The notes under the pieces were generated by a model. That model saw only the letters and a list, made by a program, of their open reading frames with translations, was not told where the DNA came from and made no database searches. Below, in pieces: positions 1 through 64,000 of a DNA stretch of 64,000 nt; positions within the stretch are counted from its first letter, which is position 1, and each line of letters begins with the position of its first letter. Made by a program: the position numbers and the translations under genes. This stretch comes from Acholeplasmataceae bacterium (lineage in GTDB: Bacteria; Bacillota_I; Bacilli_A; Acholeplasmatales; Acholeplasmataceae): positions 416,001 through 480,000 of the forward strand of contig OY775910.1 in NCBI GenBank assembly GCA_963675245.1, given 5' to 3'.

Positions 1-23
1 ATCTTTGACATAATTTCACCACC

Positions 24-530
24 TTATAGTGTCGTAAATAGTTCATCGAGCTCACGTGCAATTGATCTATCTAGAGAGACCCCTTGATAGATAATCTTAA
101 GTCCACCAATTAATGCTTTATCGACTCTTAGGTGGAGATCGATGGTCATATTTTTAAAACGAGGTTGTAGCCTTTTAATGAGTAATTCTTCTTGTTTCTT
201 TGAAAGTTTTTCTGCAGCATATACATTCACATGCGCAATTTGTTGTTGTTTGCGAATAAGTCTGATCCAATCATGATAGACATCAAAAAATAATGACATA
301 TGATTTTTACGAATCATTGTTTTTAGGCATGCCGTAAGGGTTGGTGATAAATTTAATTTATCAACCTTATCATCCTTATCTTTCAATTCATACATCGGAG
401 AGTCCAGTAATTCTAACCACGTAGGATGTTCAAACACAATATCATGAAGTCGATCAAATTCAGTTGTGATTTGATCGATGTCATTGCGTTTTTGTGCAAC
501 CTCCATCAGTGCCTTTGCATAATCACTCAT
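24..530 (-). CDS. atpH: F1Fo ATP synthase subunit delta
   Basis: Follows atpF; C-terminal VDKALIGGLKI..G..LDRSI motif of delta/OSCP; likely start MSDYAK at 530. Confidence 0.9.
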   Translation of the reverse strand: MSDYAKALMEVAQKRNDIDQITTEFDRLHDIVFEHPTWLELLDSPMYELKDKDDKVDKLNLSPTLTACLKTMIRKNHMSLFFDVYHDWIRLIRKQQQIAHVNVYAAEKLSKKQEELLIKRLQPRFKNMTIDLHLRVDKALIGGLKIIYQGVSLDRSIARELDELFTTL

Positions 531-630
531 GCGTTTCATCCTTTCTCTCACGACAAATGATAAAGATAAAGACTGCGGCAATCACCGCACCAATACCAGC
601 GTGTATTAAGACATCTACTAATCCACCCAT
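523..630 (-). CDS. Unannotated 35-aa single-pass membrane protein within the atp operon
   Basis: Manual translation MGGLVDVLIHAGIGAVIAAVFIFIICRERKDETHE*; ATG 4 nt after the atpF stop; stop overlaps the atpH start (ATGAGTGA); exactly fills the atpF-atpH gap. Confidence 0.6.
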   Translation of the reverse strand: MGGLVDVLIHAGIGAVIAAVFIFIICRERKDETHE

Positions 631-633
631 GGC

Positions 634-1176
634 TTACTCTTCCACCTTTGGTTCGTCTTTTAGAAGCTCTTCAAAAATATCTTGATGTAATGATTCATCA
701 ATTTCACGTTTAACAATTTTAGATGCTGCCACAAACGCAACTTCTTTAATGGAAGCTTTAATCTCTTCGTTTGCTTGTGAGATTTCATAATTGATATCAC
801 GTTCAGCTTGTTCTAAACGATGTTTCGCAGAAAGTTTCGCTTCTTCAACAAGCTTTTCTTGTTCTCTATATGCTTCTTTCATTAAACGTTGTTTTAATGC
901 ATCCGTTTCGCTTTTCATTTCAGCATAATCAGCTTTCGCTTTATCTTGTAATGCCTGTGCTTTCTTTCGTTCTTCTTCAGCGTTTTCTAACGCTTGAGAA
1001 ACAGCTTCTTGACGACGTTCTAAGAACGCGTTGATTTTATCCCATAAGAAATAACGAACAAAAAACAGCATGACAATAAATGCTAAAATGTTTAATATTA
1101 AAATGTCTGGACGTTCAAATATGGAATTGAGTCCCTCATTCAGCATATTTGACGCATATTGAAACATCTCTTTCAC
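634..1176 (-). CDS. atpF: F1Fo ATP synthase subunit b
   Basis: N-terminal TM helix followed by long charged coiled coil (FLERRQEAV..); position after atpE. Confidence 0.92.
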   Translation of the reverse strand: MKEMFQYASNMLNEGLNSIFERPDILILNILAFIVMLFFVRYFLWDKINAFLERRQEAVSQALENAEEERKKAQALQDKAKADYAEMKSETDALKQRLMKEAYREQEKLVEEAKLSAKHRLEQAERDINYEISQANEEIKASIKEVAFVAASKIVKREIDESLHQDIFEELLKDEPKVEE

Positions 1177-1220
1177 TTTATCAAGTCCTTTAGTTTTTTA
1201 TTAAGTAAAAAATCCACAAA

Positions 1221-1523
1221 TCAGCTAGCAGAACTGATAAGAATGAACGCAATAATTAAGCCGTACAAACCAGTTGTTTCAGCAACCGCTTGACCAACGA
1301 TCATCGTGATCATAATTTTACCTTGTGCTTCCGGTTGACGTCCAACAGCTGCAGCTGCGTGTCCTGCTGCAATCCCTTGACCAATCCCTGATCCAAGACC
1401 TGTTAACACAGCTAAACCAGCACCAACATAAGCTAAACCTGATGTTAAAGCTGACATGTCTCCTGATACTTCCATAATATTTGGAATGAATTGTACAAGA
1501 CTGTTAAATAATGTAGTGAACAT
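1221..1523 (-). CDS. atpE: F1Fo ATP synthase subunit c, probably Na+-binding
   Basis: GxGxGxG glycine zipper, RQPE loop, AETTGLY ion-binding segment and GQG glutamine. Confidence 0.95.
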
Positions 1524-1545
1524 ATTGATTTCTCCTTTTTTATTA

Positions 1546-2241
1546 TTATGCTATATCGAAATCTGTCTCAGCCACTTTATTGGATGAGAAGATGACAATG
1601 AGTAAGACAAATACCAAGGTTTGAATAAATCCAAACCCAATATCAAAAATTAAATGAAATACTGGTGCGACTACTACCGAGACCCAGCCGACATAATCAA
1701 TCAATGAGAATCCGCGATAAATAAGTGTCAGAATGACTGTACCACTCGCAATATTACCAAATAAACGAAGTGCCATTGATAAGATCGGTGTGAACTCACT
1801 GATGATGTTTAATGGAAACATTGCAGGAATGGGTTTAAAAATACCCAAAAGTGATTTCCAGCCTTGTGACACAAATCCCATCATTTGCACAATCACGAAT
1901 GCCATTAAAGACATTGAGAAGGTGATGGTGGTGAATCTGGTTGGAGAGGTCGCTCCGACAACACCAGAAATATTTGAAATAAAAATGTATAACGCAACAG
2001 CTATCACAATCGGTGTTAAGAATTTCCAGTGTTTCCCTACCGTATCTTTGACAAATTTATTGATCATTTCAATAAATGAAATCACCATTGTCATAAATTT
2101 ACTTGTTTTCTTTTTCTCATCAAGTCTATCGGCATGTAAGCCAACCACGATTGAGAAAATGATGATCGCTGTCATAATGATGAGTGATGTAATGAAATAG
2201 ACCGGGAGGTTTGTAATATAATCAGTTATCTTGGTCCACAT
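1546..2241 (-). CDS. atpB: F1Fo ATP synthase subunit a
   Basis: [11 protein letters not shown] motif with the essential Arg; FIQTLVF. Confidence 0.95.
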
Positions 2242-2662
2242 GTGTTTGTTTCTCCTCCTCTAATCGTTTTAATTTCGCTGCCACTTCTTCTTTATAACTC
2301 ACTGTGTGACGATGTATGAATGGTAATAAGTGTAGTAAAATACCCACTCTGATTGTGCTAAATCCTAAGAATAAGAACACATAACTCGTAATGACAACAC
2401 TAAGTGCTTCATCTCTGATCAAGACATACAAGAATGTACATATAATGCCATACATTAAAAACCTAAAGACAACAATAATCATATATTTCTTTACACTAAA
2501 TCCATTACTTGTGATTCTAATCATGAGTGAATGATTGAAAAGTGCGGTTGCTGCACCTAAAATAGGCCATGTTACATATGGTCTAAAAAAGATGGCTGCA
2601 ACAATCGTAACGATGATGGCATATGCAATTCCTGCTAAACTAATGGCGTCTACGTCTCGCAT
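2222..2662 (-). CDS. atpI: ATP synthase protein I-like membrane protein
   Basis: About 4 TM segments, directly upstream of atpB; likely start MRDVDA. Confidence 0.65.
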   Translation of the reverse strand: MRDVDAISLAGIAYAIIVTIVAAIFFRPYVTWPILGAATALFNHSLMIRITSNGFSVKKYMIIVVFRFLMYGIICTFLYVLIRDEALSVVITSYVFLFLGFSTIRVGILLHLLPFIHRHTVSYKEEVAAKLKRLEEEKQTHVDQDN

Positions 2663-2894
2663 CGCGTCGTTCCTCACTTTTGACATACTGATAAAGAAAC
2701 ATGAAAGCAACAATAACACCTAATGCAGTGCCTACTGCAGCTAAAATCATGCTTAAACCCCCTTCGGGGTCTATTCTTTCGCCAATAAAAAATCCAACGA
2801 CGGCTAAACCGAAAACCGTGAATATAAATTGGACGACGACCATATAGGTCATGAATATTTTTCTTCTTTTTTCTGTTTTTTTATTTGGTTCCAA
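2640..2894 (-). CDS. AtpZ/AtpI-family small membrane protein
   Basis: Two TM helices with GFFIGERID motif typical of atp operon gene-1 proteins; TTG start with GGAGA RBS inferred. Confidence 0.65.
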   Translation of the reverse strand: MEPNKKTEKRRKIFMTYMVVVQFIFTVFGLAVVGFFIGERIDPEGGLSMILAAVGTALGVIVAFMFLYQYVKSEERRDARRRRH

Positions 2895-3507
2895 AAAGTC
2901 TATCTCCACAATCACCAAGACCAGGGACGATATAACCCACATCATTTAAATGTGAATCAAGTGCTGCTAAGTAAATCGCAACATCTGGATGATCTTCTTG
3001 TAGTCTTTCAACGCCTTCAGGACATCCGACTAACCCGACATATCTTATGTCTGTCGCACCATACGATTTCACAATGTCAATCGCTTTTGATGCTGATCCG
3101 CCGGTTGCTAACATAGGATCTACAACTAATACAACACTGTCACTTAAACCTGGTGGAAATTTTTGATAATACACATGAGGTGTCAATTCTTCTTCGTCTC
3201 TATATAAACCAACATGTCCAACTTTAGCCGTTGGGATAATATCATGAATCCCTTCAACCATACCTAATCCAGCTCTCAAAATAGGGACGATAACGACTTG
3301 TTTAGCAAGCTCATATACAGTCGTTTCACAAATTGGTGTGTCAATTTGTTTTGGCACTGTTTCTAAATCACGTGTGATTTCATACGTAATTAACGCGCCA
3401 ACTTCTGATACGGTTTCTCTAAATGCTTTCGTTCCCGTGTGTTTATCTCTGATCATTGACATTTTGTGATCAATTAACGGGTGTTTTAAAACAACAACTT
3501 TACTCAT
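2881..3507 (-). CDS. upp: Uracil phosphoribosyltransferase
   Basis: HPLIDHK, PILRAGLGM, VDPMLATGGS, YIVPGLGDCGDRLFGTK. Confidence 0.97.
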   Translation of the reverse strand: MSKVVVLKHPLIDHKMSMIRDKHTGTKAFRETVSEVGALITYEITRDLETVPKQIDTPICETTVYELAKQVVIVPILRAGLGMVEGIHDIIPTAKVGHVGLYRDEEELTPHVYYQKFPPGLSDSVVLVVDPMLATGGSASKAIDIVKSYGATDIRYVGLVGCPEGVERLQEDHPDVAIYLAALDSHLNDVGYIVPGLGDCGDRLFGTK

Positions 3508-3946
3508 CCTCTTTTTCCTCTATTCCCTGAATTTTATCTATTCTTCTTTGATGTCTAGACTCAAAAGACGCCGCTTTAAATATATCAATCATGTTGATTG
3601 CTTCTTCTACGGTCGACGTTCTTCCACCTAATGTAATCACATTAGCATTATTATGTTCTTTTGCAACTCTTGCTGTAAATTCATCATAAATTAAAGCCGC
3701 TCTTACGCCTTTAACTTTGTTTGCAGAAATGCCAATACCAATACCTGTGCCACAGACACCAATACCAAAATCATAATCACCCGTCATGACAGCTTTCCCC
3801 AATTGATAGCCGTAATCTGGATAATCAACACTATCTTCATTGTTTGTTCCTAAATCATCAATAGATAATTCAGATGGTTTATAATGTTTTTTAATTGCCT
3901 CTTTTAGGGCGTAACCAGCATGGTCACTAGCAATTGCAATCTTCAT
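3500..3946 (-). CDS. rpiB: Ribose-5-phosphate isomerase B
   Basis: IASDHAG, SVDYPD, CGTGIG, ANKVKGVRAA, HNNANV. Confidence 0.95.
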   Translation of the reverse strand: MKIAIASDHAGYALKEAIKKHYKPSELSIDDLGTNNEDSVDYPDYGYQLGKAVMTGDYDFGIGVCGTGIGIGISANKVKGVRAALIYDEFTARVAKEHNNANVITLGGRTSTVEEAINMIDIFKAASFESRHQRRIDKIQGIEEKEDE

Positions 3947-4010
3947 AAAAACCTCCACAATAATTTAATAATATTATATCATAAAATGATATATCATTTA
4001 ATGATAACTC

Positions 4011-5828
4011 TTATACGTTTCTTGCTTGATAAGTCGCTTTTTTACGTAATGTTGCGTTAAGAATACCTTTTCTTAAACGGATACTTATTGGCGTAATTTC
4101 AATGAGTTCATCATCATTGATAAATGCTAAACATGCTTCTAAGTTCATTGGTCTTGGTTTCTTTAAAACCACCGTAGAGTCTTTAGAACTAGATCTCATA
4201 TTGGTTAATTGTTTTTCTTGTGTCACATTAACCACCATATCAGTGTCTTTATTGGATTCACCAACGATCATACCTTCATAAACACCCGTACGTGGATCAA
4301 CAAACATCACGCCACGCTCTTCCAAACGACCAATTGCGTAACCCGTTGTCATCCCATTGTTCATTGAAATAAGCGCGCCAGTTCTTCTGTTGCCCACCGT
4401 TTCATAAACCATTGGTCTATAATCTAAGAAGATATGCGATAAAATACCATATCCTTTTGTGGCAGTTAAGAATTGTGTGACAAATCCAATCAACCCACGA
4501 GATGGCATAATATAGTGAATTCTTGTATAATTCCCTGATTGTTCCATATGTTGCATGTCACCTTTTCGGTCACCCAACATTTCAATGACGGTACCCATAT
4601 ATTCAGATGGAATATCCGCTTGAACTTCTTCATAAGGTTCATGTTTAACACCATCAATGGTTTTAACAATAACGCGGGGTCTAGAGACTTGAAATTCAAA
4701 GCCTTCACGACGCATATTTTCAATTAATATACCCAAGTGCAATTCGCCACGTCCAGAAACAGTCCACTCTTCAGCTTGACCATGTCTTTCCACTTTTAAA
4801 CTGACATCTTTTTGCGTTTCTTTAAACAAACGATCATCGATTTTAGATGCTGTCACATGTGAACCTTCCTTACCAGCAAATGGTGAATTGTTTGTTAAAA
4901 ATGTCATTTGCACAGTTGGTTCATCGATATGAAGATAAGGGAGTGCTTCTTCATGACCAACAGCTGTCACAGTTTCACCCACATGGATGTCAGGTAATCC
5001 AGCTATTGAGACAATATCTCCTGCAGTTGCCGTAGAAACTTCTTCTTTAGCGAGTCCTGTTGATTGATATATTTTTTGTACTCTAAATTGTACAATGGAT
5101 TCATCAGCACGAATACACGATACAGTGTCATTCACGTTAATGGTACCTTGATAGATCTTACCAATACCCATTCTTCCTACATAATCGTTATAATCAATTA
5201 ATGCAGGTTGAAACTTAAGTGGTAATTCACTTGCCATAGATGGTGCCGGTATTTCTTTTAAAATCGTATCCAAAATAGGTTCCATACGAATATGTTTGTC
5301 TAACACTGGTTTGTAATTTGATAGACCTTGTAAACCTGATGCATAAAGCACCGGGAACTCTAGTTGATGATCATCCGCACCTAAATCAATAAATAGGTCA
5401 TAAACTTCATTTACCGTTTTACTAATATCTGCGAATTCTCTATCGATTTTATTCACAACAACAATTGGAAATAACTTTTCTTCTAACGCTTTTTTTAACA
5501 CGAACCTTGTTTGAGGCATAACCCCTTCAACAGCATCTACAAGTAAAAGAACACCATCCACCATGCGCATGATACGTTCAACTTCACCACCGAAATCGGC
5601 ATGTCCTGGTGTATCAAGAATGTTGATTCTAATGTCTTTATATATAATCGCTGTATTTTTCGCGAGAATGGTAATCCCCCGTTCTCGTTCTATGTCATTT
5701 GAATCCATCGCACGTGATGTTAATTCATTGTGTTCATCGTATTTTGCACTTTCTTTTAAGAGCTGATCAACCAATGTCGTTTTTCCATGATCGACATGTG
5801 CGATAATTGCTATATTTCTAATATCCAT
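4011..5828 (-). CDS. typA: Translational GTPase TypA/BipA
   Basis: [44 protein letters not shown]. Confidence 0.97.
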
Positions 5829-5929
5829 TATAAAAATTCCTCTCTAACCTTTTCTATTATACTAGATATATAGAAAAAAGAAAGGAATAATGTTATGATA
5901 GCGTACTTATATTTTAAAAATATAAGCTA

Positions 5930-6178
5930 TTAAGAATATATCGCTACAAGTATGGATGTTGCAATGCCGATTGCAACACCAACTTTTGAGCTTTTAAATC
6001 CAAGTCCAGATATGATTGTGATTATTGGAACAGTAATCATTGTACTGACGATTTTTCTGGCTGCGATTAGCGAAATAAATTGAATAAATTGATCAATTGT
6101 TTCTCTTGGTACACTTAAAAGTACTAACAAAATAGGAATTCCTATTATCGTGCTTATTAGAGGTATTAATTTTTTCAT
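5930..6178 (-). CDS. Small hydrophobic membrane protein downstream of the TA antitoxin
   Basis: 82-aa ORF with AGAGGTG RBS and 3 hydrophobic segments. Confidence 0.6.
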   Translation of the reverse strand: MKKLIPLISTIIGIPILLVLLSVPRETIDQFIQFISLIAARKIVSTMITVPIITIISGLGFKSSKVGVAIGIATSILVAIYS

Positions 6179-6199
6179 GTCATCACCTCTTTTCTAAAC

Positions 6200-7150
6200 C
6201 TAAACTTGAATAGCTAAATCCTTTGCATAATAATATGATATAAATCCAAAGTCTTCGGTATTCAACCAACCACTTTCTTTATGTGATGCTTCACTAATTT
6301 CATTTGTATTAAAATATTTAAAGTGTGAATAGATCGCTTCAGCAATTTGAATTTCTTCTTCTGATAAGCTCGTATTTAATGGATCTTTTTGATATGTGAT
6401 AGATGTTCGATTTTCTTCGTCTTTTTCAAAAGATACATAAGGATTTTGATCATACTTCCATTCAGCATTATTAGGTACGGGTCCAAAAGATAATTTAACA
6501 TATTTAGAACCAGTAATACTCTTACCTAATTTGTTAAATGCATTAAAATCTGTATAATATAACAATTTGTTTAATTTTGTTAAATATACTGGTTTACTAT
6601 CTTCTACCTGCGTTTTTTTAACAAATAACGCCACCAACTGATGAAATTTCTCGATTGACCAAGATGTATTCCCTTTATTAATCTGATTGTTATGAATATT
6701 TAAATAATTCATAACAGATGACTGTCCTGATTCAGACAGTTTACTTTTGTTTTGCTCAAAATAACGTTCTAAATTGTATGTATCATTGGCACTTAAAATT
6801 GTTTGAGCATTCGTTGCACTAGGTAAGGACCCAAGTTCATACCTTGAAATGGTTATTTCCCCAAAACCTAACAATCTAGAAAAGTCTCTTTGTGTTAAGT
6901 CCAGTTTTTTTCTTGTTTGAATGATTTCTTCAATAGTAGGTAAGTCGTGATCAGCACGATAAGCATCAAAAAATACTTGTTGTACTTCTTCCTCGATTGA
7001 CATGACAAACACTTCTTCATTGCAGGATTTGCAATAGGCTACTTTAACAGGTAATGTGTATGGAATATCTTTGACGTTTCTAGTTACTTTATCTACTTTA
7101 ACAATGTACTCTTCTTTTTTTTCACTTTTAGGGCAATATGCTTCTCTCAT
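6200..7150 (-). CDS. MqsA-like antitoxin (Zn-ribbon + XRE HTH) fused to Panacea/SocA (DUF4065) domain
   Basis: N-terminal CPKS...CKSC, HTH LTQRDFSRLLGFGEITISRYE, C-terminal TKLNKLLYYTDF...FGPVP...SHKESGW. Confidence 0.8.
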   Translation of the reverse strand: MREAYCPKSEKKEEYIVKVDKVTRNVKDIPYTLPVKVAYCKSCNEEVFVMSIEEEVQQVFFDAYRADHDLPTIEEIIQTRKKLDLTQRDFSRLLGFGEITISRYELGSLPSATNAQTILSANDTYNLERYFEQNKSKLSESGQSSVMNYLNIHNNQINKGNTSWSIEKFHQLVALFVKKTQVEDSKPVYLTKLNKLLYYTDFNAFNKLGKSITGSKYVKLSFGPVPNNAEWKYDQNPYVSFEKDEENRTSITYQKDPLNTSLSEEEIQIAEAIYSHFKYFNTNEISEASHKESGWLNTEDFGFISYYYAKDLAIQV

Positions 7151-7194
7151 AGTTCATCCCTCTTTTCTCGTTTTTTTTAGTTACATTTGTTTTG

Positions 7195-7530
7195 TTATTT
7201 ATATGGATAAGTCATTTCATATTTAGCTTCATGAAAACTCATGATGAATAAATCACCTTTGATTCTAAACGTAATTTTAATATATAACTCATAAGGGTCA
7301 TAATAATGTCCAAAAACATATATATTTTGATCATGTATTAAGTGATCTTTTTCAGGCCCAGATACATAATCTGTATAATTTAAAGTCTTAATGATTTGTA
7401 ATGCATCTCTATAGGCTATTCCTAAATTAGTTAAATTGATTCTATCTTGTAATTCAAAAACAAAATTATCATCATCAATGTAATCTCTGACTTTACTAAG
7501 ATAGATTTCAATTAATTCAGGAACATCCAT
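7195..7530 (-). CDS. MqsR-like (RelE-fold) toxin
   Basis: 111 aa; LYIKI...MSFHEA motif; toxin-first order upstream of a MqsA-like gene. Confidence 0.75.
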   Translation of the reverse strand: MDVPELIEIYLSKVRDYIDDDNFVFELQDRINLTNLGIAYRDALQIIKTLNYTDYVSGPEKDHLIHDQNIYVFGHYYDPYELYIKITFRIKGDLFIMSFHEAKYEMTYPYK

Positions 7531-7560
7531 TAGTTGTTCTCCTTTCTTTTATATACACTT

Positions 7561-7602
7561 ATTATACCATGAAAAAGATAACAGTCAACTGTTTCTGTTA
7601 TC
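7561..7602 (-). promoter_or_regulatory. TA promoter with overlapping inverted-repeat operator
   Basis: TTGACT-16bp-TATAAT (extended TG) on minus strand; GATAACAG-N10-CTGTTATC palindrome at 7577-7602 overlaps the -35. Confidence 0.7.
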
Positions 7603-7642
7603 ATTTGATAATTTTTATATTCAAAGGGTACGTTCGGATGTT

Positions 7643-8401
7643 TTAGTGTTTACTCAAATAAATCTCCATCGCGTCCACTAATAACTGTGTGGCACCAATA
7701 CCTACTTTCTCATAATATGCATTGAAGCGCTCATCTTCAAGATACATATGAACAAGTGCTAAATGTGATTTCTTGTCATAACTTGTCCAGTAATATTTTA
7801 GCCATGTTTGATGAAGTTCACATACATGTTGAGCAATATCGCTTTTCGGATCATTTTTTTCTAACGCTTCTTTTAACGTTTCTAAAATCAGTTTAGCAAG
7901 CTTTGTAGCATCTTGATAATCTGTTTCTGATTGTTTTAGGTATTTTTCGTTTGCTTGATCTACCTTTTCATTTCCAAATCTTACTCTCGCTTCTTTACCA
8001 TAAATCTTTTCATTTATATCAATATCAGATTGTTTTAAACCGTCAAATTTTTCTTCATCCTTCATTTGATATTCTCCCTCATGTGACGCGATAGATTTTT
8101 CAATCGTGTGAATTAATTGATCAAGTTTATATTTTTCTTGGTATAGCGACTCAAGGTGTTTCTTAAGCGCTTTTGTTTCGTTAAATGCTGGATCACTGAT
8201 CATCTTTTTAATTTGTTTTAAATCAAATCCTAATTTCTTATAAATCAAAATTTGCTGTAGTAAATCAACTTGTTTTTGATGATATTTTCTATAACCAGAA
8301 TCCTCTATCACAGCAGGCTTAAGTAACCCTATATCATCATAATATCTAAGGGTTCTTGTTGTGGTACCCGCTAGTTTTGCTAATTCATGAATTAAATACA
8401 T
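7643..8401 (-). CDS. MerR-family regulator with TipAS-like effector domain (Mta-like)
   Basis: TTRTLRYYDDIGLLKP...GYRKY N-terminus; C-terminal LVHMYLEDERFNAYY. Confidence 0.88.
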   Translation of the reverse strand: MYLIHELAKLAGTTTRTLRYYDDIGLLKPAVIEDSGYRKYHQKQVDLLQQILIYKKLGFDLKQIKKMISDPAFNETKALKKHLESLYQEKYKLDQLIHTIEKSIASHEGEYQMKDEEKFDGLKQSDIDINEKIYGKEARVRFGNEKVDQANEKYLKQSETDYQDATKLAKLILETLKEALEKNDPKSDIAQHVCELHQTWLKYYWTSYDKKSHLALVHMYLEDERFNAYYEKVGIGATQLLVDAMEIYLSKH

Positions 8402-8416
8402 ATTATCACCACTTTC

Positions 8417-8447
8417 ATTATAAACCTTTACGTAACGTTAATGTCAA
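8417..8447 (-). promoter_or_regulatory. MerR-type promoter with 19-bp spacer
   Basis: TTGACA-TTAACGTTACGTAAAGGTT-TATAAT; 19-bp spacer containing an ACGT-T-ACGT dyad. Confidence 0.8.
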
Positions 8448-8472
8448 TAAAAAACACCAAATTTCTTTGGTG

Positions 8473-9045
8473 CTATAAATCGAATAATTGATTTGACCTT
8501 AAGGATGCGATGTCTTCTTTTGTAATCGCGCCTTGTCTTAAAATCTCTACATGTCCGTCAGATATTTTTGCGACAGTAGATGAAAGATCCGAGCGTTTCG
8601 TATGACCTTGCCAGAAGATAGCTTTTACTTTATCCCCAAATAACGCTTTGATCTCTTCTGGATTTTCAAGTGGTGGTTCACCACTTTTATTGAGTGATGT
8701 TACGCGCATTGGTCCACATAAATTTAAGACTTCTAACGCTTTTTGATGCTTAGGAATTCTGACCGCGATTGATTCTTCACCCGTTTTTTCTTTAAACGAG
8801 TCTGTCGTATTCAATACAATCGTGAGTGGCCCTGGCCAAAAGATCTCCATGACTTTATAAGTAAAATCATCATAGTGTGCAATGTCTTCTAACTGGTCCA
8901 CAGATGAAATTAAAATGGGGATTTGTTTTGACAAGTCTCTGCCTTTTAACGCATAGATTTTATTTAAACCTTCTTCATCAAATAATTGCGTGGCTAAGCC
9001 ATAAACTGTATCTGTCGGTATAATGATTAAATCGCCTTTATTCAT
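8473..9045 (-). CDS. tsaC: L-threonylcarbamoyladenylate synthase (TsaC/Sua5/YrdC)
   Basis: IPTDTVYGL, KGR, FWPGPLTI, AVRIP, TSLNKSG; follows prmC. Confidence 0.9.
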   Translation of the reverse strand: MNKGDLIIIPTDTVYGLATQLFDEEGLNKIYALKGRDLSKQIPILISSVDQLEDIAHYDDFTYKVMEIFWPGPLTIVLNTTDSFKEKTGEESIAVRIPKHQKALEVLNLCGPMRVTSLNKSGEPPLENPEEIKALFGDKVKAIFWQGHTKRSDLSSTVAKISDGHVEILRQGAITKEDIASLRSNQLFDL

Positions 9046-9892
9046 CTTCTAACACCCCTTTAAATCCCAAAAATGTAAACCTGTCTCTGCCTTGTAAATC
9101 TTTTAATTGAATGACTTTCGCTTCTGGTAAATACATATGAGCAAATGCTAATATATCCGCTTTTTGTTGATAACCATGTTCAAATCCAATTAAACATCTT
9201 TCTTTCATAAATGGTTTTACATGTTTTAAAATATGTTCATAAAATGTAGTACCGGTATCACCACCATAAAGTGCCACACTTGGCTCTTTTTTAACGATAT
9301 CTTGAACGTCTTCTGCTGCAGGAATATACGGTGGATTTGAAATGATCATATCAAACTTTCCGGAAACTTGACTAAACCAATCACTCACTAAATAATTAAC
9401 ATCCACACCTAATAGCTGACCATTTTCTTTTGTTACTTTTAATGCGTCTTCACTAATATCTGTAACAGTCACATGCATATTGGGTTCTTCTACCGCTAAC
9501 GATAAACCAATACATCCACTACCAGTCCCTAAATCAATGACATCTAGTGTTTGATTGGTGAAATACTTATCATAATAATATAAGATGTTTTCAACGAGTT
9601 GTTCAGTTTCCACTCTAGGAATGAGGACTGCGTCAGATACATTAAACTTATGACCATAAAAATAACTATAACCCAATATATGTTGAACAGGTACATCTTC
9701 AACAATATATAAATCAGATTTTTCTTTAAACGAATAAACAAAATCATCATCTGCTTGTTCTCTTAATGCTAAATAGAACTCATGTGGCGCTAGACCACTA
9801 AGTTCTAGTAACAAAAGTTTAATCGCTTCTGCTTCCTTATTGTATGCTAAAGCTTTTTTTGTCACATCTTTTAATAATTGATCGTAGGTCAA
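9038..9892 (-). CDS. prmC: Release factor glutamine methyltransferase
   Basis: VLIPRVETE, DLGTGSGCI, SNPPYI; follows prfA. Confidence 0.95.
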   Translation of the reverse strand: MTYDQLLKDVTKKALAYNKEAEAIKLLLLELSGLAPHEFYLALREQADDDFVYSFKEKSDLYIVEDVPVQHILGYSYFYGHKFNVSDAVLIPRVETEQLVENILYYYDKYFTNQTLDVIDLGTGSGCIGLSLAVEEPNMHVTVTDISEDALKVTKENGQLLGVDVNYLVSDWFSQVSGKFDMIISNPPYIPAAEDVQDIVKKEPSVALYGGDTGTTFYEHILKHVKPFMKERCLIGFEHGYQQKADILAFAHMYLPEAKVIQLKDLQGRDRFTFLGFKGVLEDE

Positions 9893-10953
9893 GCTTCTTC
9901 ACCTGCAAGTTGACGCTTTTGAAATTCATTTAATAGTGGTTCTAAAATTAAATCAAGTCGACCATCAATAATCGCGTCTAAACGTTGTAATGTTAAACCG
10001 ATACGATGATCAGTGACGCGGTTTTGTGGGTAGTTATAGGTTCTAATCTTTTCAGAACGATCGCCACGTCCAACTAAAGAACGTCGTTCTGCGCCTTCTT
10101 TAGCAAGTTTTTCTTGCTCAATCATATCGTAAATTCTAGTTACTAATAAACGATATGCTTTATCTTTATTTTCGTGTTGTGATTTACCTTCTTGACACGC
10201 CACGGCGATACCTGTTGGTATATGCGTTAAGCGAACAGCTGATTTAGTTGTATTGACGGATTGTCCGCCAGGTCCACTTGAATTAAACGTATCAAAACGA
10301 ATATCATTCCAACTAATATTTAATTCAACGTCTTCTGCTTCAGGCATCACTAAGACCGTTGCGGTTGACGTGTGAATGCGTCCTTGTGATTCAGTTTGTG
10401 GCACGCGTTGTACGCGGTGCACACCTGATTCATATTTCAAGAATGAATAAACAAGTTTGCCGCTCATCATGAATTCAATGGATGTAAAGCCGCCCATCGC
10501 ACCTTCCATAGCATTTAATATTTCAATCTTCCAACCTTGTGTTTCAGCATAACGAGAATACATTCTAAATAAGTCTCCTGCGAAGATATTCCCCTCGTCG
10601 CCACCAGCGGCACCTTTGATTTCAACAATAACGTTTTTATCATCGTTAGGATCTTTTGGTAGTAATAATATTTTTAATTCTTCAATGGTTTTCTCTAAAA
10701 AATCCTCGAGCTTACTAATCTCCGATTCTGCCATCGTAACCATGTCTTCATCGTTCTCCAATTCGAGCATTTCTTTAAGGTCTATAAGTTCTGCTTTTTT
10801 TTCTTTATAAAGCCGATAAACCTCTACTGTTTTAGCCATGCCAGCAGACTCTTTTAAGAGTTCTGTCATCTCTTTAACTTCAAGCTTTCCAGTCATGAGT
10901 TTATCTTGCATTTCTTGGTATGTTTTTTCTATGAGATTTAATCTATCAAACAT
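9889..10953 (-). CDS. prfA: Peptide chain release factor 1
   Basis: PQT (PxT) anticodon-mimic motif, SGPGGQ, RTYNYPQNRVTDHRI. Confidence 0.97.
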   Translation of the reverse strand: MFDRLNLIEKTYQEMQDKLMTGKLEVKEMTELLKESAGMAKTVEVYRLYKEKKAELIDLKEMLELENDEDMVTMAESEISKLEDFLEKTIEELKILLLPKDPNDDKNVIVEIKGAAGGDEGNIFAGDLFRMYSRYAETQGWKIEILNAMEGAMGGFTSIEFMMSGKLVYSFLKYESGVHRVQRVPQTESQGRIHTSTATVLVMPEAEDVELNISWNDIRFDTFNSSGPGGQSVNTTKSAVRLTHIPTGIAVACQEGKSQHENKDKAYRLLVTRIYDMIEQEKLAKEGAERRSLVGRGDRSEKIRTYNYPQNRVTDHRIGLTLQRLDAIIDGRLDLILEPLLNEFQKRQLAGEEA

Positions 10954-11010
10954 TTTATATCACCCGATTTATCTTAACATAATTCTAACATATTTGCACC
11001 TATATGAGCG

Positions 11011-11050
11011 TAAGTGTTATAATTAAGGGGCTTAAGTGTTATAATTAAGG
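11011..11050 (+). repeat. 18-bp direct repeat TAAGTGTTATAATTAAGG x2 upstream of dps
   Basis: Exact copies at 11011-11028 and 11033-11050; each contains an extended -10 (TGTTATAAT). Confidence 0.85.
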
Positions 11051-11074
11051 TAGATTTAAAGGAGGAATTAAATT

Positions 11075-11509
11075 ATGGAAAAATTAGTTAAAGGTTTAAA
11101 CAAGCAAGTCGCTAATCTTAGCGTATTCTTCACAAAATTACATCACTATCATTGGTATGTAGAAGGTCCAGCTTTCTTTACATTCCATGCAAAATTAGAA
11201 GAATTATATGACGCAACAAATGAATTATATGATGCATTAGCAGAACGTGTCTTGCAAATTGGTGGTAACCCAGTTTCAAACTTGAAACAATACCTAGAAT
11301 TATCAGTCATTGAAGAAGCTTCTGGTAGAGAAGATGCAATTACAATGATGAAACATGTCTTAGAAGATTATAAGATCTTGAAAGATGAATTCTATGCAAC
11401 ATTGAAAGTCGCACAAGATGCAGGTGATGAAGTCACTGCAGATATGTTGATCGGTTCATTAGCAGATTTCGAAAAGAACATCTGGATGTTAGGCGCATTA
11501 GTTAAATAA
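11075..11509 (+). CDS. dps: Dps/ferritin-like DNA protection protein
   Basis: HHYHWYVEG..FFTFH..LEELY...DALAER motif. Confidence 0.93.
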   Translation: MEKLVKGLNKQVANLSVFFTKLHHYHWYVEGPAFFTFHAKLEELYDATNELYDALAERVLQIGGNPVSNLKQYLELSVIEEASGREDAITMMKHVLEDYKILKDEFYATLKVAQDAGDEVTADMLIGSLADFEKNIWMLGALVK

Positions 11510-11525
11510 AATAGATTTTAAAAAG

Positions 11526-11559
11526 AAAAGCTAAATACAACATCGTATTTAGCTTTTTT
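11526..11559. terminator. Bidirectional intrinsic terminator
   Basis: AAAAGCTAAATAC-loop-GTATTTAGCTTTT between convergent genes. Confidence 0.8.
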
Positions 11560-11565
11560 GTTTGC

Positions 11566-12624
11566 TTAACTTATAAAAGTATCAATGACCACCGCTTCAT
11601 ACTCTGGAAAATAACTATTGTTTGATACCTGACGCATATAGACATAATAATAGTTAAAATCATCATAGTTCACAACAATCTTATTTAAATAAATGTCATC
11701 ATCTGTGTTGATATATGTTTCTGTGATGACGACGTATAATGTATCTTCATCTAAACTCATCGGATCGTTGTTTGTGATTGTATCTGTTTGGATTAATTGA
11801 TATGTTTCATCATATTGACTGATTGTCACAGACGATAATTCATCAACAAACTTATATGTGATATTAAATTCGACCGGTCCGACAAGATCGTTATTTTCAC
11901 CTTCAAAATGTCTTGTAATGGTGGTGGCTATATTTTGTTTATAGAACCCTGAACCAGAACCTAAATACATTTCTTCCTTTTCTTGATCATATAAAATCAT
12001 CATTAAATAATAAACAATTGGTATATCTTGTGTTAAAAAATATATAGTCCCATCAATGGTTGTTTCAGTGGTTGAAATCGTTGTTGTGGCATGATAGAGC
12101 TTATTATCCTCCCAAAATGGGATTTGTTCACGGATATTATAATACGCATATGGATAATCATTCGAATCCAATAGCGTATATAACGATTGAACGTTTGTAT
12201 CATCATATAAATCAAGTGCATTGCTATCTAATAATATATATCCTAATAAAGGATCAGGAATGATGTTATCATCAAACGCTGTTAATTCAATTTGATTAAT
12301 TCTACCATTAAGTAACACAATCCCAATAATAGAACCAACTAAAACAATCAATATGGCAGATAAAATGAACATGGTTCTTCTTTTCACATGATTAATCTTA
12401 GTGTTATTATCAATTGATATAAGTGCCAATTCATCAGGATCTAATAAATCCTTGAACGTCACATGAAAGACTTCTATTAACTGATGAATCATGTGATTGG
12501 TTGGATATGACAATCCATTTTCCCATTTGGAAATAGATTGCCTTGTTATATTTAGTTTTGTCGCGAGATCTTCTTGTGTAAAATCATTTTCTAATCTGAG
12601 TTTTTTGATCTGATCTTTGAACAT
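11566..12624 (-). CDS. Membrane-anchored XRE-family HTH regulator with extracellular C-terminal domain
   Basis: FTQEDLATKLNITRQSISKWENG HTH, one TM helix, then soluble domain; GAGGTG RBS. Confidence 0.8.
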   Translation of the reverse strand: MFKDQIKKLRLENDFTQEDLATKLNITRQSISKWENGLSYPTNHMIHQLIEVFHVTFKDLLDPDELALISIDNNTKINHVKRRTMFILSAILIVLVGSIIGIVLLNGRINQIELTAFDDNIIPDPLLGYILLDSNALDLYDDTNVQSLYTLLDSNDYPYAYYNIREQIPFWEDNKLYHATTTISTTETTIDGTIYFLTQDIPIVYYLMMILYDQEKEEMYLGSGSGFYKQNIATTITRHFEGENNDLVGPVEFNITYKFVDELSSVTISQYDETYQLIQTDTITNNDPMSLDEDTLYVVITETYINTDDDIYLNKIVVNYDDFNYYYVYMRQVSNNSYFPEYEAVVIDTFIS

Positions 12625-12778
12625 GGCCCTCACCTCACATATAGTCTACAATAAATATACGCATATGTCATGTGCTGTTTCGCACTTTGTGGTTGCGTTC
12701 GTTGTAGCAAAACCATATATTCATTTTTTGCCTTTGTTATGCTATAATATATACAAATACAAATCGAGGGAACTTCAT

Positions 12779-13111
12779 ATGAAATTAACGGTTAAGCGTC
12801 TTCATGAATCGGTGGGAATTTTCACGAAATTTGATGTTTATGCAGATGACAAAAAATTAGGGACATTGAAACCAAACGCGAGTTTTACTCTGGATATCGA
12901 GAGGCCATACAAGATTACGTTCAAAAGAAACGCGACCATTATTTATTATCTTGAGAGCAGTGAAATACCGGTTTATCAAGATTATAATGAATTAACCATC
13001 ATACCAATGATGATTACCGGCAAAGTTGTATTTCATTATGTAATCAGATCAATAGTGATGTCGGAAGATAAACTCATTGGCATTTACAACGACAAAGAAA
13101 AAATTTATTAA
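12779..13111 (+). CDS. Hypothetical protein
   Basis: ORF from MKLTVKR with GAGGG RBS and TGCTATAAT upstream; followed by terminator. Confidence 0.6.
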   Translation: MKLTVKRLHESVGIFTKFDVYADDKKLGTLKPNASFTLDIERPYKITFKRNATIIYYLESSEIPVYQDYNELTIIPMMITGKVVFHYVIRSIVMSEDKLIGIYNDKEKIY

Positions 13112-13118
13112 ACCAAAA

Positions 13119-13141
13119 GAAAAGGACAACTTGTCCTTTTC
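13119..13141. terminator. Bidirectional terminator hairpin
   Basis: GAAAAGGACAA-C-TTGTCCTTTTC. Confidence 0.7.
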
Positions 13142-13144
13142 ATT

Positions 13145-14620
13145 TTAGAGATTAAATAATTTTTGATTCAATGTCTCAAAATCAGACTTTTCAAAATACT
13201 GTAAGATACGATTTCTCGCTAATCCTTTAAAGACAATATGAATGTTGCCTGTGCGTTCTAATAATAAGATGGGTCCTTGTACATATTTAGTTGATTGAAT
13301 GCGTGTATTTTTGACAAGTGTCTTCTTCAATGTGAACATACCTTGCTGAATGAGCAATTTATCATCATATAATTGATAACCATGTTGTCTATAATAAAGC
13401 ATGAAAGATATCATTAATAGTGAGACAGGTAATATGATAAATAAACTATAATAGATTGAAGATCCTTGTTCATCAAATATCGTCGCCGCAAACAAACCTA
13501 AAAAAATCACAATAAAACTCATAGGAAACACGATGAAATTGAATTTTCTTAACCGTTGGGGATGTTTTATATCCTGATCGATTAATTGTTTATAGTCTAA
13601 TAATGCGAGCAATTCATTTAATTTATCCAATTTAACGATTGGCATAAAGTATTGACTTTCTGATTGGTTGTTGTTATTACCTGAGGTTGCATGAATGCCA
13701 ATCACTGAAGCTTCAAGTGCATAATAATTAAATAGTCTAAATCCCAAAGCTTGTTTTAACGTTAACGCGTTAATTCTTTTTTTATGTAGTTTAAACGATA
13801 CTTTGTTAATTAAACCATATTGATACTCAATATAATCGCCATCGATGTTTAGCTCATATCCAAAATAAACAATGACATAAACTAGCGTTGTCACAATCAC
13901 TGCAGCAATGAAAACACTACATACACCAATGACTGCACCGAGAACACTAAATGCTTCATCCATCACCGTATATGAATCCAAATAAGCTAAAAACATCGTA
14001 ATCGATATCCCTGTAACAAATAATACGGGTACCCAAGATTGTAATAAACCAATAAGTCCTAGTTGATACCATTTAGCCTTGTAAAATACTTGTTCATCCT
14101 TTTTGATCACTTGATCCTTATTAGGTGCTGGCATCACTAATGTTGCGTCATCTTTTTTTTCTTCAAGGTACGCTTTTAATTGGATGGCATAGGATTTATT
14201 TAGTAATAAATCTGCTTCAGAAACAACACCCATAATCGCACCAGTATCTACTTGAAGTTTGGTTACACCTAGAATCATGTGGATAATATTTCTTTTTAAA
14301 CTAATGGTATGAATATGTTCATAAGGAATTTCTACTTTTCTTTTAATAAATAATCCCTTTTCAACAACGAACTGTTTATTCTGATTATAAAAGACATGCC
14401 GTCTCATGATCATCCACAATAGGACTAATAACACCACAAGACAAACAACGCCAATGATAATGGCGATCATAGCTTCTTGATCAGTCATGATGATATTTTC
14501 TTCATCATCACTAAAAAACATCTCCAAAACAAATATCCATATGAAGAATGTTGAGAATATCGCAGATAATATATCCGTGATATATCTTCTTTTTGAAATA
14601 TGATATTTATTTATCTTCAT
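13145..14620 (-). CDS. YdbT-like membrane protein with bacterial PH domains
   Basis: Repeated KGLF..K..IP...I motifs alternating with TM pairs; paired with a YdbS-like gene. Confidence 0.8.
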   Translation of the reverse strand: MKINKYHISKRRYITDILSAIFSTFFIWIFVLEMFFSDDEENIIMTDQEAMIAIIIGVVCLVVLLVLLWMIMRRHVFYNQNKQFVVEKGLFIKRKVEIPYEHIHTISLKRNIIHMILGVTKLQVDTGAIMGVVSEADLLLNKSYAIQLKAYLEEKKDDATLVMPAPNKDQVIKKDEQVFYKAKWYQLGLIGLLQSWVPVLFVTGISITMFLAYLDSYTVMDEAFSVLGAVIGVCSVFIAAVIVTTLVYVIVYFGYELNIDGDYIEYQYGLINKVSFKLHKKRINALTLKQALGFRLFNYYALEASVIGIHATSGNNNNQSESQYFMPIVKLDKLNELLALLDYKQLIDQDIKHPQRLRKFNFIVFPMSFIVIFLGLFAATIFDEQGSSIYYSLFIILPVSLLMISFMLYYRQHGYQLYDDKLLIQQGMFTLKKTLVKNTRIQSTKYVQGPILLLERTGNIHIVFKGLARNRILQYFEKSDFETLNQKLFNL

Positions 14621-15104
14621 CTTCAAATCCTTCACCAGACGCTAAAAATGGGTCGACTTTCTTTTTAATGTCCATTAGTAAATCTTCACATACGTCTTCT
14701 GGTAAACCAATAATCATATCTGCGGATCCTGCAGTAAATATTCTCAGTGTCGCGATTTTAAAGACCATTTGAAGTGGTCCTTGTATCTTTTCAATATGTT
14801 GAATGCGTTTGATTGGTATTAAGTCGGTTCTTTGAAATAATACACCTTTCACATTCAATAAATGATCATCATTGACTTGATAACCATTAATCTTATAGAT
14901 GAATAAAGGTAAAACGAAATTCCATATCGCGAAGAAAAAGATAATGACACCAGCTACGATTTTTGCAACCAGCAACAACACTTCAGTTTCGGCATCATCT
15001 CCTTGAAGCGTTAATAAAACAATAAATCCGCCATAAAAAATGAACGAAATAAGCGTTCTTAAAACCAGTTGATACACGTTTATTTTACTGTCTAGTTTTT
15101 GCAT
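14607..15104 (-). CDS. YdbS-like bacterial PH-domain membrane protein
   Basis: Two TM helices then KGVLF...IPIKRIQH...QGPL...TAG motif. Confidence 0.8.
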   Translation of the reverse strand: MQKLDSKINVYQLVLRTLISFIFYGGFIVLLTLQGDDAETEVLLLVAKIVAGVIIFFFAIWNFVLPLFIYKINGYQVNDDHLLNVKGVLFQRTDLIPIKRIQHIEKIQGPLQMVFKIATLRIFTAGSADMIIGLPEDVCEDLLMDIKKKVDPFLASGEGFEDEDK

Positions 15105-15215
15105 ATTAAGTTACCCCACATTATGTATTTTACAAATATTATACATTAAAAAACACACAAACTAAACACTAAATTTAGATGTGTGCTTTTTTTAATGTTA
15201 AAAATCATTATATCT

Positions 15216-16196
15216 TTAATTAAGAGTCTGTTTCTTATTTAATCGTTTATTGATGATTCGCTCGCGTTCTATTTCTCGTTGCTTATTAAACTTATTAAGA
15301 CGCATCGCTTTTTGATATTGATGCCATCTATCTTCTGTGAGCTCGCCTGTATCAAGTGCCTGCCTTATCATACATCCTGGTTCAGAGTCATGTGTACAAT
15401 CATTATATTTACATCCTTCACTTAAACTCATAATATCTTCAAATTCGTTTTCGGAAACGACATAAGATGACACGATTCGAATACCAGGTGTATCGATTAA
15501 CTTCGCACCATTATCTAATTCAATGAGTTCTCTGTTTACTGTCGTGTGTCTACCTTGTGCATCAGAGATGCGAATATCATTTGTTTTAAAGTGCTCATGA
15601 CCAATAACCCTGTTAATAAGCGTTGATTTTCCCACACCACTACTACCAATGAATACAGCGGTTTGACCTTTTAAATCGTCTTTTAAAGCCTTTATATCAT
15701 CTTCATCAAATGCAGATATGATTTTAATATCATTATCTGTAATACGTTTTACTTGATTGACATAGCTTTTATTATCATCACACAAATCTTTCTTTGTTAA
15801 AAGAATGATTGTTTTAAATGCTTGATCATAAGTGAGACTTAAGAAATTTCTTAATTTTGTGATGTTAAAATCTTCATTTAACGACATACAAATAAACGTT
15901 AGATCAATATTAGCAGCTAAAATATGTCGTTCCATAATCGTACCAACACCTTGACGTTCTAAAACACTTTTTCTTATCTCTATACGTTCAATAATGGCTA
16001 AATCGTCATCTGCTTTTCTAAACTGAACCATATCTCCTATTTGCGGGTAATCACTTTTTAAATAATGCATGTATTGAAACCTTCCACTCACTTCTGCCAT
16101 GATTTTTAATGCATCACATGAAATGAGATATCGATCTTTATAAACAGCGATCACTTGTCCTGTCATTAACTGTTTATCTTTTTGAATGCTTTCCAA
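15216..16196 (-). CDS. rsgA: Ribosome small subunit-dependent GTPase A family protein
   Basis: TKKDL, GSSGVGKSTLIN, GRHTT, DTPG, C..NDCTH.SEPGC zinc site; TTG start with AAAGGAG RBS inferred. Confidence 0.9.
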   Translation of the reverse strand: MESIQKDKQLMTGQVIAVYKDRYLISCDALKIMAEVSGRFQYMHYLKSDYPQIGDMVQFRKADDDLAIIERIEIRKSVLERQGVGTIMERHILAANIDLTFICMSLNEDFNITKLRNFLSLTYDQAFKTIILLTKKDLCDDNKSYVNQVKRITDNDIKIISAFDEDDIKALKDDLKGQTAVFIGSSGVGKSTLINRVIGHEHFKTNDIRISDAQGRHTTVNRELIELDNGAKLIDTPGIRIVSSYVVSENEFEDIMSLSEGCKYNDCTHDSEPGCMIRQALDTGELTEDRWHQYQKAMRLNKFNKQREIERERIINKRLNKKQTLN

Positions 16197-16221
16197 TGTT
16201 CTCTCTCCTTTCTTAAAAGAT

Positions 16222-16347
16222 AGATACATCTAAAGCAAACAAAAAGGATCCAAAATAGATCCTTAAAAAAAATCAAATATAAGGTTTATTTGTGGCGTTA
16301 GATGTATCTGATTAAGTTGTCATTACACTTTCTCTATATGCTTTCAT
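16222..16347 (-). promoter_or_regulatory. Putative leader-peptide attenuator of rsgA
   Basis: uORF MKAYRESVMTT* (16347-16312) with GGAG RBS; terminator-like hairpin AAGGATC-N7-GATCCTT plus U-run; 12-bp inverted repeat 16222-16233/16298-16309. Confidence 0.6.
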
Positions 16348-16405
16348 ATACACCAACTCCAATCTTTTTATTACACACATATCATAATTGATATGGTTTA
16401 AATTG

Positions 16406-17662
16406 TCAATCTTTTATGGCATTAAAGACCTCTAAGTAGTCATTTGCCATCTTTTTTTGATCAGCTAAGCTCATTTGAAACGTTGCACGGTATAAATCCC
16501 AAGGATCAGTATTGTATGGACTTTCAGGATCTTTCATCATGTGCAATGCTGCTATCAGCATTCGTTCTTTACCATCTTTTTTATAGATGTGATGTAATAC
16601 CGTCATCCATGAAGGTTTGGCTGTGATAATCGTTTCATCAAAAAAGTAGGATGATATGAGATCTGTGATAACATCTCTCGCATCAGATTCTTCGTTGCTC
16701 ATGATGATGACACCTAACTTATCCTCAGGATAAATCATTAAAAAATCAGACCACCCAAATCCCATACCACCATGAGATAGCACGTTATGTCCATGATACT
16801 CACCAACATTAAAACCAAGTCCACAAGACGCATAATAAGGTGGATAACCTCTATTCATGTGTGGTGTAACCATTACATCTAGTGTTTCAGAAAGACATAG
16901 CTTAGCTGGTTCATTCAACAATGTTTTGATGAATGATAACATATCAGGCAATGTCGCATGCAAATTGCCTGATGGGCCTTCCGAGCGGTTATAAGGATAA
17001 AATGCTAATGGTAGCGGTAGCGGTATTCTCACGTGTGGCCATACGATATCTAGTGGTTCAATGTCTTGTAATAAGTAACTACTGGAATGCATGCCTGCTT
17101 TTACTAACACTTCTTCTTTCATAAATGCTTCAAAAGATTCATTTGAAAGCTTTTGAAGCATATAACCTAAGAGGTTATACCCAATATTTGAATAAATGAA
17201 TGTTTCTCCCGGTTCAGCTTCTAAGGACATATCTTTTAAGCTTAAAATAGCATCTTCTAACGCGTGACTGGTGGTATCTTGTGCTTTAACGATATCGTTA
17301 TACGCTTCTTCAGATATATCACCTAACCCAGAGGTATGTGATAGTAACATCCTAATCGTGATTTTTCTATATCTGTCATCTGCCATTTTTAAATCAGGTA
17401 AATGTTTTATTAAATAATCATCTAACCCTATTAACCCATTTTCCACCAAACGCATGACACCAAATGCCGTAAATGTTTTACTCACTGATGTCACACAAAA
17501 AATAGATTGATTAGCAATAGGTTTATGATGATCAAGCCGTGCTATACCATGGTAATCCTCATATAAGACCTCATCATCTTTGATGATACCTATCGCCATA
17601 CCAGGAATATCATATTGTTTAATGATTGTTTGAATCGCTTTTTTGAGTTTATGAAGACTCAT
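16406..17662 (-). CDS. Serine hydrolase, beta-lactamase/AmpC-like family
   Basis: SVSK, LLSHTSG, YSN, HGG motifs. Confidence 0.88.
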   Translation of the reverse strand: MSLHKLKKAIQTIIKQYDIPGMAIGIIKDDEVLYEDYHGIARLDHHKPIANQSIFCVTSVSKTFTAFGVMRLVENGLIGLDDYLIKHLPDLKMADDRYRKITIRMLLSHTSGLGDISEEAYNDIVKAQDTTSHALEDAILSLKDMSLEAEPGETFIYSNIGYNLLGYMLQKLSNESFEAFMKEEVLVKAGMHSSSYLLQDIEPLDIVWPHVRIPLPLPLAFYPYNRSEGPSGNLHATLPDMLSFIKTLLNEPAKLCLSETLDVMVTPHMNRGYPPYYASCGLGFNVGEYHGHNVLSHGGMGFGWSDFLMIYPEDKLGVIIMSNEESDARDVITDLISSYFFDETIITAKPSWMTVLHHIYKKDGKERMLIAALHMMKDPESPYNTDPWDLYRATFQMSLADQKKMANDYLEVFNAIKD

Positions 17663-17696
17663 GTCATCACCTCTTATCGTTATGATCTAAGATGAC

Positions 17697-18377
17697 TTAA
17701 TTTCTTTGTAGTAAGATAACGCGATCTTCAGGTCCGTTTTGGACTCTTTGAAATTCGGTTTGTTCAATCACTTTAAACCCATCAAATTTAGATAGCCATT
17801 CTTCCGTGGTGTGATTAACACCTCTTAGAATACCATTAATGGCGTATGCATCTTGATCGATTTCTTTCATACCAATCTTTTCGATAAGTGCTTCATCTAA
17901 ATAGAAATTAAACTTTAATAAAACAAATCCTTGAGGTTTGATTAAACGCTTTATTTCACCAATAATCTCATCACTCGTTTTTTCAGGGACAACATCCAAT
18001 GTATTAGAACATATCATACCATCAAATGATTGATCGTCATATAAAGACAACATGTCATGCGTCCCGACTTTCGGATCAATGCCGTGAATATCAGATAAAT
18101 AGCAGGTTTCTTCCATGACGTTTACGGCATTTTCTGATGGGTCAATCCCTAAGCCATATCTCATCTTATTACCTAACAACTTAGCAACAAACAATCCATA
18201 TCCCCAGCCACAACCAATATCTAAAACATCTATACAATGATCCCCTATATGTTTTAATAAACGATGAAAATCAATAGATGAATCAAAATCATCCGCTTTT
18301 AAAGTCATAGGTTCAACTTTCTCAAACGCACTATTCCAAAAATCAATTAATTTGTTGTTTTCTTCTTTAACATTCAT
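17697..18377 (-). CDS. Class I SAM-dependent methyltransferase
   Basis: VLDIGCGWG motif I; IKPQG. Confidence 0.85.
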   Translation of the reverse strand: MNVKEENNKLIDFWNSAFEKVEPMTLKADDFDSSIDFHRLLKHIGDHCIDVLDIGCGWGYGLFVAKLLGNKMRYGLGIDPSENAVNVMEETCYLSDIHGIDPKVGTHDMLSLYDDQSFDGMICSNTLDVVPEKTSDEIIGEIKRLIKPQGFVLLKFNFYLDEALIEKIGMKEIDQDAYAINGILRGVNHTTEEWLSKFDGFKVIEQTEFQRVQNGPEDRVILLQRN

Positions 18378-18385
18378 AATATCTC

Positions 18386-18721
18386 CTAATGAACAATCGT
18401 ATCAATGACGTTGTCATCAATCGCACCAATAATCAATTGGTTATGGGTAATCCAAGTCATCCCATCATCCAATAGATCAAGTTCTTCTTGTTCATAATAA
18501 TCTCTAGCTTTCCTAAACGTTGAAAACGCATAAATATAGGCGACAAGTGTTTCCCCGTCATAAACCGAATACACGTTAAAATCACCTTCGACATTTCTTT
18601 CGTTTTCAACCACATCATATCCCGCAACTTCTAATTCATCTGTGACAGTATCAATGATTTTACAACCAAAGAGCGTGATCAATAAAGTGATCATGATGAT
18701 TATCATTCCTTTATATTTCAT
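18386..18721 (-). CDS. Small lipoprotein
   Basis: Signal peptide with lipobox LFGC. Confidence 0.65.
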   Translation of the reverse strand: MKYKGMIIIMITLLITLFGCKIIDTVTDELEVAGYDVVENERNVEGDFNVYSVYDGETLVAYIYAFSTFRKARDYYEQEELDLLDDGMTWITHNQLIIGAIDDNVIDTIVH

Positions 18722-19731
18722 CTTAGTACCTCTCTTTTGATCATGTCATGGATAAGATCAAATGTTTGTCTAAACGTTTTACCATCATTAATATTACTTA
18801 ACATAACGAGTTTAAGATGATGGTCATATATCATATTTTGAGCAAACACACCAGGACCATTTCCGGGATGATATATGAGTTGATGTGACATGCCTTCAAC
18901 ATCACTTTTTACAGATATCACACCATACCCATAGCCACCGGTCTCATTAATCTTCGTTTGCACATCAAACATCATATCAACATATGTTTTAGATAGTATC
19001 TTATGATCTAATAATCCGTCATGCCATTTGTTTAAATCTAATGCACATGAATATAGGCCTCCAGCACCACTCGCAATCCGCATGTCAAAAGGTGTCGCTA
19101 GGACAACCTCACCATCTTTCATGTCATATAATGACGTAAATTCTTCTAAATGAACTTCATTAAAATGAAATCCCGTATGGGTCATATGAAGTGGATCTAA
19201 GATATATTTTTTTAAGTATTCATGATACGGCATGTCTGAGATCAATTCAATTAAATAACTCAATATGAAAAACCCACTGGATGAATATTCAAATTTTTCT
19301 CCTGGCTTAAAATTTAAAGGGTTTTTAAATATCTTTTCTTTGATCATGCGTAAGTGAAACTGATCACTTGCTAGTAATGGCTTAAAATCATCGTATATAT
19401 CAAAATTAGGTATCCCTGAACTATTTGATAGTAAATGATGAACCGTTATCTCTTCATCATATGGCACATCTTTAATCAAATCACTTAATGTGTCTGATAG
19501 CTTCAATAACCCTTTTTCAACGAGTTGTAAAACAGCTGCTGCAGTAAACTGCTTGGTAATTGAACCAATCCGAAAAACTGCATCTTTTGGCATCTTTTTT
19601 TTAGATGCGATATCCTTATATCCAAACCCTTGATGAAAAAGCACATCCGCATGATCCGCCACTAAAACAACACCATTAAACTGTTCTTTTTCACATATAT
19701 TTTTTATGCGTTCGGTTATATTCATAAGCAT
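18718..19731 (-). CDS. Serine hydrolase, beta-lactamase/AmpC-like family
   Basis: FRIGSITK, PGEKFEYSS, HPG motifs. Confidence 0.88.
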   Translation of the reverse strand: MLMNITERIKNICEKEQFNGVVLVADHADVLFHQGFGYKDIASKKKMPKDAVFRIGSITKQFTAAAVLQLVEKGLLKLSDTLSDLIKDVPYDEEITVHHLLSNSSGIPNFDIYDDFKPLLASDQFHLRMIKEKIFKNPLNFKPGEKFEYSSSGFFILSYLIELISDMPYHEYLKKYILDPLHMTHTGFHFNEVHLEEFTSLYDMKDGEVVLATPFDMRIASGAGGLYSCALDLNKWHDGLLDHKILSKTYVDMMFDVQTKINETGGYGYGVISVKSDVEGMSHQLIYHPGNGPGVFAQNMIYDHHLKLVMLSNINDGKTFRQTFDLIHDMIKREVLR

Positions 19732-19815
19732 ATCTCCTTTAAATTTAATATACCATGTTTAGTTATAAGTGTTATAATTTAGTTGAATAATCACATAAGA
19801 AACGAGGTATATATA

Positions 19816-20184
19816 ATGAAAAACAAATGGTTAGGCATGATATATATCATCTTAGGTGTCGGCATCATCGGTTTATGGATCATGCTCATCATGACTGATC
19901 AAGTGACAGAACTTGATACCAATCCAGCTGAGATCACCATACACATGATTGTAGAATCTTTAATGGGTGTCTTCTCAATTACCACCGGTATATTACTGAT
20001 CAAACGTGTCTGGGTAAGTGACTATGCCTTACTATTCACAAATGGCGTCTTAGCCTATTCAGTCATCAACTCTTCAGGGTATTATGTTGATCTTAGAAAC
20101 TATACGATGGTGGTCTTCTTCGGTATCATATTAATATTTGTCATTTTAACGTCACTTTTCACACTCAAAAAATTAAACACATAA
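19816..20184 (+). CDS. Four-TM membrane protein of unknown function
   Basis: GAGGT RBS; four hydrophobic segments. Confidence 0.7.
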   Translation: MKNKWLGMIYIILGVGIIGLWIMLIMTDQVTELDTNPAEITIHMIVESLMGVFSITTGILLIKRVWVSDYALLFTNGVLAYSVINSSGYYVDLRNYTMVVFFGIILIFVILTSLFTLKKLNT

Positions 20185-20202
20185 GGATTGGTAACCATAA
20201 GA

Positions 20203-20230
20203 AAAAGACACATTAAAAAATGTGTCTTTT
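20203..20230. terminator. Bidirectional terminator
   Basis: AAAAGACACAT-loop-ATGTGTCTTTT. Confidence 0.7.
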
Positions 20231-20239
20231 CTTTATCAA

Positions 20240-20806
20240 TTAATCTTTTCTACTCATGCCTGTAATGAATGTATATTTCTTCTTGTTTTCATCTTTTTGA
20301 TCATTTTGATCTAATTTATCAAATATATAGGCTTGTATCTCATCAAATTCTTCTTTAGATAGATAAACCTCAGAACTCGATAACCATCCAACATCGTAAG
20401 GATTTTTTTCTTTACTTTTGGACGCTTTTTGAGTCACTTCAATAAAATCCATTTTAAAACTTTCCAACTGACTAATCACGATATTGGTTAAGTGTTTTAG
20501 GTTTGTTTCTAGCGCATCATCATTATCTTCTAGTTGTAATTTAAATCTCATCTTAGGAAGCTTATAAAACTTAGCATTAATGCCATTAACGACTTCGATA
20601 TGATCTAATGTTAAGACATCAATCGCTAACAGCTTTTTAACATGATAATGAACCTTCGCAGGCACTTCTCCCATTAAATCTGCACAACCTTTTACCGTTA
20701 ATGGTTTTTGATGTTCTCTATACACACCTATAATTCTTAATCTAAAAGGATCACTTACGGCTTTTAATTCTTCAGTTGTAGAAATCACTCTCATGTCTTT
20801 ATCCAT
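20240..20806 (-). CDS. ArsR-like winged-helix transcriptional regulator
   Basis: KAVSDPFRLRI...VHYHVKKL...VNGINAKFY. Confidence 0.8.
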   Translation of the reverse strand: MDKDMRVISTTEELKAVSDPFRLRIIGVYREHQKPLTVKGCADLMGEVPAKVHYHVKKLLAIDVLTLDHIEVVNGINAKFYKLPKMRFKLQLEDNDDALETNLKHLTNIVISQLESFKMDFIEVTQKASKSKEKNPYDVGWLSSSEVYLSKEEFDEIQAYIFDKLDQNDQKDENKKKYTFITGMSRKD

Positions 20807-20836
20807 ATCATCACCTCATAAGAAAATTATATCATA

Positions 20837-22150
20837 CTAAATAGCGGGTTGAACTTCTGGCTTGGGTTGGTCGAGTTGTTCTAAGTAAGATGTTACTTTC
20901 TTACTTCTAGTTAATCCTATTAATGGATATAACAAGGCTAACCCACAAAGTAAGCCTAAGAAGGCGACATTACTATACTGAATCACAACACCACCTAATA
21001 CCATTGATATCGGCATAGCTGCACCAGATAATGATCCTACAAGACTTAACACACGACCACGATAAGATGGGTCTATACCCTTCATTAAAGCTGTATTAAT
21101 AGGAATATTGACACGGCTTTGATAAAACGCCATTAAGATTGAAAATAAGATATACATCCCAAAGAATACCCAATAATCGATCACACCATAGGTAATTAAG
21201 AAAATAGATCCTGCCAATAATATAAAGACGCCTGCCATTTTAGGTAAATCAGAAAGTAGTGATGTTTTAATACTATCAATCTTTTTACCCCCAATATAAA
21301 TGCCTGATATTAACATCGCGATACTAAAGACGATTGAACTCGCAGCTAAATGATAACCACTTTTAGCAAGTTCTGTTTTAAATAAGAAGGGGATGCCTAC
21401 ACTAAAGAGGGGGATAAAAGCGAAGTTAATAAAGATAATATATTTCATAAACGACATGAGACCTGTCGTGTTTTTGATATATGAAAACCCAATTTTAATG
21501 TCTTCAGCTAAATGTTTTCCTTCATTCACAACTGGATGTAAATATTTGGTCTTAATGAACATTTCACTAAATCCACTTAAGATGAATGAGATCGCATTCG
21601 CTAAAATAGCCACTTCAATCCCTAAGAGTTCATACATGATGACACCGGCCAAAACACCAACAATCCCTTGAATACTCATGACAATGGATTGTGCACCGTT
21701 AGCTGCTTGAATGAGTTCATCACCAACGATGTCTGGTATACTACTTTGTACAGCTGGAGCGAAAAAGGCAGAATTTATACCCGCTAGACCACCAATCACC
21801 ACAAAGAGTATGACTTGTTGATAAATCGTTAAATCAAATCTAACTAATATGAATAATGAGATAAAGAATAATATACCATTTAAATAATCGGTTAAATAGA
21901 TAATCCTAATTCTATGCCACTTATCAACTAATGCTCCGGCAATAGGACTAATGATTAAACGTAATACAATCGGTGCCGCACTTACAATAGCAAAATAAAA
22001 CGCACCAGCATTCCCATAAACTTCTTGGGGAAAAAGCGTTAAGATATAAACCCCTGCAGCAAACCCATATAGCGATGTTCCTATGGATGAAACCAACGCA
22101 CCTTGAAACAATAATAGGAAACTTCTATTCTTAAATAAAGCTTTCATCAT
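20837..22150 (-). CDS. MFS transporter (DHA3/macrolide-efflux-like)
   Basis: About 12 TMs, GALVDKWHR motif A, FFAPA, YRGRV. Confidence 0.85.
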   Translation of the reverse strand: MMKALFKNRSFLLLFQGALVSSIGTSLYGFAAGVYILTLFPQEVYGNAGAFYFAIVSAAPIVLRLIISPIAGALVDKWHRIRIIYLTDYLNGILFFISLFILVRFDLTIYQQVILFVVIGGLAGINSAFFAPAVQSSIPDIVGDELIQAANGAQSIVMSIQGIVGVLAGVIMYELLGIEVAILANAISFILSGFSEMFIKTKYLHPVVNEGKHLAEDIKIGFSYIKNTTGLMSFMKYIIFINFAFIPLFSVGIPFLFKTELAKSGYHLAASSIVFSIAMLISGIYIGGKKIDSIKTSLLSDLPKMAGVFILLAGSIFLITYGVIDYWVFFGMYILFSILMAFYQSRVNIPINTALMKGIDPSYRGRVLSLVGSLSGAAMPISMVLGGVVIQYSNVAFLGLLCGLALLYPLIGLTRSKKVTSYLEQLDQPKPEVQPAI

Positions 22151-22161
22151 GCACCTCTCAC

Positions 22162-22219
22162 ACAACGTTAAATAATTTTATTGTTAATTTATTTTAACGT
22201 TGTTTTACTTATTTGTCAA
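22162..22219 (-). promoter_or_regulatory. MFS operon promoter with inverted-repeat operator
   Basis: TTGACA(22219-22214)-17-TAAAAT; 11-bp arms ACAACGTTAAA...TTTAACGTTGT at 22162-22203. Confidence 0.6.
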
Positions 22220-22375
22220 TCATTTTTTTAAAATAAAAACTAAAAAAATAAAGATATTCAAAGAATATCTTTTTAGGAAATTATATCAAATAAATGAAAC
22301 AATATGTATATTTTACTTGACACTATGTAAAATAAAGTATACAATAGAGTCAGAAAACAAAAGGAGGCTATGCAT

Positions 22376-22804
22376 ATGGCTTATCAAGTAAAAAGAAGTA
22401 TTATGACAATTGTTACAATTTTAGTAGGATTAGGTGTCTATGGTGGCATCATGTTAACAAATCTTAGTGATCCACTCACAATATATGAATATGGTATGTA
22501 TGTATTACTCGCTATACCTGTATTAGTTGTTACCCAAATCATCGGTAAAATCATCTTTGATATATTCAATCGCACAGCAGATAAAAACGAGGAAGCGAAA
22601 AAGATGGATGAATTCGATAAAATCATCGAATATAAATCTGTTCGTAATTTCAGTTTTGTCGTCTTAACAGGATTCTTTACAGCAATGCTACTTATGTGGG
22701 TCAGTACACTACTCGCATCATTCCTTACCTTATTCTTAACATTGTTTGTTGCTGGAATCGCCTTACAAATCTCTTATATCATCTATTACACAAAGGGTGT
22801 GTAA
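22376..22804 (+). CDS. Four-TM membrane protein
   Basis: AGGAGG RBS; TTGACA-17-TACAAT promoter at 22317-22345; DEFD.IIE motif between TM pairs. Confidence 0.7.
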   Translation: MAYQVKRSIMTIVTILVGLGVYGGIMLTNLSDPLTIYEYGMYVLLAIPVLVVTQIIGKIIFDIFNRTADKNEEAKKMDEFDKIIEYKSVRNFSFVVLTGFFTAMLLMWVSTLLASFLTLFLTLFVAGIALQISYIIYYTKGV

Positions 22805-22805
22805 T

Positions 22806-23030
22806 ATGGCTAAAAAACAGAGTACCATTCAAAACAACATTAGAGAGTTAAGATTTCAAATGGGAGAGATGTCTCAAGCACATCTCGCCGATTTAGTGGG
22901 TGTATCAAGACAAACAATCGTGTCTGTTGAAAAAGGAAACTACACACCCTCATTGGATCTCGCATTTCAAATATGCGAGATATTTGATAAAAAGATTGAA
23001 GAGGTCTTCTTCTATCAAAAAGACGTTTGA
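22806..23030 (+). CDS. Small XRE-family HTH regulator
   Basis: MSQAHLADLVGVSRQTIVSVEKGNYTPSLDLAF. Confidence 0.88.
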   Translation: MAKKQSTIQNNIRELRFQMGEMSQAHLADLVGVSRQTIVSVEKGNYTPSLDLAFQICEIFDKKIEEVFFYQKDV

Positions 23031-23038
23031 TCATATAT

Positions 23039-23073
23039 AAAAAAGAGACTTTAAGAAAATAGTCTCTTTTTTT
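23039..23073. terminator. Bidirectional terminator
   Basis: AAAAAAGAGACT-loop-AGTCTCTTTTTT. Confidence 0.75.
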
Positions 23074-23076
23074 GTA

Positions 23077-24468
23077 TTAACTCGTCATATTACCCATAGC
23101 TGTACCACAATCTTCAATTAATAATTGTAAGGTTGTTAAGCTTACGGTAGCGCCAGATGTGAAATCAATATTATTTTCAACTGTAATATTTTCACCGACA
23201 TATAATTGTAGGTTTGCTCTTGTTACATCCAAATAACGTGTTTGTTGTAGTGAGAGAAAGGTTGCTGATGTCACGACACCATTGGTGTCAACAATTAATA
23301 AGACTCTCATTGAACCAAAATTATTCGTTCTATATGATTCAATGGCATACCCCATTAACACATCACTAGCATCATATAATGCGGACTTTTTAACAATTGA
23401 ACTTGGATCAGCTGAATGATCAAGTTCCTCGTAAGAAGCAACATCCTCATTTAATGCTTGATATGAGATGAGCGTCTCATCTGGAATCACTTCAATCCAT
23501 TTCGCATAGACTGTCAAATCGCCAACAGGATGACTTTCATGATATGATGCTAAAGATTCCGTAAATGATGCATCTACATACCAGCCATCAAAATCAAAGC
23601 CTGCTTTATTTGGATCTTGAAATGTTAAAAGATCTTCAACTGTATATGTGTTTAAATTATTCTCGTTTTGTATACCACCATCAAGCATATAAGTAATATT
23701 ATATGTGATGGTTTGCCAAGACGATACTAATGACATATGATCTAATACTTCTGTTTCACTAAAGTTATATAAGACATCATTTAAATACCAACCATTAAAG
23801 ATGTAGCCAATTCTTTCAGGATCTATAGGTTCATCAACATATTCCCCATCAGAGACATGTACTGAAACAGTATTAGTTACACCATCATTATAATCAAATG
23901 TGACAGTCCAGGTGTTAGGTTCAATGACTTCTTCAACCCATTTCGCATAAACACTCATATCCGAAGATAAAGCTAACATGTCATCTAAAGTGAATGATGA
24001 TTCAAATGTGTCATTATCTATATACCAACCATCAAAGACATAACCTGCTCTTGTTGGATTTGTTGGCATTCCAACTATTGTTGATTCATCAATAATCACA
24101 TTGTAAGCACTTGTTACGCCATCATTGTAATTAAATGTGACAGTCCAGATGTTAGGTTCGATGACTTCTTCAATCCATTTTGCGTAAACCGTGATATCTT
24201 CAGTTAATTCTAAATTTAAGATGTTATCAACGTTAAATGGCGTTTCAAATGTGTCATCATCCAAAAACCACCCATCAAAAACATATCCTTCTTTTGTTGG
24301 ATCTTCTGGCATTGCGGTACCCATTAATCCATTAACGATTAATACGTCAATGTCAGATCCACCATTTGTATCAAAGTTGATTTCAAATGACGCTATCGCT
24401 TCTGTACAACCCGTTAGCAACAAGATTAATATAAACATAACGCTAATCATTATTTTATGTGATTTCAA
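23077..24468 (-). CDS. Lipoprotein with InlB B-repeats (Listeria-Bacteroides repeat) and C-terminal FMN-binding domain
   Basis: Lipobox LLTGC; four P.K/R.GY/F.F.GW repeats; C-terminal DFTSGATVS flavinylation-type motif. Confidence 0.78.
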   Translation of the reverse strand: MKSHKIMISVMFILILLLTGCTEAIASFEINFDTNGGSDIDVLIVNGLMGTAMPEDPTKEGYVFDGWFLDDDTFETPFNVDNILNLELTEDITVYAKWIEEVIEPNIWTVTFNYNDGVTSAYNVIIDESTIVGMPTNPTRAGYVFDGWYIDNDTFESSFTLDDMLALSSDMSVYAKWVEEVIEPNTWTVTFDYNDGVTNTVSVHVSDGEYVDEPIDPERIGYIFNGWYLNDVLYNFSETEVLDHMSLVSSWQTITYNITYMLDGGIQNENNLNTYTVEDLLTFQDPNKAGFDFDGWYVDASFTESLASYHESHPVGDLTVYAKWIEVIPDETLISYQALNEDVASYEELDHSADPSSIVKKSALYDASDVLMGYAIESYRTNNFGSMRVLLIVDTNGVVTSATFLSLQQTRYLDVTRANLQLYVGENITVENNIDFTSGATVSLTTLQLLIEDCGTAMGNMTS

Positions 24469-24575
24469 GATTATGACCTCCCCATATAATTTAAAAATAT
24501 TATAACACGAAAATCTCATATTTGAAGATTAAAAAAACACCTCTATAAATATTTATGGAGGTGTTTTATATGTTC

Positions 24576-25124
24576 TTATTTTAATGAATAAATCATTAAA
24601 TCAATCTTACCTTTGTATGGCCAAGCTTTTACGTCATGAAGTGTATCTTTTAAGACGAAGCCACATCTATTTAAGATATGATTGGTGACTTTATCTTCTT
24701 TCATTGCTGTGGCGTATATGTGTCTTACATGAATTTGATGTAATAAATACTTAATCACTAAACGACACGTCATCTCAGCATATCCCCTATGCCAATGTGC
24801 TTCGTGGAATCGATAACTCATTTCTAAACTATTCTTTTGTAAGTTAATCTTAAATAATTTCACCATACCAATGAATTGTTTGGTACTTTTTAAGTAGACA
24901 CCAATATATAAATACTTCTTTTTATAATAATCCATTTGATAACGGTCAATTAATGCACGTGCTGCCGATTCTGTTTTCTTAGGATATCCTCTGGTGTACT
25001 TAAAACAATTAGGATTCATCATCATTTGAACAAATTGATCATCGTCATCATGATCAATCATCTTCGTATACAATATGTCGTTTTCTAGCTGTGGGAAAGT
25101 ATTAAACAACATGTGTACGCTCAT
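24576..25124 (-). CDS. GNAT (RimJ/RimL-like) acetyltransferase
   Basis: LEMSY...HWHRGYA...ILNRCGF. Confidence 0.75.
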   Translation of the reverse strand: MSVHMLFNTFPQLENDILYTKMIDHDDDDQFVQMMMNPNCFKYTRGYPKKTESAARALIDRYQMDYYKKKYLYIGVYLKSTKQFIGMVKLFKINLQKNSLEMSYRFHEAHWHRGYAEMTCRLVIKYLLHQIHVRHIYATAMKEDKVTNHILNRCGFVLKDTLHDVKAWPYKGKIDLMIYSLK

Positions 25125-25529
25125 CTACTTCACCAATTTCTTGAATTCAAATACTTCTTGCTTATTATAGTTTAATTGAAGGGAGATACGATCATCTTGT
25201 TTGTTATACATTTCAATGGTAGGAAATAGGATTTTTCTTTTTACGACGATATTGAGTTTTTCGTCTAACGTGCCATACTTGAAGATGGAGAAATGATCAT
25301 CGTTTACGTTATGAATGAAGTATATGTCATCATCCTTGACACAAACGATTTTTAAACGTTTATTGCCGTAAAAGAGATTCCCCGCAATCGCGTTTTGTCC
25401 AGCTCCTTCATTATAAGGAAACCCAGCGAACCACATGTTCTTCTCATCAATAAGGTCGTTCTTTCTTAAATAGCTTTCTAAATCCTTCAGGTCTTCTTTG
25501 GTATGAGGTATTTCTTTAAACTTGTTCAT
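25125..25529 (-). CDS. Hypothetical protein
   Basis: GGAGG RBS; stop abuts start of next gene. Confidence 0.65.
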   Translation of the reverse strand: MNKFKEIPHTKEDLKDLESYLRKNDLIDEKNMWFAGFPYNEGAGQNAIAGNLFYGNKRLKIVCVKDDDIYFIHNVNDDHFSIFKYGTLDEKLNIVVKRKILFPTIEMYNKQDDRISLQLNYNKQEVFEFKKLVK

Positions 25530-25877
25530 AGATAACCTCCATCGCTTTTTCTTTATTTTATCATACTATTTATATAAATAATAATGATCGTCAACAAACT
25601 TATAATTAAATAGAAATACGTTCAGCATAAAATACTTTTATCAACATAAACAAGATAGCTTACTCTTCTAAGTTTCCAGTTATATTGTCTCAAAAATTCT
25701 TTTATAAATAAAATGCTACTATCATTCAAAATTTTCTTAAAATTTAAACATTTTAAAAGTTTATTTAAACTTATTCCAAATAAAATATTAATTTTTATTA
25801 AATTAAGGTATATAATAAGGCTAACCAGCATTACGATAAATAAGTGGAAAACCACATAGATAAAGAGGGGTATTTTT

Positions 25878-28529
25878 ATGTTAGACAAAAAGAAGTATTT
25901 TTTAGGGTTACTTATGATATCAATCCTAGTTTTTGTGTTATCCGGATGTGAGGAATTGTTCAATTCCAATACGAATTCACCAACATCAAAAACTGGAATT
26001 ATCACTGTCAACAATGATCTTTCACCTTTGTTAATTGATGATGATATCGTGTTAGATTTTTCAGTTGGAACATTATCATCATATGATAGCAATTTGATTA
26101 CTTTTAACCTAACTAATAATGAGGCTAATGCAACTGTTGGATTTGAAACAAACGAACATAATGAGGAAGTTGCTATTATACATGCACACAACTTTGGAAC
26201 AGTTGATTTAAAAATCACTTATGAAAGTGATATAACTTATGAATCAGATAAAATCACACTTGTTTTCTCACACTATCCATTAAGAACATCAGAAGATCTT
26301 GCCGATCTTGAAAACTCAAGCGATGTTTTCGTCTTACTAGATGATATTGACATATCAGATGAGACATGGACTCCTATTACAGGCTTTTCTGGAACATTAT
26401 TTGGCAATGGTTTTACAATTTCAAATGTTTCAATCCAAAGTACTTCTGCAGATAATATTGGTTTTTTCGATATTTTGAGTGGTCATGTATATGATTTGAA
26501 ATTAAATGTTGATATCAACGTTACTGGAGGTTATCAAAATATTGGTGGCTTAGCAGGTTCTAGTATTGGTTCAATAGAAAATGTTGAGATTACTGGTCAA
26601 ATTACAGCCCAACAAGGAACAAATGTTGGAGGTGTAGTTGGATTTTCTGATTTAGCCAATTTAAATTCTAATATAAACCACGCAACAATAGTTGGTGATA
26701 ATTCTGTTGGTGGTGTTGGTGGTTTTGTTACCATTGACGAAGAAGAAACTATTGCTGGAAACCAAAACAATGGTACTATTACTGGTAACGGTGATAATAT
26801 CGGTGGTGTTATCGGTAGTTTATCTGGTATTTACAATGACTATTCCGCAAGTGAGACTTATTTAAATAACTTTATAAACACTGGCGAAGTAACAGGATTA
26901 TCTTCAAATGTAGGTGGTATAGTAGGTTTTATTACTTCAACAAACAACTATTCATTTTCTGATCCAGATGAAATTATTTTCTTTATGATGAGTAATTGTA
27001 TTAATCAGGGTATCGTCATTGGTGAAGATTATGTCGGTGGTATTGTTGGAAATGGACATGCTGTTGGTTTAATTGAATATTCAAGTAATAATGCAAATAT
27101 TACTGGTGAAGATTATGTCGGTGGTTTTCTCGGTTTTGGTAAATGGGCAGATATTAACGGTGCAGTAAATGAAGTCATTGTTACTGGGGATGCTTACGTT
27201 GGCGGTATTGCAGGATTTGGTGCAGAATTTAGCGAGTGTGAAAACAGTGGTTCTATTATCTCTAATCACACGATTTCGGTAGAAACTGAACTTGTATCTT
27301 ATGTTGGTGGTATAGCAGGGTATATGACACTCGCAAATGACTGTTTTAACAATTCAGATATCACAGTTAACACAGGTGGTGCATATGTCGGCGGTATTGC
27401 AGGTTACATTGCTTCTGCAGAAGAAGTAACCATAGCTAATAATGAAAATAATGGCGATATCTCAAGTACTGGAGAAAGTGTTGGCGGTATTTTTGGGGCA
27501 AGTGTTGGTGTTTTTCATGATTATTCTTCTACTTCAGCATATTTAAATAACAACGTAAACAATGGAGATATTTATAGTACGCAGTCAAATGTGGGTGGTA
27601 TTATTGGTTATTCATCTTCTATTAATAAATATTCATTTGCAGATGATATAGACCGTATGTTTTTAGTCATTTCAAATAGCACTAATACTGGTACAATTAC
27701 GGGTGATAATTATGTAGGTGGTATTGTGGGCAATGGACTATCAGTATCGGATATCAATTATAGTACAAATTCAGCAAACATTACCGGTGCAGATTATGTA
27801 GGTGGATATTTAGGGTATGGTAAATATGCTAATTTTAATCAATTAACAAACGATAATACAATTACAGGTAAAACATACGTAGGTGGTATTGCTGGATATG
27901 CAAATGAATTCTATGATTGTACAAATAACGGATCTATTATTTCAACTGGTGTTACAGTTGTTAATACATTGTTCGTAGTTTATGTAGGCGGCATCGCTGG
28001 ATACATGACATTAGCCACAGATTGTATTAATAATGCGGATATTGACGTGTCAAATGAAGGTGATTATGTTGGTGGAATTGCGGGTTATATGTTAATTGAT
28101 GAATTAATAAAAGTTGAGGGTAACGAAAATAATGGCGATATTACAAGTTCAGGAGATTATGTTGGTGGCATTGTTGGTTCTATTATTGGTAAATATGATG
28201 ATTATCATTCAACATCAGCAGACTTTACAGAAAATATAAATCGTGGCAATATTACGGGCTATGGATTTGTAGGGGGATTGATTGGTTATCAAGGATCAAA
28301 TAATACGTATACGTTCGCTGATGAAACTGAACAACTCTATATTAATATTTCAAATTGTGAAAATAGCGGAGATATCACTGGTATAAACTATGTCGGTGGT
28401 TTGATTGGTTATGCAACTCATGCATATAGTTCAGATAGTTTATGGAATACAAACACATCTATTTGTATTATTACAGCTGATGAAAATGGCGGTATAATTT
28501 ATGGCTTTATTAGAAATGTGAAAAGTTAG
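25878..28529 (+). CDS. Large surface lipoprotein with GLUG-type (VGGIVG) repeats
   Basis: Lipobox LSGC; WTPI..FSG.LFGNGFTISN head; many YVGGIAG repeats. Confidence 0.8.
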   Translation: MLDKKKYFLGLLMISILVFVLSGCEELFNSNTNSPTSKTGIITVNNDLSPLLIDDDIVLDFSVGTLSSYDSNLITFNLTNNEANATVGFETNEHNEEVAIIHAHNFGTVDLKITYESDITYESDKITLVFSHYPLRTSEDLADLENSSDVFVLLDDIDISDETWTPITGFSGTLFGNGFTISNVSIQSTSADNIGFFDILSGHVYDLKLNVDINVTGGYQNIGGLAGSSIGSIENVEITGQITAQQGTNVGGVVGFSDLANLNSNINHATIVGDNSVGGVGGFVTIDEEETIAGNQNNGTITGNGDNIGGVIGSLSGIYNDYSASETYLNNFINTGEVTGLSSNVGGIVGFITSTNNYSFSDPDEIIFFMMSNCINQGIVIGEDYVGGIVGNGHAVGLIEYSSNNANITGEDYVGGFLGFGKWADINGAVNEVIVTGDAYVGGIAGFGAEFSECENSGSIISNHTISVETELVSYVGGIAGYMTLANDCFNNSDITVNTGGAYVGGIAGYIASAEEVTIANNENNGDISSTGESVGGIFGASVGVFHDYSSTSAYLNNNVNNGDIYSTQSNVGGIIGYSSSINKYSFADDIDRMFLVISNSTNTGTITGDNYVGGIVGNGLSVSDINYSTNSANITGADYVGGYLGYGKYANFNQLTNDNTITGKTYVGGIAGYANEFYDCTNNGSIISTGVTVVNTLFVVYVGGIAGYMTLATDCINNADIDVSNEGDYVGGIAGYMLIDELIKVEGNENNGDITSSGDYVGGIVGSIIGKYDDYHSTSADFTENINRGNITGYGFVGGLIGYQGSNNTYTFADETEQLYINISNCENSGDITGINYVGGLIGYATHAYSSDSLWNTNTSICIITADENGGIIYGFIRNVKS

Positions 28530-28585
28530 TTAATATGAACATCAAATATTAAGTGATAAATGATTTGTTAATACTTTATTAAAAG

Positions 28586-28615
28586 TAAAAAGTCAGAGTG
28601 AAATCTGACTTTTTA
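28586..28615. terminator. Bidirectional terminator
   Basis: TAAAAAGTCAGA-loop-TCTGACTTTTTA. Confidence 0.75.
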
Positions 28616-28642
28616 GACTTTATCAAAGAATATTAAAACAAA

Positions 28643-29491
28643 TTAATATGCTACAGTTACAAGTACCCCTCTTTTCTTCTTTCGCAAGACATACCATGTA
28701 CCTACACCAAGCGCTAATGCGATATTAACAACTGACCATATCCAATACCCTGGTTGAGGAACATCTTCCATAAACAATACTGGGAAGAATGGAACTGAGA
28801 CATTGCTTATTGTATGCATGATCCATGGAATGATTAACTTCTTTCCAGATAAATTATATAGGATACCAATCACGACTGACCAACTTGTCGTGAATAACAC
28901 GAATGTGATAAACGGATAAAATGAATGTCCTTCGCCTTGGATTAACCATAGTGGTGCATGCCATACGCCCCATAATACACCGATTAATAAGCTCGCAGGT
29001 ATAATGCCTATTTTATCTTGTAGTGGAGATTGGATGAATCCTCTCCACCCAAACTCTTCTTGTCCACCACCTACAAAGAAAATCATTAAAGTATATGGAA
29101 TGAATAACACATAAGGAGATATCTCCATATCAGTGGGTATTAATGTATCAAGTAAGATATCACTGCCTAATAGGTTTGTTCCATAGTGAGCTATGATGGT
29201 TGTGATAAACCCAAACAGCACAGCAATCAGATAGAATTTCCAATGTGCCTTGAGATCAAAAGATCTTTTAAAGAACGCTTTAACAGCTAGCCATTTTCCT
29301 TGTGAGTATGTGAGGATAGTTGCTGAGACGAGTGGTCCAAACGCACCTAATATCACAACGAGACTAATGAGTGATGACAATGTATCTGTCATCAAATATA
29401 ATCCAAATGTAGGTAAAACAAATGGTAACCATAATACCCAAGCCCAAACATACGTATAAATAAAATATTTGACAATTGTTTTATTATTCAT
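28643..29491 (-). CDS. CPBP (Abi/CAAX-type) intramembrane metalloprotease, copy 1
   Basis: EEFGWRG, WGVWH, HTISN motifs. Confidence 0.9.
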   Translation of the reverse strand: MNNKTIVKYFIYTYVWAWVLWLPFVLPTFGLYLMTDTLSSLISLVVILGAFGPLVSATILTYSQGKWLAVKAFFKRSFDLKAHWKFYLIAVLFGFITTIIAHYGTNLLGSDILLDTLIPTDMEISPYVLFIPYTLMIFFVGGGQEEFGWRGFIQSPLQDKIGIIPASLLIGVLWGVWHAPLWLIQGEGHSFYPFITFVLFTTSWSVVIGILYNLSGKKLIIPWIMHTISNVSVPFFPVLFMEDVPQPGYWIWSVVNIALALGVGTWYVLRKKKRGVLVTVAY

Positions 29492-29578
29492 TTTATGACT
29501 CCTGTTCTTGTTAATTTCTAACTTAAGCATACCACCAACAGAACAGGATGTAGCACAACGGTTTGTTGCAAGATAATA

Positions 29579-29815
29579 TTAAAAAACACCCTTGATTTCA
29601 AGGATATCTTCTAATTTAACATCTAACAATTGTGATAATACAACTAGGTGTTCAATCTTAGGTAATTTAAACCCATTAACCCAGTCATATATAACCCTTG
29701 CAGTGTTAAGATTCAAATATTCAGCAATAACGTCATACGACATGCCTGATCTTTGAATAAGTGTTCGTAAATTATCGCCAGTTTTATCTCTGTCAATAAC
29801 CATTGATTGATCCAT
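29579..29815 (-). CDS. Small XRE-family HTH regulator, divergent from the large ncRNA
   Basis: AAGGAGG RBS; KTGDNLRTL...VIYDWVNGFKLPKIEHL...LEDIL. Confidence 0.85.
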   Translation of the reverse strand: MDQSMVIDRDKTGDNLRTLIQRSGMSYDVIAEYLNLNTARVIYDWVNGFKLPKIEHLVVLSQLLDVKLEDILEIKGVF

Positions 29816-29937
29816 ATTAACTACCTCCTTTGGAATTAACTCTTTAATTCACATCTATAAAATGAATATCAGGTAGTCTTTGGATCAATTTCTAAATTAT
29901 AATAAATTTCTATTTTTGTCAATAGCATTTATATTCT

Positions 29938-30008
29938 TTGAACTATCAGTACAAAAATTAGCCTTGAACTAGTAGTACATTGTATAGAACATATCATTAA
30001 ACTATAAT
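29938..30008 (+). promoter_or_regulatory. ncRNA promoter with two upstream operator-like repeats
   Basis: TTGAACTATCAGTACA (29938-29953) and TTGAACTAGTAGTACA (29964-29979), then TTGTAT-17bp-TATAAT (29980-30008). Confidence 0.7.
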
Positions 30009-30020
30009 AGCGATGTATTA

Positions 30021-30573
30021 AATGAATTCTTTGAAAATTGAATATCTCACAAGCATATGAAAAACTAGTTTAATCAACTACTATGCACATATTGTTGGGC
30101 ATGGAAGTGTGGCGATAGTCACATCCAGTAATGTTATACTACTTACAAAACATGGTAAGCAATGATATGGTGGTATGTTGAACTTATACATCATAAAGCA
30201 TCAGATCTTTTCGAGGAAGCAATAAACGCTATCGTGGATAGAAACATCAAGTTAGGAAAATGGGTTAGCATCCATAGGTCAAACCTTGAAACGCTCATAA
30301 TTCCTTGTGTCGTTGAAACACCGAAAGGTGCTATAAGAAGAGACTGGGTTGGAGTAGCACAAATTGACATTCTATTTGTTAAATAGATAATGGCTCTGAT
30401 TGTGTGAAACTTGAGGATAACCAATGCCTTTACGGTTTTTATAAAGAGACGGTTAAGATGAGGTAGCTCCTTATCTGTGCCCCGTTACTTACCGGTGGCT
30501 GAATAATGATGAAGTAGGGCATATTACGAGGAAGACTTGGTGAGATATTTAATTTTGAGAGAATTAATTCATT
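30021..30573 (+). ncRNA. Large structured non-coding RNA, probably ROOL-like
   Basis: Own promoter and terminator; 30025-30050 pairs with 30540-30565 (23 WC + 2 GU + 1 mismatch); internal hairpins including CACC-GAAA-GGTG; no credible ORF; short motifs recalled from ROOL RNAs (AAACATGGTAAGCAAT, CTGAATA..GAAGTAGG). Family identity not verified by search. Confidence 0.7.
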
Positions 30574-30579
30574 TTCACA

Positions 30580-30610
30580 AAAAAATCGTCCAGATGATGG
30601 ATGATTTTTT
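30580..30610 (+). terminator. Intrinsic terminator after the ncRNA (possibly bidirectional)
   Basis: AAAAAATCGTCCA-GATGA-TGGATGATTTTTT. Confidence 0.75.
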
Positions 30611-30661
30611 AATTTTCTAGATATTAGTTTTGCTTTTTTATTGAATAAATACATATCAGTA

Positions 30662-31504
30662 TCATGCTGCAACAAGATACCTATGATTCTTTTGATGGAT
30701 CATATACCACGACCCTAAGACAATCGCGAATGTGATATTAACAATCACCCACACCCAATAACCAGGTTGAGGGACATCTGCCATAAACAATACCGGAAAG
30801 AATGGCACCGACACATTACTAATCGTATGCATAATCCAAGGGATGATCAGTCTCTTACCTGATAGATTATATAAAATGCCAATAACGACTGACCAACTTA
30901 TCGTAAATAATAAGAAAGCAATAAACGGATAATAAGAATGTCCTTCTCCTTCTATTAACCAGAGAGGGGCATGCCAAAATCCCCATAATAACCCTATCAA
31001 TAAACTCGCTTTAATCAATCCCATTTTATCTTGTAGTGGAGACTGAATAAACCCTCTCCATCCAAATTCTTCTTGACCTCCACCCACGAAAAAGATCATT
31101 AAGGTATAGGGAATGAATAACACAAAGACAGGCACACCTAAATCCGTTGGTATTAACGTATTCGGAAGTGTATCAATATTTAATAGTCCTGTACCATAGT
31201 GAGCAATGATGGTTGTAATAAGTGCGAAAAATACGGCCAATACATAAAACTTCCAATTCGTCTTTAAACTTAAAGACCTCTTATAGAATGCTTTAACAGC
31301 TACCCATTTTCCCTGTGAGTAGGTGAGGAGGGTTGCTGCTACGAGCGGTCCAAATGCCCCCAAGATGACTGCCACACTAAGTAAAGATGACAGTGTGTCT
31401 GTCATGTCATATAATCCGAATGTCGGCAAAACAAAAGGTAACCACAATACCCAAGCCCAAACATACGTGTAGATGAAATATCTAACTATCGCTTTATTTT
31501 CCAT
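30662..31504 (-). CDS. CPBP (Abi/CAAX-type) intramembrane metalloprotease, copy 2
   Basis: Same motifs as copy 1, with long identical peptide stretches. Confidence 0.9.
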   Translation of the reverse strand: MENKAIVRYFIYTYVWAWVLWLPFVLPTFGLYDMTDTLSSLLSVAVILGAFGPLVAATLLTYSQGKWVAVKAFYKRSLSLKTNWKFYVLAVFFALITTIIAHYGTGLLNIDTLPNTLIPTDLGVPVFVLFIPYTLMIFFVGGGQEEFGWRGFIQSPLQDKMGLIKASLLIGLLWGFWHAPLWLIEGEGHSYYPFIAFLLFTISWSVVIGILYNLSGKRLIIPWIMHTISNVSVPFFPVLFMADVPQPGYWVWVIVNITFAIVLGSWYMIHQKNHRYLVAA

Positions 31505-31637
31505 ATTATTACTCCTATTCTTGTTTAACTCTAATTTGAGTATATCACCAATAAAATAGGATGTAACGCAACGGGTGGTTGCGGTTAAACGAACGTTAAT
31601 AAATCCCTTTCGTCAAGTGATAAAAGGCACTTTCCAA

Positions 31638-31744
31638 TTAAAGTAACGCTCCGTTTCGTCCAATTAATGTAACTATTTGTTTTGAAAAAGTGATTGTTTG
31701 TTCTGATAGTATTGAAGCATAATTTTTAATTTTTTGATTTCCAT
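31638..31744 (-). pseudogene. Frameshifted, truncated N-terminus of an ABC/SMC-fold (AAA_15/OLD-like) ATPase
   Basis: Adding one A to the A6 run gives MEIKKIKNYASILSEQTITFSKQIVTLIGRNGA, which breaks off within Walker A. Confidence 0.55.
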
Positions 31745-31788
31745 ACTACTTCTAAAAAATATCAAATTAAATTTTTCTAGATTCTATT

Positions 31789-34125
31789 TTAGGATATATA
31801 TCTTTTCAGTATATCAATGTCCAAATCAATCTTATATATACTTTTATCAAATACAATCTCATTTTCATTTACATCTATAACATAATCAATAATTTTATCA
31901 ATATCATCATTAAAGAATCCATATCTTAAAAGCCATATTCTAACTGGTTCATTAGTACCAAATTTGACTAGATTCGAAATTTCAAACGCTCTCTGATCAC
32001 CTGTTTTTAAATAATATGTATCAAATGTTGCATAAAATATGTCTTTCAGTCTTAGCGATATTAACTTATCCATAAAATCATATGTATCAAATATTACTGT
32101 GTCATAATCGATATCTAAAATATTAGAATCTGTAAATTTAGGATATCTCTTTAGATTAATGTTGGGAATATCGTTATAGCCCACTAAATATTTTGCTTCA
32201 ATGTTTGATAGCTTATGAATTAATTTTTTTTTGTCTTCACCATTTGCATGTATCAATTGATTTCTTATATCTTTTACTTCTTCATCAAAAAATTTCGTCG
32301 TAAAAAAATACCTTAATGCAGCTATTTGCTTAAAACTCTTGCCTAATATAGACCACAACATTATTTGAAAACCCTCATTAAGAACATCTTGTTCTCCTAA
32401 ACTTAACTCTTTTCGTCTTATATGTCGAAGATAAATACTCATAAAAGCTGATTTGATAATACCTTTTGTTTCCGTACTATATATTTTAAAAGTTTCATAA
32501 GGAATTAATTTGTTGTCAACAAATAGGTAATTTATTATTTTATTTATTTCAATATCTATTTCATTTGATGTAAGTAATTCTACTTCTTTATTAGTTAAAT
32601 TATATTTATCTGAAAAATCGTTGTTTTTTATAGCTTCTTTTAATTCAGCGACATCAATCTCGTTCTCTCCAAAATTTCTATCAATATTTGATTTTTCATC
32701 AATAAACTCATTATGATTCATTAACTTTCTAAATCCAGATTTGTTTTGATCCTTAATGAGTACAATACCAAAGTCAAAACCCTTTAGTTTTGAAGCTCTT
32801 CCTGCTCTCCCTATTAAATTCTTAACACCTAAAGTCTTACTTAATTCCAATCTTTCTACCCAAACAAGATCAAAAGGCATATTAATTCCTTGATATAGTG
32901 TAGATGTTGCAATACATACTTTTGATAATCCTAGATTTATAAATTTTTCTATTTTTTTTCTTAAATCCAAAGGCATTGATCCATGATGGATTACTATACC
33001 AAATTTCATTAAACGAAGCAAAAATGAGTCTTTATATCTTGAAACTCCTAATATATCTTTCACTTCTTCTATAAGTTTTAATCCTTCTTCAGTATTTATG
33101 ATTCTGAAATATTTCCTATATTTAAACAAATCTTGTAAGTATTTTTTATTTATAATCTTGCTTTTTGGCATATAAATTAGAATGCTTCGTCCATTAGATA
33201 GTACACGTTCAATAGGATCAAAATGTAATTCCATTTTGTGATTGCCAAGCGCTTCCTTATCTACAGCAAATTGGTAAAATTTATTATCATCATAAGAAAA
33301 ATAAATTTGACCAACATTTCTTTGTTCATAAACTTTTGATTCGTTATCAACATTGAATAAATGATTTCTTGTGATTTGCGCTTCAGGATTAGATATAAAT
33401 GGATGTGCGAATAATATTTTTGAATTTGGAAATTCTTTGTGGAATCTTCTAACTATTCCATCGAAAAGAACTCCCCTGATATTTTTCTCATCAGCTAATT
33501 GTGCTTCATCAAATAGAATTAAATCTAAATTGAATAGATTCTTCAATGAGAAAACAGACTTCGCTCTTTCTGGTGTTAATATGAATATATTTCTCTCCAC
33601 ATTATTCCTGTTGACGAAATCCACATGTTGCAATAAGTTAACTTTTTTAAAATTCAAAGTTTCCTCTAATAAAATTATATACTCATTAATTAACGCTCTC
33701 GATGGTACAATAATAACTACATCATTTAAATACTCGTTAAGTAATTCTCGAAACACGAAAGATTTTCCTACACTCGTGCCACTTGAAAAACTAAACACTT
33801 TATTTTTGTTACTTTTTTCAATTATCTCGACTTGAGTTGGTGTGAATTTTTGATTCATCTTTTTTATAATAGCACTTTTGTTTATTGAAAATATAGTGCT
33901 TTTCAATGTTGTTGGATTAGAATCTTTATAAAACAACCCCATAGCTAAATTTACTTCATCTTCATAAAATTTAAAAAAATCTTCATGGTAATATTTTATT
34001 GAGGATAATATTTCCAACACACCAGACCTTATTGGTCCGTTGTAAAATAAATCTCGAATGCATCTTTTTATGATTTCTTCTAGATTGATACCGTTGTATA
34101 TGTCATTGATTAAACTATTACTCAT
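31789..34125 (-). CDS. hamB: SF2 (Ski2-like) DEAD/DEAH helicase, Hachiman HamB-like
   Basis: GTSVGKS, IVPSRALI, TPER, DEAQ, IHHG, ATSTLYQGIN, NLIGRAGR; overlaps the hamA-like gene. Confidence 0.75.
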   Translation of the reverse strand: MSNSLINDIYNGINLEEIIKRCIRDLFYNGPIRSGVLEILSSIKYYHEDFFKFYEDEVNLAMGLFYKDSNPTTLKSTIFSINKSAIIKKMNQKFTPTQVEIIEKSNKNKVFSFSSGTSVGKSFVFRELLNEYLNDVVIIVPSRALINEYIILLEETLNFKKVNLLQHVDFVNRNNVERNIFILTPERAKSVFSLKNLFNLDLILFDEAQLADEKNIRGVLFDGIVRRFHKEFPNSKILFAHPFISNPEAQITRNHLFNVDNESKVYEQRNVGQIYFSYDDNKFYQFAVDKEALGNHKMELHFDPIERVLSNGRSILIYMPKSKIINKKYLQDLFKYRKYFRIINTEEGLKLIEEVKDILGVSRYKDSFLLRLMKFGIVIHHGSMPLDLRKKIEKFINLGLSKVCIATSTLYQGINMPFDLVWVERLELSKTLGVKNLIGRAGRASKLKGFDFGIVLIKDQNKSGFRKLMNHNEFIDEKSNIDRNFGENEIDVAELKEAIKNNDFSDKYNLTNKEVELLTSNEIDIEINKIINYLFVDNKLIPYETFKIYSTETKGIIKSAFMSIYLRHIRRKELSLGEQDVLNEGFQIMLWSILGKSFKQIAALRYFFTTKFFDEEVKDIRNQLIHANGEDKKKLIHKLSNIEAKYLVGYNDIPNINLKRYPKFTDSNILDIDYDTVIFDTYDFMDKLISLRLKDIFYATFDTYYLKTGDQRAFEISNLVKFGTNEPVRIWLLRYGFFNDDIDKIIDYVIDVNENEIVFDKSIYKIDLDIDILKRYIS

Positions 34126-34819
34126 ACAATTTCACCCCTATAAATATGGCTTCTTCGTAATTACATAATATTTTAAAATGTGGATTATCAATTATATTTT
34201 TTATTAGTTTTTCCTCATCATTTGTATGCAACGAAAATCCTGCAATATAGCCTTTATGATCATTCATAAATTCATCAATATTTATCTTTGTAATAAATTT
34301 GTCAATATTTGCCAGTTCCTCTAAATCTTTATTGTCGTTTATAAACCTCTCAATTTGCTCCAATGCTGCCCCATATCCATTGTTATTTGATCTGTATTTT
34401 GATTCGCCAAACATCAATATAGTATTGTTTATGGTGATAAAATCAAATCCTGGGTTTCCCTTTACCTGCTCTTTTATTAATTCTAATAGTGGTAGTGCTT
34501 TATGATGTAATTCGTGTTGAACAGAATAAATACTTTGCGTGCTGACGATATACTCACCAGCTTCTTCTGCTAATGAATTTTTTTCAACTGCTTTTATCTC
34601 TTCACTTATTTTTTCAGCAGTTTTTTTACATCTGCTTGCAAATGATGCTTTCAACCAATCAATTTCTAAACTATTAATCCAAGTTAAATCATTTAAATAC
34701 AATAAAAGTTTGTACACTTCAAACTCTAAGTCGTCTACTAAGACTTCAATATATCTCAATGTAACGTTTTCTTTTATTCCATATTTACTGTTTTGAATAA
34801 TAATATTGCTTTTTATCAA
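34118..34819 (-). CDS. hamA: Hachiman HamA-like (DUF1837-type) PD-(D/E)xK nuclease
   Basis: AGEY...KGNPGFDF...FGESKY; directly upstream of helicase; TTGATA-17-TATAAT promoter at 34883-34911. Confidence 0.7.
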   Translation of the reverse strand: MIKSNIIIQNSKYGIKENVTLRYIEVLVDDLEFEVYKLLLYLNDLTWINSLEIDWLKASFASRCKKTAEKISEEIKAVEKNSLAEEAGEYIVSTQSIYSVQHELHHKALPLLELIKEQVKGNPGFDFITINNTILMFGESKYRSNNNGYGAALEQIERFINDNKDLEELANIDKFITKINIDEFMNDHKGYIAGFSLHTNDEEKLIKNIIDNPHFKILCNYEEAIFIGVKLYE

Positions 34820-34913
34820 TGATTCGCCCTCCCCAAAAATATTTATTGTAAAACTAGATTTGTATAGATTATTCTTGATAACATTATATCATTTCTTCAA
34901 TTCTGTATCAAAA

Positions 34914-36146
34914 TCATACAAAATTAGTTTTAAAAACTGAAAGTAAATATGTAATCAACATCAAGCATCCAACTAATATAAACATAAACTGATAAGAAAT
35001 ATTATCAGCAATCAATCCCAACAATGGTGCAAATATAATAATAAATATAGACGTCAATTGTGAATCTATTGATAAGACACTTGCTCTTCTATCTGGATCC
35101 GCATGGTCCCCAATCACTTCTACCATTAATGGTTTCCTAATATTTAAGAATACATACATGAATATAAAACCAATGAATGTTATGATTAACTGATTAATAA
35201 ATATGCCTATTACAACCATGGTTATTCCACTTAACGCCCACATCAGGGCATTAATCGTTTCATGATTGCTTAACCTAAGTAGTTTATATGCATTTCTGGA
35301 TACAATCGCACTAATCAAGAATATCACAGCGTACATAATCGCAGAATACACTTCAACATGTTCATCTGCACTTAACTGATTAAATAGTAATAATGTCATA
35401 GGCATAGCGACTAATATTAATTGAATAAAGTCTTTTAATATTTTAAACATCGCTTGATAACTAGATGATCTAAACAATATGCTTCTCATCTCTTTATCTT
35501 TCCATACATAAGCTAATGTATTCTTATTCTCATTTATAAATGATTTCCATTTAAATGAACTTTCTTTTCGTTCATTTAAGAATTTAGGATAAGTCATAAT
35601 TAAAATGATATCCAAAAGATATGGAATAATCGCTAAGAAGAATAAGAATCTTAATTCTGGAATAGCAAGTACAAGATAAATCGTAAATAAACTAGATACC
35701 ATAGAACCTATCATAGAGTAAGATCTTGTTTTACCATAGATCTTACTCTTTTCATCTTTTAGATTCTTCTCATCCATATATTGCATAATCATGGCTTTAT
35801 GCGTACCACTTCTAAATGCTTCTCCTAATCCAAATAAGATCATGGCAATGATAAATACCCAGAATACTGTGCCAATGGCAAATATCACAAAACTTGCAAT
35901 ATAAAAGACAAAACACAAAATGAGTTCTGTCTTCTTACCATACCTGTCAGCAAACACACCTGATGGTATTTCAAATATGTAGATGATTGCTTCTCTGATG
36001 GAATATAATAAACCAATCTGAAAGACACTTAATCCAAATGAATAAAGATAGATTAAGAGTACTGGATCAAAGAAACGTAAGTTCTTAAAGAATCCATAGA
36101 AACCAAATTTAGTTATTTGTGTCGTTGCTTTTTTATCTTCATTCAT
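34914..36146 (-). CDS. MFS transporter
   Basis: FEIPSGVFADRYGKK motif A; RASVLS; about 12 TMs. Confidence 0.85.
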   Translation of the reverse strand: MNEDKKATTQITKFGFYGFFKNLRFFDPVLLIYLYSFGLSVFQIGLLYSIREAIIYIFEIPSGVFADRYGKKTELILCFVFYIASFVIFAIGTVFWVFIIAMILFGLGEAFRSGTHKAMIMQYMDEKNLKDEKSKIYGKTRSYSMIGSMVSSLFTIYLVLAIPELRFLFFLAIIPYLLDIILIMTYPKFLNERKESSFKWKSFINENKNTLAYVWKDKEMRSILFRSSSYQAMFKILKDFIQLILVAMPMTLLLFNQLSADEHVEVYSAIMYAVIFLISAIVSRNAYKLLRLSNHETINALMWALSGITMVVIGIFINQLIITFIGFIFMYVFLNIRKPLMVEVIGDHADPDRRASVLSIDSQLTSIFIIIFAPLLGLIADNISYQFMFILVGCLMLITYLLSVFKTNFV

Positions 36147-36180
36147 AAGTCTCGTTTTATTCTACTTCTTAACGAATGTT

Positions 36181-38238
36181 TTAATTGATTAACTTACTCT
36201 CAAGCATAAATAAGTTATTTAATAAAATATAAACGACAAAGTATATTTTGTTAATCAATCTATCCAACTCAGATAAAACAGGTATTGTTTGTTGATGAAT
36301 ATATTTGTTTCTTTCAATTCGAAATTCATTGATTTCTTTAACTGTATTTTCGACTGTTATATATCTATTTCCCATGCTAACAAACAACTCTTTTAAAATC
36401 ATAGTATAGTCATACATTGTGAGATTAATCACCCACTCTTCTAATTCTAATGAAACTTCTTTTTTTATGTTATTTCTAACATATTTTATAATAAATGCTT
36501 CATTTTTATCTAAATTATTTCGAATATAATTAATCATATTAACCATTAGTTTTTCAATACCTTTTAACTGTGGAAACAAAATAAAAGAAAAATCCATTAA
36601 ATCTTTAACAACATTACTATCAACTTGTTTCTTAAAATATCCACAAAGAAACTCGCTTTCTATTAAATGTAGATACCAATCTTTACTTATTTTATTAAGG
36701 CATTCTATTGAATTAACAATATCATTTTCCGACATAAAAGGTAAATTCCAAAATTTGTGATATTCAGATTTAGATATATTGAGTAGTTTTTCTAAAAACA
36801 CTTTTGATAAGTCATCAAAAGCAAAATCTGAATAACTATACTGATTGGTAGTATCTAATTCGATTTGTAATAGTTGTTCGTTTATTTTATTAACAATGAA
36901 TTTTTCTCGCAAATATTGTTGGTACAATTCATCATCAAACAATTCATAAGAATATATGCAATCATTGAACAATAAATCACGTGTGCAACTTTCTAAAGTC
37001 ATTAACCTCATTGTTAGATAATTTTCTAAATCTTGTATAACATCTAAATCATTATGTTTATGTGCATAGTCTAGAAGGTATAACAGACTATCCTGAAAAA
37101 ATTCATGAGCCTTTATTAATTCATTAATAAAATTGTTGCTGTCTATTTTAATTGTACCCTCAATATCATTGTAAACAAAAGATAGATATTTAGAAAGTAA
37201 ATTTTCTCCATTTGTGATTTTTCTATATATATCTTTAGATAAATTTAGGTTTTCAAATAATTCTTCTACGCTGCTAAAAACTTCTTGCGTATAATCTTCA
37301 TTAAATGTATCAATTAAATCTGAAATATTCGAAATAAATCCTTTTTCAATTTTTTCATATTGTTCAACAAAAAATCTTTTCCAATCAAATTGTTCTAAAT
37401 ATTCTTTTCTATTTTTTAAAAGTTTTATCATTAAGCCTCTAGACAATTTATTATCTTCAATATATTTATCTAAATCTATTTTCATCATTGAGAATAGATT
37501 ATATTTAGTTATGTCAATTAATCTTTGGAATTGATAACCCAATTGCCATTTTTTTCTATACTCATCAAAATATTCTAAAATAGAAATGCTTATGTTTAAT
37601 TTATCGGTATTAAAATCTGAAGAATCATAACAATCGTTAATAATTTCCAATATTTCATATAATATACCTGAATGTCTTTTTATTTCGTAATTATAATTTT
37701 CAAACAAGCGTTTTACTACATTGTTATAATCAAAAACATAGAAAAAGATCTCTACTAGATACTTTTTGTATTTGTAGGCATTTTCTTCAACAAATTTGTC
37801 TATTATTGAAAATAAACTACTAAAAAGAAAGCTAGACTCAGCATTAATGTTTCTTGAGGCATCTATTTGTTCTCCATGAACCATTAAATCCACAAGCTTA
37901 ATAACTTGTTGTTTAAACGTTTTATATTTAGAAAAATTAAATTCAATTCCATAAATATTGAAAATGAAATGATAAACAAAATCATGATATTGAAATGACT
38001 TTTCTTTATAAATTAACAATTCATTATATAAAAAATCACTGTTTTTTTTTATTAGAATTTCGTCAAGATCTTTGATAGAATTTTGCAACATATAAAACGT
38101 GGGAAATAAATCAGAACTTTTGTAATACAACTCTATCATTAATAACCCAAGTTCCTCATTGGATATTCTGCGTTTAGTATTTTCCAGAATTCTTTTATAG
38201 TGTTCATCGTAATATTTCCATATAATCGTTTCGTTCAT
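36181..38238 (-). CDS. Large helical protein with C-terminal HEPN-like (RnlA-type) domain
   Basis: DFSFILFPQLKGIEKL and RNKYIH (RxxxxH) near the C-terminus; GGAGG RBS; last gene of defence operon. Confidence 0.55.
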   Translation of the reverse strand: MNETIIWKYYDEHYKRILENTKRRISNEELGLLMIELYYKSSDLFPTFYMLQNSIKDLDEILIKKNSDFLYNELLIYKEKSFQYHDFVYHFIFNIYGIEFNFSKYKTFKQQVIKLVDLMVHGEQIDASRNINAESSFLFSSLFSIIDKFVEENAYKYKKYLVEIFFYVFDYNNVVKRLFENYNYEIKRHSGILYEILEIINDCYDSSDFNTDKLNISISILEYFDEYRKKWQLGYQFQRLIDITKYNLFSMMKIDLDKYIEDNKLSRGLMIKLLKNRKEYLEQFDWKRFFVEQYEKIEKGFISNISDLIDTFNEDYTQEVFSSVEELFENLNLSKDIYRKITNGENLLSKYLSFVYNDIEGTIKIDSNNFINELIKAHEFFQDSLLYLLDYAHKHNDLDVIQDLENYLTMRLMTLESCTRDLLFNDCIYSYELFDDELYQQYLREKFIVNKINEQLLQIELDTTNQYSYSDFAFDDLSKVFLEKLLNISKSEYHKFWNLPFMSENDIVNSIECLNKISKDWYLHLIESEFLCGYFKKQVDSNVVKDLMDFSFILFPQLKGIEKLMVNMINYIRNNLDKNEAFIIKYVRNNIKKEVSLELEEWVINLTMYDYTMILKELFVSMGNRYITVENTVKEINEFRIERNKYIHQQTIPVLSELDRLINKIYFVVYILLNNLFMLESKLIN

Positions 38239-38276
38239 AATCAACCTCCATACCGTTGACTAACAATTTAAAATTT

Positions 38277-39194
38277 TCATTTATTTGTATTTATAATATC
38301 TAATATTTTACATTCCTTAGCAAGATCACATGCACTTTCATAAGAAATATTTGTTACTCCTTGTGGAATAGTTGTACTGATTTGTGGTAAATCCTTACTA
38401 TTCATTAATTTTACACTTCTAATGCTGTTTTTTAATGAAAAAACAATACCTTGATTTAGAGTATCAATTCCACAATAATTCATCATTTTGTGTAGAGAAA
38501 ACTTCGTTTCAAAATTATTGGTTTTGTTTAACACTTCCACAAATAATTCAAATAAACTAGTACCTTTTTCAGTTGTATATAAGATAACGGAAGATACAAA
38601 TATGTCATATAATAAATTATGAAGTTGTTCATGAGTAAATCTATGAATTCTATTTGCTTTAGTGGTTGTTTTTACCTCAATTTTTTTGGTCTCTGTAATT
38701 TCGATGTCGTGTTTAGAATATGCGTTTTTATGATAGTCATTGAGTATGTTTTTATACCCTTTATTATAAAAATATAAAAGTGTTATTAGTTCTCCTGCTG
38801 TACCTATCTGTATATTGTTAAGATCACCACTTGGTTTTTGAAATAAATTTTGTATTGAAAACATTAGTTCTGAAAAAGTGTCTTCATCAATTGGGTTTTC
38901 AATTTTTTTAAAAACATATTCATAAATAATATCAAAATTATGATCCATATAATCTGTACTATCTTTACAACTAATAAGATGAAAATAGTACTTTTTGTTA
39001 TCATAGTTTAAAACTACATTTTTTTTAATAATAAGATGTTTTGTGTCATAACTAAATTCTATAATCTTTAGGGATGAATTCTTGAAAAGTAAGGTTCTTT
39101 GACCAGATTCGTTAATGCATGGAATAACATTTGCGTTTTGAAGTTCACCTTTTTCAATTTCAGTAATGTATTTATAAATCATAAATAAATTCAT
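38277..39194 (-). CDS. PD-(D/E)xK motif protein (DUF4420, MzaD-like)
   Basis: IGTAGELI...KHDI...IEVKTT; overlaps the Z1 gene. Confidence 0.8.
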   Translation of the reverse strand: MNLFMIYKYITEIEKGELQNANVIPCINESGQRTLLFKNSSLKIIEFSYDTKHLIIKKNVVLNYDNKKYYFHLISCKDSTDYMDHNFDIIYEYVFKKIENPIDEDTFSELMFSIQNLFQKPSGDLNNIQIGTAGELITLLYFYNKGYKNILNDYHKNAYSKHDIEITETKKIEVKTTTKANRIHRFTHEQLHNLLYDIFVSSVILYTTEKGTSLFELFVEVLNKTNNFETKFSLHKMMNYCGIDTLNQGIVFSLKNSIRSVKLMNSKDLPQISTTIPQGVTNISYESACDLAKECKILDIINTNK

Positions 39195-41325
39195 CTCCTG
39201 TTACATATCTAATACTATATTTAGTTAGAGGATTGTTAAACGCCAATAGTGGTATAATTTTTTTTTCCGTTTTGTCTGTGTAAACTAAATGTATCTGTAG
39301 TTGTAATTTATTTTCTAAACCTGTCAAATTTTTATCTCCTGGATACTCTGTTCCAATATCATATCCTTGTGGAAGTTCTTTAATGGAATTTCCCTGAAGA
39401 GATAAGGAACGATACTGACCCGTTTTATATCTCATTATAACTATCTTTATAAGATTTTCTATCATGCCATCTTTTACTTGTTCTAAAATTTTTTTAAATG
39501 GTATAGGTCCTATTACTGAATTTCTTTGAAATTTAAACTTAGAAATGAAATTTTTATATAATTCAGTATATTCACTTGTAATAATCAAATGGTTTTGGGA
39601 ATCATTTAATGCAAATTTTATAATTTCACTTTTGTAGTTTTTTTCTTCAATTAACGATTTTATTATCTCATTGTTATTATATATATCTTTTGCACTAAAT
39701 AGTATAGATTTATCATAAGTATAGCCAGATTTAATCCTTTGCAATGTAATAGTTTTAGAAACAGTTCTTCTGGTTATGATAAGTTTATCATGATCTAATG
39801 AAAAAATTCTTTTGTATTCTTTTAAATTGATTTTAGTTTCTAGAAACTCTGAAACAGACACCCACAAATCACGTTCATTGTCTGCTATTGCAATGAATTT
39901 TTCTTTCAAACTTTTTGTCATATATACTCTGCATACATCAAAGTAGTTGCGTTTATAACCAAACCATCTAGCTCTTTGATACAAAGTATCAATTGCGGAA
40001 ACTTTTGAATCCCTATACATATATGTAACTATTAGGTTAGGAATTGTTACCCCCCTTGACAGCATATTACCACCTACATAAATTTTAAATAGAATATTTT
40101 CATCTTTTTTGCTTTCTTCAATATCTGTCATTCCTTTCGCAGAAGTATTATATTCATAAACCTTATAGAAGTCTAGAGAATTAATTAAGATTCTTATAAT
40201 TGACTCAAAAGAATATTTTACATTAAATTCATTTTCATATATCTTTTGAAAATCTTCAATTATCATAGCATGAAACGGATGATTTGAATGAAATATTATT
40301 TCTTTTAAATCTTCTAAATCATCAGATATTTTTTCAACTATGTTTTTTTGAACTTTTTTTAAGTGTGAAGGGTGAATAAGCATCGAAAATGGTTTGTTAG
40401 GATTTTTTATTTTTTCTATAATGGTACCTAACATAAAATATTTTAATGCGGATTTATAAGAATCAGGTATGGTGAATTTAAAATCATCTGTATCATCAAT
40501 TGTAATTACATGGGGGTTTGACATCAAATCATGAAAAGCGTCTCCACCAGTATAGGATTCTCCTGGTTCAACCAAGACAGCATAATCCGGGCTTAATTCA
40601 TCAAGTGTTGATAAGAGTAAATTAGCCTGTGGTGTAGCAGTGATAAACATCATTGTAATATTTTTAAAACTGAACAATATATCACTTATAACGTCGTGAG
40701 TGATTCCTGCTCTATTGTTTCTACTTTTCATTTTTGGAGCTCCAGGTGTATGTTCGTCACTTTCATCATCAACTATCAAAATCGGAACATCCTTCATTGT
40801 TTCAGCAAAATCAAGAGCTAAATAAAGATTAGTTTGTTTGGAACTAACGTTTTTTAAAACAATTACAATAACTTTGAAACCATCATTAATTAATTTTAAT
40901 ATTTTATCGCATTTTGAATCTTTCAAGACTAAAATTTTCACTTGATAATTGTTATCAAACTCCTGAGATAATCTTGTCAAGTTTTGATCTAATAAATTAT
41001 TTTTTGTCCCTCCAAATAAAAAACAAACGTTATAACCATTATCAAATGCTAAGGCTATTGATGAGATGAAAAATGCAGTTTTCCCGCTTTGTACTTTACC
41101 CAAACATAAAATTTTAGATCTGCTCGTTTCTTTTTTAGGGTCTGCAAAAAAGGAAACTGCTTTTTTTGAATTAGTTTGTATATGTTTTGCTACTTTTTCT
41201 CCTCTGCTATTAATCAGATTTTCTAACATTAGATGATGATGATATCCATCTAAAACAACTGTATTTAGTCTATCATCATTGTCTTCTCTTAAGATATAAT
41301 CAAATTCTACATGTTCTGTCTTCAT
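39172..41325 (-). CDS. Z1-domain protein with N-terminal helicase-like ATPase (MzaC-like)
   Basis: GKVQSGKT, DDESD, TATPQAN, SMLIH, GGNMLSRGVT, DTLYQRARWFGY. Confidence 0.88.
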   Translation of the reverse strand: MKTEHVEFDYILREDNDDRLNTVVLDGYHHHLMLENLINSRGEKVAKHIQTNSKKAVSFFADPKKETSRSKILCLGKVQSGKTAFFISSIALAFDNGYNVCFLFGGTKNNLLDQNLTRLSQEFDNNYQVKILVLKDSKCDKILKLINDGFKVIVIVLKNVSSKQTNLYLALDFAETMKDVPILIVDDESDEHTPGAPKMKSRNNRAGITHDVISDILFSFKNITMMFITATPQANLLLSTLDELSPDYAVLVEPGESYTGGDAFHDLMSNPHVITIDDTDDFKFTIPDSYKSALKYFMLGTIIEKIKNPNKPFSMLIHPSHLKKVQKNIVEKISDDLEDLKEIIFHSNHPFHAMIIEDFQKIYENEFNVKYSFESIIRILINSLDFYKVYEYNTSAKGMTDIEESKKDENILFKIYVGGNMLSRGVTIPNLIVTYMYRDSKVSAIDTLYQRARWFGYKRNYFDVCRVYMTKSLKEKFIAIADNERDLWVSVSEFLETKINLKEYKRIFSLDHDKLIITRRTVSKTITLQRIKSGYTYDKSILFSAKDIYNNNEIIKSLIEEKNYKSEIIKFALNDSQNHLIITSEYTELYKNFISKFKFQRNSVIGPIPFKKILEQVKDGMIENLIKIVIMRYKTGQYRSLSLQGNSIKELPQGYDIGTEYPGDKNLTGLENKLQLQIHLVYTDKTEKKIIPLLAFNNPLTKYSIRYVTGDEFIYDL

Positions 41326-41331
41326 TGATAA

Positions 41332-42813
41332 TCACTCCAGATTTTTAATAATTTCATTTATTTTTTTTACAAATTTATATGAGTCTTTAAATCCAGCTGT
41401 TATACTTGACAATTCTGAGATAGCAATAATTATTGCAAAAGTTTGCATTAGTTCAGATTCACCTTGTTTAAGTTTTTTAAATAGTTTAAGATTATTGTTA
41501 ATTCTAACGGAATATTGATTTTTTTCTATGGAGATAATTGATACATTTATCCATTCTTCATCTCTTTCGTTTTCATCACAATAACTAAGTAAAAATTGAT
41601 AATCTTGACCCTCATAACTAATTTCAAGTTTATGCATATCTTCTTCTAAAACTGAATTTACTGGAAGATCACCATCGTTTTGTTTATCGACTAAAACCGT
41701 CTTTTTGATCTGTTTTAGACTTTCAAATCTTTTATAATCTTTTTTAACCATGATTTGTTGTTTTTCTGCTGATAATCTGTTTTTTTTAGATTTTCTAAGC
41801 GAGCTAGCAATCTTTATAAATTTACTAATAATACTGTTATTTTTCAATTCAATAATAAACTTGTCTTGTAATCCATTGTTCCATGTAAAAGATCCCTTAT
41901 TAAAATCTACTGGCCATTCATTTAAATTAATTTCACCTACGATTCTCTGATATGGAAATGAATTTGCTTTACCAAGCAAGAGTTCAGGTCTATAATTGCT
42001 TACAATAATTCTGTCCTGCTTGAGTAGAGAAAATCCAGCCTTACCATTTTTTGATGTATCTGCCGTGTGTAAAATACCTATCCATCCGAAATATTCATAT
42101 CTTTTTCCACCAAATGTTAATTCACCTTCGAAATCTTGGAGAAATTCCGATCCATCTTCATTGATCCATAGTTGAGGTGGTTCATACTTAACCGATTGAT
42201 TTGGATAAAAATTAATTTCTAGTTCTTCGTTACCTAAATAAATATGATAAATTTTTGACAAGGCTTCCATTAATAATATTTTTTCTTTATTTGTGATTTT
42301 TACAATTAGATTTCTTATTGTGATTTTTGAATAGTGTTCATTTGGTAATACAGTGTCATCAATTTGTGCGATTACTATTTTACTGTTCTTTTTCAATAAT
42401 TCCTCATTTATAGTAGCTGTGTATTTTTCTGAATTTCCAAGCATTGTTGTCTCGATTGTATATTCATATCCTAAAGATATCGCTGCATATTTTAAGCCCA
42501 TACCAAATTCACCCAAACTGTTTTCTGGATATTCTTTATTTTTCTCATTGAGAGTTAATGCTCGTTTAAATGCTTCTAAATTCATGCCGTATGCATTATC
42601 AGAAATAGAAATCTCATCTTTGCTAATTGTTATCAATACAACACATTTATCGATACCAAGTTCTTTTAATTTTATATTATTTTCCTTCGTACGAAAACTT
42701 TGTAAAGAATTATCAATAAATTCTTTGAAAATGTTTTCTAACTTCAATTGATTTCTTTGAAATTGTAGTTGAATACTTGTTCCAACTTCAATATTTATTT
42801 TTTCTTGTCTCAT
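41332..42813 (-). CDS. MORC/GHKL-family ATPase (MzaB-like)
   Basis: EFIDNS, ISDNAYGM, GEFGMGLK Bergerat-fold motifs. Confidence 0.85.
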   Translation of the reverse strand: MRQEKINIEVGTSIQLQFQRNQLKLENIFKEFIDNSLQSFRTKENNIKLKELGIDKCVVLITISKDEISISDNAYGMNLEAFKRALTLNEKNKEYPENSLGEFGMGLKYAAISLGYEYTIETTMLGNSEKYTATINEELLKKNSKIVIAQIDDTVLPNEHYSKITIRNLIVKITNKEKILLMEALSKIYHIYLGNEELEINFYPNQSVKYEPPQLWINEDGSEFLQDFEGELTFGGKRYEYFGWIGILHTADTSKNGKAGFSLLKQDRIIVSNYRPELLLGKANSFPYQRIVGEINLNEWPVDFNKGSFTWNNGLQDKFIIELKNNSIISKFIKIASSLRKSKKNRLSAEKQQIMVKKDYKRFESLKQIKKTVLVDKQNDGDLPVNSVLEEDMHKLEISYEGQDYQFLLSYCDENERDEEWINVSIISIEKNQYSVRINNNLKLFKKLKQGESELMQTFAIIIAISELSSITAGFKDSYKFVKKINEIIKNLE

Positions 42814-42815
42814 AT

Positions 42816-44021
42816 TTACACTCCTTTGTTATTGTCGATATAATTTATAAACTGTTCAAAAACATTATAAATAACATCCACATTTACTGCATTTCCAAGC
42901 ATTCTATAAATGTCTTTGCCTACACTATCATACTTAAATGAAGTAGGAAAACTTTGAAGTCTCAAGGCTTCAATCGGTGTAATATACCGTTTAAATTTTC
43001 CAATAATAGGAATATGTGCCATTGCAACTAATGTTGGTGAATAATCAGGCTTTTTAACACGCACCCCAGATGGCCTAAATTGTATAATGCCTTCATAAAC
43101 CGATTTAATTGCTGTACCAGCCTGCCATTCAAATTTTCTTTGAGTTTTTTTAAATTGAGCAATATTATGTTTGATATACCAACCATCAATAAATTTTTTA
43201 TTATCGTAGTATAGTTTTCTATTTTTCATTATAAATATTTGTTTCCACTTGGGTAAATGTTCAATATCGTAAGTGAGTTTGAATTCATCTGACCAAATCG
43301 GAAATCCAATTATTTTCTTGTTTATATGTTTATAAAAATCATCCCATGCATCTAACACTTTTTGTTCATATTCATTTATACCGTATTCTAACATGATTTT
43401 TTGTGTGTTTTTCTGATAATATTCGGATATTTTCGTTGTTGGCGATAATTTTTTAACATTGAAATTTAATTCATCTGAAAAAACATCGCTATCAACAGCA
43501 AGTATAATTGCTCTATCTCTCAATTGTGGTATATCAAAATCAATTGGTTTTAATATGATTGGTTTTTTAATAGTGTTATATCCAAGCTCAACCAAAGTCT
43601 GATAGATAGTTTTCCATGTATTTCCATTGTCATGGGATTCTAAGTTTCTTACATTTTCTAATATTAGTATTTTTGGTTTATAACCATTTTGAGTTTTTTC
43701 TCTAATAATTCGCTCTATTTGAAAAAATAATGTCCCTCTTGTATCATTAAAGCCGTTTTGTTTGCCTGCTTTAGAAAATGGTTGGCATGGAAAACCAGCG
43801 CACAATACATCAAAATCATCCATATTTTTAGTGATTATAGTTTTGATGTCATTGTTACTATTTTGATTAAAATTTATTTTATATAAAGCGACTGCGTTCT
43901 TATTAATTTCAGACGCTAAAACACATATAGCTTCTTTATCGTATTTGTTCATAGCAAAATGAAACCCACCGATTCCGGCAAATAAATCTATAAATTTAAA
44001 TTTTTTCGGTAAAACGCTCAT
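42816..44021 (-). CDS. dcm: DNA (cytosine-5)-methyltransferase
   Basis: DLFAGIGG, AGFPCQPFS, ENV, PQLRDR, EALRLQSFP, LGNAV. Confidence 0.95.
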   Translation of the reverse strand: MSVLPKKFKFIDLFAGIGGFHFAMNKYDKEAICVLASEINKNAVALYKINFNQNSNNDIKTIITKNMDDFDVLCAGFPCQPFSKAGKQNGFNDTRGTLFFQIERIIREKTQNGYKPKILILENVRNLESHDNGNTWKTIYQTLVELGYNTIKKPIILKPIDFDIPQLRDRAIILAVDSDVFSDELNFNVKKLSPTTKISEYYQKNTQKIMLEYGINEYEQKVLDAWDDFYKHINKKIIGFPIWSDEFKLTYDIEHLPKWKQIFIMKNRKLYYDNKKFIDGWYIKHNIAQFKKTQRKFEWQAGTAIKSVYEGIIQFRPSGVRVKKPDYSPTLVAMAHIPIIGKFKRYITPIEALRLQSFPTSFKYDSVGKDIYRMLGNAVNVDVIYNVFEQFINYIDNNKGV

Positions 44022-44023
44022 TA

Positions 44024-44521
44024 TTAAGCACCTAATGCACTTTCATTAAATTTCATGTAGTCTTTCAAAATTATATTAAAATTAAACTTATCTGAAAGCC
44101 AAATTTTTTGCTTAAAATCAGTTGTTATAGTATATCCTTTATTGAACGTTTGAAATATATTATTTACATGAACATAACAAGATCTATTTTTCTTGTGATT
44201 ACCAAAATTATAAATGTTCCAAAATATAAAAATATCTTTACTATAAAGAGAGTCTACACCAATAATCATGCTTGTGTTTGAGTGTCCCGACGCAATAACA
44301 CTATCTATATCAAACCCTTTGATTTGTACTCTTCTTATGTCCGGCTTATTAGACCATCCACTACCACTAACAGTTCTTATAAAAGCATAAATAGTATAAT
44401 GGTTTATTTTGTCGATTTCAATTTTGTAAAATCCTTCATTTGTTCTATTGAAATTAATAATGCTGAAACCCGAACATAATATAGCTTCTTTAATTTTATC
44501 AATATTGTTTTGCTTCTTCAT
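44024..44521 (-). CDS. Methylase-associated X1 (MTaX1)-like protein
   Basis: IRTVSGSGW..PDIRRVQI...MIIGVD...IFIFWN...RSCYV pattern; directly upstream of the methylase. Confidence 0.5.
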   Translation of the reverse strand: MKKQNNIDKIKEAILCSGFSIINFNRTNEGFYKIEIDKINHYTIYAFIRTVSGSGWSNKPDIRRVQIKGFDIDSVIASGHSNTSMIIGVDSLYSKDIFIFWNIYNFGNHKKNRSCYVHVNNIFQTFNKGYTITTDFKQKIWLSDKFNFNIILKDYMKFNESALGA

Positions 44522-46612
44522 TTACACTATCACATACTTTTTCACTATATTAAGTATATCCTCTCCAAAATTGTTAATTGAGAATGATTTCATACCACAA
44601 TCGTTTCGTAACGACGACAATGTTTTAGGCTTATAAAAATTTATTTTTGATCTTTGATTATTTGTAAAAATATGATAGGCTTCGACTTTCCCTTGATATT
44701 CTCTATATTTATTTCTTCGATATTCAGTCAATTCTTGTGACAGTCCCGGTTTATATTCATTAAATATTTTTATATCCGACAAAAATCCAACTTCATTTTC
44801 ATTCTCACATAAAAAATATTTATCAAAATAATTTTTATGAGAAACACTTGTTGTCCAATATTTATTTATCAGATTCGTAAGTTTGGGTATTACCGTTCGA
44901 TAATAGTATGTATCATTCTTTGTAAAATTAGAGTATGCATAATTCGGATAAAGATTTTTAAAGAATCTATATGCTTCAATTACATAATTATCATATAAAA
45001 AATCAAAGAATTCATATGCAATTTCCCTTTCGCTTATTATATTTGAATTTTTAAATATTGCTAGTTTTCCGATATCATTTTGTGATATCTTTAGTTTAAA
45101 ATCAGAATCTTCTACAAAATCGTGTTTTATTGATAATCCAGAAATCAATTTATAGAAATCTTTATTAAAATAAATTTTTACTATAAATCCAAAAATAGCT
45201 AAAAAGAGAAAAAATCCATTTCTTGCCAACCCATTCTTATCTGCATTTGTTTCTATTCTTTGTACTCTGAGTTTCCATTTATAAAATCCTACTTTAAAAT
45301 GTTGCAATACTAATAGTAAAAGTGTATTGTATTCATTTTTGTAAATAATATCATAATAACTATCATTTGATAACATTCTAGATTTACTATTTCTTGCTAT
45401 CCCTGGGTGTTGATAAATAAAGGAAAAAAGCATCTGCCCAATTTCATCATTTTTAGCGTTTTGCCATTTCTCGTGATATATACTTCTGTTGATTTTTTCT
45501 CCTCTCTTCACTTGTACATAAACTCCTACTTTTTTAAGTTGATATTGTAGTTTTTTTTGTTCTATCCTGTTAGCAATTATATCCTTCATATTTATTGGTT
45601 TCTGTGTATTGCTTGTTTCAGCTACTTTGCTTAAAAATTCCAGATTTTCATCTTTATTTTCATACTTAGTTTTTATAATTTTACACACTACTGAAAAATC
45701 CTCTGAAAACAAAGAATTTCCGATTAAATTAGTCGTTTGTCCACCATTAACTATTGAAAAATTAATCAATTCAATTTTATTTTGCTTTATTTTGTAATCA
45801 TCACAAGTGATTATGATTCCATTGTTAAAATACCAAAATTTTTCAGGTTCATTTAAAATACTATCTTTAATGTTTTTGTCAATTTTTGATGATTTAACGT
45901 AATACCTAAGATTATTAGAAAACAAACCAGTTGTTCCATAATTAATGAATAAATCTTTTAATGAAGTAGCTAAAATAGATGTCACAATTGATTTTTCATT
46001 TCCATGAAAAAACAATTGACCAGCTGAACTCATAGTAACGACTCCAGATTTAACATTCATGTTTGGACTATCTATATCAGATACAATTTCTTCTATATCA
46101 TCACGAAAAAAGATTAGATAATTTAAATTTTCAAGTTTGCTTTTAAAGTTTGTTACTAATTCTTTGATTTCAGATTTTATTTCCGGTTTTATTATCAAAT
46201 CACATAAAAGTATAATTTGCATTCTAGATTCATCTGAAATGTTTTTATCCATAAGTATGCTTCGAATTTCATTTTTTTCAAAAGATTTATGTCCACTAAA
46301 TAAACTAGCATAAAAATGATCAATATTTTGTATATAGTTTCGAATGTTATCTAAAATAAAATCTTCAATTAAAATATCCAGAACTTTTATGATATCAATG
46401 TTTCCAATCTCAGATTCTTCTTCTTCTCCAATACCATCCAAATATTCATATTCGTATATATTATCTAATAAATTATCAATACGAGTTTCGTCTGCATTAT
46501 AATACTCATAAAACATGTAGATTTTCACAATCGTACTTTTATCGTCGGTTTTAAGTATTAAATTGTTTTCCTTGTAAATTTGATTTAATCTTTCTATTGC
46601 TTTTTCTAACAC
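44522..46612 (-). CDS. AIPR-family protein (MzaE-like) with C-terminal HRDC domain
   Basis: LFSNNLRYY, FWYFNNGIII, IVNGGQT, SNTQK; C-terminal ELTEYR...AYHIFTN...KPKTLSSL...G...FGEDILNI. Confidence 0.85.
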   Translation of the reverse strand: MLEKAIERLNQIYKENNLILKTDDKSTIVKIYMFYEYYNADETRIDNLLDNIYEYEYLDGIGEEEESEIGNIDIIKVLDILIEDFILDNIRNYIQNIDHFYASLFSGHKSFEKNEIRSILMDKNISDESRMQIILLCDLIIKPEIKSEIKELVTNFKSKLENLNYLIFFRDDIEEIVSDIDSPNMNVKSGVVTMSSAGQLFFHGNEKSIVTSILATSLKDLFINYGTTGLFSNNLRYYVKSSKIDKNIKDSILNEPEKFWYFNNGIIITCDDYKIKQNKIELINFSIVNGGQTTNLIGNSLFSEDFSVVCKIIKTKYENKDENLEFLSKVAETSNTQKPINMKDIIANRIEQKKLQYQLKKVGVYVQVKRGEKINRSIYHEKWQNAKNDEIGQMLFSFIYQHPGIARNSKSRMLSNDSYYDIIYKNEYNTLLLLVLQHFKVGFYKWKLRVQRIETNADKNGLARNGFFLFLAIFGFIVKIYFNKDFYKLISGLSIKHDFVEDSDFKLKISQNDIGKLAIFKNSNIISEREIAYEFFDFLYDNYVIEAYRFFKNLYPNYAYSNFTKNDTYYYRTVIPKLTNLINKYWTTSVSHKNYFDKYFLCENENEVGFLSDIKIFNEYKPGLSQELTEYRRNKYREYQGKVEAYHIFTNNQRSKINFYKPKTLSSLRNDCGMKSFSINNFGEDILNIVKKYVIV

Positions 46613-46622
46613 ATTAGCCTCC

Positions 46623-48506
46623 CTAGAAATTTTTAGTGATCATATTTTTGTCATTAAAATGGATATTTAGTAGATATTTTTTAAAATCTATATTCTCACA
46701 ATATACAAAACATCCCTTTTGTGCTCTAGATAATAAAGTTTTATATGTATTTCTAATTATTCTATCTGCAAATTCATAATTTTTAGTTGTTTTGATACCT
46801 TTTAGACTTTGATCTGTCTTAGCTCGTTTTGTAAAATCCGTTTGTACTTTGCCATCTTTGTATATCATATCTTTTCCGATAATTATACCTACATAATCAA
46901 ATTCTAGTCCTTGAGATGTATGTATACATCCAACCTGATCAAACGATGATTTATCGATTGCCCATGTATTTGTATCATTAAAATTCCATTTTGCTTTAAA
47001 TCCGTTTTCTAACTCTATATCATAAACATCATCATGTTTATTCTTTTTAGTAATCCACTCATAACAATATCCAGCAATCATTCTTGCCTTGTTGTTTATT
47101 TCATTTAATTCTCGTAAGTCTTCTCTCATTTTGACTGGGTCATCATAAACTCGAAAATCATAATCCATTTCAAATCCATCAAAGTTAGCTGTTTCTCTTA
47201 TGCCTAACAAGTTGTCAAGAAATGAAATATAACCTTCGCTACCATTGCATCTAAATTGAGATGATAGTTTAAAATCATCGCCAGATAAGACTTTGCTTCC
47301 TAATTTTTTTGCTTGCTTCTTTATTTCATTAATTGAACCGAAGTCTTTCGTCGTAACGATCTGATCTTCATCAATAAAGAAGACACTTACGCGAGCAGCA
47401 TTAATTAATTCTTTGATTTGATTTTCACCTTTATTTGCGAACAATCCTGATCTTTCATTTAATCTATGTGCCTCATCTATAACGATACAATCATAATCAT
47501 TTTTCTTAGAATCAATAAATGCCCCTGATCCCTTGAATAAATTTTTAACATAACTTTGCTTGTAGTTGCCCTGCATCATTTTAGCAAAATACACATTCCT
47601 TGGCGCTGCGTTCTTAGTGACATAATTAACATTCAAATGTTTGAATTCTGCAAGTAAATTGATAGCTATGACACTTTTGCCAGTTCCTGGTCCACCCTCA
47701 ATGATAATTGTATATTTCTCATCGTTTTTTTCTGCAAGCTCAATAACCTTTTTGACGGTTGAGAATACTACTTTTTGTTCATCAATCATATAGAACTCTG
47801 GATTACCTTCAATCATTGAAACTATTGCGTCTTGTAATGCTTTTGAAGGTTTAATTCTTCCATGCTCTATTTCATAGATGGTTTTACCTTGATCAGACTT
47901 CTTAACATATCTTTTGATGAATTCACGCAATTTTAATACGTCAGTTTTAATAAACATTGGTGCTAATTTAATTGCAGTTTCATATAAACTGTTGTCTAAT
48001 TCAACTCTATATTCTTCTTTATAGTTATGTAAAAAACTACATGGATGTAGTTCGATTTTATTTTGTTGGACATACTCATTATAATTTTCAATTGTTTTTG
48101 CATAGGAGTATGCTTGATAAGATGGATGAGTTGTTGGCCGAATGGCACCAGCTAGATAGGTAGTTACTAAATCTTCTCTACTTGTTTTTTCGGCTTGTTC
48201 CCATTGTTTAAGTTCAATAATAACGACTTGCTGATTATTGTTTTCATCTAAACCACTAACAATAAAATCAACTCTCTTAGATGTAGTTGGTATTTGATAT
48301 TCTATAGATACATGTATATCTTGAGATATTTCAGGATCACTTAATGCATTTTTCATATGTAGTAAAGAAGCATCAAATGCATGATATTGACTGAGATTCA
48401 CACCACCAATGTGTCTTTTACGCATCTCTTCAACTATTAAATCTGCAATTATTCCACGATCAACATCTTTATTAAATTGTGCTATTTCTCCCGAATATAC
48501 AATCAA
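46623..48506 (-). CDS. DUF2075 (Schlafen group 3-type) nuclease-helicase protein
   Basis: KRVDF...IIELKQW, HPSYQA, GGPGTGKS, DEAHRL, QFRC, CIHTSQGLEFDY, NTYKTLLSRA; TTG start with AAGGGG RBS inferred. Confidence 0.85.
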   Translation of the reverse strand: MIVYSGEIAQFNKDVDRGIIADLIVEEMRKRHIGGVNLSQYHAFDASLLHMKNALSDPEISQDIHVSIEYQIPTTSKRVDFIVSGLDENNNQQVVIIELKQWEQAEKTSREDLVTTYLAGAIRPTTHPSYQAYSYAKTIENYNEYVQQNKIELHPCSFLHNYKEEYRVELDNSLYETAIKLAPMFIKTDVLKLREFIKRYVKKSDQGKTIYEIEHGRIKPSKALQDAIVSMIEGNPEFYMIDEQKVVFSTVKKVIELAEKNDEKYTIIIEGGPGTGKSVIAINLLAEFKHLNVNYVTKNAAPRNVYFAKMMQGNYKQSYVKNLFKGSGAFIDSKKNDYDCIVIDEAHRLNERSGLFANKGENQIKELINAARVSVFFIDEDQIVTTKDFGSINEIKKQAKKLGSKVLSGDDFKLSSQFRCNGSEGYISFLDNLLGIRETANFDGFEMDYDFRVYDDPVKMREDLRELNEINNKARMIAGYCYEWITKKNKHDDVYDIELENGFKAKWNFNDTNTWAIDKSSFDQVGCIHTSQGLEFDYVGIIIGKDMIYKDGKVQTDFTKRAKTDQSLKGIKTTKNYEFADRIIRNTYKTLLSRAQKGCFVYCENIDFKKYLLNIHFNDKNMITKNF

Positions 48507-48831
48507 TGTGCTACCCCTTTTATAGAACAAATAACGACAAATTGTCGCTATGAATCCCCCAACATGAATAAAGCCTAGAAATTCTATAGCAATATCCCGA
48601 TTTATGTCTGCTTTAATATATATTTTACTCTATTTTGATCAATAATCAAAGTTTATTTAGATATAGTCAATAAATCTTAAGTTTTTTTTGAAAAATCACA
48701 AATCAGAAATAATCTTTAAGTAATTTGTTTCCATTTTGAATTGGTACATATATCTTTATATTATACATGTATATTTTTATCTTTTTTATCTGTTCAGTAC
48801 TATAATGAAAGTGAACAAAGGAGATGATTAA

Positions 48832-49353
48832 ATGAGCTTATTTGAGACGATTCCATATGAAACATTAATGAAAGATAAAGCCATTGAAATCAGAGCGTAT
48901 GACGACATCCTATTAGCGAGTACAAAATCATCCATTAATAAACATTATGATAATGGTTTTATGAATGTATTCAATTATATTTCTGGTGAAAATGATCAAT
49001 CTAAAAAGATCTCAATGACCACGCCTGTTGTTTCTTACGAGGATAAGAATCAACTCATCACTGGATTCTACGTGCCTAAAAAATATAACAAAGAAAATGT
49101 CCCTATACCAAACGCTGAAAATGTGTTTATTGATGAGATTGAACAATCACTATATGCGGTGATACGCTTTAGAGGTTCATGGAAAAAAGAACGGTTTGAT
49201 AAAAAAGAAAAAGAGTTAAGAGATTACTTAAACGAACATCATTATAAGATCTTATCTTCTCGTTATCTCTTCCGTTATCAACCACCGTTTATTCCAGGGA
49301 TATTCCGCCATAATGAAATCGCGTTTAAAGTGGATAAGAAAAATGTGGATTGA
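48832..49353 (+). CDS. SOUL heme-binding family protein
   Basis: EIRAY, F.YISGEN...KISMTTPV, YQPPFIP..FRHNEI. Confidence 0.85.
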   Translation: MSLFETIPYETLMKDKAIEIRAYDDILLASTKSSINKHYDNGFMNVFNYISGENDQSKKISMTTPVVSYEDKNQLITGFYVPKKYNKENVPIPNAENVFIDEIEQSLYAVIRFRGSWKKERFDKKEKELRDYLNEHHYKILSSRYLFRYQPPFIPGIFRHNEIAFKVDKKNVD

Positions 49354-49375
49354 CATATGTCTTTCCACATTTTTT
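49339..49375. terminator. Bidirectional terminator between SOUL gene and mbx operon
   Basis: AAAAATGTGGA...TCCACATTTTT. Confidence 0.65.
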
Positions 49376-49388
49376 ATACGATGACTTC

Positions 49389-51386
49389 TTATTTCGTTTC
49401 CGGTTTAATCGCTAGTTCTGGATTATTAAATCTAATCGCTTCTCTGATTTCTTTCATATAATCAGATTGCTCTTTCTTCTTCGCTTTTTTGTAAAGATAG
49501 TCATCAATACCTACAGCAGCTCTATGTCCATCTGAAACAGCTGTAATAATATCAGGACCTCTTAAAACGTCCCCACCAACAAATAGCCAATCAATACCTT
49601 CCACATGACCGTTTCCATCGGCTTTGATCTTGCCTCTTTCAATCGTCATCTTAGATGACAAGCTTTCTGGAAGATATGTGTAATCAGGTGCTTGACCGAT
49701 TGAGAAGAAAATTTGTTCTCCTTCTAGTAATGTGACATCTTCATCATCAAATTGAGGATTGAACCGTCCATCTTCATCAAAGACACATAAACACTTCTTG
49801 ACTTTAATGCCTTCAATGTTGCCATCTTTAATAATGATTTCTTGTGGACCACATCCAAAGTGATACGCGATACCTTCTTCGCCACCTTCGACATATTCAT
49901 CTTCATCAGCTGGCAAAATATCATAGGTTTCAAGGGACGTAAGTTTCACATCGACCTTACCATATTTAATCGTTTGTAGTCTTGCTAGGTTTCTAGCCAC
50001 GTCAAACGCGACATTACCACCACCAACAACCACTGCTGATTCTTTCACGGTAATATCTTCTAGTTTTAAGTCTCCTCGTGCAAAGTCTCTTGTGAGTGGT
50101 AAGAAATCCATCGCACCCATGACATCTTGGTGATCACTTCCTGGGATGTTAAGTTTTCTTGCACTAAAGAACCCAGTGCCTAAGAAGACAGCGTCATATT
50201 TTTCCTCTAATTCATCTAATGTGATGTCTTTACCCACTCTCGTGTTTAAATGAATATTCACGCCAATCTTTTTAATGAAGTCAATATCCTTTTGAACCGC
50301 GTAATCAGGAATACGATATTGTGGTGCACCAAAACTTGCGACACCACCTGCATGACTCTTTTCTTCAAAGACATCCACGTGATACCCTAAACCTCTTAAA
50401 TAATAAGCGGCACTTAAACTGGATGGCCCAGATCCGGCAATCGCGATCTTCGCGTCAATGACTTCAGAGACAGGTTCACTAAAGATCTTTTCATACATAT
50501 CATCAGGTGCAGAGTCAATAATATACCGCTTAAGCCATCTAATCGCGATGGCTTCGCCTCTTACAGCGATAGCGCAGGCAAATTCGCAGTTATGCGTACA
50601 TACCCTGCCACAAACCCCTGGAAGTGGGTTTGTCTCATAGACTTGACGTAAAGCCCCTTCTATGTCATCTTCCCAAATCGCTTTAATATACTGTGGTATA
50701 TGCATTTGCACAGGACATGATGCCGTACAGACACCGCATTCCACACAACGTGCGGCTTCCTGTTTCGCAAATTCCTTAGAATAACCACGAACCACTTCAA
50801 TATAACTCTTAACCCGTTCTTCTGGTTCAATGTGTGCCATTTCAACGCGTTTTAAATCAAGCAGATCTGTTTCTTCAGTTTTATGATAACCGCCTTCAAC
50901 TTTCATCTTTTCCCAAAGCTCATCAGGCATTAACACGAAATTATCTGGATCAGAATCCGCGTAAATGTATTCTTTTGACATTTGAAGAGATTCTGTCGTG
51001 CATGTGTCCACACATAACCCGCAGAAACAACATCTACCATAATCAATCACTGGACGCACTTGATGCTTACCCGCGACTAACGGTAAGTCTGTTCGTTCAA
51101 CCATTGTAATCGCGTCTGTTGGACAAATGTCTTCACATGTCCCACAACCAATACATTTCGTCCAATCATTCGTGTGAAAACCACGAAGATTATCCGGTGC
51201 GGTTCTAGGGTTAGCGTTTTCTAATTTTTTCTTTCTAAAAGGATGGGTCTTACGAAGGTAAGCCGCATTTCTTTCAGTAAAGATCGTATTGAGTTCATGT
51301 GACACAGGTGCTCTAAATAGGTATTTAAATAATCTAAACGGTCTAAATATACTCGGTTTTGGATATTTCTTGTTTTTATCGTCCAT
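49389..51386 (-). CDS. MbxN/NuoI-like 2[4Fe-4S] subunit fused to GltD/SudA-like FAD/NAD(P)H oxidoreductase
   Basis: CIGCGTCEDICP and CCFCGLCVDTC; RCVEC..C...CP, CGRVC...CE..C, GSGPSS, GGGNVA. Confidence 0.85.
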   Translation of the reverse strand: MDDKNKKYPKPSIFRPFRLFKYLFRAPVSHELNTIFTERNAAYLRKTHPFRKKKLENANPRTAPDNLRGFHTNDWTKCIGCGTCEDICPTDAITMVERTDLPLVAGKHQVRPVIDYGRCCFCGLCVDTCTTESLQMSKEYIYADSDPDNFVLMPDELWEKMKVEGGYHKTEETDLLDLKRVEMAHIEPEERVKSYIEVVRGYSKEFAKQEAARCVECGVCTASCPVQMHIPQYIKAIWEDDIEGALRQVYETNPLPGVCGRVCTHNCEFACAIAVRGEAIAIRWLKRYIIDSAPDDMYEKIFSEPVSEVIDAKIAIAGSGPSSLSAAYYLRGLGYHVDVFEEKSHAGGVASFGAPQYRIPDYAVQKDIDFIKKIGVNIHLNTRVGKDITLDELEEKYDAVFLGTGFFSARKLNIPGSDHQDVMGAMDFLPLTRDFARGDLKLEDITVKESAVVVGGGNVAFDVARNLARLQTIKYGKVDVKLTSLETYDILPADEDEYVEGGEEGIAYHFGCGPQEIIIKDGNIEGIKVKKCLCVFDEDGRFNPQFDDEDVTLLEGEQIFFSIGQAPDYTYLPESLSSKMTIERGKIKADGNGHVEGIDWLFVGGDVLRGPDIITAVSDGHRAAVGIDDYLYKKAKKKEQSDYMKEIREAIRFNNPELAIKPETK

Positions 51387-51396
51387 GTTAGCCTCC

Positions 51397-52503
51397 CTAC
51401 CTATCTATCTCAGGGGAACAGATCCCCATCGTATCTACCCAAAGGGCAGCGTCATCAATTCTCGTACCTGGTAAGTATTTTTCAATACCGAGTAACCCTT
51501 GTGGGTAACTCGCACCTCTGACACCCACACGATATGGGTAAGTCCCACCATTTGATACCATATAGTATCCGAATTCACCACGACTGGATTCAATCGGTGA
51601 ATAGACATATCCTTTAGGTACTGTCCAACGCATCGATTGACCACGTTGTGGTTTCACTCTGACAGGACCTTCAGGCATCTTAGCTATACATTGTCTAATA
51701 ATATGAATGGATTGCTGGACTTCTTTAAGTTTAATATCAAGTCGTGCTCTTGCATCACTATAATCAGATGTCGGTACGTCAAAGTCCACTTGATCATATT
51801 TCGCATAAGGCATGACTTTTCTTAAGTCATTTTTCTTGTTTACTGCTGAACGCATCCCAATACCAGTCACACCTAATTCCCAAACGACTGATTCAGGTAA
51901 CATAATCGTATCTTTAATACGTTTAATTAACGTCGCGTTATCAATCCCTAAATCGCGATATTCAGATATTCTTGATTCTAAACCTTTCAAGAAATCAAGA
52001 ATCTCTGCGTCAATGCCTTTAGGCAGATCCATACGAACACCACCAATCACGATGTATTGGTGATAAACCCTCGCACCTGTAATTTTCTCAAAGATATCAA
52101 GAATTAAGTTACGATCAACGTGTGCGTGATACATCAAGGTATAGTTACCTGTTGGACCACCACATCCACCGTAAGCCATTAAATGTGCAGAAATTCTTGC
52201 AAGTTCTAAGATAATCATACGAATCCAATGGGCTCTTTCAGGTATGTCTAACTTTAAGAGTTTTTCAGCCGCTAACGCGAACGCCATTTCATTGATATCT
52301 GGTTCTGGTACGCAGACTCTAGGAATTAAAGAAATGTTTTGAACCCAAAGTTTCTTTTCCATGGCTTTTTCAAAGCCCCTGTGTAACATACCAGGCAGTA
52401 AATAACTTCTTTTGATGATATCGCCATCAACGAACATATGAACAGATGCGTTTCCGTGCATCCCAGGATGTTGAGGTCCTAAAAACAATTTCATTTCTTT
52501 CAT
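51397..52503 (-). CDS. mbxL: MbxL/NuoD-like catalytic subunit without a full NiFe ligand set
   Basis: GPQHPGMHG, HRGFEK, RVCVPEPD, C-terminal ICSPEIDR (single Cys at each site). Confidence 0.8.
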   Translation of the reverse strand: MKEMKLFLGPQHPGMHGNASVHMFVDGDIIKRSYLLPGMLHRGFEKAMEKKLWVQNISLIPRVCVPEPDINEMAFALAAEKLLKLDIPERAHWIRMIILELARISAHLMAYGGCGGPTGNYTLMYHAHVDRNLILDIFEKITGARVYHQYIVIGGVRMDLPKGIDAEILDFLKGLESRISEYRDLGIDNATLIKRIKDTIMLPESVVWELGVTGIGMRSAVNKKNDLRKVMPYAKYDQVDFDVPTSDYSDARARLDIKLKEVQQSIHIIRQCIAKMPEGPVRVKPQRGQSMRWTVPKGYVYSPIESSRGEFGYYMVSNGGTYPYRVGVRGASYPQGLLGIEKYLPGTRIDDAALWVDTMGICSPEIDR

Positions 52504-53093
52504 TGTTTCTTACCTCCACTTCTTAGACTTTCAGCACGTTTCGCTCTTTCTTCACGTTTCGCTTTACGCTTATTATCAGGGCTACTGACTTCATAATCAT
52601 GTTTTGGTTCTCTAGATGGATATTTCTTATCACTATACGCTTTAGAATCAAAATCTTTTCTTAAGGGGGGGATGTCATCCCAACCTTCCAAAATTAATTG
52701 CTTATGATACTCAGGATTTCCTGGGAATTTGATACCAAAAAATTCATGTGCTTCTCTTTCGTAATACTTAGCCCCTGGATAGATTGGCATAATGGTTGTT
52801 ACTTCAGGGTTTTCTCGATCGATCTTAGATCTGACTTGCACATAAACAGGTTTATCCCAATTAAAGACGATATAGACTAATTCAAATTGGTTGTCATCAA
52901 TCCAATCAACCGCGCTTAAATAAGAGAGTTGTTTCCAACCGGCTTGTTTTAAGGTGGTGAGTAAGACGTGAATATCTTTTTTCTCAATTTCAAACGCGAT
53001 TTGACCTTGATCAATCACATCGACTAACTTAGGCGTGATTGTCTTTTCAACGAGGTCTTTCACAAACGCTTGATTACTCATGCCATTCGTCAT
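52500..53093 (-). CDS. mbxK: MbxK/NuoC-like subunit
   Basis: YEREAHEFFGIKFPG...PPLRKDF. Confidence 0.8.
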   Translation of the reverse strand: MTNGMSNQAFVKDLVEKTITPKLVDVIDQGQIAFEIEKKDIHVLLTTLKQAGWKQLSYLSAVDWIDDNQFELVYIVFNWDKPVYVQVRSKIDRENPEVTTIMPIYPGAKYYEREAHEFFGIKFPGNPEYHKQLILEGWDDIPPLRKDFDSKAYSDKKYPSREPKHDYEVSSPDNKRKAKREERAKRAESLRSGGKKQ

Positions 53094-53652
53094 GAACATC
53101 CACCTCCCCAAGTGCCGTCTTCTGGTTTTCTTTATACCACGCATTATTCTCATGATATTTCTTCCAACCATTCGCGGTCTTATGTTTAATACCTTGCATC
53201 AGATCAACAAATCCATTTAACACAGATTCAGGATTTGGCATACATCCAGCGACATAAACATCAACAGGAATATACTGATCAAGTTGATTGATGACGGCAT
53301 GTGAATCATGATAGATCCCACCATTAATCGGACATGACCCAAGTGCGACGACATATCTAGGTTCACTCATTTGTTCATACGTATAAATAAGTCTTCTTAA
53401 TGTCTTTAAAGATAGATAACCAGACACCAATAATATATCTGCTTGTCTAGGGGTTGCCATAGGTCCCATACCAAGACGTTCCATATCATAAGCGGATGTC
53501 ATTGACGGTGGTAATTCAATCGCGCAGCACCCTGTACAATACATGAGTAACCACAACGAATTTCTTCTAAAGAAATCGCCAACTTCCCACCATTTACGAT
53601 CTATTTCGGCTTTTGTTAATTTTTCTACTGGACTAAATTTTGTACTTTTCAT
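53074..53652 (-). CDS. mbxJ: MbxJ/NuoB-like Fe-S subunit
   Basis: CTGCCAIE, PRQADILLVSG, GSC, PVDVYVAGCMP. Confidence 0.82.
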   Translation of the reverse strand: MKSTKFSPVEKLTKAEIDRKWWEVGDFFRRNSLWLLMYCTGCCAIELPPSMTSAYDMERLGMGPMATPRQADILLVSGYLSLKTLRRLIYTYEQMSEPRYVVALGSCPINGGIYHDSHAVINQLDQYIPVDVYVAGCMPNPESVLNGFVDLMQGIKHKTANGWKKYHENNAWYKENQKTALGEVDVHDEWHE

Positions 53653-53653
53653 A

Positions 53654-54565
53654 TTAGATCACCCATCCTAAATAGATTGCTATGACGGCTTGAACAACCG
53701 CCATGGCGAGTGGCCACTTGTAGAAGAATGTGACGACTTGGTCAATCTTGAACCTGCCATTCACGTTACTAATCAAATTCACCACGGTATAAACCACTGC
53801 GTACTTCAATATAAATTCAAATATGTTAGATGCCCCACCTAAGAATAAGTGGACAAATAAACTCACTTCAATAAACACAGATATTTCATGGAGGATGAAT
53901 AACATCCCTAATTGCTTACCACCATATTCCACCATCGGACCAGACGCGATTTCCGCTGGTGCGATATAGGTTTCAAATGGTTTCTTACCAAGCATACCCA
54001 TGAGCGCTAAGACACCAACGATACCACCAAGCGGTAACGCGATGATAAACCAGTTATGACCTACTTCTTGTTGGTATAACATGATCTCTGTTAATGAACT
54101 ATGACCAGATAAGTTAATAATCGTCATCACGACAATCAAGAACGGTACTTCATAAGCCATCATGGTCGTTAAGGCACGCATCACACCAACGCTTGCCCAA
54201 GGATTTCCAGAGCCGCTTGCTGACATCGCCATCCCTAACATACCAACCGCTAATAAATAGACGAAGATGAAGAAATTATCATAGTTCTCAAATGCTAAAA
54301 TACGTGACGTGATTGGCATGAACATCGCTGTCGCGATGATACCGCCAAGTGCCATAATGACACCAAAATCAAAGATCCAACCATGACTCACACTACGTTT
54401 ACTTAAGAGCTTAAAGATATCGATGAATTCTTGATACCACCTTGGACCTTGTCTCTTCTGAAGTCTTCCTATGATCTTACGATTAATCCCACCTAATGAT
54501 GTTTGTAAGACAAACCCGAATAATGCGACGCCTAATCCTATTAATATATTTATAAGTAATGTCAT
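53654..54565 (-). CDS. mbxM: MbxM/NuoH-like membrane subunit
   Basis: RKIIGRLQKRQGP..Q...D..KL, PFE...A..EIASGPMVEYGG. Confidence 0.82.
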   Translation of the reverse strand: MTLLINILIGLGVALFGFVLQTSLGGINRKIIGRLQKRQGPRWYQEFIDIFKLLSKRSVSHGWIFDFGVIMALGGIIATAMFMPITSRILAFENYDNFFIFVYLLAVGMLGMAMSASGSGNPWASVGVMRALTTMMAYEVPFLIVVMTIINLSGHSSLTEIMLYQQEVGHNWFIIALPLGGIVGVLALMGMLGKKPFETYIAPAEIASGPMVEYGGKQLGMLFILHEISVFIEVSLFVHLFLGGASNIFEFILKYAVVYTVVNLISNVNGRFKIDQVVTFFYKWPLAMAVVQAVIAIYLGWVI

Positions 54566-56382
54566 AAGATTACACCCCACAATAACAAGATGATGATCAC
54601 AACAATCCAAATGAGTGTCGATCCAATATATTTATTCATGAATAGGTATTTACTCAAAGCCCCTAATTCTTTAACCTTCTTCTTTAATGCCTCATAAAAG
54701 ACCGTCATATAATGCGAATGTTTTTCATACAGTCTTTCAAGTGGCGCATAAAAATCTACACTGTAATGAAGCAGATGGGAATCATGCACGAAGTTCGCTG
54801 CCGTATATGTATCCATTAAATCCACTTTTCTTGATCTCTTTAAGACGATGAAAATGATAAACGCAACAATCACACCCACCATAAAGACCAGTGAGATGAG
54901 CGCTGGATTTAAGATACCGTTATATCCTTGTATCTCATAGGTCGTGACAACCAGTGCCGGATATCCCATTTCTGCAATCACGTTATTAATATAGTTTAAG
55001 ATGCCTGCAGGGAATATCCCTGTATATAAATTCGCACCCATTAAAATGAATGTTGGAATTAACATGAGAAGCGGTGCTTCTTTGATGCCTTTATATTCTT
55101 TGAATTCTTGACCTAAGAATAATGCAGCGAGTGGCCTAAACACATATAGAAATGATCCTATGCTACCAAAGAACACGGCAATCCCTACAAAGACTAATCC
55201 CTGATTAATCACCGCTTGGAAGATGAGCCATTTCGAGATGAACCCACCCATTGGCGGAATCCCAGCCATCGAGATAATCGCGATCAAATACGCCAAATAC
55301 GTGATCGGCATTCTGTGAATCATCCCACCGAGCTCTTTCATCTTCGTCGTACCTGCTGCTCTACCCACAGCTGCGATCGCCATGAATGCTGCAGCACTTG
55401 CTAAGGCATGCGCTAGAATATGATAGAACCCACCAGCAAACGCGATTTCATTCATTAAACTAAACGCGACTAAAATATAACCACCATGACTCATGGATGA
55501 ATAAGCGAGTAATTTCTTCGCGTCATCTTCCTTAATCGCCATCAGTGTCCCAAAGACGATGGATACACTACCTAATATCGCCACCACATATTGACCAATC
55601 GGTAAACCAATTGGATCAAACACACCGGTTGCAGGTATGATTCTAATGAGTGCTAAAACACCAATGAACGCACCTAACTTAACGAGTGCACCTGATAAGA
55701 CAGGTGAGAATGGATGAGGTGCATTCCCATGCGCAATCGGTAACCACACATGAAGCGGGAAAGCCCCTAGCTTAGCGAATGCCGCCACCAAGAACGTAAT
55801 GAACACAACCAGTGCACTCGTTCCTGACAAGCCCGCTAAACTATCTGCAATATCCATGGTTCCTGTAGCTTGATATGCAACAAAGATACCAACGAGCATA
55901 GCGACTGAACCCGTCACGCTAAACCCATAATAGGTCACAGCTGCTTTCACGCTCTTACCCATAGGGATTAAGAACATCGTTGACCAGATAATCAGTTCAA
56001 AGAAGAAAAACAGTTGAATGAAATTATCGGTGAAGAATGCTCCCATGATGCCTGCTAAACTCAATAAGAATAACATGTTATAACTGTTTTTATATTTATA
56101 TTCATTTAAGTAATACGGATGGAAGAAACTCACCATCAAATAAATGAAGACGATAATCACAGAGAAATAAAACCCTAAATAAGTTTGTGTAAATGTGAAT
56201 GGTACATAGAGAGTTTCCTCAACAAGATTCATACCAAATCCATAACCAGCTAAAGAGATAAACACAAACAGTGTCGCGAAGATCGTAAATACCGAACCAA
56301 CAAATGTATGGAGCTTCGTCAGTAGATAACTAACAAGTGACGCACCTACTAAGAATAAAATCAAATATTCAATACTAGCCAT
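54562..56382 (-). CDS. MbxH'/MrpD-NuoL-like antiporter subunit
   Basis: AKLGAFPLHVWLP.AH..AP.P.S..LSG, KKLLAYSS, GIPPMGGFISK. Confidence 0.85.
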   Translation of the reverse strand: MASIEYLILFLVGASLVSYLLTKLHTFVGSVFTIFATLFVFISLAGYGFGMNLVEETLYVPFTFTQTYLGFYFSVIIVFIYLMVSFFHPYYLNEYKYKNSYNMLFLLSLAGIMGAFFTDNFIQLFFFFELIIWSTMFLIPMGKSVKAAVTYYGFSVTGSVAMLVGIFVAYQATGTMDIADSLAGLSGTSALVVFITFLVAAFAKLGAFPLHVWLPIAHGNAPHPFSPVLSGALVKLGAFIGVLALIRIIPATGVFDPIGLPIGQYVVAILGSVSIVFGTLMAIKEDDAKKLLAYSSMSHGGYILVAFSLMNEIAFAGGFYHILAHALASAAAFMAIAAVGRAAGTTKMKELGGMIHRMPITYLAYLIAIISMAGIPPMGGFISKWLIFQAVINQGLVFVGIAVFFGSIGSFLYVFRPLAALFLGQEFKEYKGIKEAPLLMLIPTFILMGANLYTGIFPAGILNYINNVIAEMGYPALVVTTYEIQGYNGILNPALISLVFMVGVIVAFIIFIVLKRSRKVDLMDTYTAANFVHDSHLLHYSVDFYAPLERLYEKHSHYMTVFYEALKKKVKELGALSKYLFMNKYIGSTLIWIVVIIILLLWGVIL

Positions 56383-57751
56383 GCATCATCACCTGCCTTA
56401 CATGATCCACCAAATCATTCAACTCATAGAGTGGTGTGATATATACACCAAGCACAACTAACGCTAGTCCAATAACAACAAATACTATCTTAAACGACCA
56501 GTGGTACTTCACTTGAATATCATGTTCACCTTTATACCATAACTTCACAAGTAACTTGATGAAGTATATCCCTTCAATGACAGACGCTACTAGTATAAGA
56601 ACGACTAACCATATGTGGTCATAATCAGCTAATAACATTAAGAAATTTAGTTTAATGTTAAATCCAACAAATAGCGGTAATCCCATGACGCTTAATGCAG
56701 CGATCGTAAATGTGACACCAACGACCTTATTATGAGCAAATAACCCTTGTAAAGCGTGTGTCTCATCACTACCTACTTCTTTTGTCGCTTTATTGATGAC
56801 TAAGAATAAAACGGTTTTACTCACAGCATTCGCGACAATTAAGTAAACTGCCCAAATGATAATGCCATTCACAAATAACAACGCAACAATACTCGCTTGA
56901 GCCACACTGCTAAATAATAGAATTTCTCTCGTCTTACGGGATGCAAATGCCATCACATCACCCAAGATGATACCCACCACAAGAATGATCGTAACGACCA
57001 TTAACAAGGTGCCTTCGAATGCGAATAAATTCGTAATCAGTCTTCCTAAGACAAAACTCATCGCAGCTGCGTATACCCCTGCAATCATTGGACCAGATAA
57101 TGTATTAGAATTGCCTAATACACCTTTGACCCATGCATTAAATGGTAAGAGTTTCGCTTCTACGCCTAACCCGATAAACATCATTGAAAAAGGTAGAATC
57201 AATTGTTGATAGTTTCCAACAGCTTGAATCTTTTCAATCATATCGACCATATTGAGTGTACCAAACATGGCATATAAGATAATAAGTCCAAACAAGAATA
57301 ACGAACTACCAATCGCACCTAAAACCAAATAATGAAATGTACTCACTAACTTCTTATTCGATGCTGAAATCAAATAAGCAGCAATGCCTGATATTTCTAA
57401 GAACACAAATAAATTAAATAAGTCATTGGTCAACATCAAACCACTTAATCCCGCCATCGCAAGCAACATCACGCTTGCAAACTTTTCATATGCTTTAAAG
57501 TTAAGTACCGCGATCACTAAGATTAATGCATTCACTAAGATTAACCCTAGTCTTGCATACATATCAACAAGTAAGTTAATACCTAAAGGTTGATCAAATC
57601 CACCAATGATATAAAAGCCATCATTTAAGAAAAACAACAACACCACATTAAAGAGTCCCACCAATATAAGTAAATAAGGAGCAAGCTTCTTAACGATAAT
57701 AGCGATGAATGCGGCAAGCAACGGTATGACAATTAACAATATAGCGCTCAT
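56375..57751 (-). CDS. MbxH/MrpD-like antiporter subunit
   Basis: DLFNLFVFLEI, EAKLLPF..W, GLPLFVGF. Confidence 0.85.
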   Translation of the reverse strand: MSAILLIVIPLLAAFIAIIVKKLAPYLLILVGLFNVVLLFFLNDGFYIIGGFDQPLGINLLVDMYARLGLILVNALILVIAVLNFKAYEKFASVMLLAMAGLSGLMLTNDLFNLFVFLEISGIAAYLISASNKKLVSTFHYLVLGAIGSSLFLFGLIILYAMFGTLNMVDMIEKIQAVGNYQQLILPFSMMFIGLGVEAKLLPFNAWVKGVLGNSNTLSGPMIAGVYAAAMSFVLGRLITNLFAFEGTLLMVVTIILVVGIILGDVMAFASRKTREILLFSSVAQASIVALLFVNGIIIWAVYLIVANAVSKTVLFLVINKATKEVGSDETHALQGLFAHNKVVGVTFTIAALSVMGLPLFVGFNIKLNFLMLLADYDHIWLVVLILVASVIEGIYFIKLLVKLWYKGEHDIQVKYHWSFKIVFVVIGLALVVLGVYITPLYELNDLVDHVRQVMMHG

Positions 57752-58083
57752 GATTCATCCCCCATTTCATCCAGTTCAAATGTTTTATGAACCTTGTGGA
57801 TATAATTAGCAATCGCTAGCGCGAGTGCGGTTGTTCCAACACCAATCACAATCGCGGTTAACACGAGTGCTTGAGGAATCGGATCAACATAGATTAACCC
57901 ATTTCCAGTTGTACTTGTCAATATAGGTGCGATACCATCATATGTAAACCCAATACTAATAATGAAAATATTTAATCCTAGTTCCATCACATTTAATGAA
58001 ACAATAATCTTAATCACGTTTTTGTTAATAAATAATCCATAGAGGCCTAAAACAAATAATAAGATAGCTGCGTATTGTATCAT
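57748..58083 (-). CDS. MbxG/MrpC (MnhC)-like subunit
   Basis: VDPIPQALVLTAIVIG. Confidence 0.88.
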   Translation of the reverse strand: MIQYAAILLFVLGLYGLFINKNVIKIIVSLNVMELGLNIFIISIGFTYDGIAPILTSTTGNGLIYVDPIPQALVLTAIVIGVGTTALALAIANYIHKVHKTFELDEMGDES

Positions 58084-58790
58084 GATAAACCCTCCTCTGT
58101 TAAGAAGTTATCGACGATACCAGCGATTTCACTACCGACCTTCAGCCCAATTAAAATATAAATAATTGGTATAATACCGGCACTTAATAAATCACCTACT
58201 GTACCACTAGGTAGGAAGTTCTGTAAAAAGTATGTGGCTAACACTAACCCCAGTAATCCGATGACTACAAATAAACTACCTGCAATACCTTCTAATATCT
58301 TAAAGCCTTTGACATTACTTCTAAATTGATCATCTGCTAAATATAACAATAAGACCGCACTCGCGATAATCGCACCACCCGGAAAACCACCACCAGGAGT
58401 CAAATGACCATGAGCAATGATATATAAACTCACTACTAAAATCACGCTAAAGATAATTCTTGAACCCACTCTTAGCATGAAATTAGGTTTAAACTTAAGA
58501 TCTAATCTCGTTTGGTTTTCTCCACCAAACATCATCGCGACACCAAGTGCACAGATGAATAACACCGTCACTTCCCCTAACGTATCTAATCCTCGATAAC
58601 CAACGACGATTGCTGTCACGATATTCGCAGCACCAACCAATGCAACATGTTCATCTGTAAAATACAAACTTGAGACACGATCATTTAAATCAACATCACC
58701 AAATGCAGGAAATGAAGGCGCATCTGCTAACGCTAAAATGATGAGTACACCTAATGTCACTGCTACCAATAAGCCAACGACTTTTCTCAT
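58080..58790 (-). CDS. MbxF/MrpB (MnhB)-like subunit
   Basis: NIVTAIV..YRGLDTLGE, HGHLTPGGGFPGG. Confidence 0.88.
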   Translation of the reverse strand: MRKVVGLLVAVTLGVLIILALADAPSFPAFGDVDLNDRVSSLYFTDEHVALVGAANIVTAIVVGYRGLDTLGEVTVLFICALGVAMMFGGENQTRLDLKFKPNFMLRVGSRIIFSVILVVSLYIIAHGHLTPGGGFPGGAIIASAVLLLYLADDQFRSNVKGFKILEGIAGSLFVVIGLLGLVLATYFLQNFLPSGTVGDLLSAGIIPIIYILIGLKVGSEIAGIVDNFLTEEGLS

Positions 58791-59038
58791 TTCGCATCCC
58801 TCCTTCTCACTGATAACAACGTAAACACAAATAACGATGTCACCAAACCACTACCAATTACTGCTTCAGTAATCGCGACATCTGGTGCTTTTAACATGAC
58901 AAAGGATACAACAGCGAGCATACTTAATGCTGATAGATACAGCACTGATTTAATCAGTTTCTTTGAATTCACAGCCATAAACGCCATCACTAAAAGTAAC
59001 ACACCAATCACGATCGATACAATATCAAAAAATGTCAT
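58787..59038 (-). CDS. MbxD (DUF4040/MrpA C-terminal-like) subunit
   Basis: LKAPDVAITEAVIGSG. Confidence 0.85.
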   Translation of the reverse strand: MTFFDIVSIVIGVLLLVMAFMAVNSKKLIKSVLYLSALSMLAVVSFVMLKAPDVAITEAVIGSGLVTSLFVFTLLSVRRRDAK

Positions 59039-59355
59039 GACTGATCACCTCGATCCTTTAAATCATCTTGAACAAGATTATCAGGAATTAAGTTTGCGTT
59101 ATAAGTCGCTTTCGCAATCACACTCGATCCAATCGGATTAGAGATCACAATAAATAAAATAATGACAATAATCTTAAATGTCCATTCCGGTTGTTGGAAA
59201 GCCACACCAATCAAGAATGAGAAAGCACCAAGTGTGGTCGCTTTTGTTCCTGCTTGAATACGGTTAAACGTATCTGGCATTCTAAGTACACCTAATCCGC
59301 CAAGAAAGAAAAAGAGTGCACCAATGATTAAGAACACATAACTAGTGATCAACAT
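59035..59355 (-). CDS. MbxC/MrpG (MnhG)-like subunit
   Basis: LRMPDTFNRIQAGTKATTLG. Confidence 0.88.
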   Translation of the reverse strand: MLITSYVFLIIGALFFFLGGLGVLRMPDTFNRIQAGTKATTLGAFSFLIGVAFQQPEWTFKIIVIILFIVISNPIGSSVIAKATYNANLIPDNLVQDDLKDRGDQS

Positions 59356-59611
59356 GATGTTTACCCTCCAAATATCTAGCGAATACAACCGTTTCTAAAA
59401 ACGCTAAAATCGCATATACAATCGCGATGTCCAAATAGAGGTTACTTTTAAATAATAAGGCTAAAGCAGCAATCACACCAATAACAATCATATTGAATGT
59501 ATCTAATGCTACAACCCTGTCACTTAACTTTGGACCTATAATCAATCTAATGACTGTAAATAAAACACCTAATCCCATGAGTGAGAATACGATATAATCT
59601 ATCCATTCCAT
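59342..59611 (-). CDS. MbxB/MrpF (MnhF)-like subunit
   Basis: RLIIGPKLSDRVVALD. Confidence 0.88.
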   Translation of the reverse strand: MEWIDYIVFSLMGLGVLFTVIRLIIGPKLSDRVVALDTFNMIVIGVIAALALLFKSNLYLDIAIVYAILAFLETVVFARYLEGKHHVDH

Positions 59612-60093
59612 TAGTTAAAAATACCTCCCAAAATCTTTTCGAAAGGTTCCGAAATGCTTGCTTGTTGTTCAGCTTCGTTTTTTCCTTTGATATCAATTGT
59701 GTGAACATAAATATATGCATCTTCTACATCAATCGATAGTGTACCTGGCGTCAATGTAATTGAATTCGCCAATGTCAGTTTTCCAAAATCTCCCTTTAAA
59801 TTTGTTTTAACTTTGACAATGCCTGGATTGAGTGGAATTTTTGGACTTAGAACCCTTCTTGCCACATCTAGATTGGCCAAGACGAGTTTCCAAATGAACA
59901 CTGGAATGTATACAAAAACAAACTTTAACAATCTGATCGGAAACTTTATGTCAATTTTAAAATCGACAAACTTCACTAAAATCAGTGTTAAAGCAGCACT
60001 TATAATACTTCCCAGAATGACTTCTTCCACGATGAAACCTGCCAACAATAAATAAACAAGCAGCAGCGTGATAAAAGTGATGAAATATTTCAT
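59611..60093 (-). CDS. MbxA/MrpE (MnhE)-like subunit
   Basis: ANLDVA, PGIV, LANSITLTPGT, YVH; AGGAGG RBS. Confidence 0.88.
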   Translation of the reverse strand: MKYFITFITLLLVYLLLAGFIVEEVILGSIISAALTLILVKFVDFKIDIKFPIRLLKFVFVYIPVFIWKLVLANLDVARRVLSPKIPLNPGIVKVKTNLKGDFGKLTLANSITLTPGTLSIDVEDAYIYVHTIDIKGKNEAEQQASISEPFEKILGGIFN

Positions 60094-60381
60094 TGCCATC
60101 CTCCTATGTATTTTATATGTACATTTAAAAAGCAATAAACAACACCGAAAAAAGACTTGCTTTTTAAAATATAAACGAATTAAAAAACCTATATATCACA
60201 TAAAAAAACATTTAGTTTTTTGTATTTCTAAACAACGCACGCATTTGCCATCATTATAGCATAAAAATATAGTTAAATTAAAGCGTTTTCTTTAATATAG
60301 AATTTTTATATTTTGAAGTTCAAAAATAATTTGGTAAGATATAAAATCCATGATATATTAATTTATATCGGAGGGTGTGTC

Positions 60382-61275
60382 ATGCAGACAATAAAGACTT
60401 TTAATGAAACATTAAATCAATCAGATGAAGAACGTTTTTTACTTTGGAAAGAATATCGGGAACAATTGACAAAATTCATCATTTCTTATTTAAATCCTAC
60501 AAATAAAGATGCACTCATACTTGGTGCAGGAAATGCTGATGATATCGATCTTTCTTTATTACAGAGTCATTGTCATATGATCTATTTATCAGACGTTGAT
60601 GAAAAAGCACTTTCTTCTGCCATGAACACCTATCATTTGTCAAAAGACCTTGTGACATTACTACCAGCTGAATATACAGGATTAGATGATCATCTATTAT
60701 GGAAAGATTTTATACATGAGGCGTTAAAGGTTAAAAATGAACGTGATGTTGATCAATTAATTGATACCTATAAAAACATCATTATCAACCATACTTTTTT
60801 ACCTGACTATATTCAACAATTTGATCAGATTATCATATCACCTATTTATACACAGTTATTGTTTCATCACTTTGAAACGTCACTACAATTTTTAAAAGAA
60901 TTACATTACCCTATTCGTTTCATAGATTTATTTAGACAATCTTTTCTTAATATGATGACTGTTGTGATTGATGCGTTCAATAAAAACGTCGTTCGTTTAT
61001 TAAAAGAAAAAGGTCAAGTGTTTGTCATTAGTGACATATTTGAATCAACAAAAGGCTCTGAGTTTTTTGAAAACATCAGAACCTTAATTAATCGTCCTAT
61101 TCACATGGATAAGTTTTACCTCGAGTACCAAAACACGCACGGTACTGGTTTAGGTGATTATGGTTTATTAAATATGAATGATTACCTTACACCACAATTA
61201 TCAGAATGGCTCGTTTGGCCATTTACTGATGAACGTCGTCTCATCGTAAAAGTCGTTTTGTATCAAAACGATTAA
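60382..61275 (+). CDS. Hypothetical protein with SAM-methyltransferase-like N-terminal motif
   Basis: ALILGAGNADDIDL...LSDVD; GGAGG RBS. Confidence 0.6.
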   Translation: MQTIKTFNETLNQSDEERFLLWKEYREQLTKFIISYLNPTNKDALILGAGNADDIDLSLLQSHCHMIYLSDVDEKALSSAMNTYHLSKDLVTLLPAEYTGLDDHLLWKDFIHEALKVKNERDVDQLIDTYKNIIINHTFLPDYIQQFDQIIISPIYTQLLFHHFETSLQFLKELHYPIRFIDLFRQSFLNMMTVVIDAFNKNVVRLLKEKGQVFVISDIFESTKGSEFFENIRTLINRPIHMDKFYLEYQNTHGTGLGDYGLLNMNDYLTPQLSEWLVWPFTDERRLIVKVVLYQND

Positions 61276-61643
61276 TACTTCTGTTTTATTGGTATAACTC
61301 CTCTAATACCACCGCTTGGGTCTTTCACATCCCCTTTATATCTTGGTATTAAATGCACATGGGCATGCATCACTGTTTGTCCGGAGGCTTCTCCGTTGTT
61401 AATCCCTATATTATAACCATCCGGGTGATACATATGATCTAACGTATTCTTTAGCCACATGATGGATTCATCAATGGCTTTTTTTTCTTCGTTTGTTAAT
61501 TCGAAATAATCAGCAACATGGCGTTTTGGAATAATGAGAACATGCCCTTTAGACACAGGATATTCGTCCTGAATCGCGAAAATTAAATCATTTTCGTAAA
61601 CAACAAATTTTTGATTTTTAAGAATCTCACAAAAAATACACAT
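61272..61643 (-). CDS. HIT-family hydrolase
   Basis: CIFC, GHVLIIPKRH, GQTVMHAHVHLIPR. Confidence 0.92.
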   Translation of the reverse strand: MCIFCEILKNQKFVVYENDLIFAIQDEYPVSKGHVLIIPKRHVADYFELTNEEKKAIDESIMWLKNTLDHMYHPDGYNIGINNGEASGQTVMHAHVHLIPRYKGDVKDPSGGIRGVIPIKQKY

Positions 61644-61655
61644 TGCTTATTCTCC

Positions 61656-62750
61656 TTACTTGATAACCAAATCTTTCATTAACTTTGTTAAATATGATTT
61701 AGCATCTTTCATGGATGCTTCTTTTTTAGCGTACTTAGGGACTACCGTATAGATTTCATCTAAAGATGCATGATGATCCAGTTCTGACATGCCGAATATA
61801 CCAATTGTTTTCTTTCCTAATTCTTTTGCCATCATAGCAATAGTAATCGGTGCTTTACCAAAATCACTTTGGTTATCTAACTTGCCTTCTCCAACAATCA
61901 CTACATCTGCTTCTTCTATCTTTGTCTTTAAATCTGAAAGTTCAGCAATTAAGTCAATCCCTTTAACAAGTTTCGCTTTTAATAACGAAATCGCACCAAA
62001 ACCAACACCACCAGCAGCACCAGCACCTGGTTCTTTTGAATAGTCTCTATTATAGTGCTTTCTAACGACCTCTGCAAAATGAGTCATGTTCTTTTCTAAG
62101 ACATCTACATCCGCATCACTCGCACCTTTTTGTTTCGCATAGACATGTGCACACCCCGTATCTCCTAATAATGGATTTACGACATCACTGGCGACCACAA
62201 ACTTCGTGCCACTGATTAACTGATCAATAAGCCATGCATCAAACCGATGCACACCGCCAATCATCCGGCCATTCATTTGTTTCGTCATGACCATATCACT
62301 TTCGTCAAAAAAGTCACACCCCATGGCTTGTAGCATACCTGCACCACCATCATTGGTCGCACTACCACCGATACCAAGAATGATTTTTCTAGCACCTCTT
62401 GAAATAGCATCTTTAATTGCTAATCCTACGCCATATGTGGTGTTTTCTAAAGGGTTTAATTGATTAGCTACGCTCATACCTGCAATCGCGTCTAAGCCTA
62501 TATACGCTTCTTTATCATTAAATATATATCTTGTCTGCATCATGTTTCCTGATGGTTCATAAGATAAACACTGTACGTCATCACCTTCAATGTAGGTTTT
62601 GATGACATCTAAAAAATGTTCTCCACCATCAGAGACAGGCACTGTTGTGACGTGATGTTCTTTTTGACTTAAGACTTCGTTTGCCAGTTCGGCAATCTCA
62701 AGTGACGATATAGAACCTTTGAATGAATTAACAGCTACTAATATGTTCAT
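61656..62750 (-). CDS. glxK: Glycerate kinase
   Basis: NSFKGS, PVSDGGE, GIGGSATNDGG, GAGAAGG, GEGKLD. Confidence 0.92.
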   Translation of the reverse strand: MNILVAVNSFKGSISSLEIAELANEVLSQKEHHVTTVPVSDGGEHFLDVIKTYIEGDDVQCLSYEPSGNMMQTRYIFNDKEAYIGLDAIAGMSVANQLNPLENTTYGVGLAIKDAISRGARKIILGIGGSATNDGGAGMLQAMGCDFFDESDMVMTKQMNGRMIGGVHRFDAWLIDQLISGTKFVVASDVVNPLLGDTGCAHVYAKQKGASDADVDVLEKNMTHFAEVVRKHYNRDYSKEPGAGAAGGVGFGAISLLKAKLVKGIDLIAELSDLKTKIEEADVVIVGEGKLDNQSDFGKAPITIAMMAKELGKKTIGIFGMSELDHHASLDEIYTVVPKYAKKEASMKDAKSYLTKLMKDLVIK

Positions 62751-62963
62751 GTGATTTTCCTCGATCTTTCTACCTTCATCATAGCACAATAATCGTAGAT
62801 TGTCCTAAATCCAATGTGCTTCACATGATTTTGCATATATTTTTGAAAACATTTTCAAGTAAAATATGAATACATTTTATGTATTCTGTTGTATGATAAA
62901 TGTAAGTTATCTTTTATTTTGAATATCAAACTATTTATATTATATCTATTGAAGGAGTATTTT

Positions 62964-64000
62964 ATGGCAACAAGATCATTACCAGAAATCATTCAAGGGG
63001 GTATGGGAATCGGCGCATCAAGTATTAGATTAGCCAAGACCGTTTCCAAAGCAGGTTATTTAGGTGTTGTCTCAGGAACCGCTGTAGCAACAACACTGGC
63101 AAGACGTTTACAAGACATAAAAGGAAGAAAAAAATATGTGGACGCGGTGAATCAATTTCCGTTTCCTGAAGTATCAAAAAGAATTATAGAAAAATATGTA
63201 CCAGATTCACACATTGAAAAAATCAAAGCTCGCTTTAGACCTATGGTCATGCCAAGTCTAGATCAACCAGACCATTTAACAGAACTGATGGTGGTTGCTA
63301 ATTTCGTTGAGGTATATTTAGCGAAAAAAGGACATGATGGATTAATCGGTATTAATTTACTAGAAAAAATTCAACTGCCTACACTACCTTCGCTATATGG
63401 TGCAATGCTTGCTGGGGTTGACTACGTCTTAATGGGTGCGGGGATTCCTAAACACATTCCTGGTATCTTAACAAAGTTTGCCAACCACGAAGCTGCCAGC
63501 ATGCCAATTAAGGTTGCTGGTGCGACAGAACCTGTGTTATCAACATTTGATCCCAAAGCCTTTTCCGAAAGTGCTGAATTAGTGGACATCAAAAGACCAC
63601 AATTTCTAGCCATCATCGCTTCAACAACACTCGCACTACATTTATCAAGAAATGAAGAAAGCCGTCCAGATGGATTTGTCGTTGAAATGCCCATCGCAGG
63701 CGGTCATAATGCACCACCTCGTGGTAAATTGCAAGTAAATGAAAACGGTGAACCTATTTATGGTGAACGCGATGAAGTTGATTTAACCGTCTTAAAGGAA
63801 ATTGGTCTTCCCTTCTGGTTAGCAGGTGGTTATGGTAACTATGAGGCTTATGTATACGCAAAAGCACAAGGTGCTGCAGGTATTCAAGTCGGTACTGCTT
63901 TCGCATTCAGTAAGGAATCGGGTATGATACGTTCATTGAAAGAGCGAATCATTAGAGCAGTTAAAAGGGGTGCAGCACATGTGAAAACAGATTTACTCGC
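62964..64000 (+). CDS. Nitronate monooxygenase/FabK-like FMN oxidoreductase (partial, runs off window)
   Basis: Manual translation MATRSLPEIIQGGMGIG...MGAGIP...AGGHN...WLAGG...GIQVGTAF; AAGGAG RBS; absent from the ORF track because there is no stop in the window. Confidence 0.85.
   Translation, partial: MATRSLPEIIQGGMGIGASSIRLAKTVSKAGYLGVVSGTAVATTLARRLQDIKGRKKYVDAVNQFPFPEVSKRIIEKYVPDSHIEKIKARFRPMVMPSLDQPDHLTELMVVANFVEVYLAKKGHDGLIGINLLEKIQLPTLPSLYGAMLAGVDYVLMGAGIPKHIPGILTKFANHEAASMPIKVAGATEPVLSTFDPKAFSESAELVDIKRPQFLAIIASTTLALHLSRNEESRPDGFVVEMPIAGGHNAPPRGKLQVNENGEPIYGERDEVDLTVLKEIGLPFWLAGGYGNYEAYVYAKAQGAAGIQVGTAFAFSKESGMIRSLKERIIRAVKRGAAHVKTDLL

Follow-up and report, generated by a model that had tools for sequence, protein, structure and literature searches.

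Organization of the locus

The locus lies in a variable, low-GC accessory region of the chromosome and is centred on a plus-strand match to the ROOL RNA family (RF03087) at 30029-30558, or about 30021-30569 with its extended closing helix, in the window, by which we mean the whole 64-kb stretch of DNA that was analysed. Divergently from the ROOL gene, across an intergenic region of 213 nt, runs a gene for an XRE-type helix-turn-helix (HTH) protein of 78 aa (29579-29815, minus strand; Pfam HTH_3 and HTH_26), which is followed after 48 nt on the same strand by the gene for a CPBP (Rce1-like) membrane protease (28643-29530; PF02517). A second CPBP paralogue, also recognized by Pfam, is encoded at 30662-31504 on the minus strand and is convergent with ROOL. 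The two paralogues are 78% identical, the figure for nucleotides being 78% over 868 nt, and the first of them is found in none of nine other species of the genus. Three short colinear repeats had hinted at a CPBP remnant beneath the RNA gene itself; tblastn returned nothing below E 0.04, and the remnant was rejected as a product of chance.

The usual context of ROOL, which is frequent without being defining, is a phage, a prophage or a tRNA island, and it is not found in the window. Indeed, the earlier note on this DNA, made from the sequence alone, had placed the element away from tRNAs and evident phage genes and at 1.2 kb from a defence island, and all of this holds: there is no tRNA in the 64-kb window, the nearest being 133 kb off, a scan of 59 window ORFs turned up no member of a phage structural, integrase or terminase family, and 1.2 kb separate the element from the end of the HamB helicase gene. 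The ROOL gene has as neighbours a Hachiman-type helicase and a methylase-linked island. The 233-aa protein encoded upstream of HamB was considered as a HamA and set aside, as it has no match in Pfam or PADLOC.

Assignment to the ROOL family

When all 4227 Rfam families were run against the window with Infernal at their gathering thresholds, RF03087 was the sole match, scoring 194.3 bits against a cut-off of 99.1 (E 3.2e-42), while the models of GOLLD, OLE and the group I and II introns remained below threshold. The match spans model positions 1-574 of 574, with no truncation, and is 530 nt long as matched. The proposal of a ROOL RNA is thus borne out by the Infernal/Rfam test that the earlier note had itself named. 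The gene is present in a single copy in the whole genome when searched with the RF03087 model, which matches none of 14 control genomes, and BLAST with the 530 nt likewise finds one place in its own genome. In addition, a core-word pattern of ROOL occurs once in the window and in none of 100 shuffles. In particular, GTGAAA-TTG-4 nt-TAA-CAAT, AGTAGC, GTGGCTGAATA and CAATA-ACGC align with 19 other ROOLs, and the invariant columns over the 20 aligned sequences, which include AGTAGC, GTGAAA-TTG and TAA-CAAT, are all present in the window copy; the invariance of the core among the other 19 is by construction, since they were collected with the core pattern. Collectively, these data make it very probable that 30029-30558 of the plus strand is a free-standing ROOL gene, that is, a member of a family of large, ornate non-coding RNAs of bacteria and phages. 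ROOL is an already known class with solved cage structures, to which the window adds another member, and the idea of a new RNA class was dropped, since the ROOL model matched end to end.

The window RNA keeps most of the family's internal helices and shares with it the long closing helix, multi-stem junctions, a GAAA-capped hairpin, a variable linker hairpin and the core words. It is shorter, its 530 nt standing against a mean of 581 nt given for the family by Weinberg 2017 (PMC5737381) and against the 659 nt of the env-120 ROOL. According to the same description (PMC5737381), ROOL also occurs outside prophages, a setting that some of the described members have in common with ours, and the family has three pseudoknots or long-range tertiary pairings. 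The phage ROOLs sampled here are only distant sequence kin of the window ROOL (best nhmmer score 37 bits). The viral members also differ in their surroundings, as a tRNA lies within 3 kb in 43 of 50 motif-defined viral ROOL loci, in contrast to none within 133 kb here.

Relatives and distribution

Searching ten genomes of the genus with the Rfam model showed ROOL in none of the nine other species. In one sister species (G007) a decayed 3' piece of ROOL remains, about 200 nt long and with 69% identity over 133 nt; the HTH gene next to it is broken, and the piece gives no Rfam match even at E <= 0.1. As nothing more than such a decayed piece is left in G007, the locus is dispensable and can decay. 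At the level of the order, 307 genomes were searched by BLAST only, a method blind to diverged ROOLs. A blastn search of the region against phage and plasmid collections gave no match, and a subtype-specific pattern run over metagenome contigs gave 0 matches. A general core pattern run over genome contigs returned 120 stretches, mostly chance matches in unrelated phyla, and of the 18 that were submitted to Rfam two are ROOL (L124 and L204).

Closer relatives are found in metagenomes, where contigs of three runs comprise near-identical sequences as well as relatives at ~82-96% identity. Two runs hold such relatives with the 5' part of ROOL 95.8% identical (14 differences in 334 nt, 29973-30306), while the CPBP pieces are 81.6-85.7% identical and a piece covering HTH and the start of the first CPBP gene is 89.2% identical. 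The 5' part of ROOL is therefore the best-kept piece, at 95.8% against 81.6-89.2% for its neighbours, a pattern indicative of purifying selection on the RNA. Two metagenome contigs join 29132 to 31195, because a single CPBP gene there aligns partly to each of the two paralogues.

Fold and covariation

The fold of the plus strand is beyond chance, with a minimum free energy z score of -4.42 (0 of 100 shuffles as good), compared with -2.33 for the minus strand. The two ends are paired in the closing helix P1 (30025-30050 with 30540-30565), in which the 16 pairs of the model are extended to 26; with 23 Watson-Crick pairs, two G-U pairs and one mismatch, it is present exactly as the earlier note had described it, and a repeat search lengthens its arms to 30 nt at 87% complementarity. 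The hairpins given in that description are likewise in place, at 30102-30127, 30319-30330 (CACC-GAAA-GGTG) and 30456-30476. The Infernal structure line used here holds nested pairs only. Of the 159 model pairs in it, Infernal aligned 117 as standard pairs; the remainder divides into 21 non-standard pairs and 21 in which at least one side is deleted. Ten of the 21 non-standard pairs fall in one long-range helix that was aligned at low posterior probability. Shifted in register, this helix joins 30171-30199 to 30498-30526 through 22 pairs (-17.4 kcal/mol); with this one helix re-registered, the standard pairs therefore come to 134.

Covariation was evaluated on a structure-blind MAFFT alignment that joined the window RNA to 19 other ROOLs, one drawn from each of 19 clusters. 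Over these 20 ROOLs, pairing cells amount to 56.0% against 47.5 +/- 0.7 in shuffles, and the covariation score is 0.285 against 0.154 when shuffled (0 of 500 reach 0.285) and at most 0.162 with partners slid, values that refer to a structure taken from one aligned sequence and to an alignment in which MAFFT placed the end helices poorly. Covariation among homologues, on which the earlier note had made its reading hinge, is thus present above both the shuffle and the slide controls. Many helices, including P1, pair in just 40-50% of cells of the MAFFT alignment; this low value is attributed to misaligned ends, and the alignment is no proof of those helices.

Two features set the window ROOL apart within the family. 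It has no hairpin corresponding to model positions 109-134, the sole such case among the 20 aligned ROOLs, and its 3' domain is shortened; taken together with the short length of the RNA, these changes mean that assembly could differ or fail. The L. salivarius RNA is without a different hairpin, that of model positions 220-232, which the window keeps (30229-30241) and which we take to be the 'ultrashort P10' blamed for ROOL hexamers in a review (RNA Biology 2026, PMC12990946). The hairpin at 30457-30475 has the loop TAGCT, which contains the self-complementary AGCT and fits the 4-bp symmetric kissing loop of the same review (PMC12990946), provided that the helix names correspond as we suppose. 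By analogy, and on our numbering of the helices, all those that make chain-chain contacts appear to be kept in the window ROOL.

Putative transcription signals and the boxA-like start

A putative sigma-70-type promoter lies at 29980-30008 of the plus strand, where the sequence reported in the earlier note, TTGTAT (29980-29985), a 17-nt spacer and TATAAT (30003-30008), was located. The -35 matches TTGACA at three of six positions, which is why a consensus promoter scan did not list the site, and the perfect -10 is the sole strong promoter element. In the same scan, promoter-like sites in the region were not above chance (4 found, 6.3 expected). The intrinsic terminator that had been proposed downstream was recovered by the consensus scan at 30580-30610 (plus strand), with a 13-pair stem, a 5-nt loop and a T tail; terminator-like sites numbered one, against a shuffle mean of 0.5. 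With a run of A before the stem and a run of T behind it, the terminator might work in both directions, halting not only ROOL but also the convergent CPBP gene, whose end is at 30662.

The extreme 5' end of the RNA carries, within the 5' strand of P1, a boxA-like word, the 10-mer TCTTTGAAAA (30028-30037, plus strand); the motif singled out from the sequence beforehand, TTCTTTGAAAA, is found at 30027-30037. Both rrn operons of the genome contain the same 10-mer as well, in the leader, which reads GGTCTTTGAAAACT, and in the 16S-23S spacer, which reads GATCTTTGAAAAGT, compared with ATTCTTTGAAAATT at the 5' end of ROOL. Judged by their position, the rrn words would be boxA. The leaders of rrn operons rely on boxA for antitermination via Nus factors and have a long processing stem that pairs 5' and 3' sides. 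The ROOL gene is similar in that it has a word of the same core at the beginning of the RNA, where the word forms part of the 5' strand of a long helix and the opposite strand is the last to be transcribed. It is unlike them in that the window-type word is confined to 5 of 19 ROOL lineages and is not rare in the host genome. Indeed, TCTTTGAAAA has a genome count of 17 against 13.3 expected from base composition, and the word alone is not beyond chance in an AT-rich genome. Across the ROOLs sampled, 14 of 45 unique loci and 5 of 19 clusters have the boxA-like CTTT[AG]A[AC]AA in their 5'-end bin, with zero occurrences in all other bins and on the reverse strand. The word is missing from 14 of the 19 clusters, and also from L124 and from the ROOL of L. 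salivarius. A literature search pairing ROOL with boxA found nothing.

The HTH gene and a candidate operator

The HTH protein of the window is homologous to LSL_1884 (37% identity over 90% of the query, E 1e-8), and 33 of the 34 plasmid records with a homologue at E <= 1e-3 are Ligilactobacillus salivarius megaplasmids. In pMP118, the one record inspected, the homologue is the HTH gene that lies 78 nt after ROOL, LSL_1884 itself. The megaplasmid of L. salivarius UCC118 is thus like the window in that a non-phage ROOL, with no tRNAs nearby, stands beside a homologous small XRE-type HTH gene. The arrangement is different, as the HTH gene of pMP118 is downstream of ROOL on the same strand, whereas that of the window is upstream and divergent, and the RNAs have diverged beyond what nhmmer can connect. 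For L. salivarius, Cousin et al. 2017 (PMC5643018) suggested a possible effect of the HTH protein on expression or stability of the lncRNA. Abundance, stability and non-essentiality of the ROOL RNA were measured in this species, the sole one for which a ROOL abundance is on record.

Other HTH homologues are located directly upstream of tRNA arrays, at a distance of 18-125 nt, both in phages and in a plasmid, and PHROGs assigns the HTH protein to broad regulator families without going further. The search for loci with HTH relatives was run from an alignment of four closer members. None of four phage records and none of the 16 viral loci scanned has ROOL beside the HTH homologue; in turn, none of the 50 motif-defined viral ROOL loci has an HTH homologue within 3 kb, and the HTH homologue was therefore rejected as a general neighbour of ROOL. 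One of the 16 scanned viral HTH loci bears a HEARO RNA instead of ROOL.

The intergenic region itself contains two 16-nt direct repeats, TTGAACTATCAGTACA and TTGAACTAGTAGTACA (29938-29979), which are 26 nt apart and abut the -35. The copies are 88% identical, each is an imperfect palindrome, and they represent a candidate operator for the neighbouring HTH protein. The HTH protein is likely to regulate the ROOL locus, or it may instead serve the CPBP gene 48 nt behind it.

Alternative explanations

The most substantial alternative is that the sequence is a ROOL-derived relic, which a phage or plasmid, since lost, deposited in a variable part of the chromosome and which is no longer made or no longer assembles. 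G007 offers an example of such a relic, beside a degraded HTH gene, and decay would also agree with the loss of a hairpin that all 19 other aligned ROOLs have kept, with the shortened 3' domain and with the lack of ROOL in the nine other species of the genus. The window copy, however, matches the model over its full length at nearly twice the gathering score and with 134 standard pairs, its perfect -10 and its terminator are in place, and its 5' part is the best-kept piece in the metagenome relatives, at 95.8% against 81.6-89.2%, all of which makes a relic quite unlikely. Decay apart, the region might belong to another class of large RNA, such as GOLLD, OLE or a group I or II intron, or to a new ROOL-like class, as size and ornate fold alone would allow; given that ROOL is the one family matched among 4227 in Rfam and that the conserved ROOL words align with those of 19 other members, this is very improbable.

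Two further readings dispense with a functional RNA. The region is overlapped by ORFs of 74 aa (30162-30386, plus strand) and of 77 and 78 aa (minus strand), and the ROOL region of L. salivarius was itself once annotated as the hypothetical protein LSL_1885 (Cousin 2017, PMC5643018), so that small proteins could be what is encoded, with the RNA-like features incidental. None of the three ORFs has a Pfam family at its cut-off, or even at E <= 1, which includes the 74-aa ORF whose conservation as a protein the earlier note had named as evidence against an RNA, and the fit to the covariance model, together with a fold specific to one strand and with compensatory changes, explains the sequence as RNA; coding is accordingly regarded as highly unlikely. 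The inverted repeats of 26-30 nt at both ends, in a variable, low-GC accessory location, could also be the termini of a MITE-like non-autonomous mobile element that mimic a closing helix. Recurrence of the repeat across the genome, which the earlier note had singled out as the sign of such an element, was checked: at up to 3 mismatches the arms occur only at this element's two ends in the 1.63-Mb genome, with a control pattern occurring 0 times, BLAST places the 530 nt once, and the interior is a full ROOL. A terminal inverted repeat that is unique in the genome is therefore not a MITE end, the mobile element is exceedingly improbable, and the reading of a ROOL gene stands.

Proposed mechanism and implications

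For the free-standing ROOL gene, the following course of events can be proposed. Transcription would start about 7 nt past the -10, near 30015, and stop at the 30580-30610 terminator, yielding a primary transcript of ~600 nt with, presumably, no translated ORF. The first bases made would carry TCTTTGAAAA, as in the leader and spacer of the host rrn operons; the word would remain single-stranded until the last part of the RNA is made, and could therefore load the NusB/NusE antitermination machinery. Antitermination of this type could keep the polymerase going on a long untranslated RNA. Six or eight copies of the RNA would then come together, with no protein involved, as a closed cage stabilized by kissing loops and minor-groove contacts, a step that rests on the solved ROOL structures of other species. 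RNA-only cages are known for the env-120, E. faecalis and L. salivarius ROOLs (PMC12286853, PMC12990946, PMC12515178), that of env-120 being an octamer by cryo-EM (Kretsch 2025, PMC12286853); the E. faecalis RNA forms an octamer too, and that of L. salivarius a hexamer. GOLLD, a 14-mer cage in the same report (PMC12286853), is similarly a large non-coding RNA of mobile elements, known from phages and Lactobacillales, that forms a cage of RNA only; it is unrelated in sequence and fold, and the window has no GOLLD match in Rfam. The locus would be controlled by the HTH protein of 78 aa encoded divergently from ROOL, with the two 16-nt repeats next to the -35 as its probable site of action.

As to what the cage does, the guess that we favour is that it plays an accessory part when mobile elements and hosts are in conflict, with RNA or other cargo being stored or shielded. 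A core cell function is unlikely, because the gene is missing or decayed in sister species. The position at a defence island and the decayed sister copy fit an accessory, conflict-related role without proving it, and a search of the literature from 2024 on linking ROOL, GOLLD, phage and defense found nothing. A more specific scenario, rather unlikely in its entirety, can be put forward as well. In it, ROOL and HTH would make up a two-gene module that is regulated and has its origin in the tRNA islands of phages and megaplasmids; here the module would have become established on the border of a chromosomal defence island, with no tRNAs accompanying it. The HTH protein would shut the ROOL promoter via the TTGAACTA..AGTACA repeats, the RNA, once released, would be made in the fashion of rRNA via the boxA-like word, and the cage would act in the conflict between phage and host, for example by trapping or shielding RNAs or parts of ribosomes.

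Few natural RNAs are known to form closed cages free of protein; ROOL is among them, and another copy adds little by itself. The window copy is stripped of the usual phage and tRNA surroundings, and three leads therefore become visible, namely a partner gene, an rRNA-style start and a deletion variant. As a natural deletion variant, the window ROOL is a ready-made test of what a cage requires. The boxA-like start suggests how a long untranslated RNA avoids premature termination, and may help explain an abundance like that of rRNA. The HTH protein, in turn, makes a candidate regulator, both of ROOL and of accessory tRNA islands, and, should the two-gene module prove true, it would provide the first regulator for the ROOL family and the first testable link between this family and defence.

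Identity and signals of the RNA gene

The ROOL identity that an earlier note had proposed from the sequence is borne out by Rfam, as ROOL (RF03087) is the sole match when the whole window is scanned against all 4227 families at curated thresholds. It lies at 30029-30558 (+), scores 194.3 bits (cut-off 99.1; E 3.2e-42) and spans model positions 1-574 of 574. No other large-RNA family matched in the window at these thresholds. A search with the Rfam model finds the gene once in the 1.63-Mb, single-contig genome and in none of 14 control genomes. The ROOL reading is thus supported, and the window RNA is another member of an already known family.

The boxA-like TTCTTTGAAAA at 30027-30037 (+), the closing helix that pairs 30025-30050 with 30540-30565 (+; 23 Watson-Crick pairs, 2 G-U pairs and 1 mismatch) and three internal hairpins, all read from the sequence, were located by script where they had been placed. 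The proposed promoter fared less evenly: the hexamers and spacing of TTGTAT-17-TATAAT are present at 29980-30008 (+) on sequence reading and script check, but a consensus scan does not list it because only 3 of the 6 bases of its -35 agree with the consensus, and promoter-like sites in the region are not above shuffles (4 vs 6.3). The terminator finds a counterpart in the same scan, with one terminator-like site (30580-30610, +) against 0.5 expected. Folding is stronger on the plus strand (z = -4.42, none of 100 shuffles as good) than on the minus strand (z = -2.33).

Structure and anatomy

When the structure line of the model is projected onto the window sequence, 117 of 159 model pairs are standard, 21 are non-standard and 21 are missing one base or both through deletion. 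Ten of the non-standard pairs fall in a single long-range helix with low posterior probability in the Infernal alignment, which RNAduplex re-registers to 22 pairs (30171-30199 with 30498-30526, -17.4 kcal/mol), bringing the standard pairs to 134. Comparison ROOLs were gathered from IMG/VR by the family core word, whose invariance among them is therefore built in; 49 loci with a second ROOL word and enough upstream DNA were kept and clustered at 80% identity, and one representative of each of the 19 clusters was aligned with the window by MAFFT, blind to structure. The window structure is paired in 56.0% of alignment cells versus 47.5 +/- 0.7 in shuffles, and the covariation anticipated among homologues is present, with a score of 0.285 against 0.154 in shuffles (reached by 0 of 500) and no more than 0.162 after shifting partners by 1-3 columns, the tested structure being derived from one of the aligned sequences. 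Both sides change in 103 of the 134 pairs, a number reached by 9 of 500 shuffles. The best-kept helices, all on the plus strand, pair 30213-30218 with 30301-30306 (90% of cells), 30357-30362 with 30400-30405 (92%) and 30457-30463 with 30469-30475 (87%), together with the GAAA hairpin at 30319-30330 (78%). The end helices are paired in less than 50% of cells of the MAFFT alignment, which we put down to misalignment of the ends.

At 530 nt, the window ROOL is shorter than the mean of 581 nt given for the family (Weinberg 2017, PMC5737381). The hairpin of model positions 109-134 is absent from it alone among the 20 aligned sequences, and its 3' domain is shortened. In L. salivarius the ROOL is missing another hairpin (model 220-232), one that the window keeps at 30229-30241. 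A 2026 review (PMC12990946) lists inter-chain contacts of the E. faecalis ROOL octamer and explains the hexamer of L. salivarius by an "ultrashort P10". With helices numbered by order of appearance in the model rather than from figures of the structures, P10 would be the hairpin missing in L. salivarius, all helices named in inter-chain contacts would be present in the window ROOL, and the hairpin lost from it would be peripheral and intramolecular. The loop of the hairpin at 30457-30475 contains a self-complementary AGCT, which fits a 4-bp symmetric kissing loop in the contact list of that review.

Relatives and alternative readings

Two readings other than an RNA gene find little in the sequence. 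If the region coded for small proteins, its three internal ORFs (74-78 aa) might be expected to carry it, yet none matches a Pfam family above cut-off, even at E <= 1; if it were a mobile repeat, copies should recur, yet BLAST finds the 530 nt once in the genome, and a search allowing up to 3 mismatches places the closing-helix arm, which the earlier note had considered as a possible MITE end, nowhere in the genome but at the two ends of this element.

Of the rival readings, just one carries weight, namely that the locus is a decaying relic. With the Rfam model, ROOL is found in none of nine other species of the genus. The sister species G007 keeps the flanking genes in the same order and, at the corresponding locus (L120, G007:C1:1513292-1516423), has a 94-nt remnant of the helix-turn-helix (HTH) gene (1090-1183) adjoining a conserved MFS gene, with no corresponding minus-strand ORF of at least 50 aa. 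About 320 nt further lies a ROOL 3' remnant of ~200 nt (about 1440-1690; 69% identical over 133 nt), which retains GGTGGCT-AATAAT and a terminator-like end and gives no Rfam match even at E <= 0.1; its counterpart of hairpin 30457-30475 still pairs through changed bases, with a different loop. An ancestor shared by at least these two species therefore carried the locus, which can decay. Against a relic in the window, closer relatives of the HTH-ROOL stretch on contigs of two metagenome runs keep the ROOL 5' part best (95.8% identical over 334 nt), ahead of the ROOL 3' part (89.7%), the HTH gene with the start of the neighbouring protease gene CPBP1 (89.2%) and the CPBP pieces (81.6-85.7%), a pattern that favours selection on the RNA within the lineage retaining the locus.

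The HTH neighbour and the boxA-like word

Divergent from ROOL lies a 78-aa XRE-type HTH gene (29579-29815, -). Immediately downstream of the L. salivarius ROOL lies another HTH gene, LSL_1884, which Cousin et al. 2017 (PMC5643018) suggest may influence expression or stability of that RNA. Searching 72,556 plasmids by tblastn with the window's HTH protein gave homologues in 34 records at E <= 1e-3 (33 L. salivarius megaplasmids and Ruminococcus albus pRUMAL01), with three Bacillus plasmids added at E <= 0.05. In pMP118, the one L. salivarius record inspected, the match is the HTH gene (locus 2980-3252), 78 nt after ROOL (2360-2902); pRUMAL01 has two homologues 25-26 nt ahead of tRNAs, within a 12-tRNA cluster. 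Four phage records with homologues carry no ROOL, and in two of them tRNA arrays begin 42 and 80 nt downstream. Among 28 viral HTH loci found through a 4-member family alignment, same-strand tRNAs begin 18-125 nt downstream in 13, and the remaining 15 and one further locus have no ROOL. One of these, a viral contig (HTH 1431-1637), has instead of tRNAs a HEARO RNA (RF02033, 132.6 bits) at 2099-2300, about 460 nt later. The family consensus reads ...TGxNIKxL...GFNTPQAIYKW..G...PTIDNLV..., and we found no published description of an XRE-type HTH family directly upstream of tRNA arrays. Judged by these positions, it is a small family of non-coding-RNA islands, with members next to ROOL in two distant lineages. 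ROOL does not always have it as a partner, as none of 50 motif-defined viral ROOL loci has a homologue within 3 kb, and the HTH gene may equally belong with CPBP1, which starts 48 nt after it. A candidate operator adjoins the -35 of the putative ROOL promoter in the form of a pair of imperfect palindromes of 16 nt each (TTGAACTA..AGTACA), spaced 26 nt apart.

Both rrn operons of the genome have TCTTTGAAAA at two places, about 100 nt ahead of the 16S gene and within the 16S-23S spacer, positions that suggest boxA. The window ROOL begins with the same 10-mer, which occurs 17 times in the genome against 13.3 expected, so that a lone site proves nothing. Of 45 unique viral ROOL loci, 14 (5 of 19 clusters by lineage) have CTTT[AG]A[AC]AA in the bin at the 5' end, and the word is absent from all their other bins and the reverse strand. 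The word is missing from the L. salivarius ROOL and from another Rfam-confirmed ROOL (L124), and a literature search found no paper combining "ROOL" and "boxA". As part of the 5' strand of the closing helix, this word has no pairing partner before the final stretch of the RNA has been transcribed, and an rRNA-type antitermination complex would need it during that phase.

Genomic setting

The claim that no tRNA or phage genes lie beside the RNA is upheld: the window has no tRNA, the nearest in the genome being 133 kb off, and none of 59 ORFs in a Pfam scan across the window belongs to phage structural, terminase or integrase families. This differs from the motif-defined viral ROOL loci, 43 of 50 of which have a tRNA within 3 kb; ROOLs outside prophages are also known (Weinberg 2017, PMC5737381).

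The minus strand carries, in order, a 233-aa protein, a HamB-type helicase, CPBP2, the HTH gene and CPBP1, with ROOL on the opposite strand between the CPBP2 and HTH genes. The two CPBP (Rce1-like) membrane protease paralogues (28643-29530 and 30662-31504, -; 78% identical) bracket the HTH-ROOL unit, their homology continues beyond each start codon by about 40-80 nt on the upstream side, and neither was found in the nine other species of the genus. The Hachiman-type pair (31789-34819, -) comprises a 778-aa DEAD-box helicase (PADLOC HamB, best E 2.4e-49) and, overlapping it by 8 nt upstream, the 233-aa gene, whose product in the HamA position matched no Pfam or PADLOC family. Between this pair and an island of probable defence genes (36181-48530, -) lies a conserved MFS transporter gene (34914-36146). 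GC drops to 24-29% beyond 32 kb, over a 16-kb island. The island genes are, in order, two proteins of no known family (687 and 305 aa), Z1/helicase (717 aa), HATPase_c_3 (493 aa), a Dcm C-5 methylase, MTaX1, AIPR (696 aa) and a Schlafen-group-3-type helicase (635 aa).

Elsewhere in the window, a 316-aa protein (6200-7150, -) combines MqsA-antitoxin-like, HTH_3 and SocA/Panacea domains and may be an antitoxin paired with the 111-aa ORF at 7195-7530, which belongs to no known family. An 883-aa secreted-looking protein (25878-28529, +), the only large plus-strand gene of the neighbourhood, is built of many degenerate repeats of type Y/NVGG-IxG and has no Pfam match. A membrane-bound, Mrp/Mbh-like, complex-I-related module cluster (49389-60135, -) holds 49-kDa, 30-kDa and 20-kDa subunits, NADHdh, two antiporter-like subunits, MnhB/E/G and a Fer4/pyridine-nucleotide oxidoreductase, with GC up to 39-42%.

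Possible role

Published ideas on ROOL function are that it encapsulates RNAs, parts of the ribosome or other cargo (Kretsch 2025, PMC12286853; review PMC12990946). Beyond gene identity and fold, to which the observations are confined, we infer that the window ROOL would be a stable-RNA gene transcribed from its own promoter, with elongation possibly assisted by boxA, and that its transcript would assemble into a ROOL cage. Its absence or decay in sister species would mark the gene as accessory, and its presumed mobile-element ancestry together with its position at the edge of a defence island would make phage-host conflict its most likely role. To the known family this member adds something of modest value, namely the HTH link, the boxA-like start, a natural hairpin deletion and a tRNA-free chromosomal setting.
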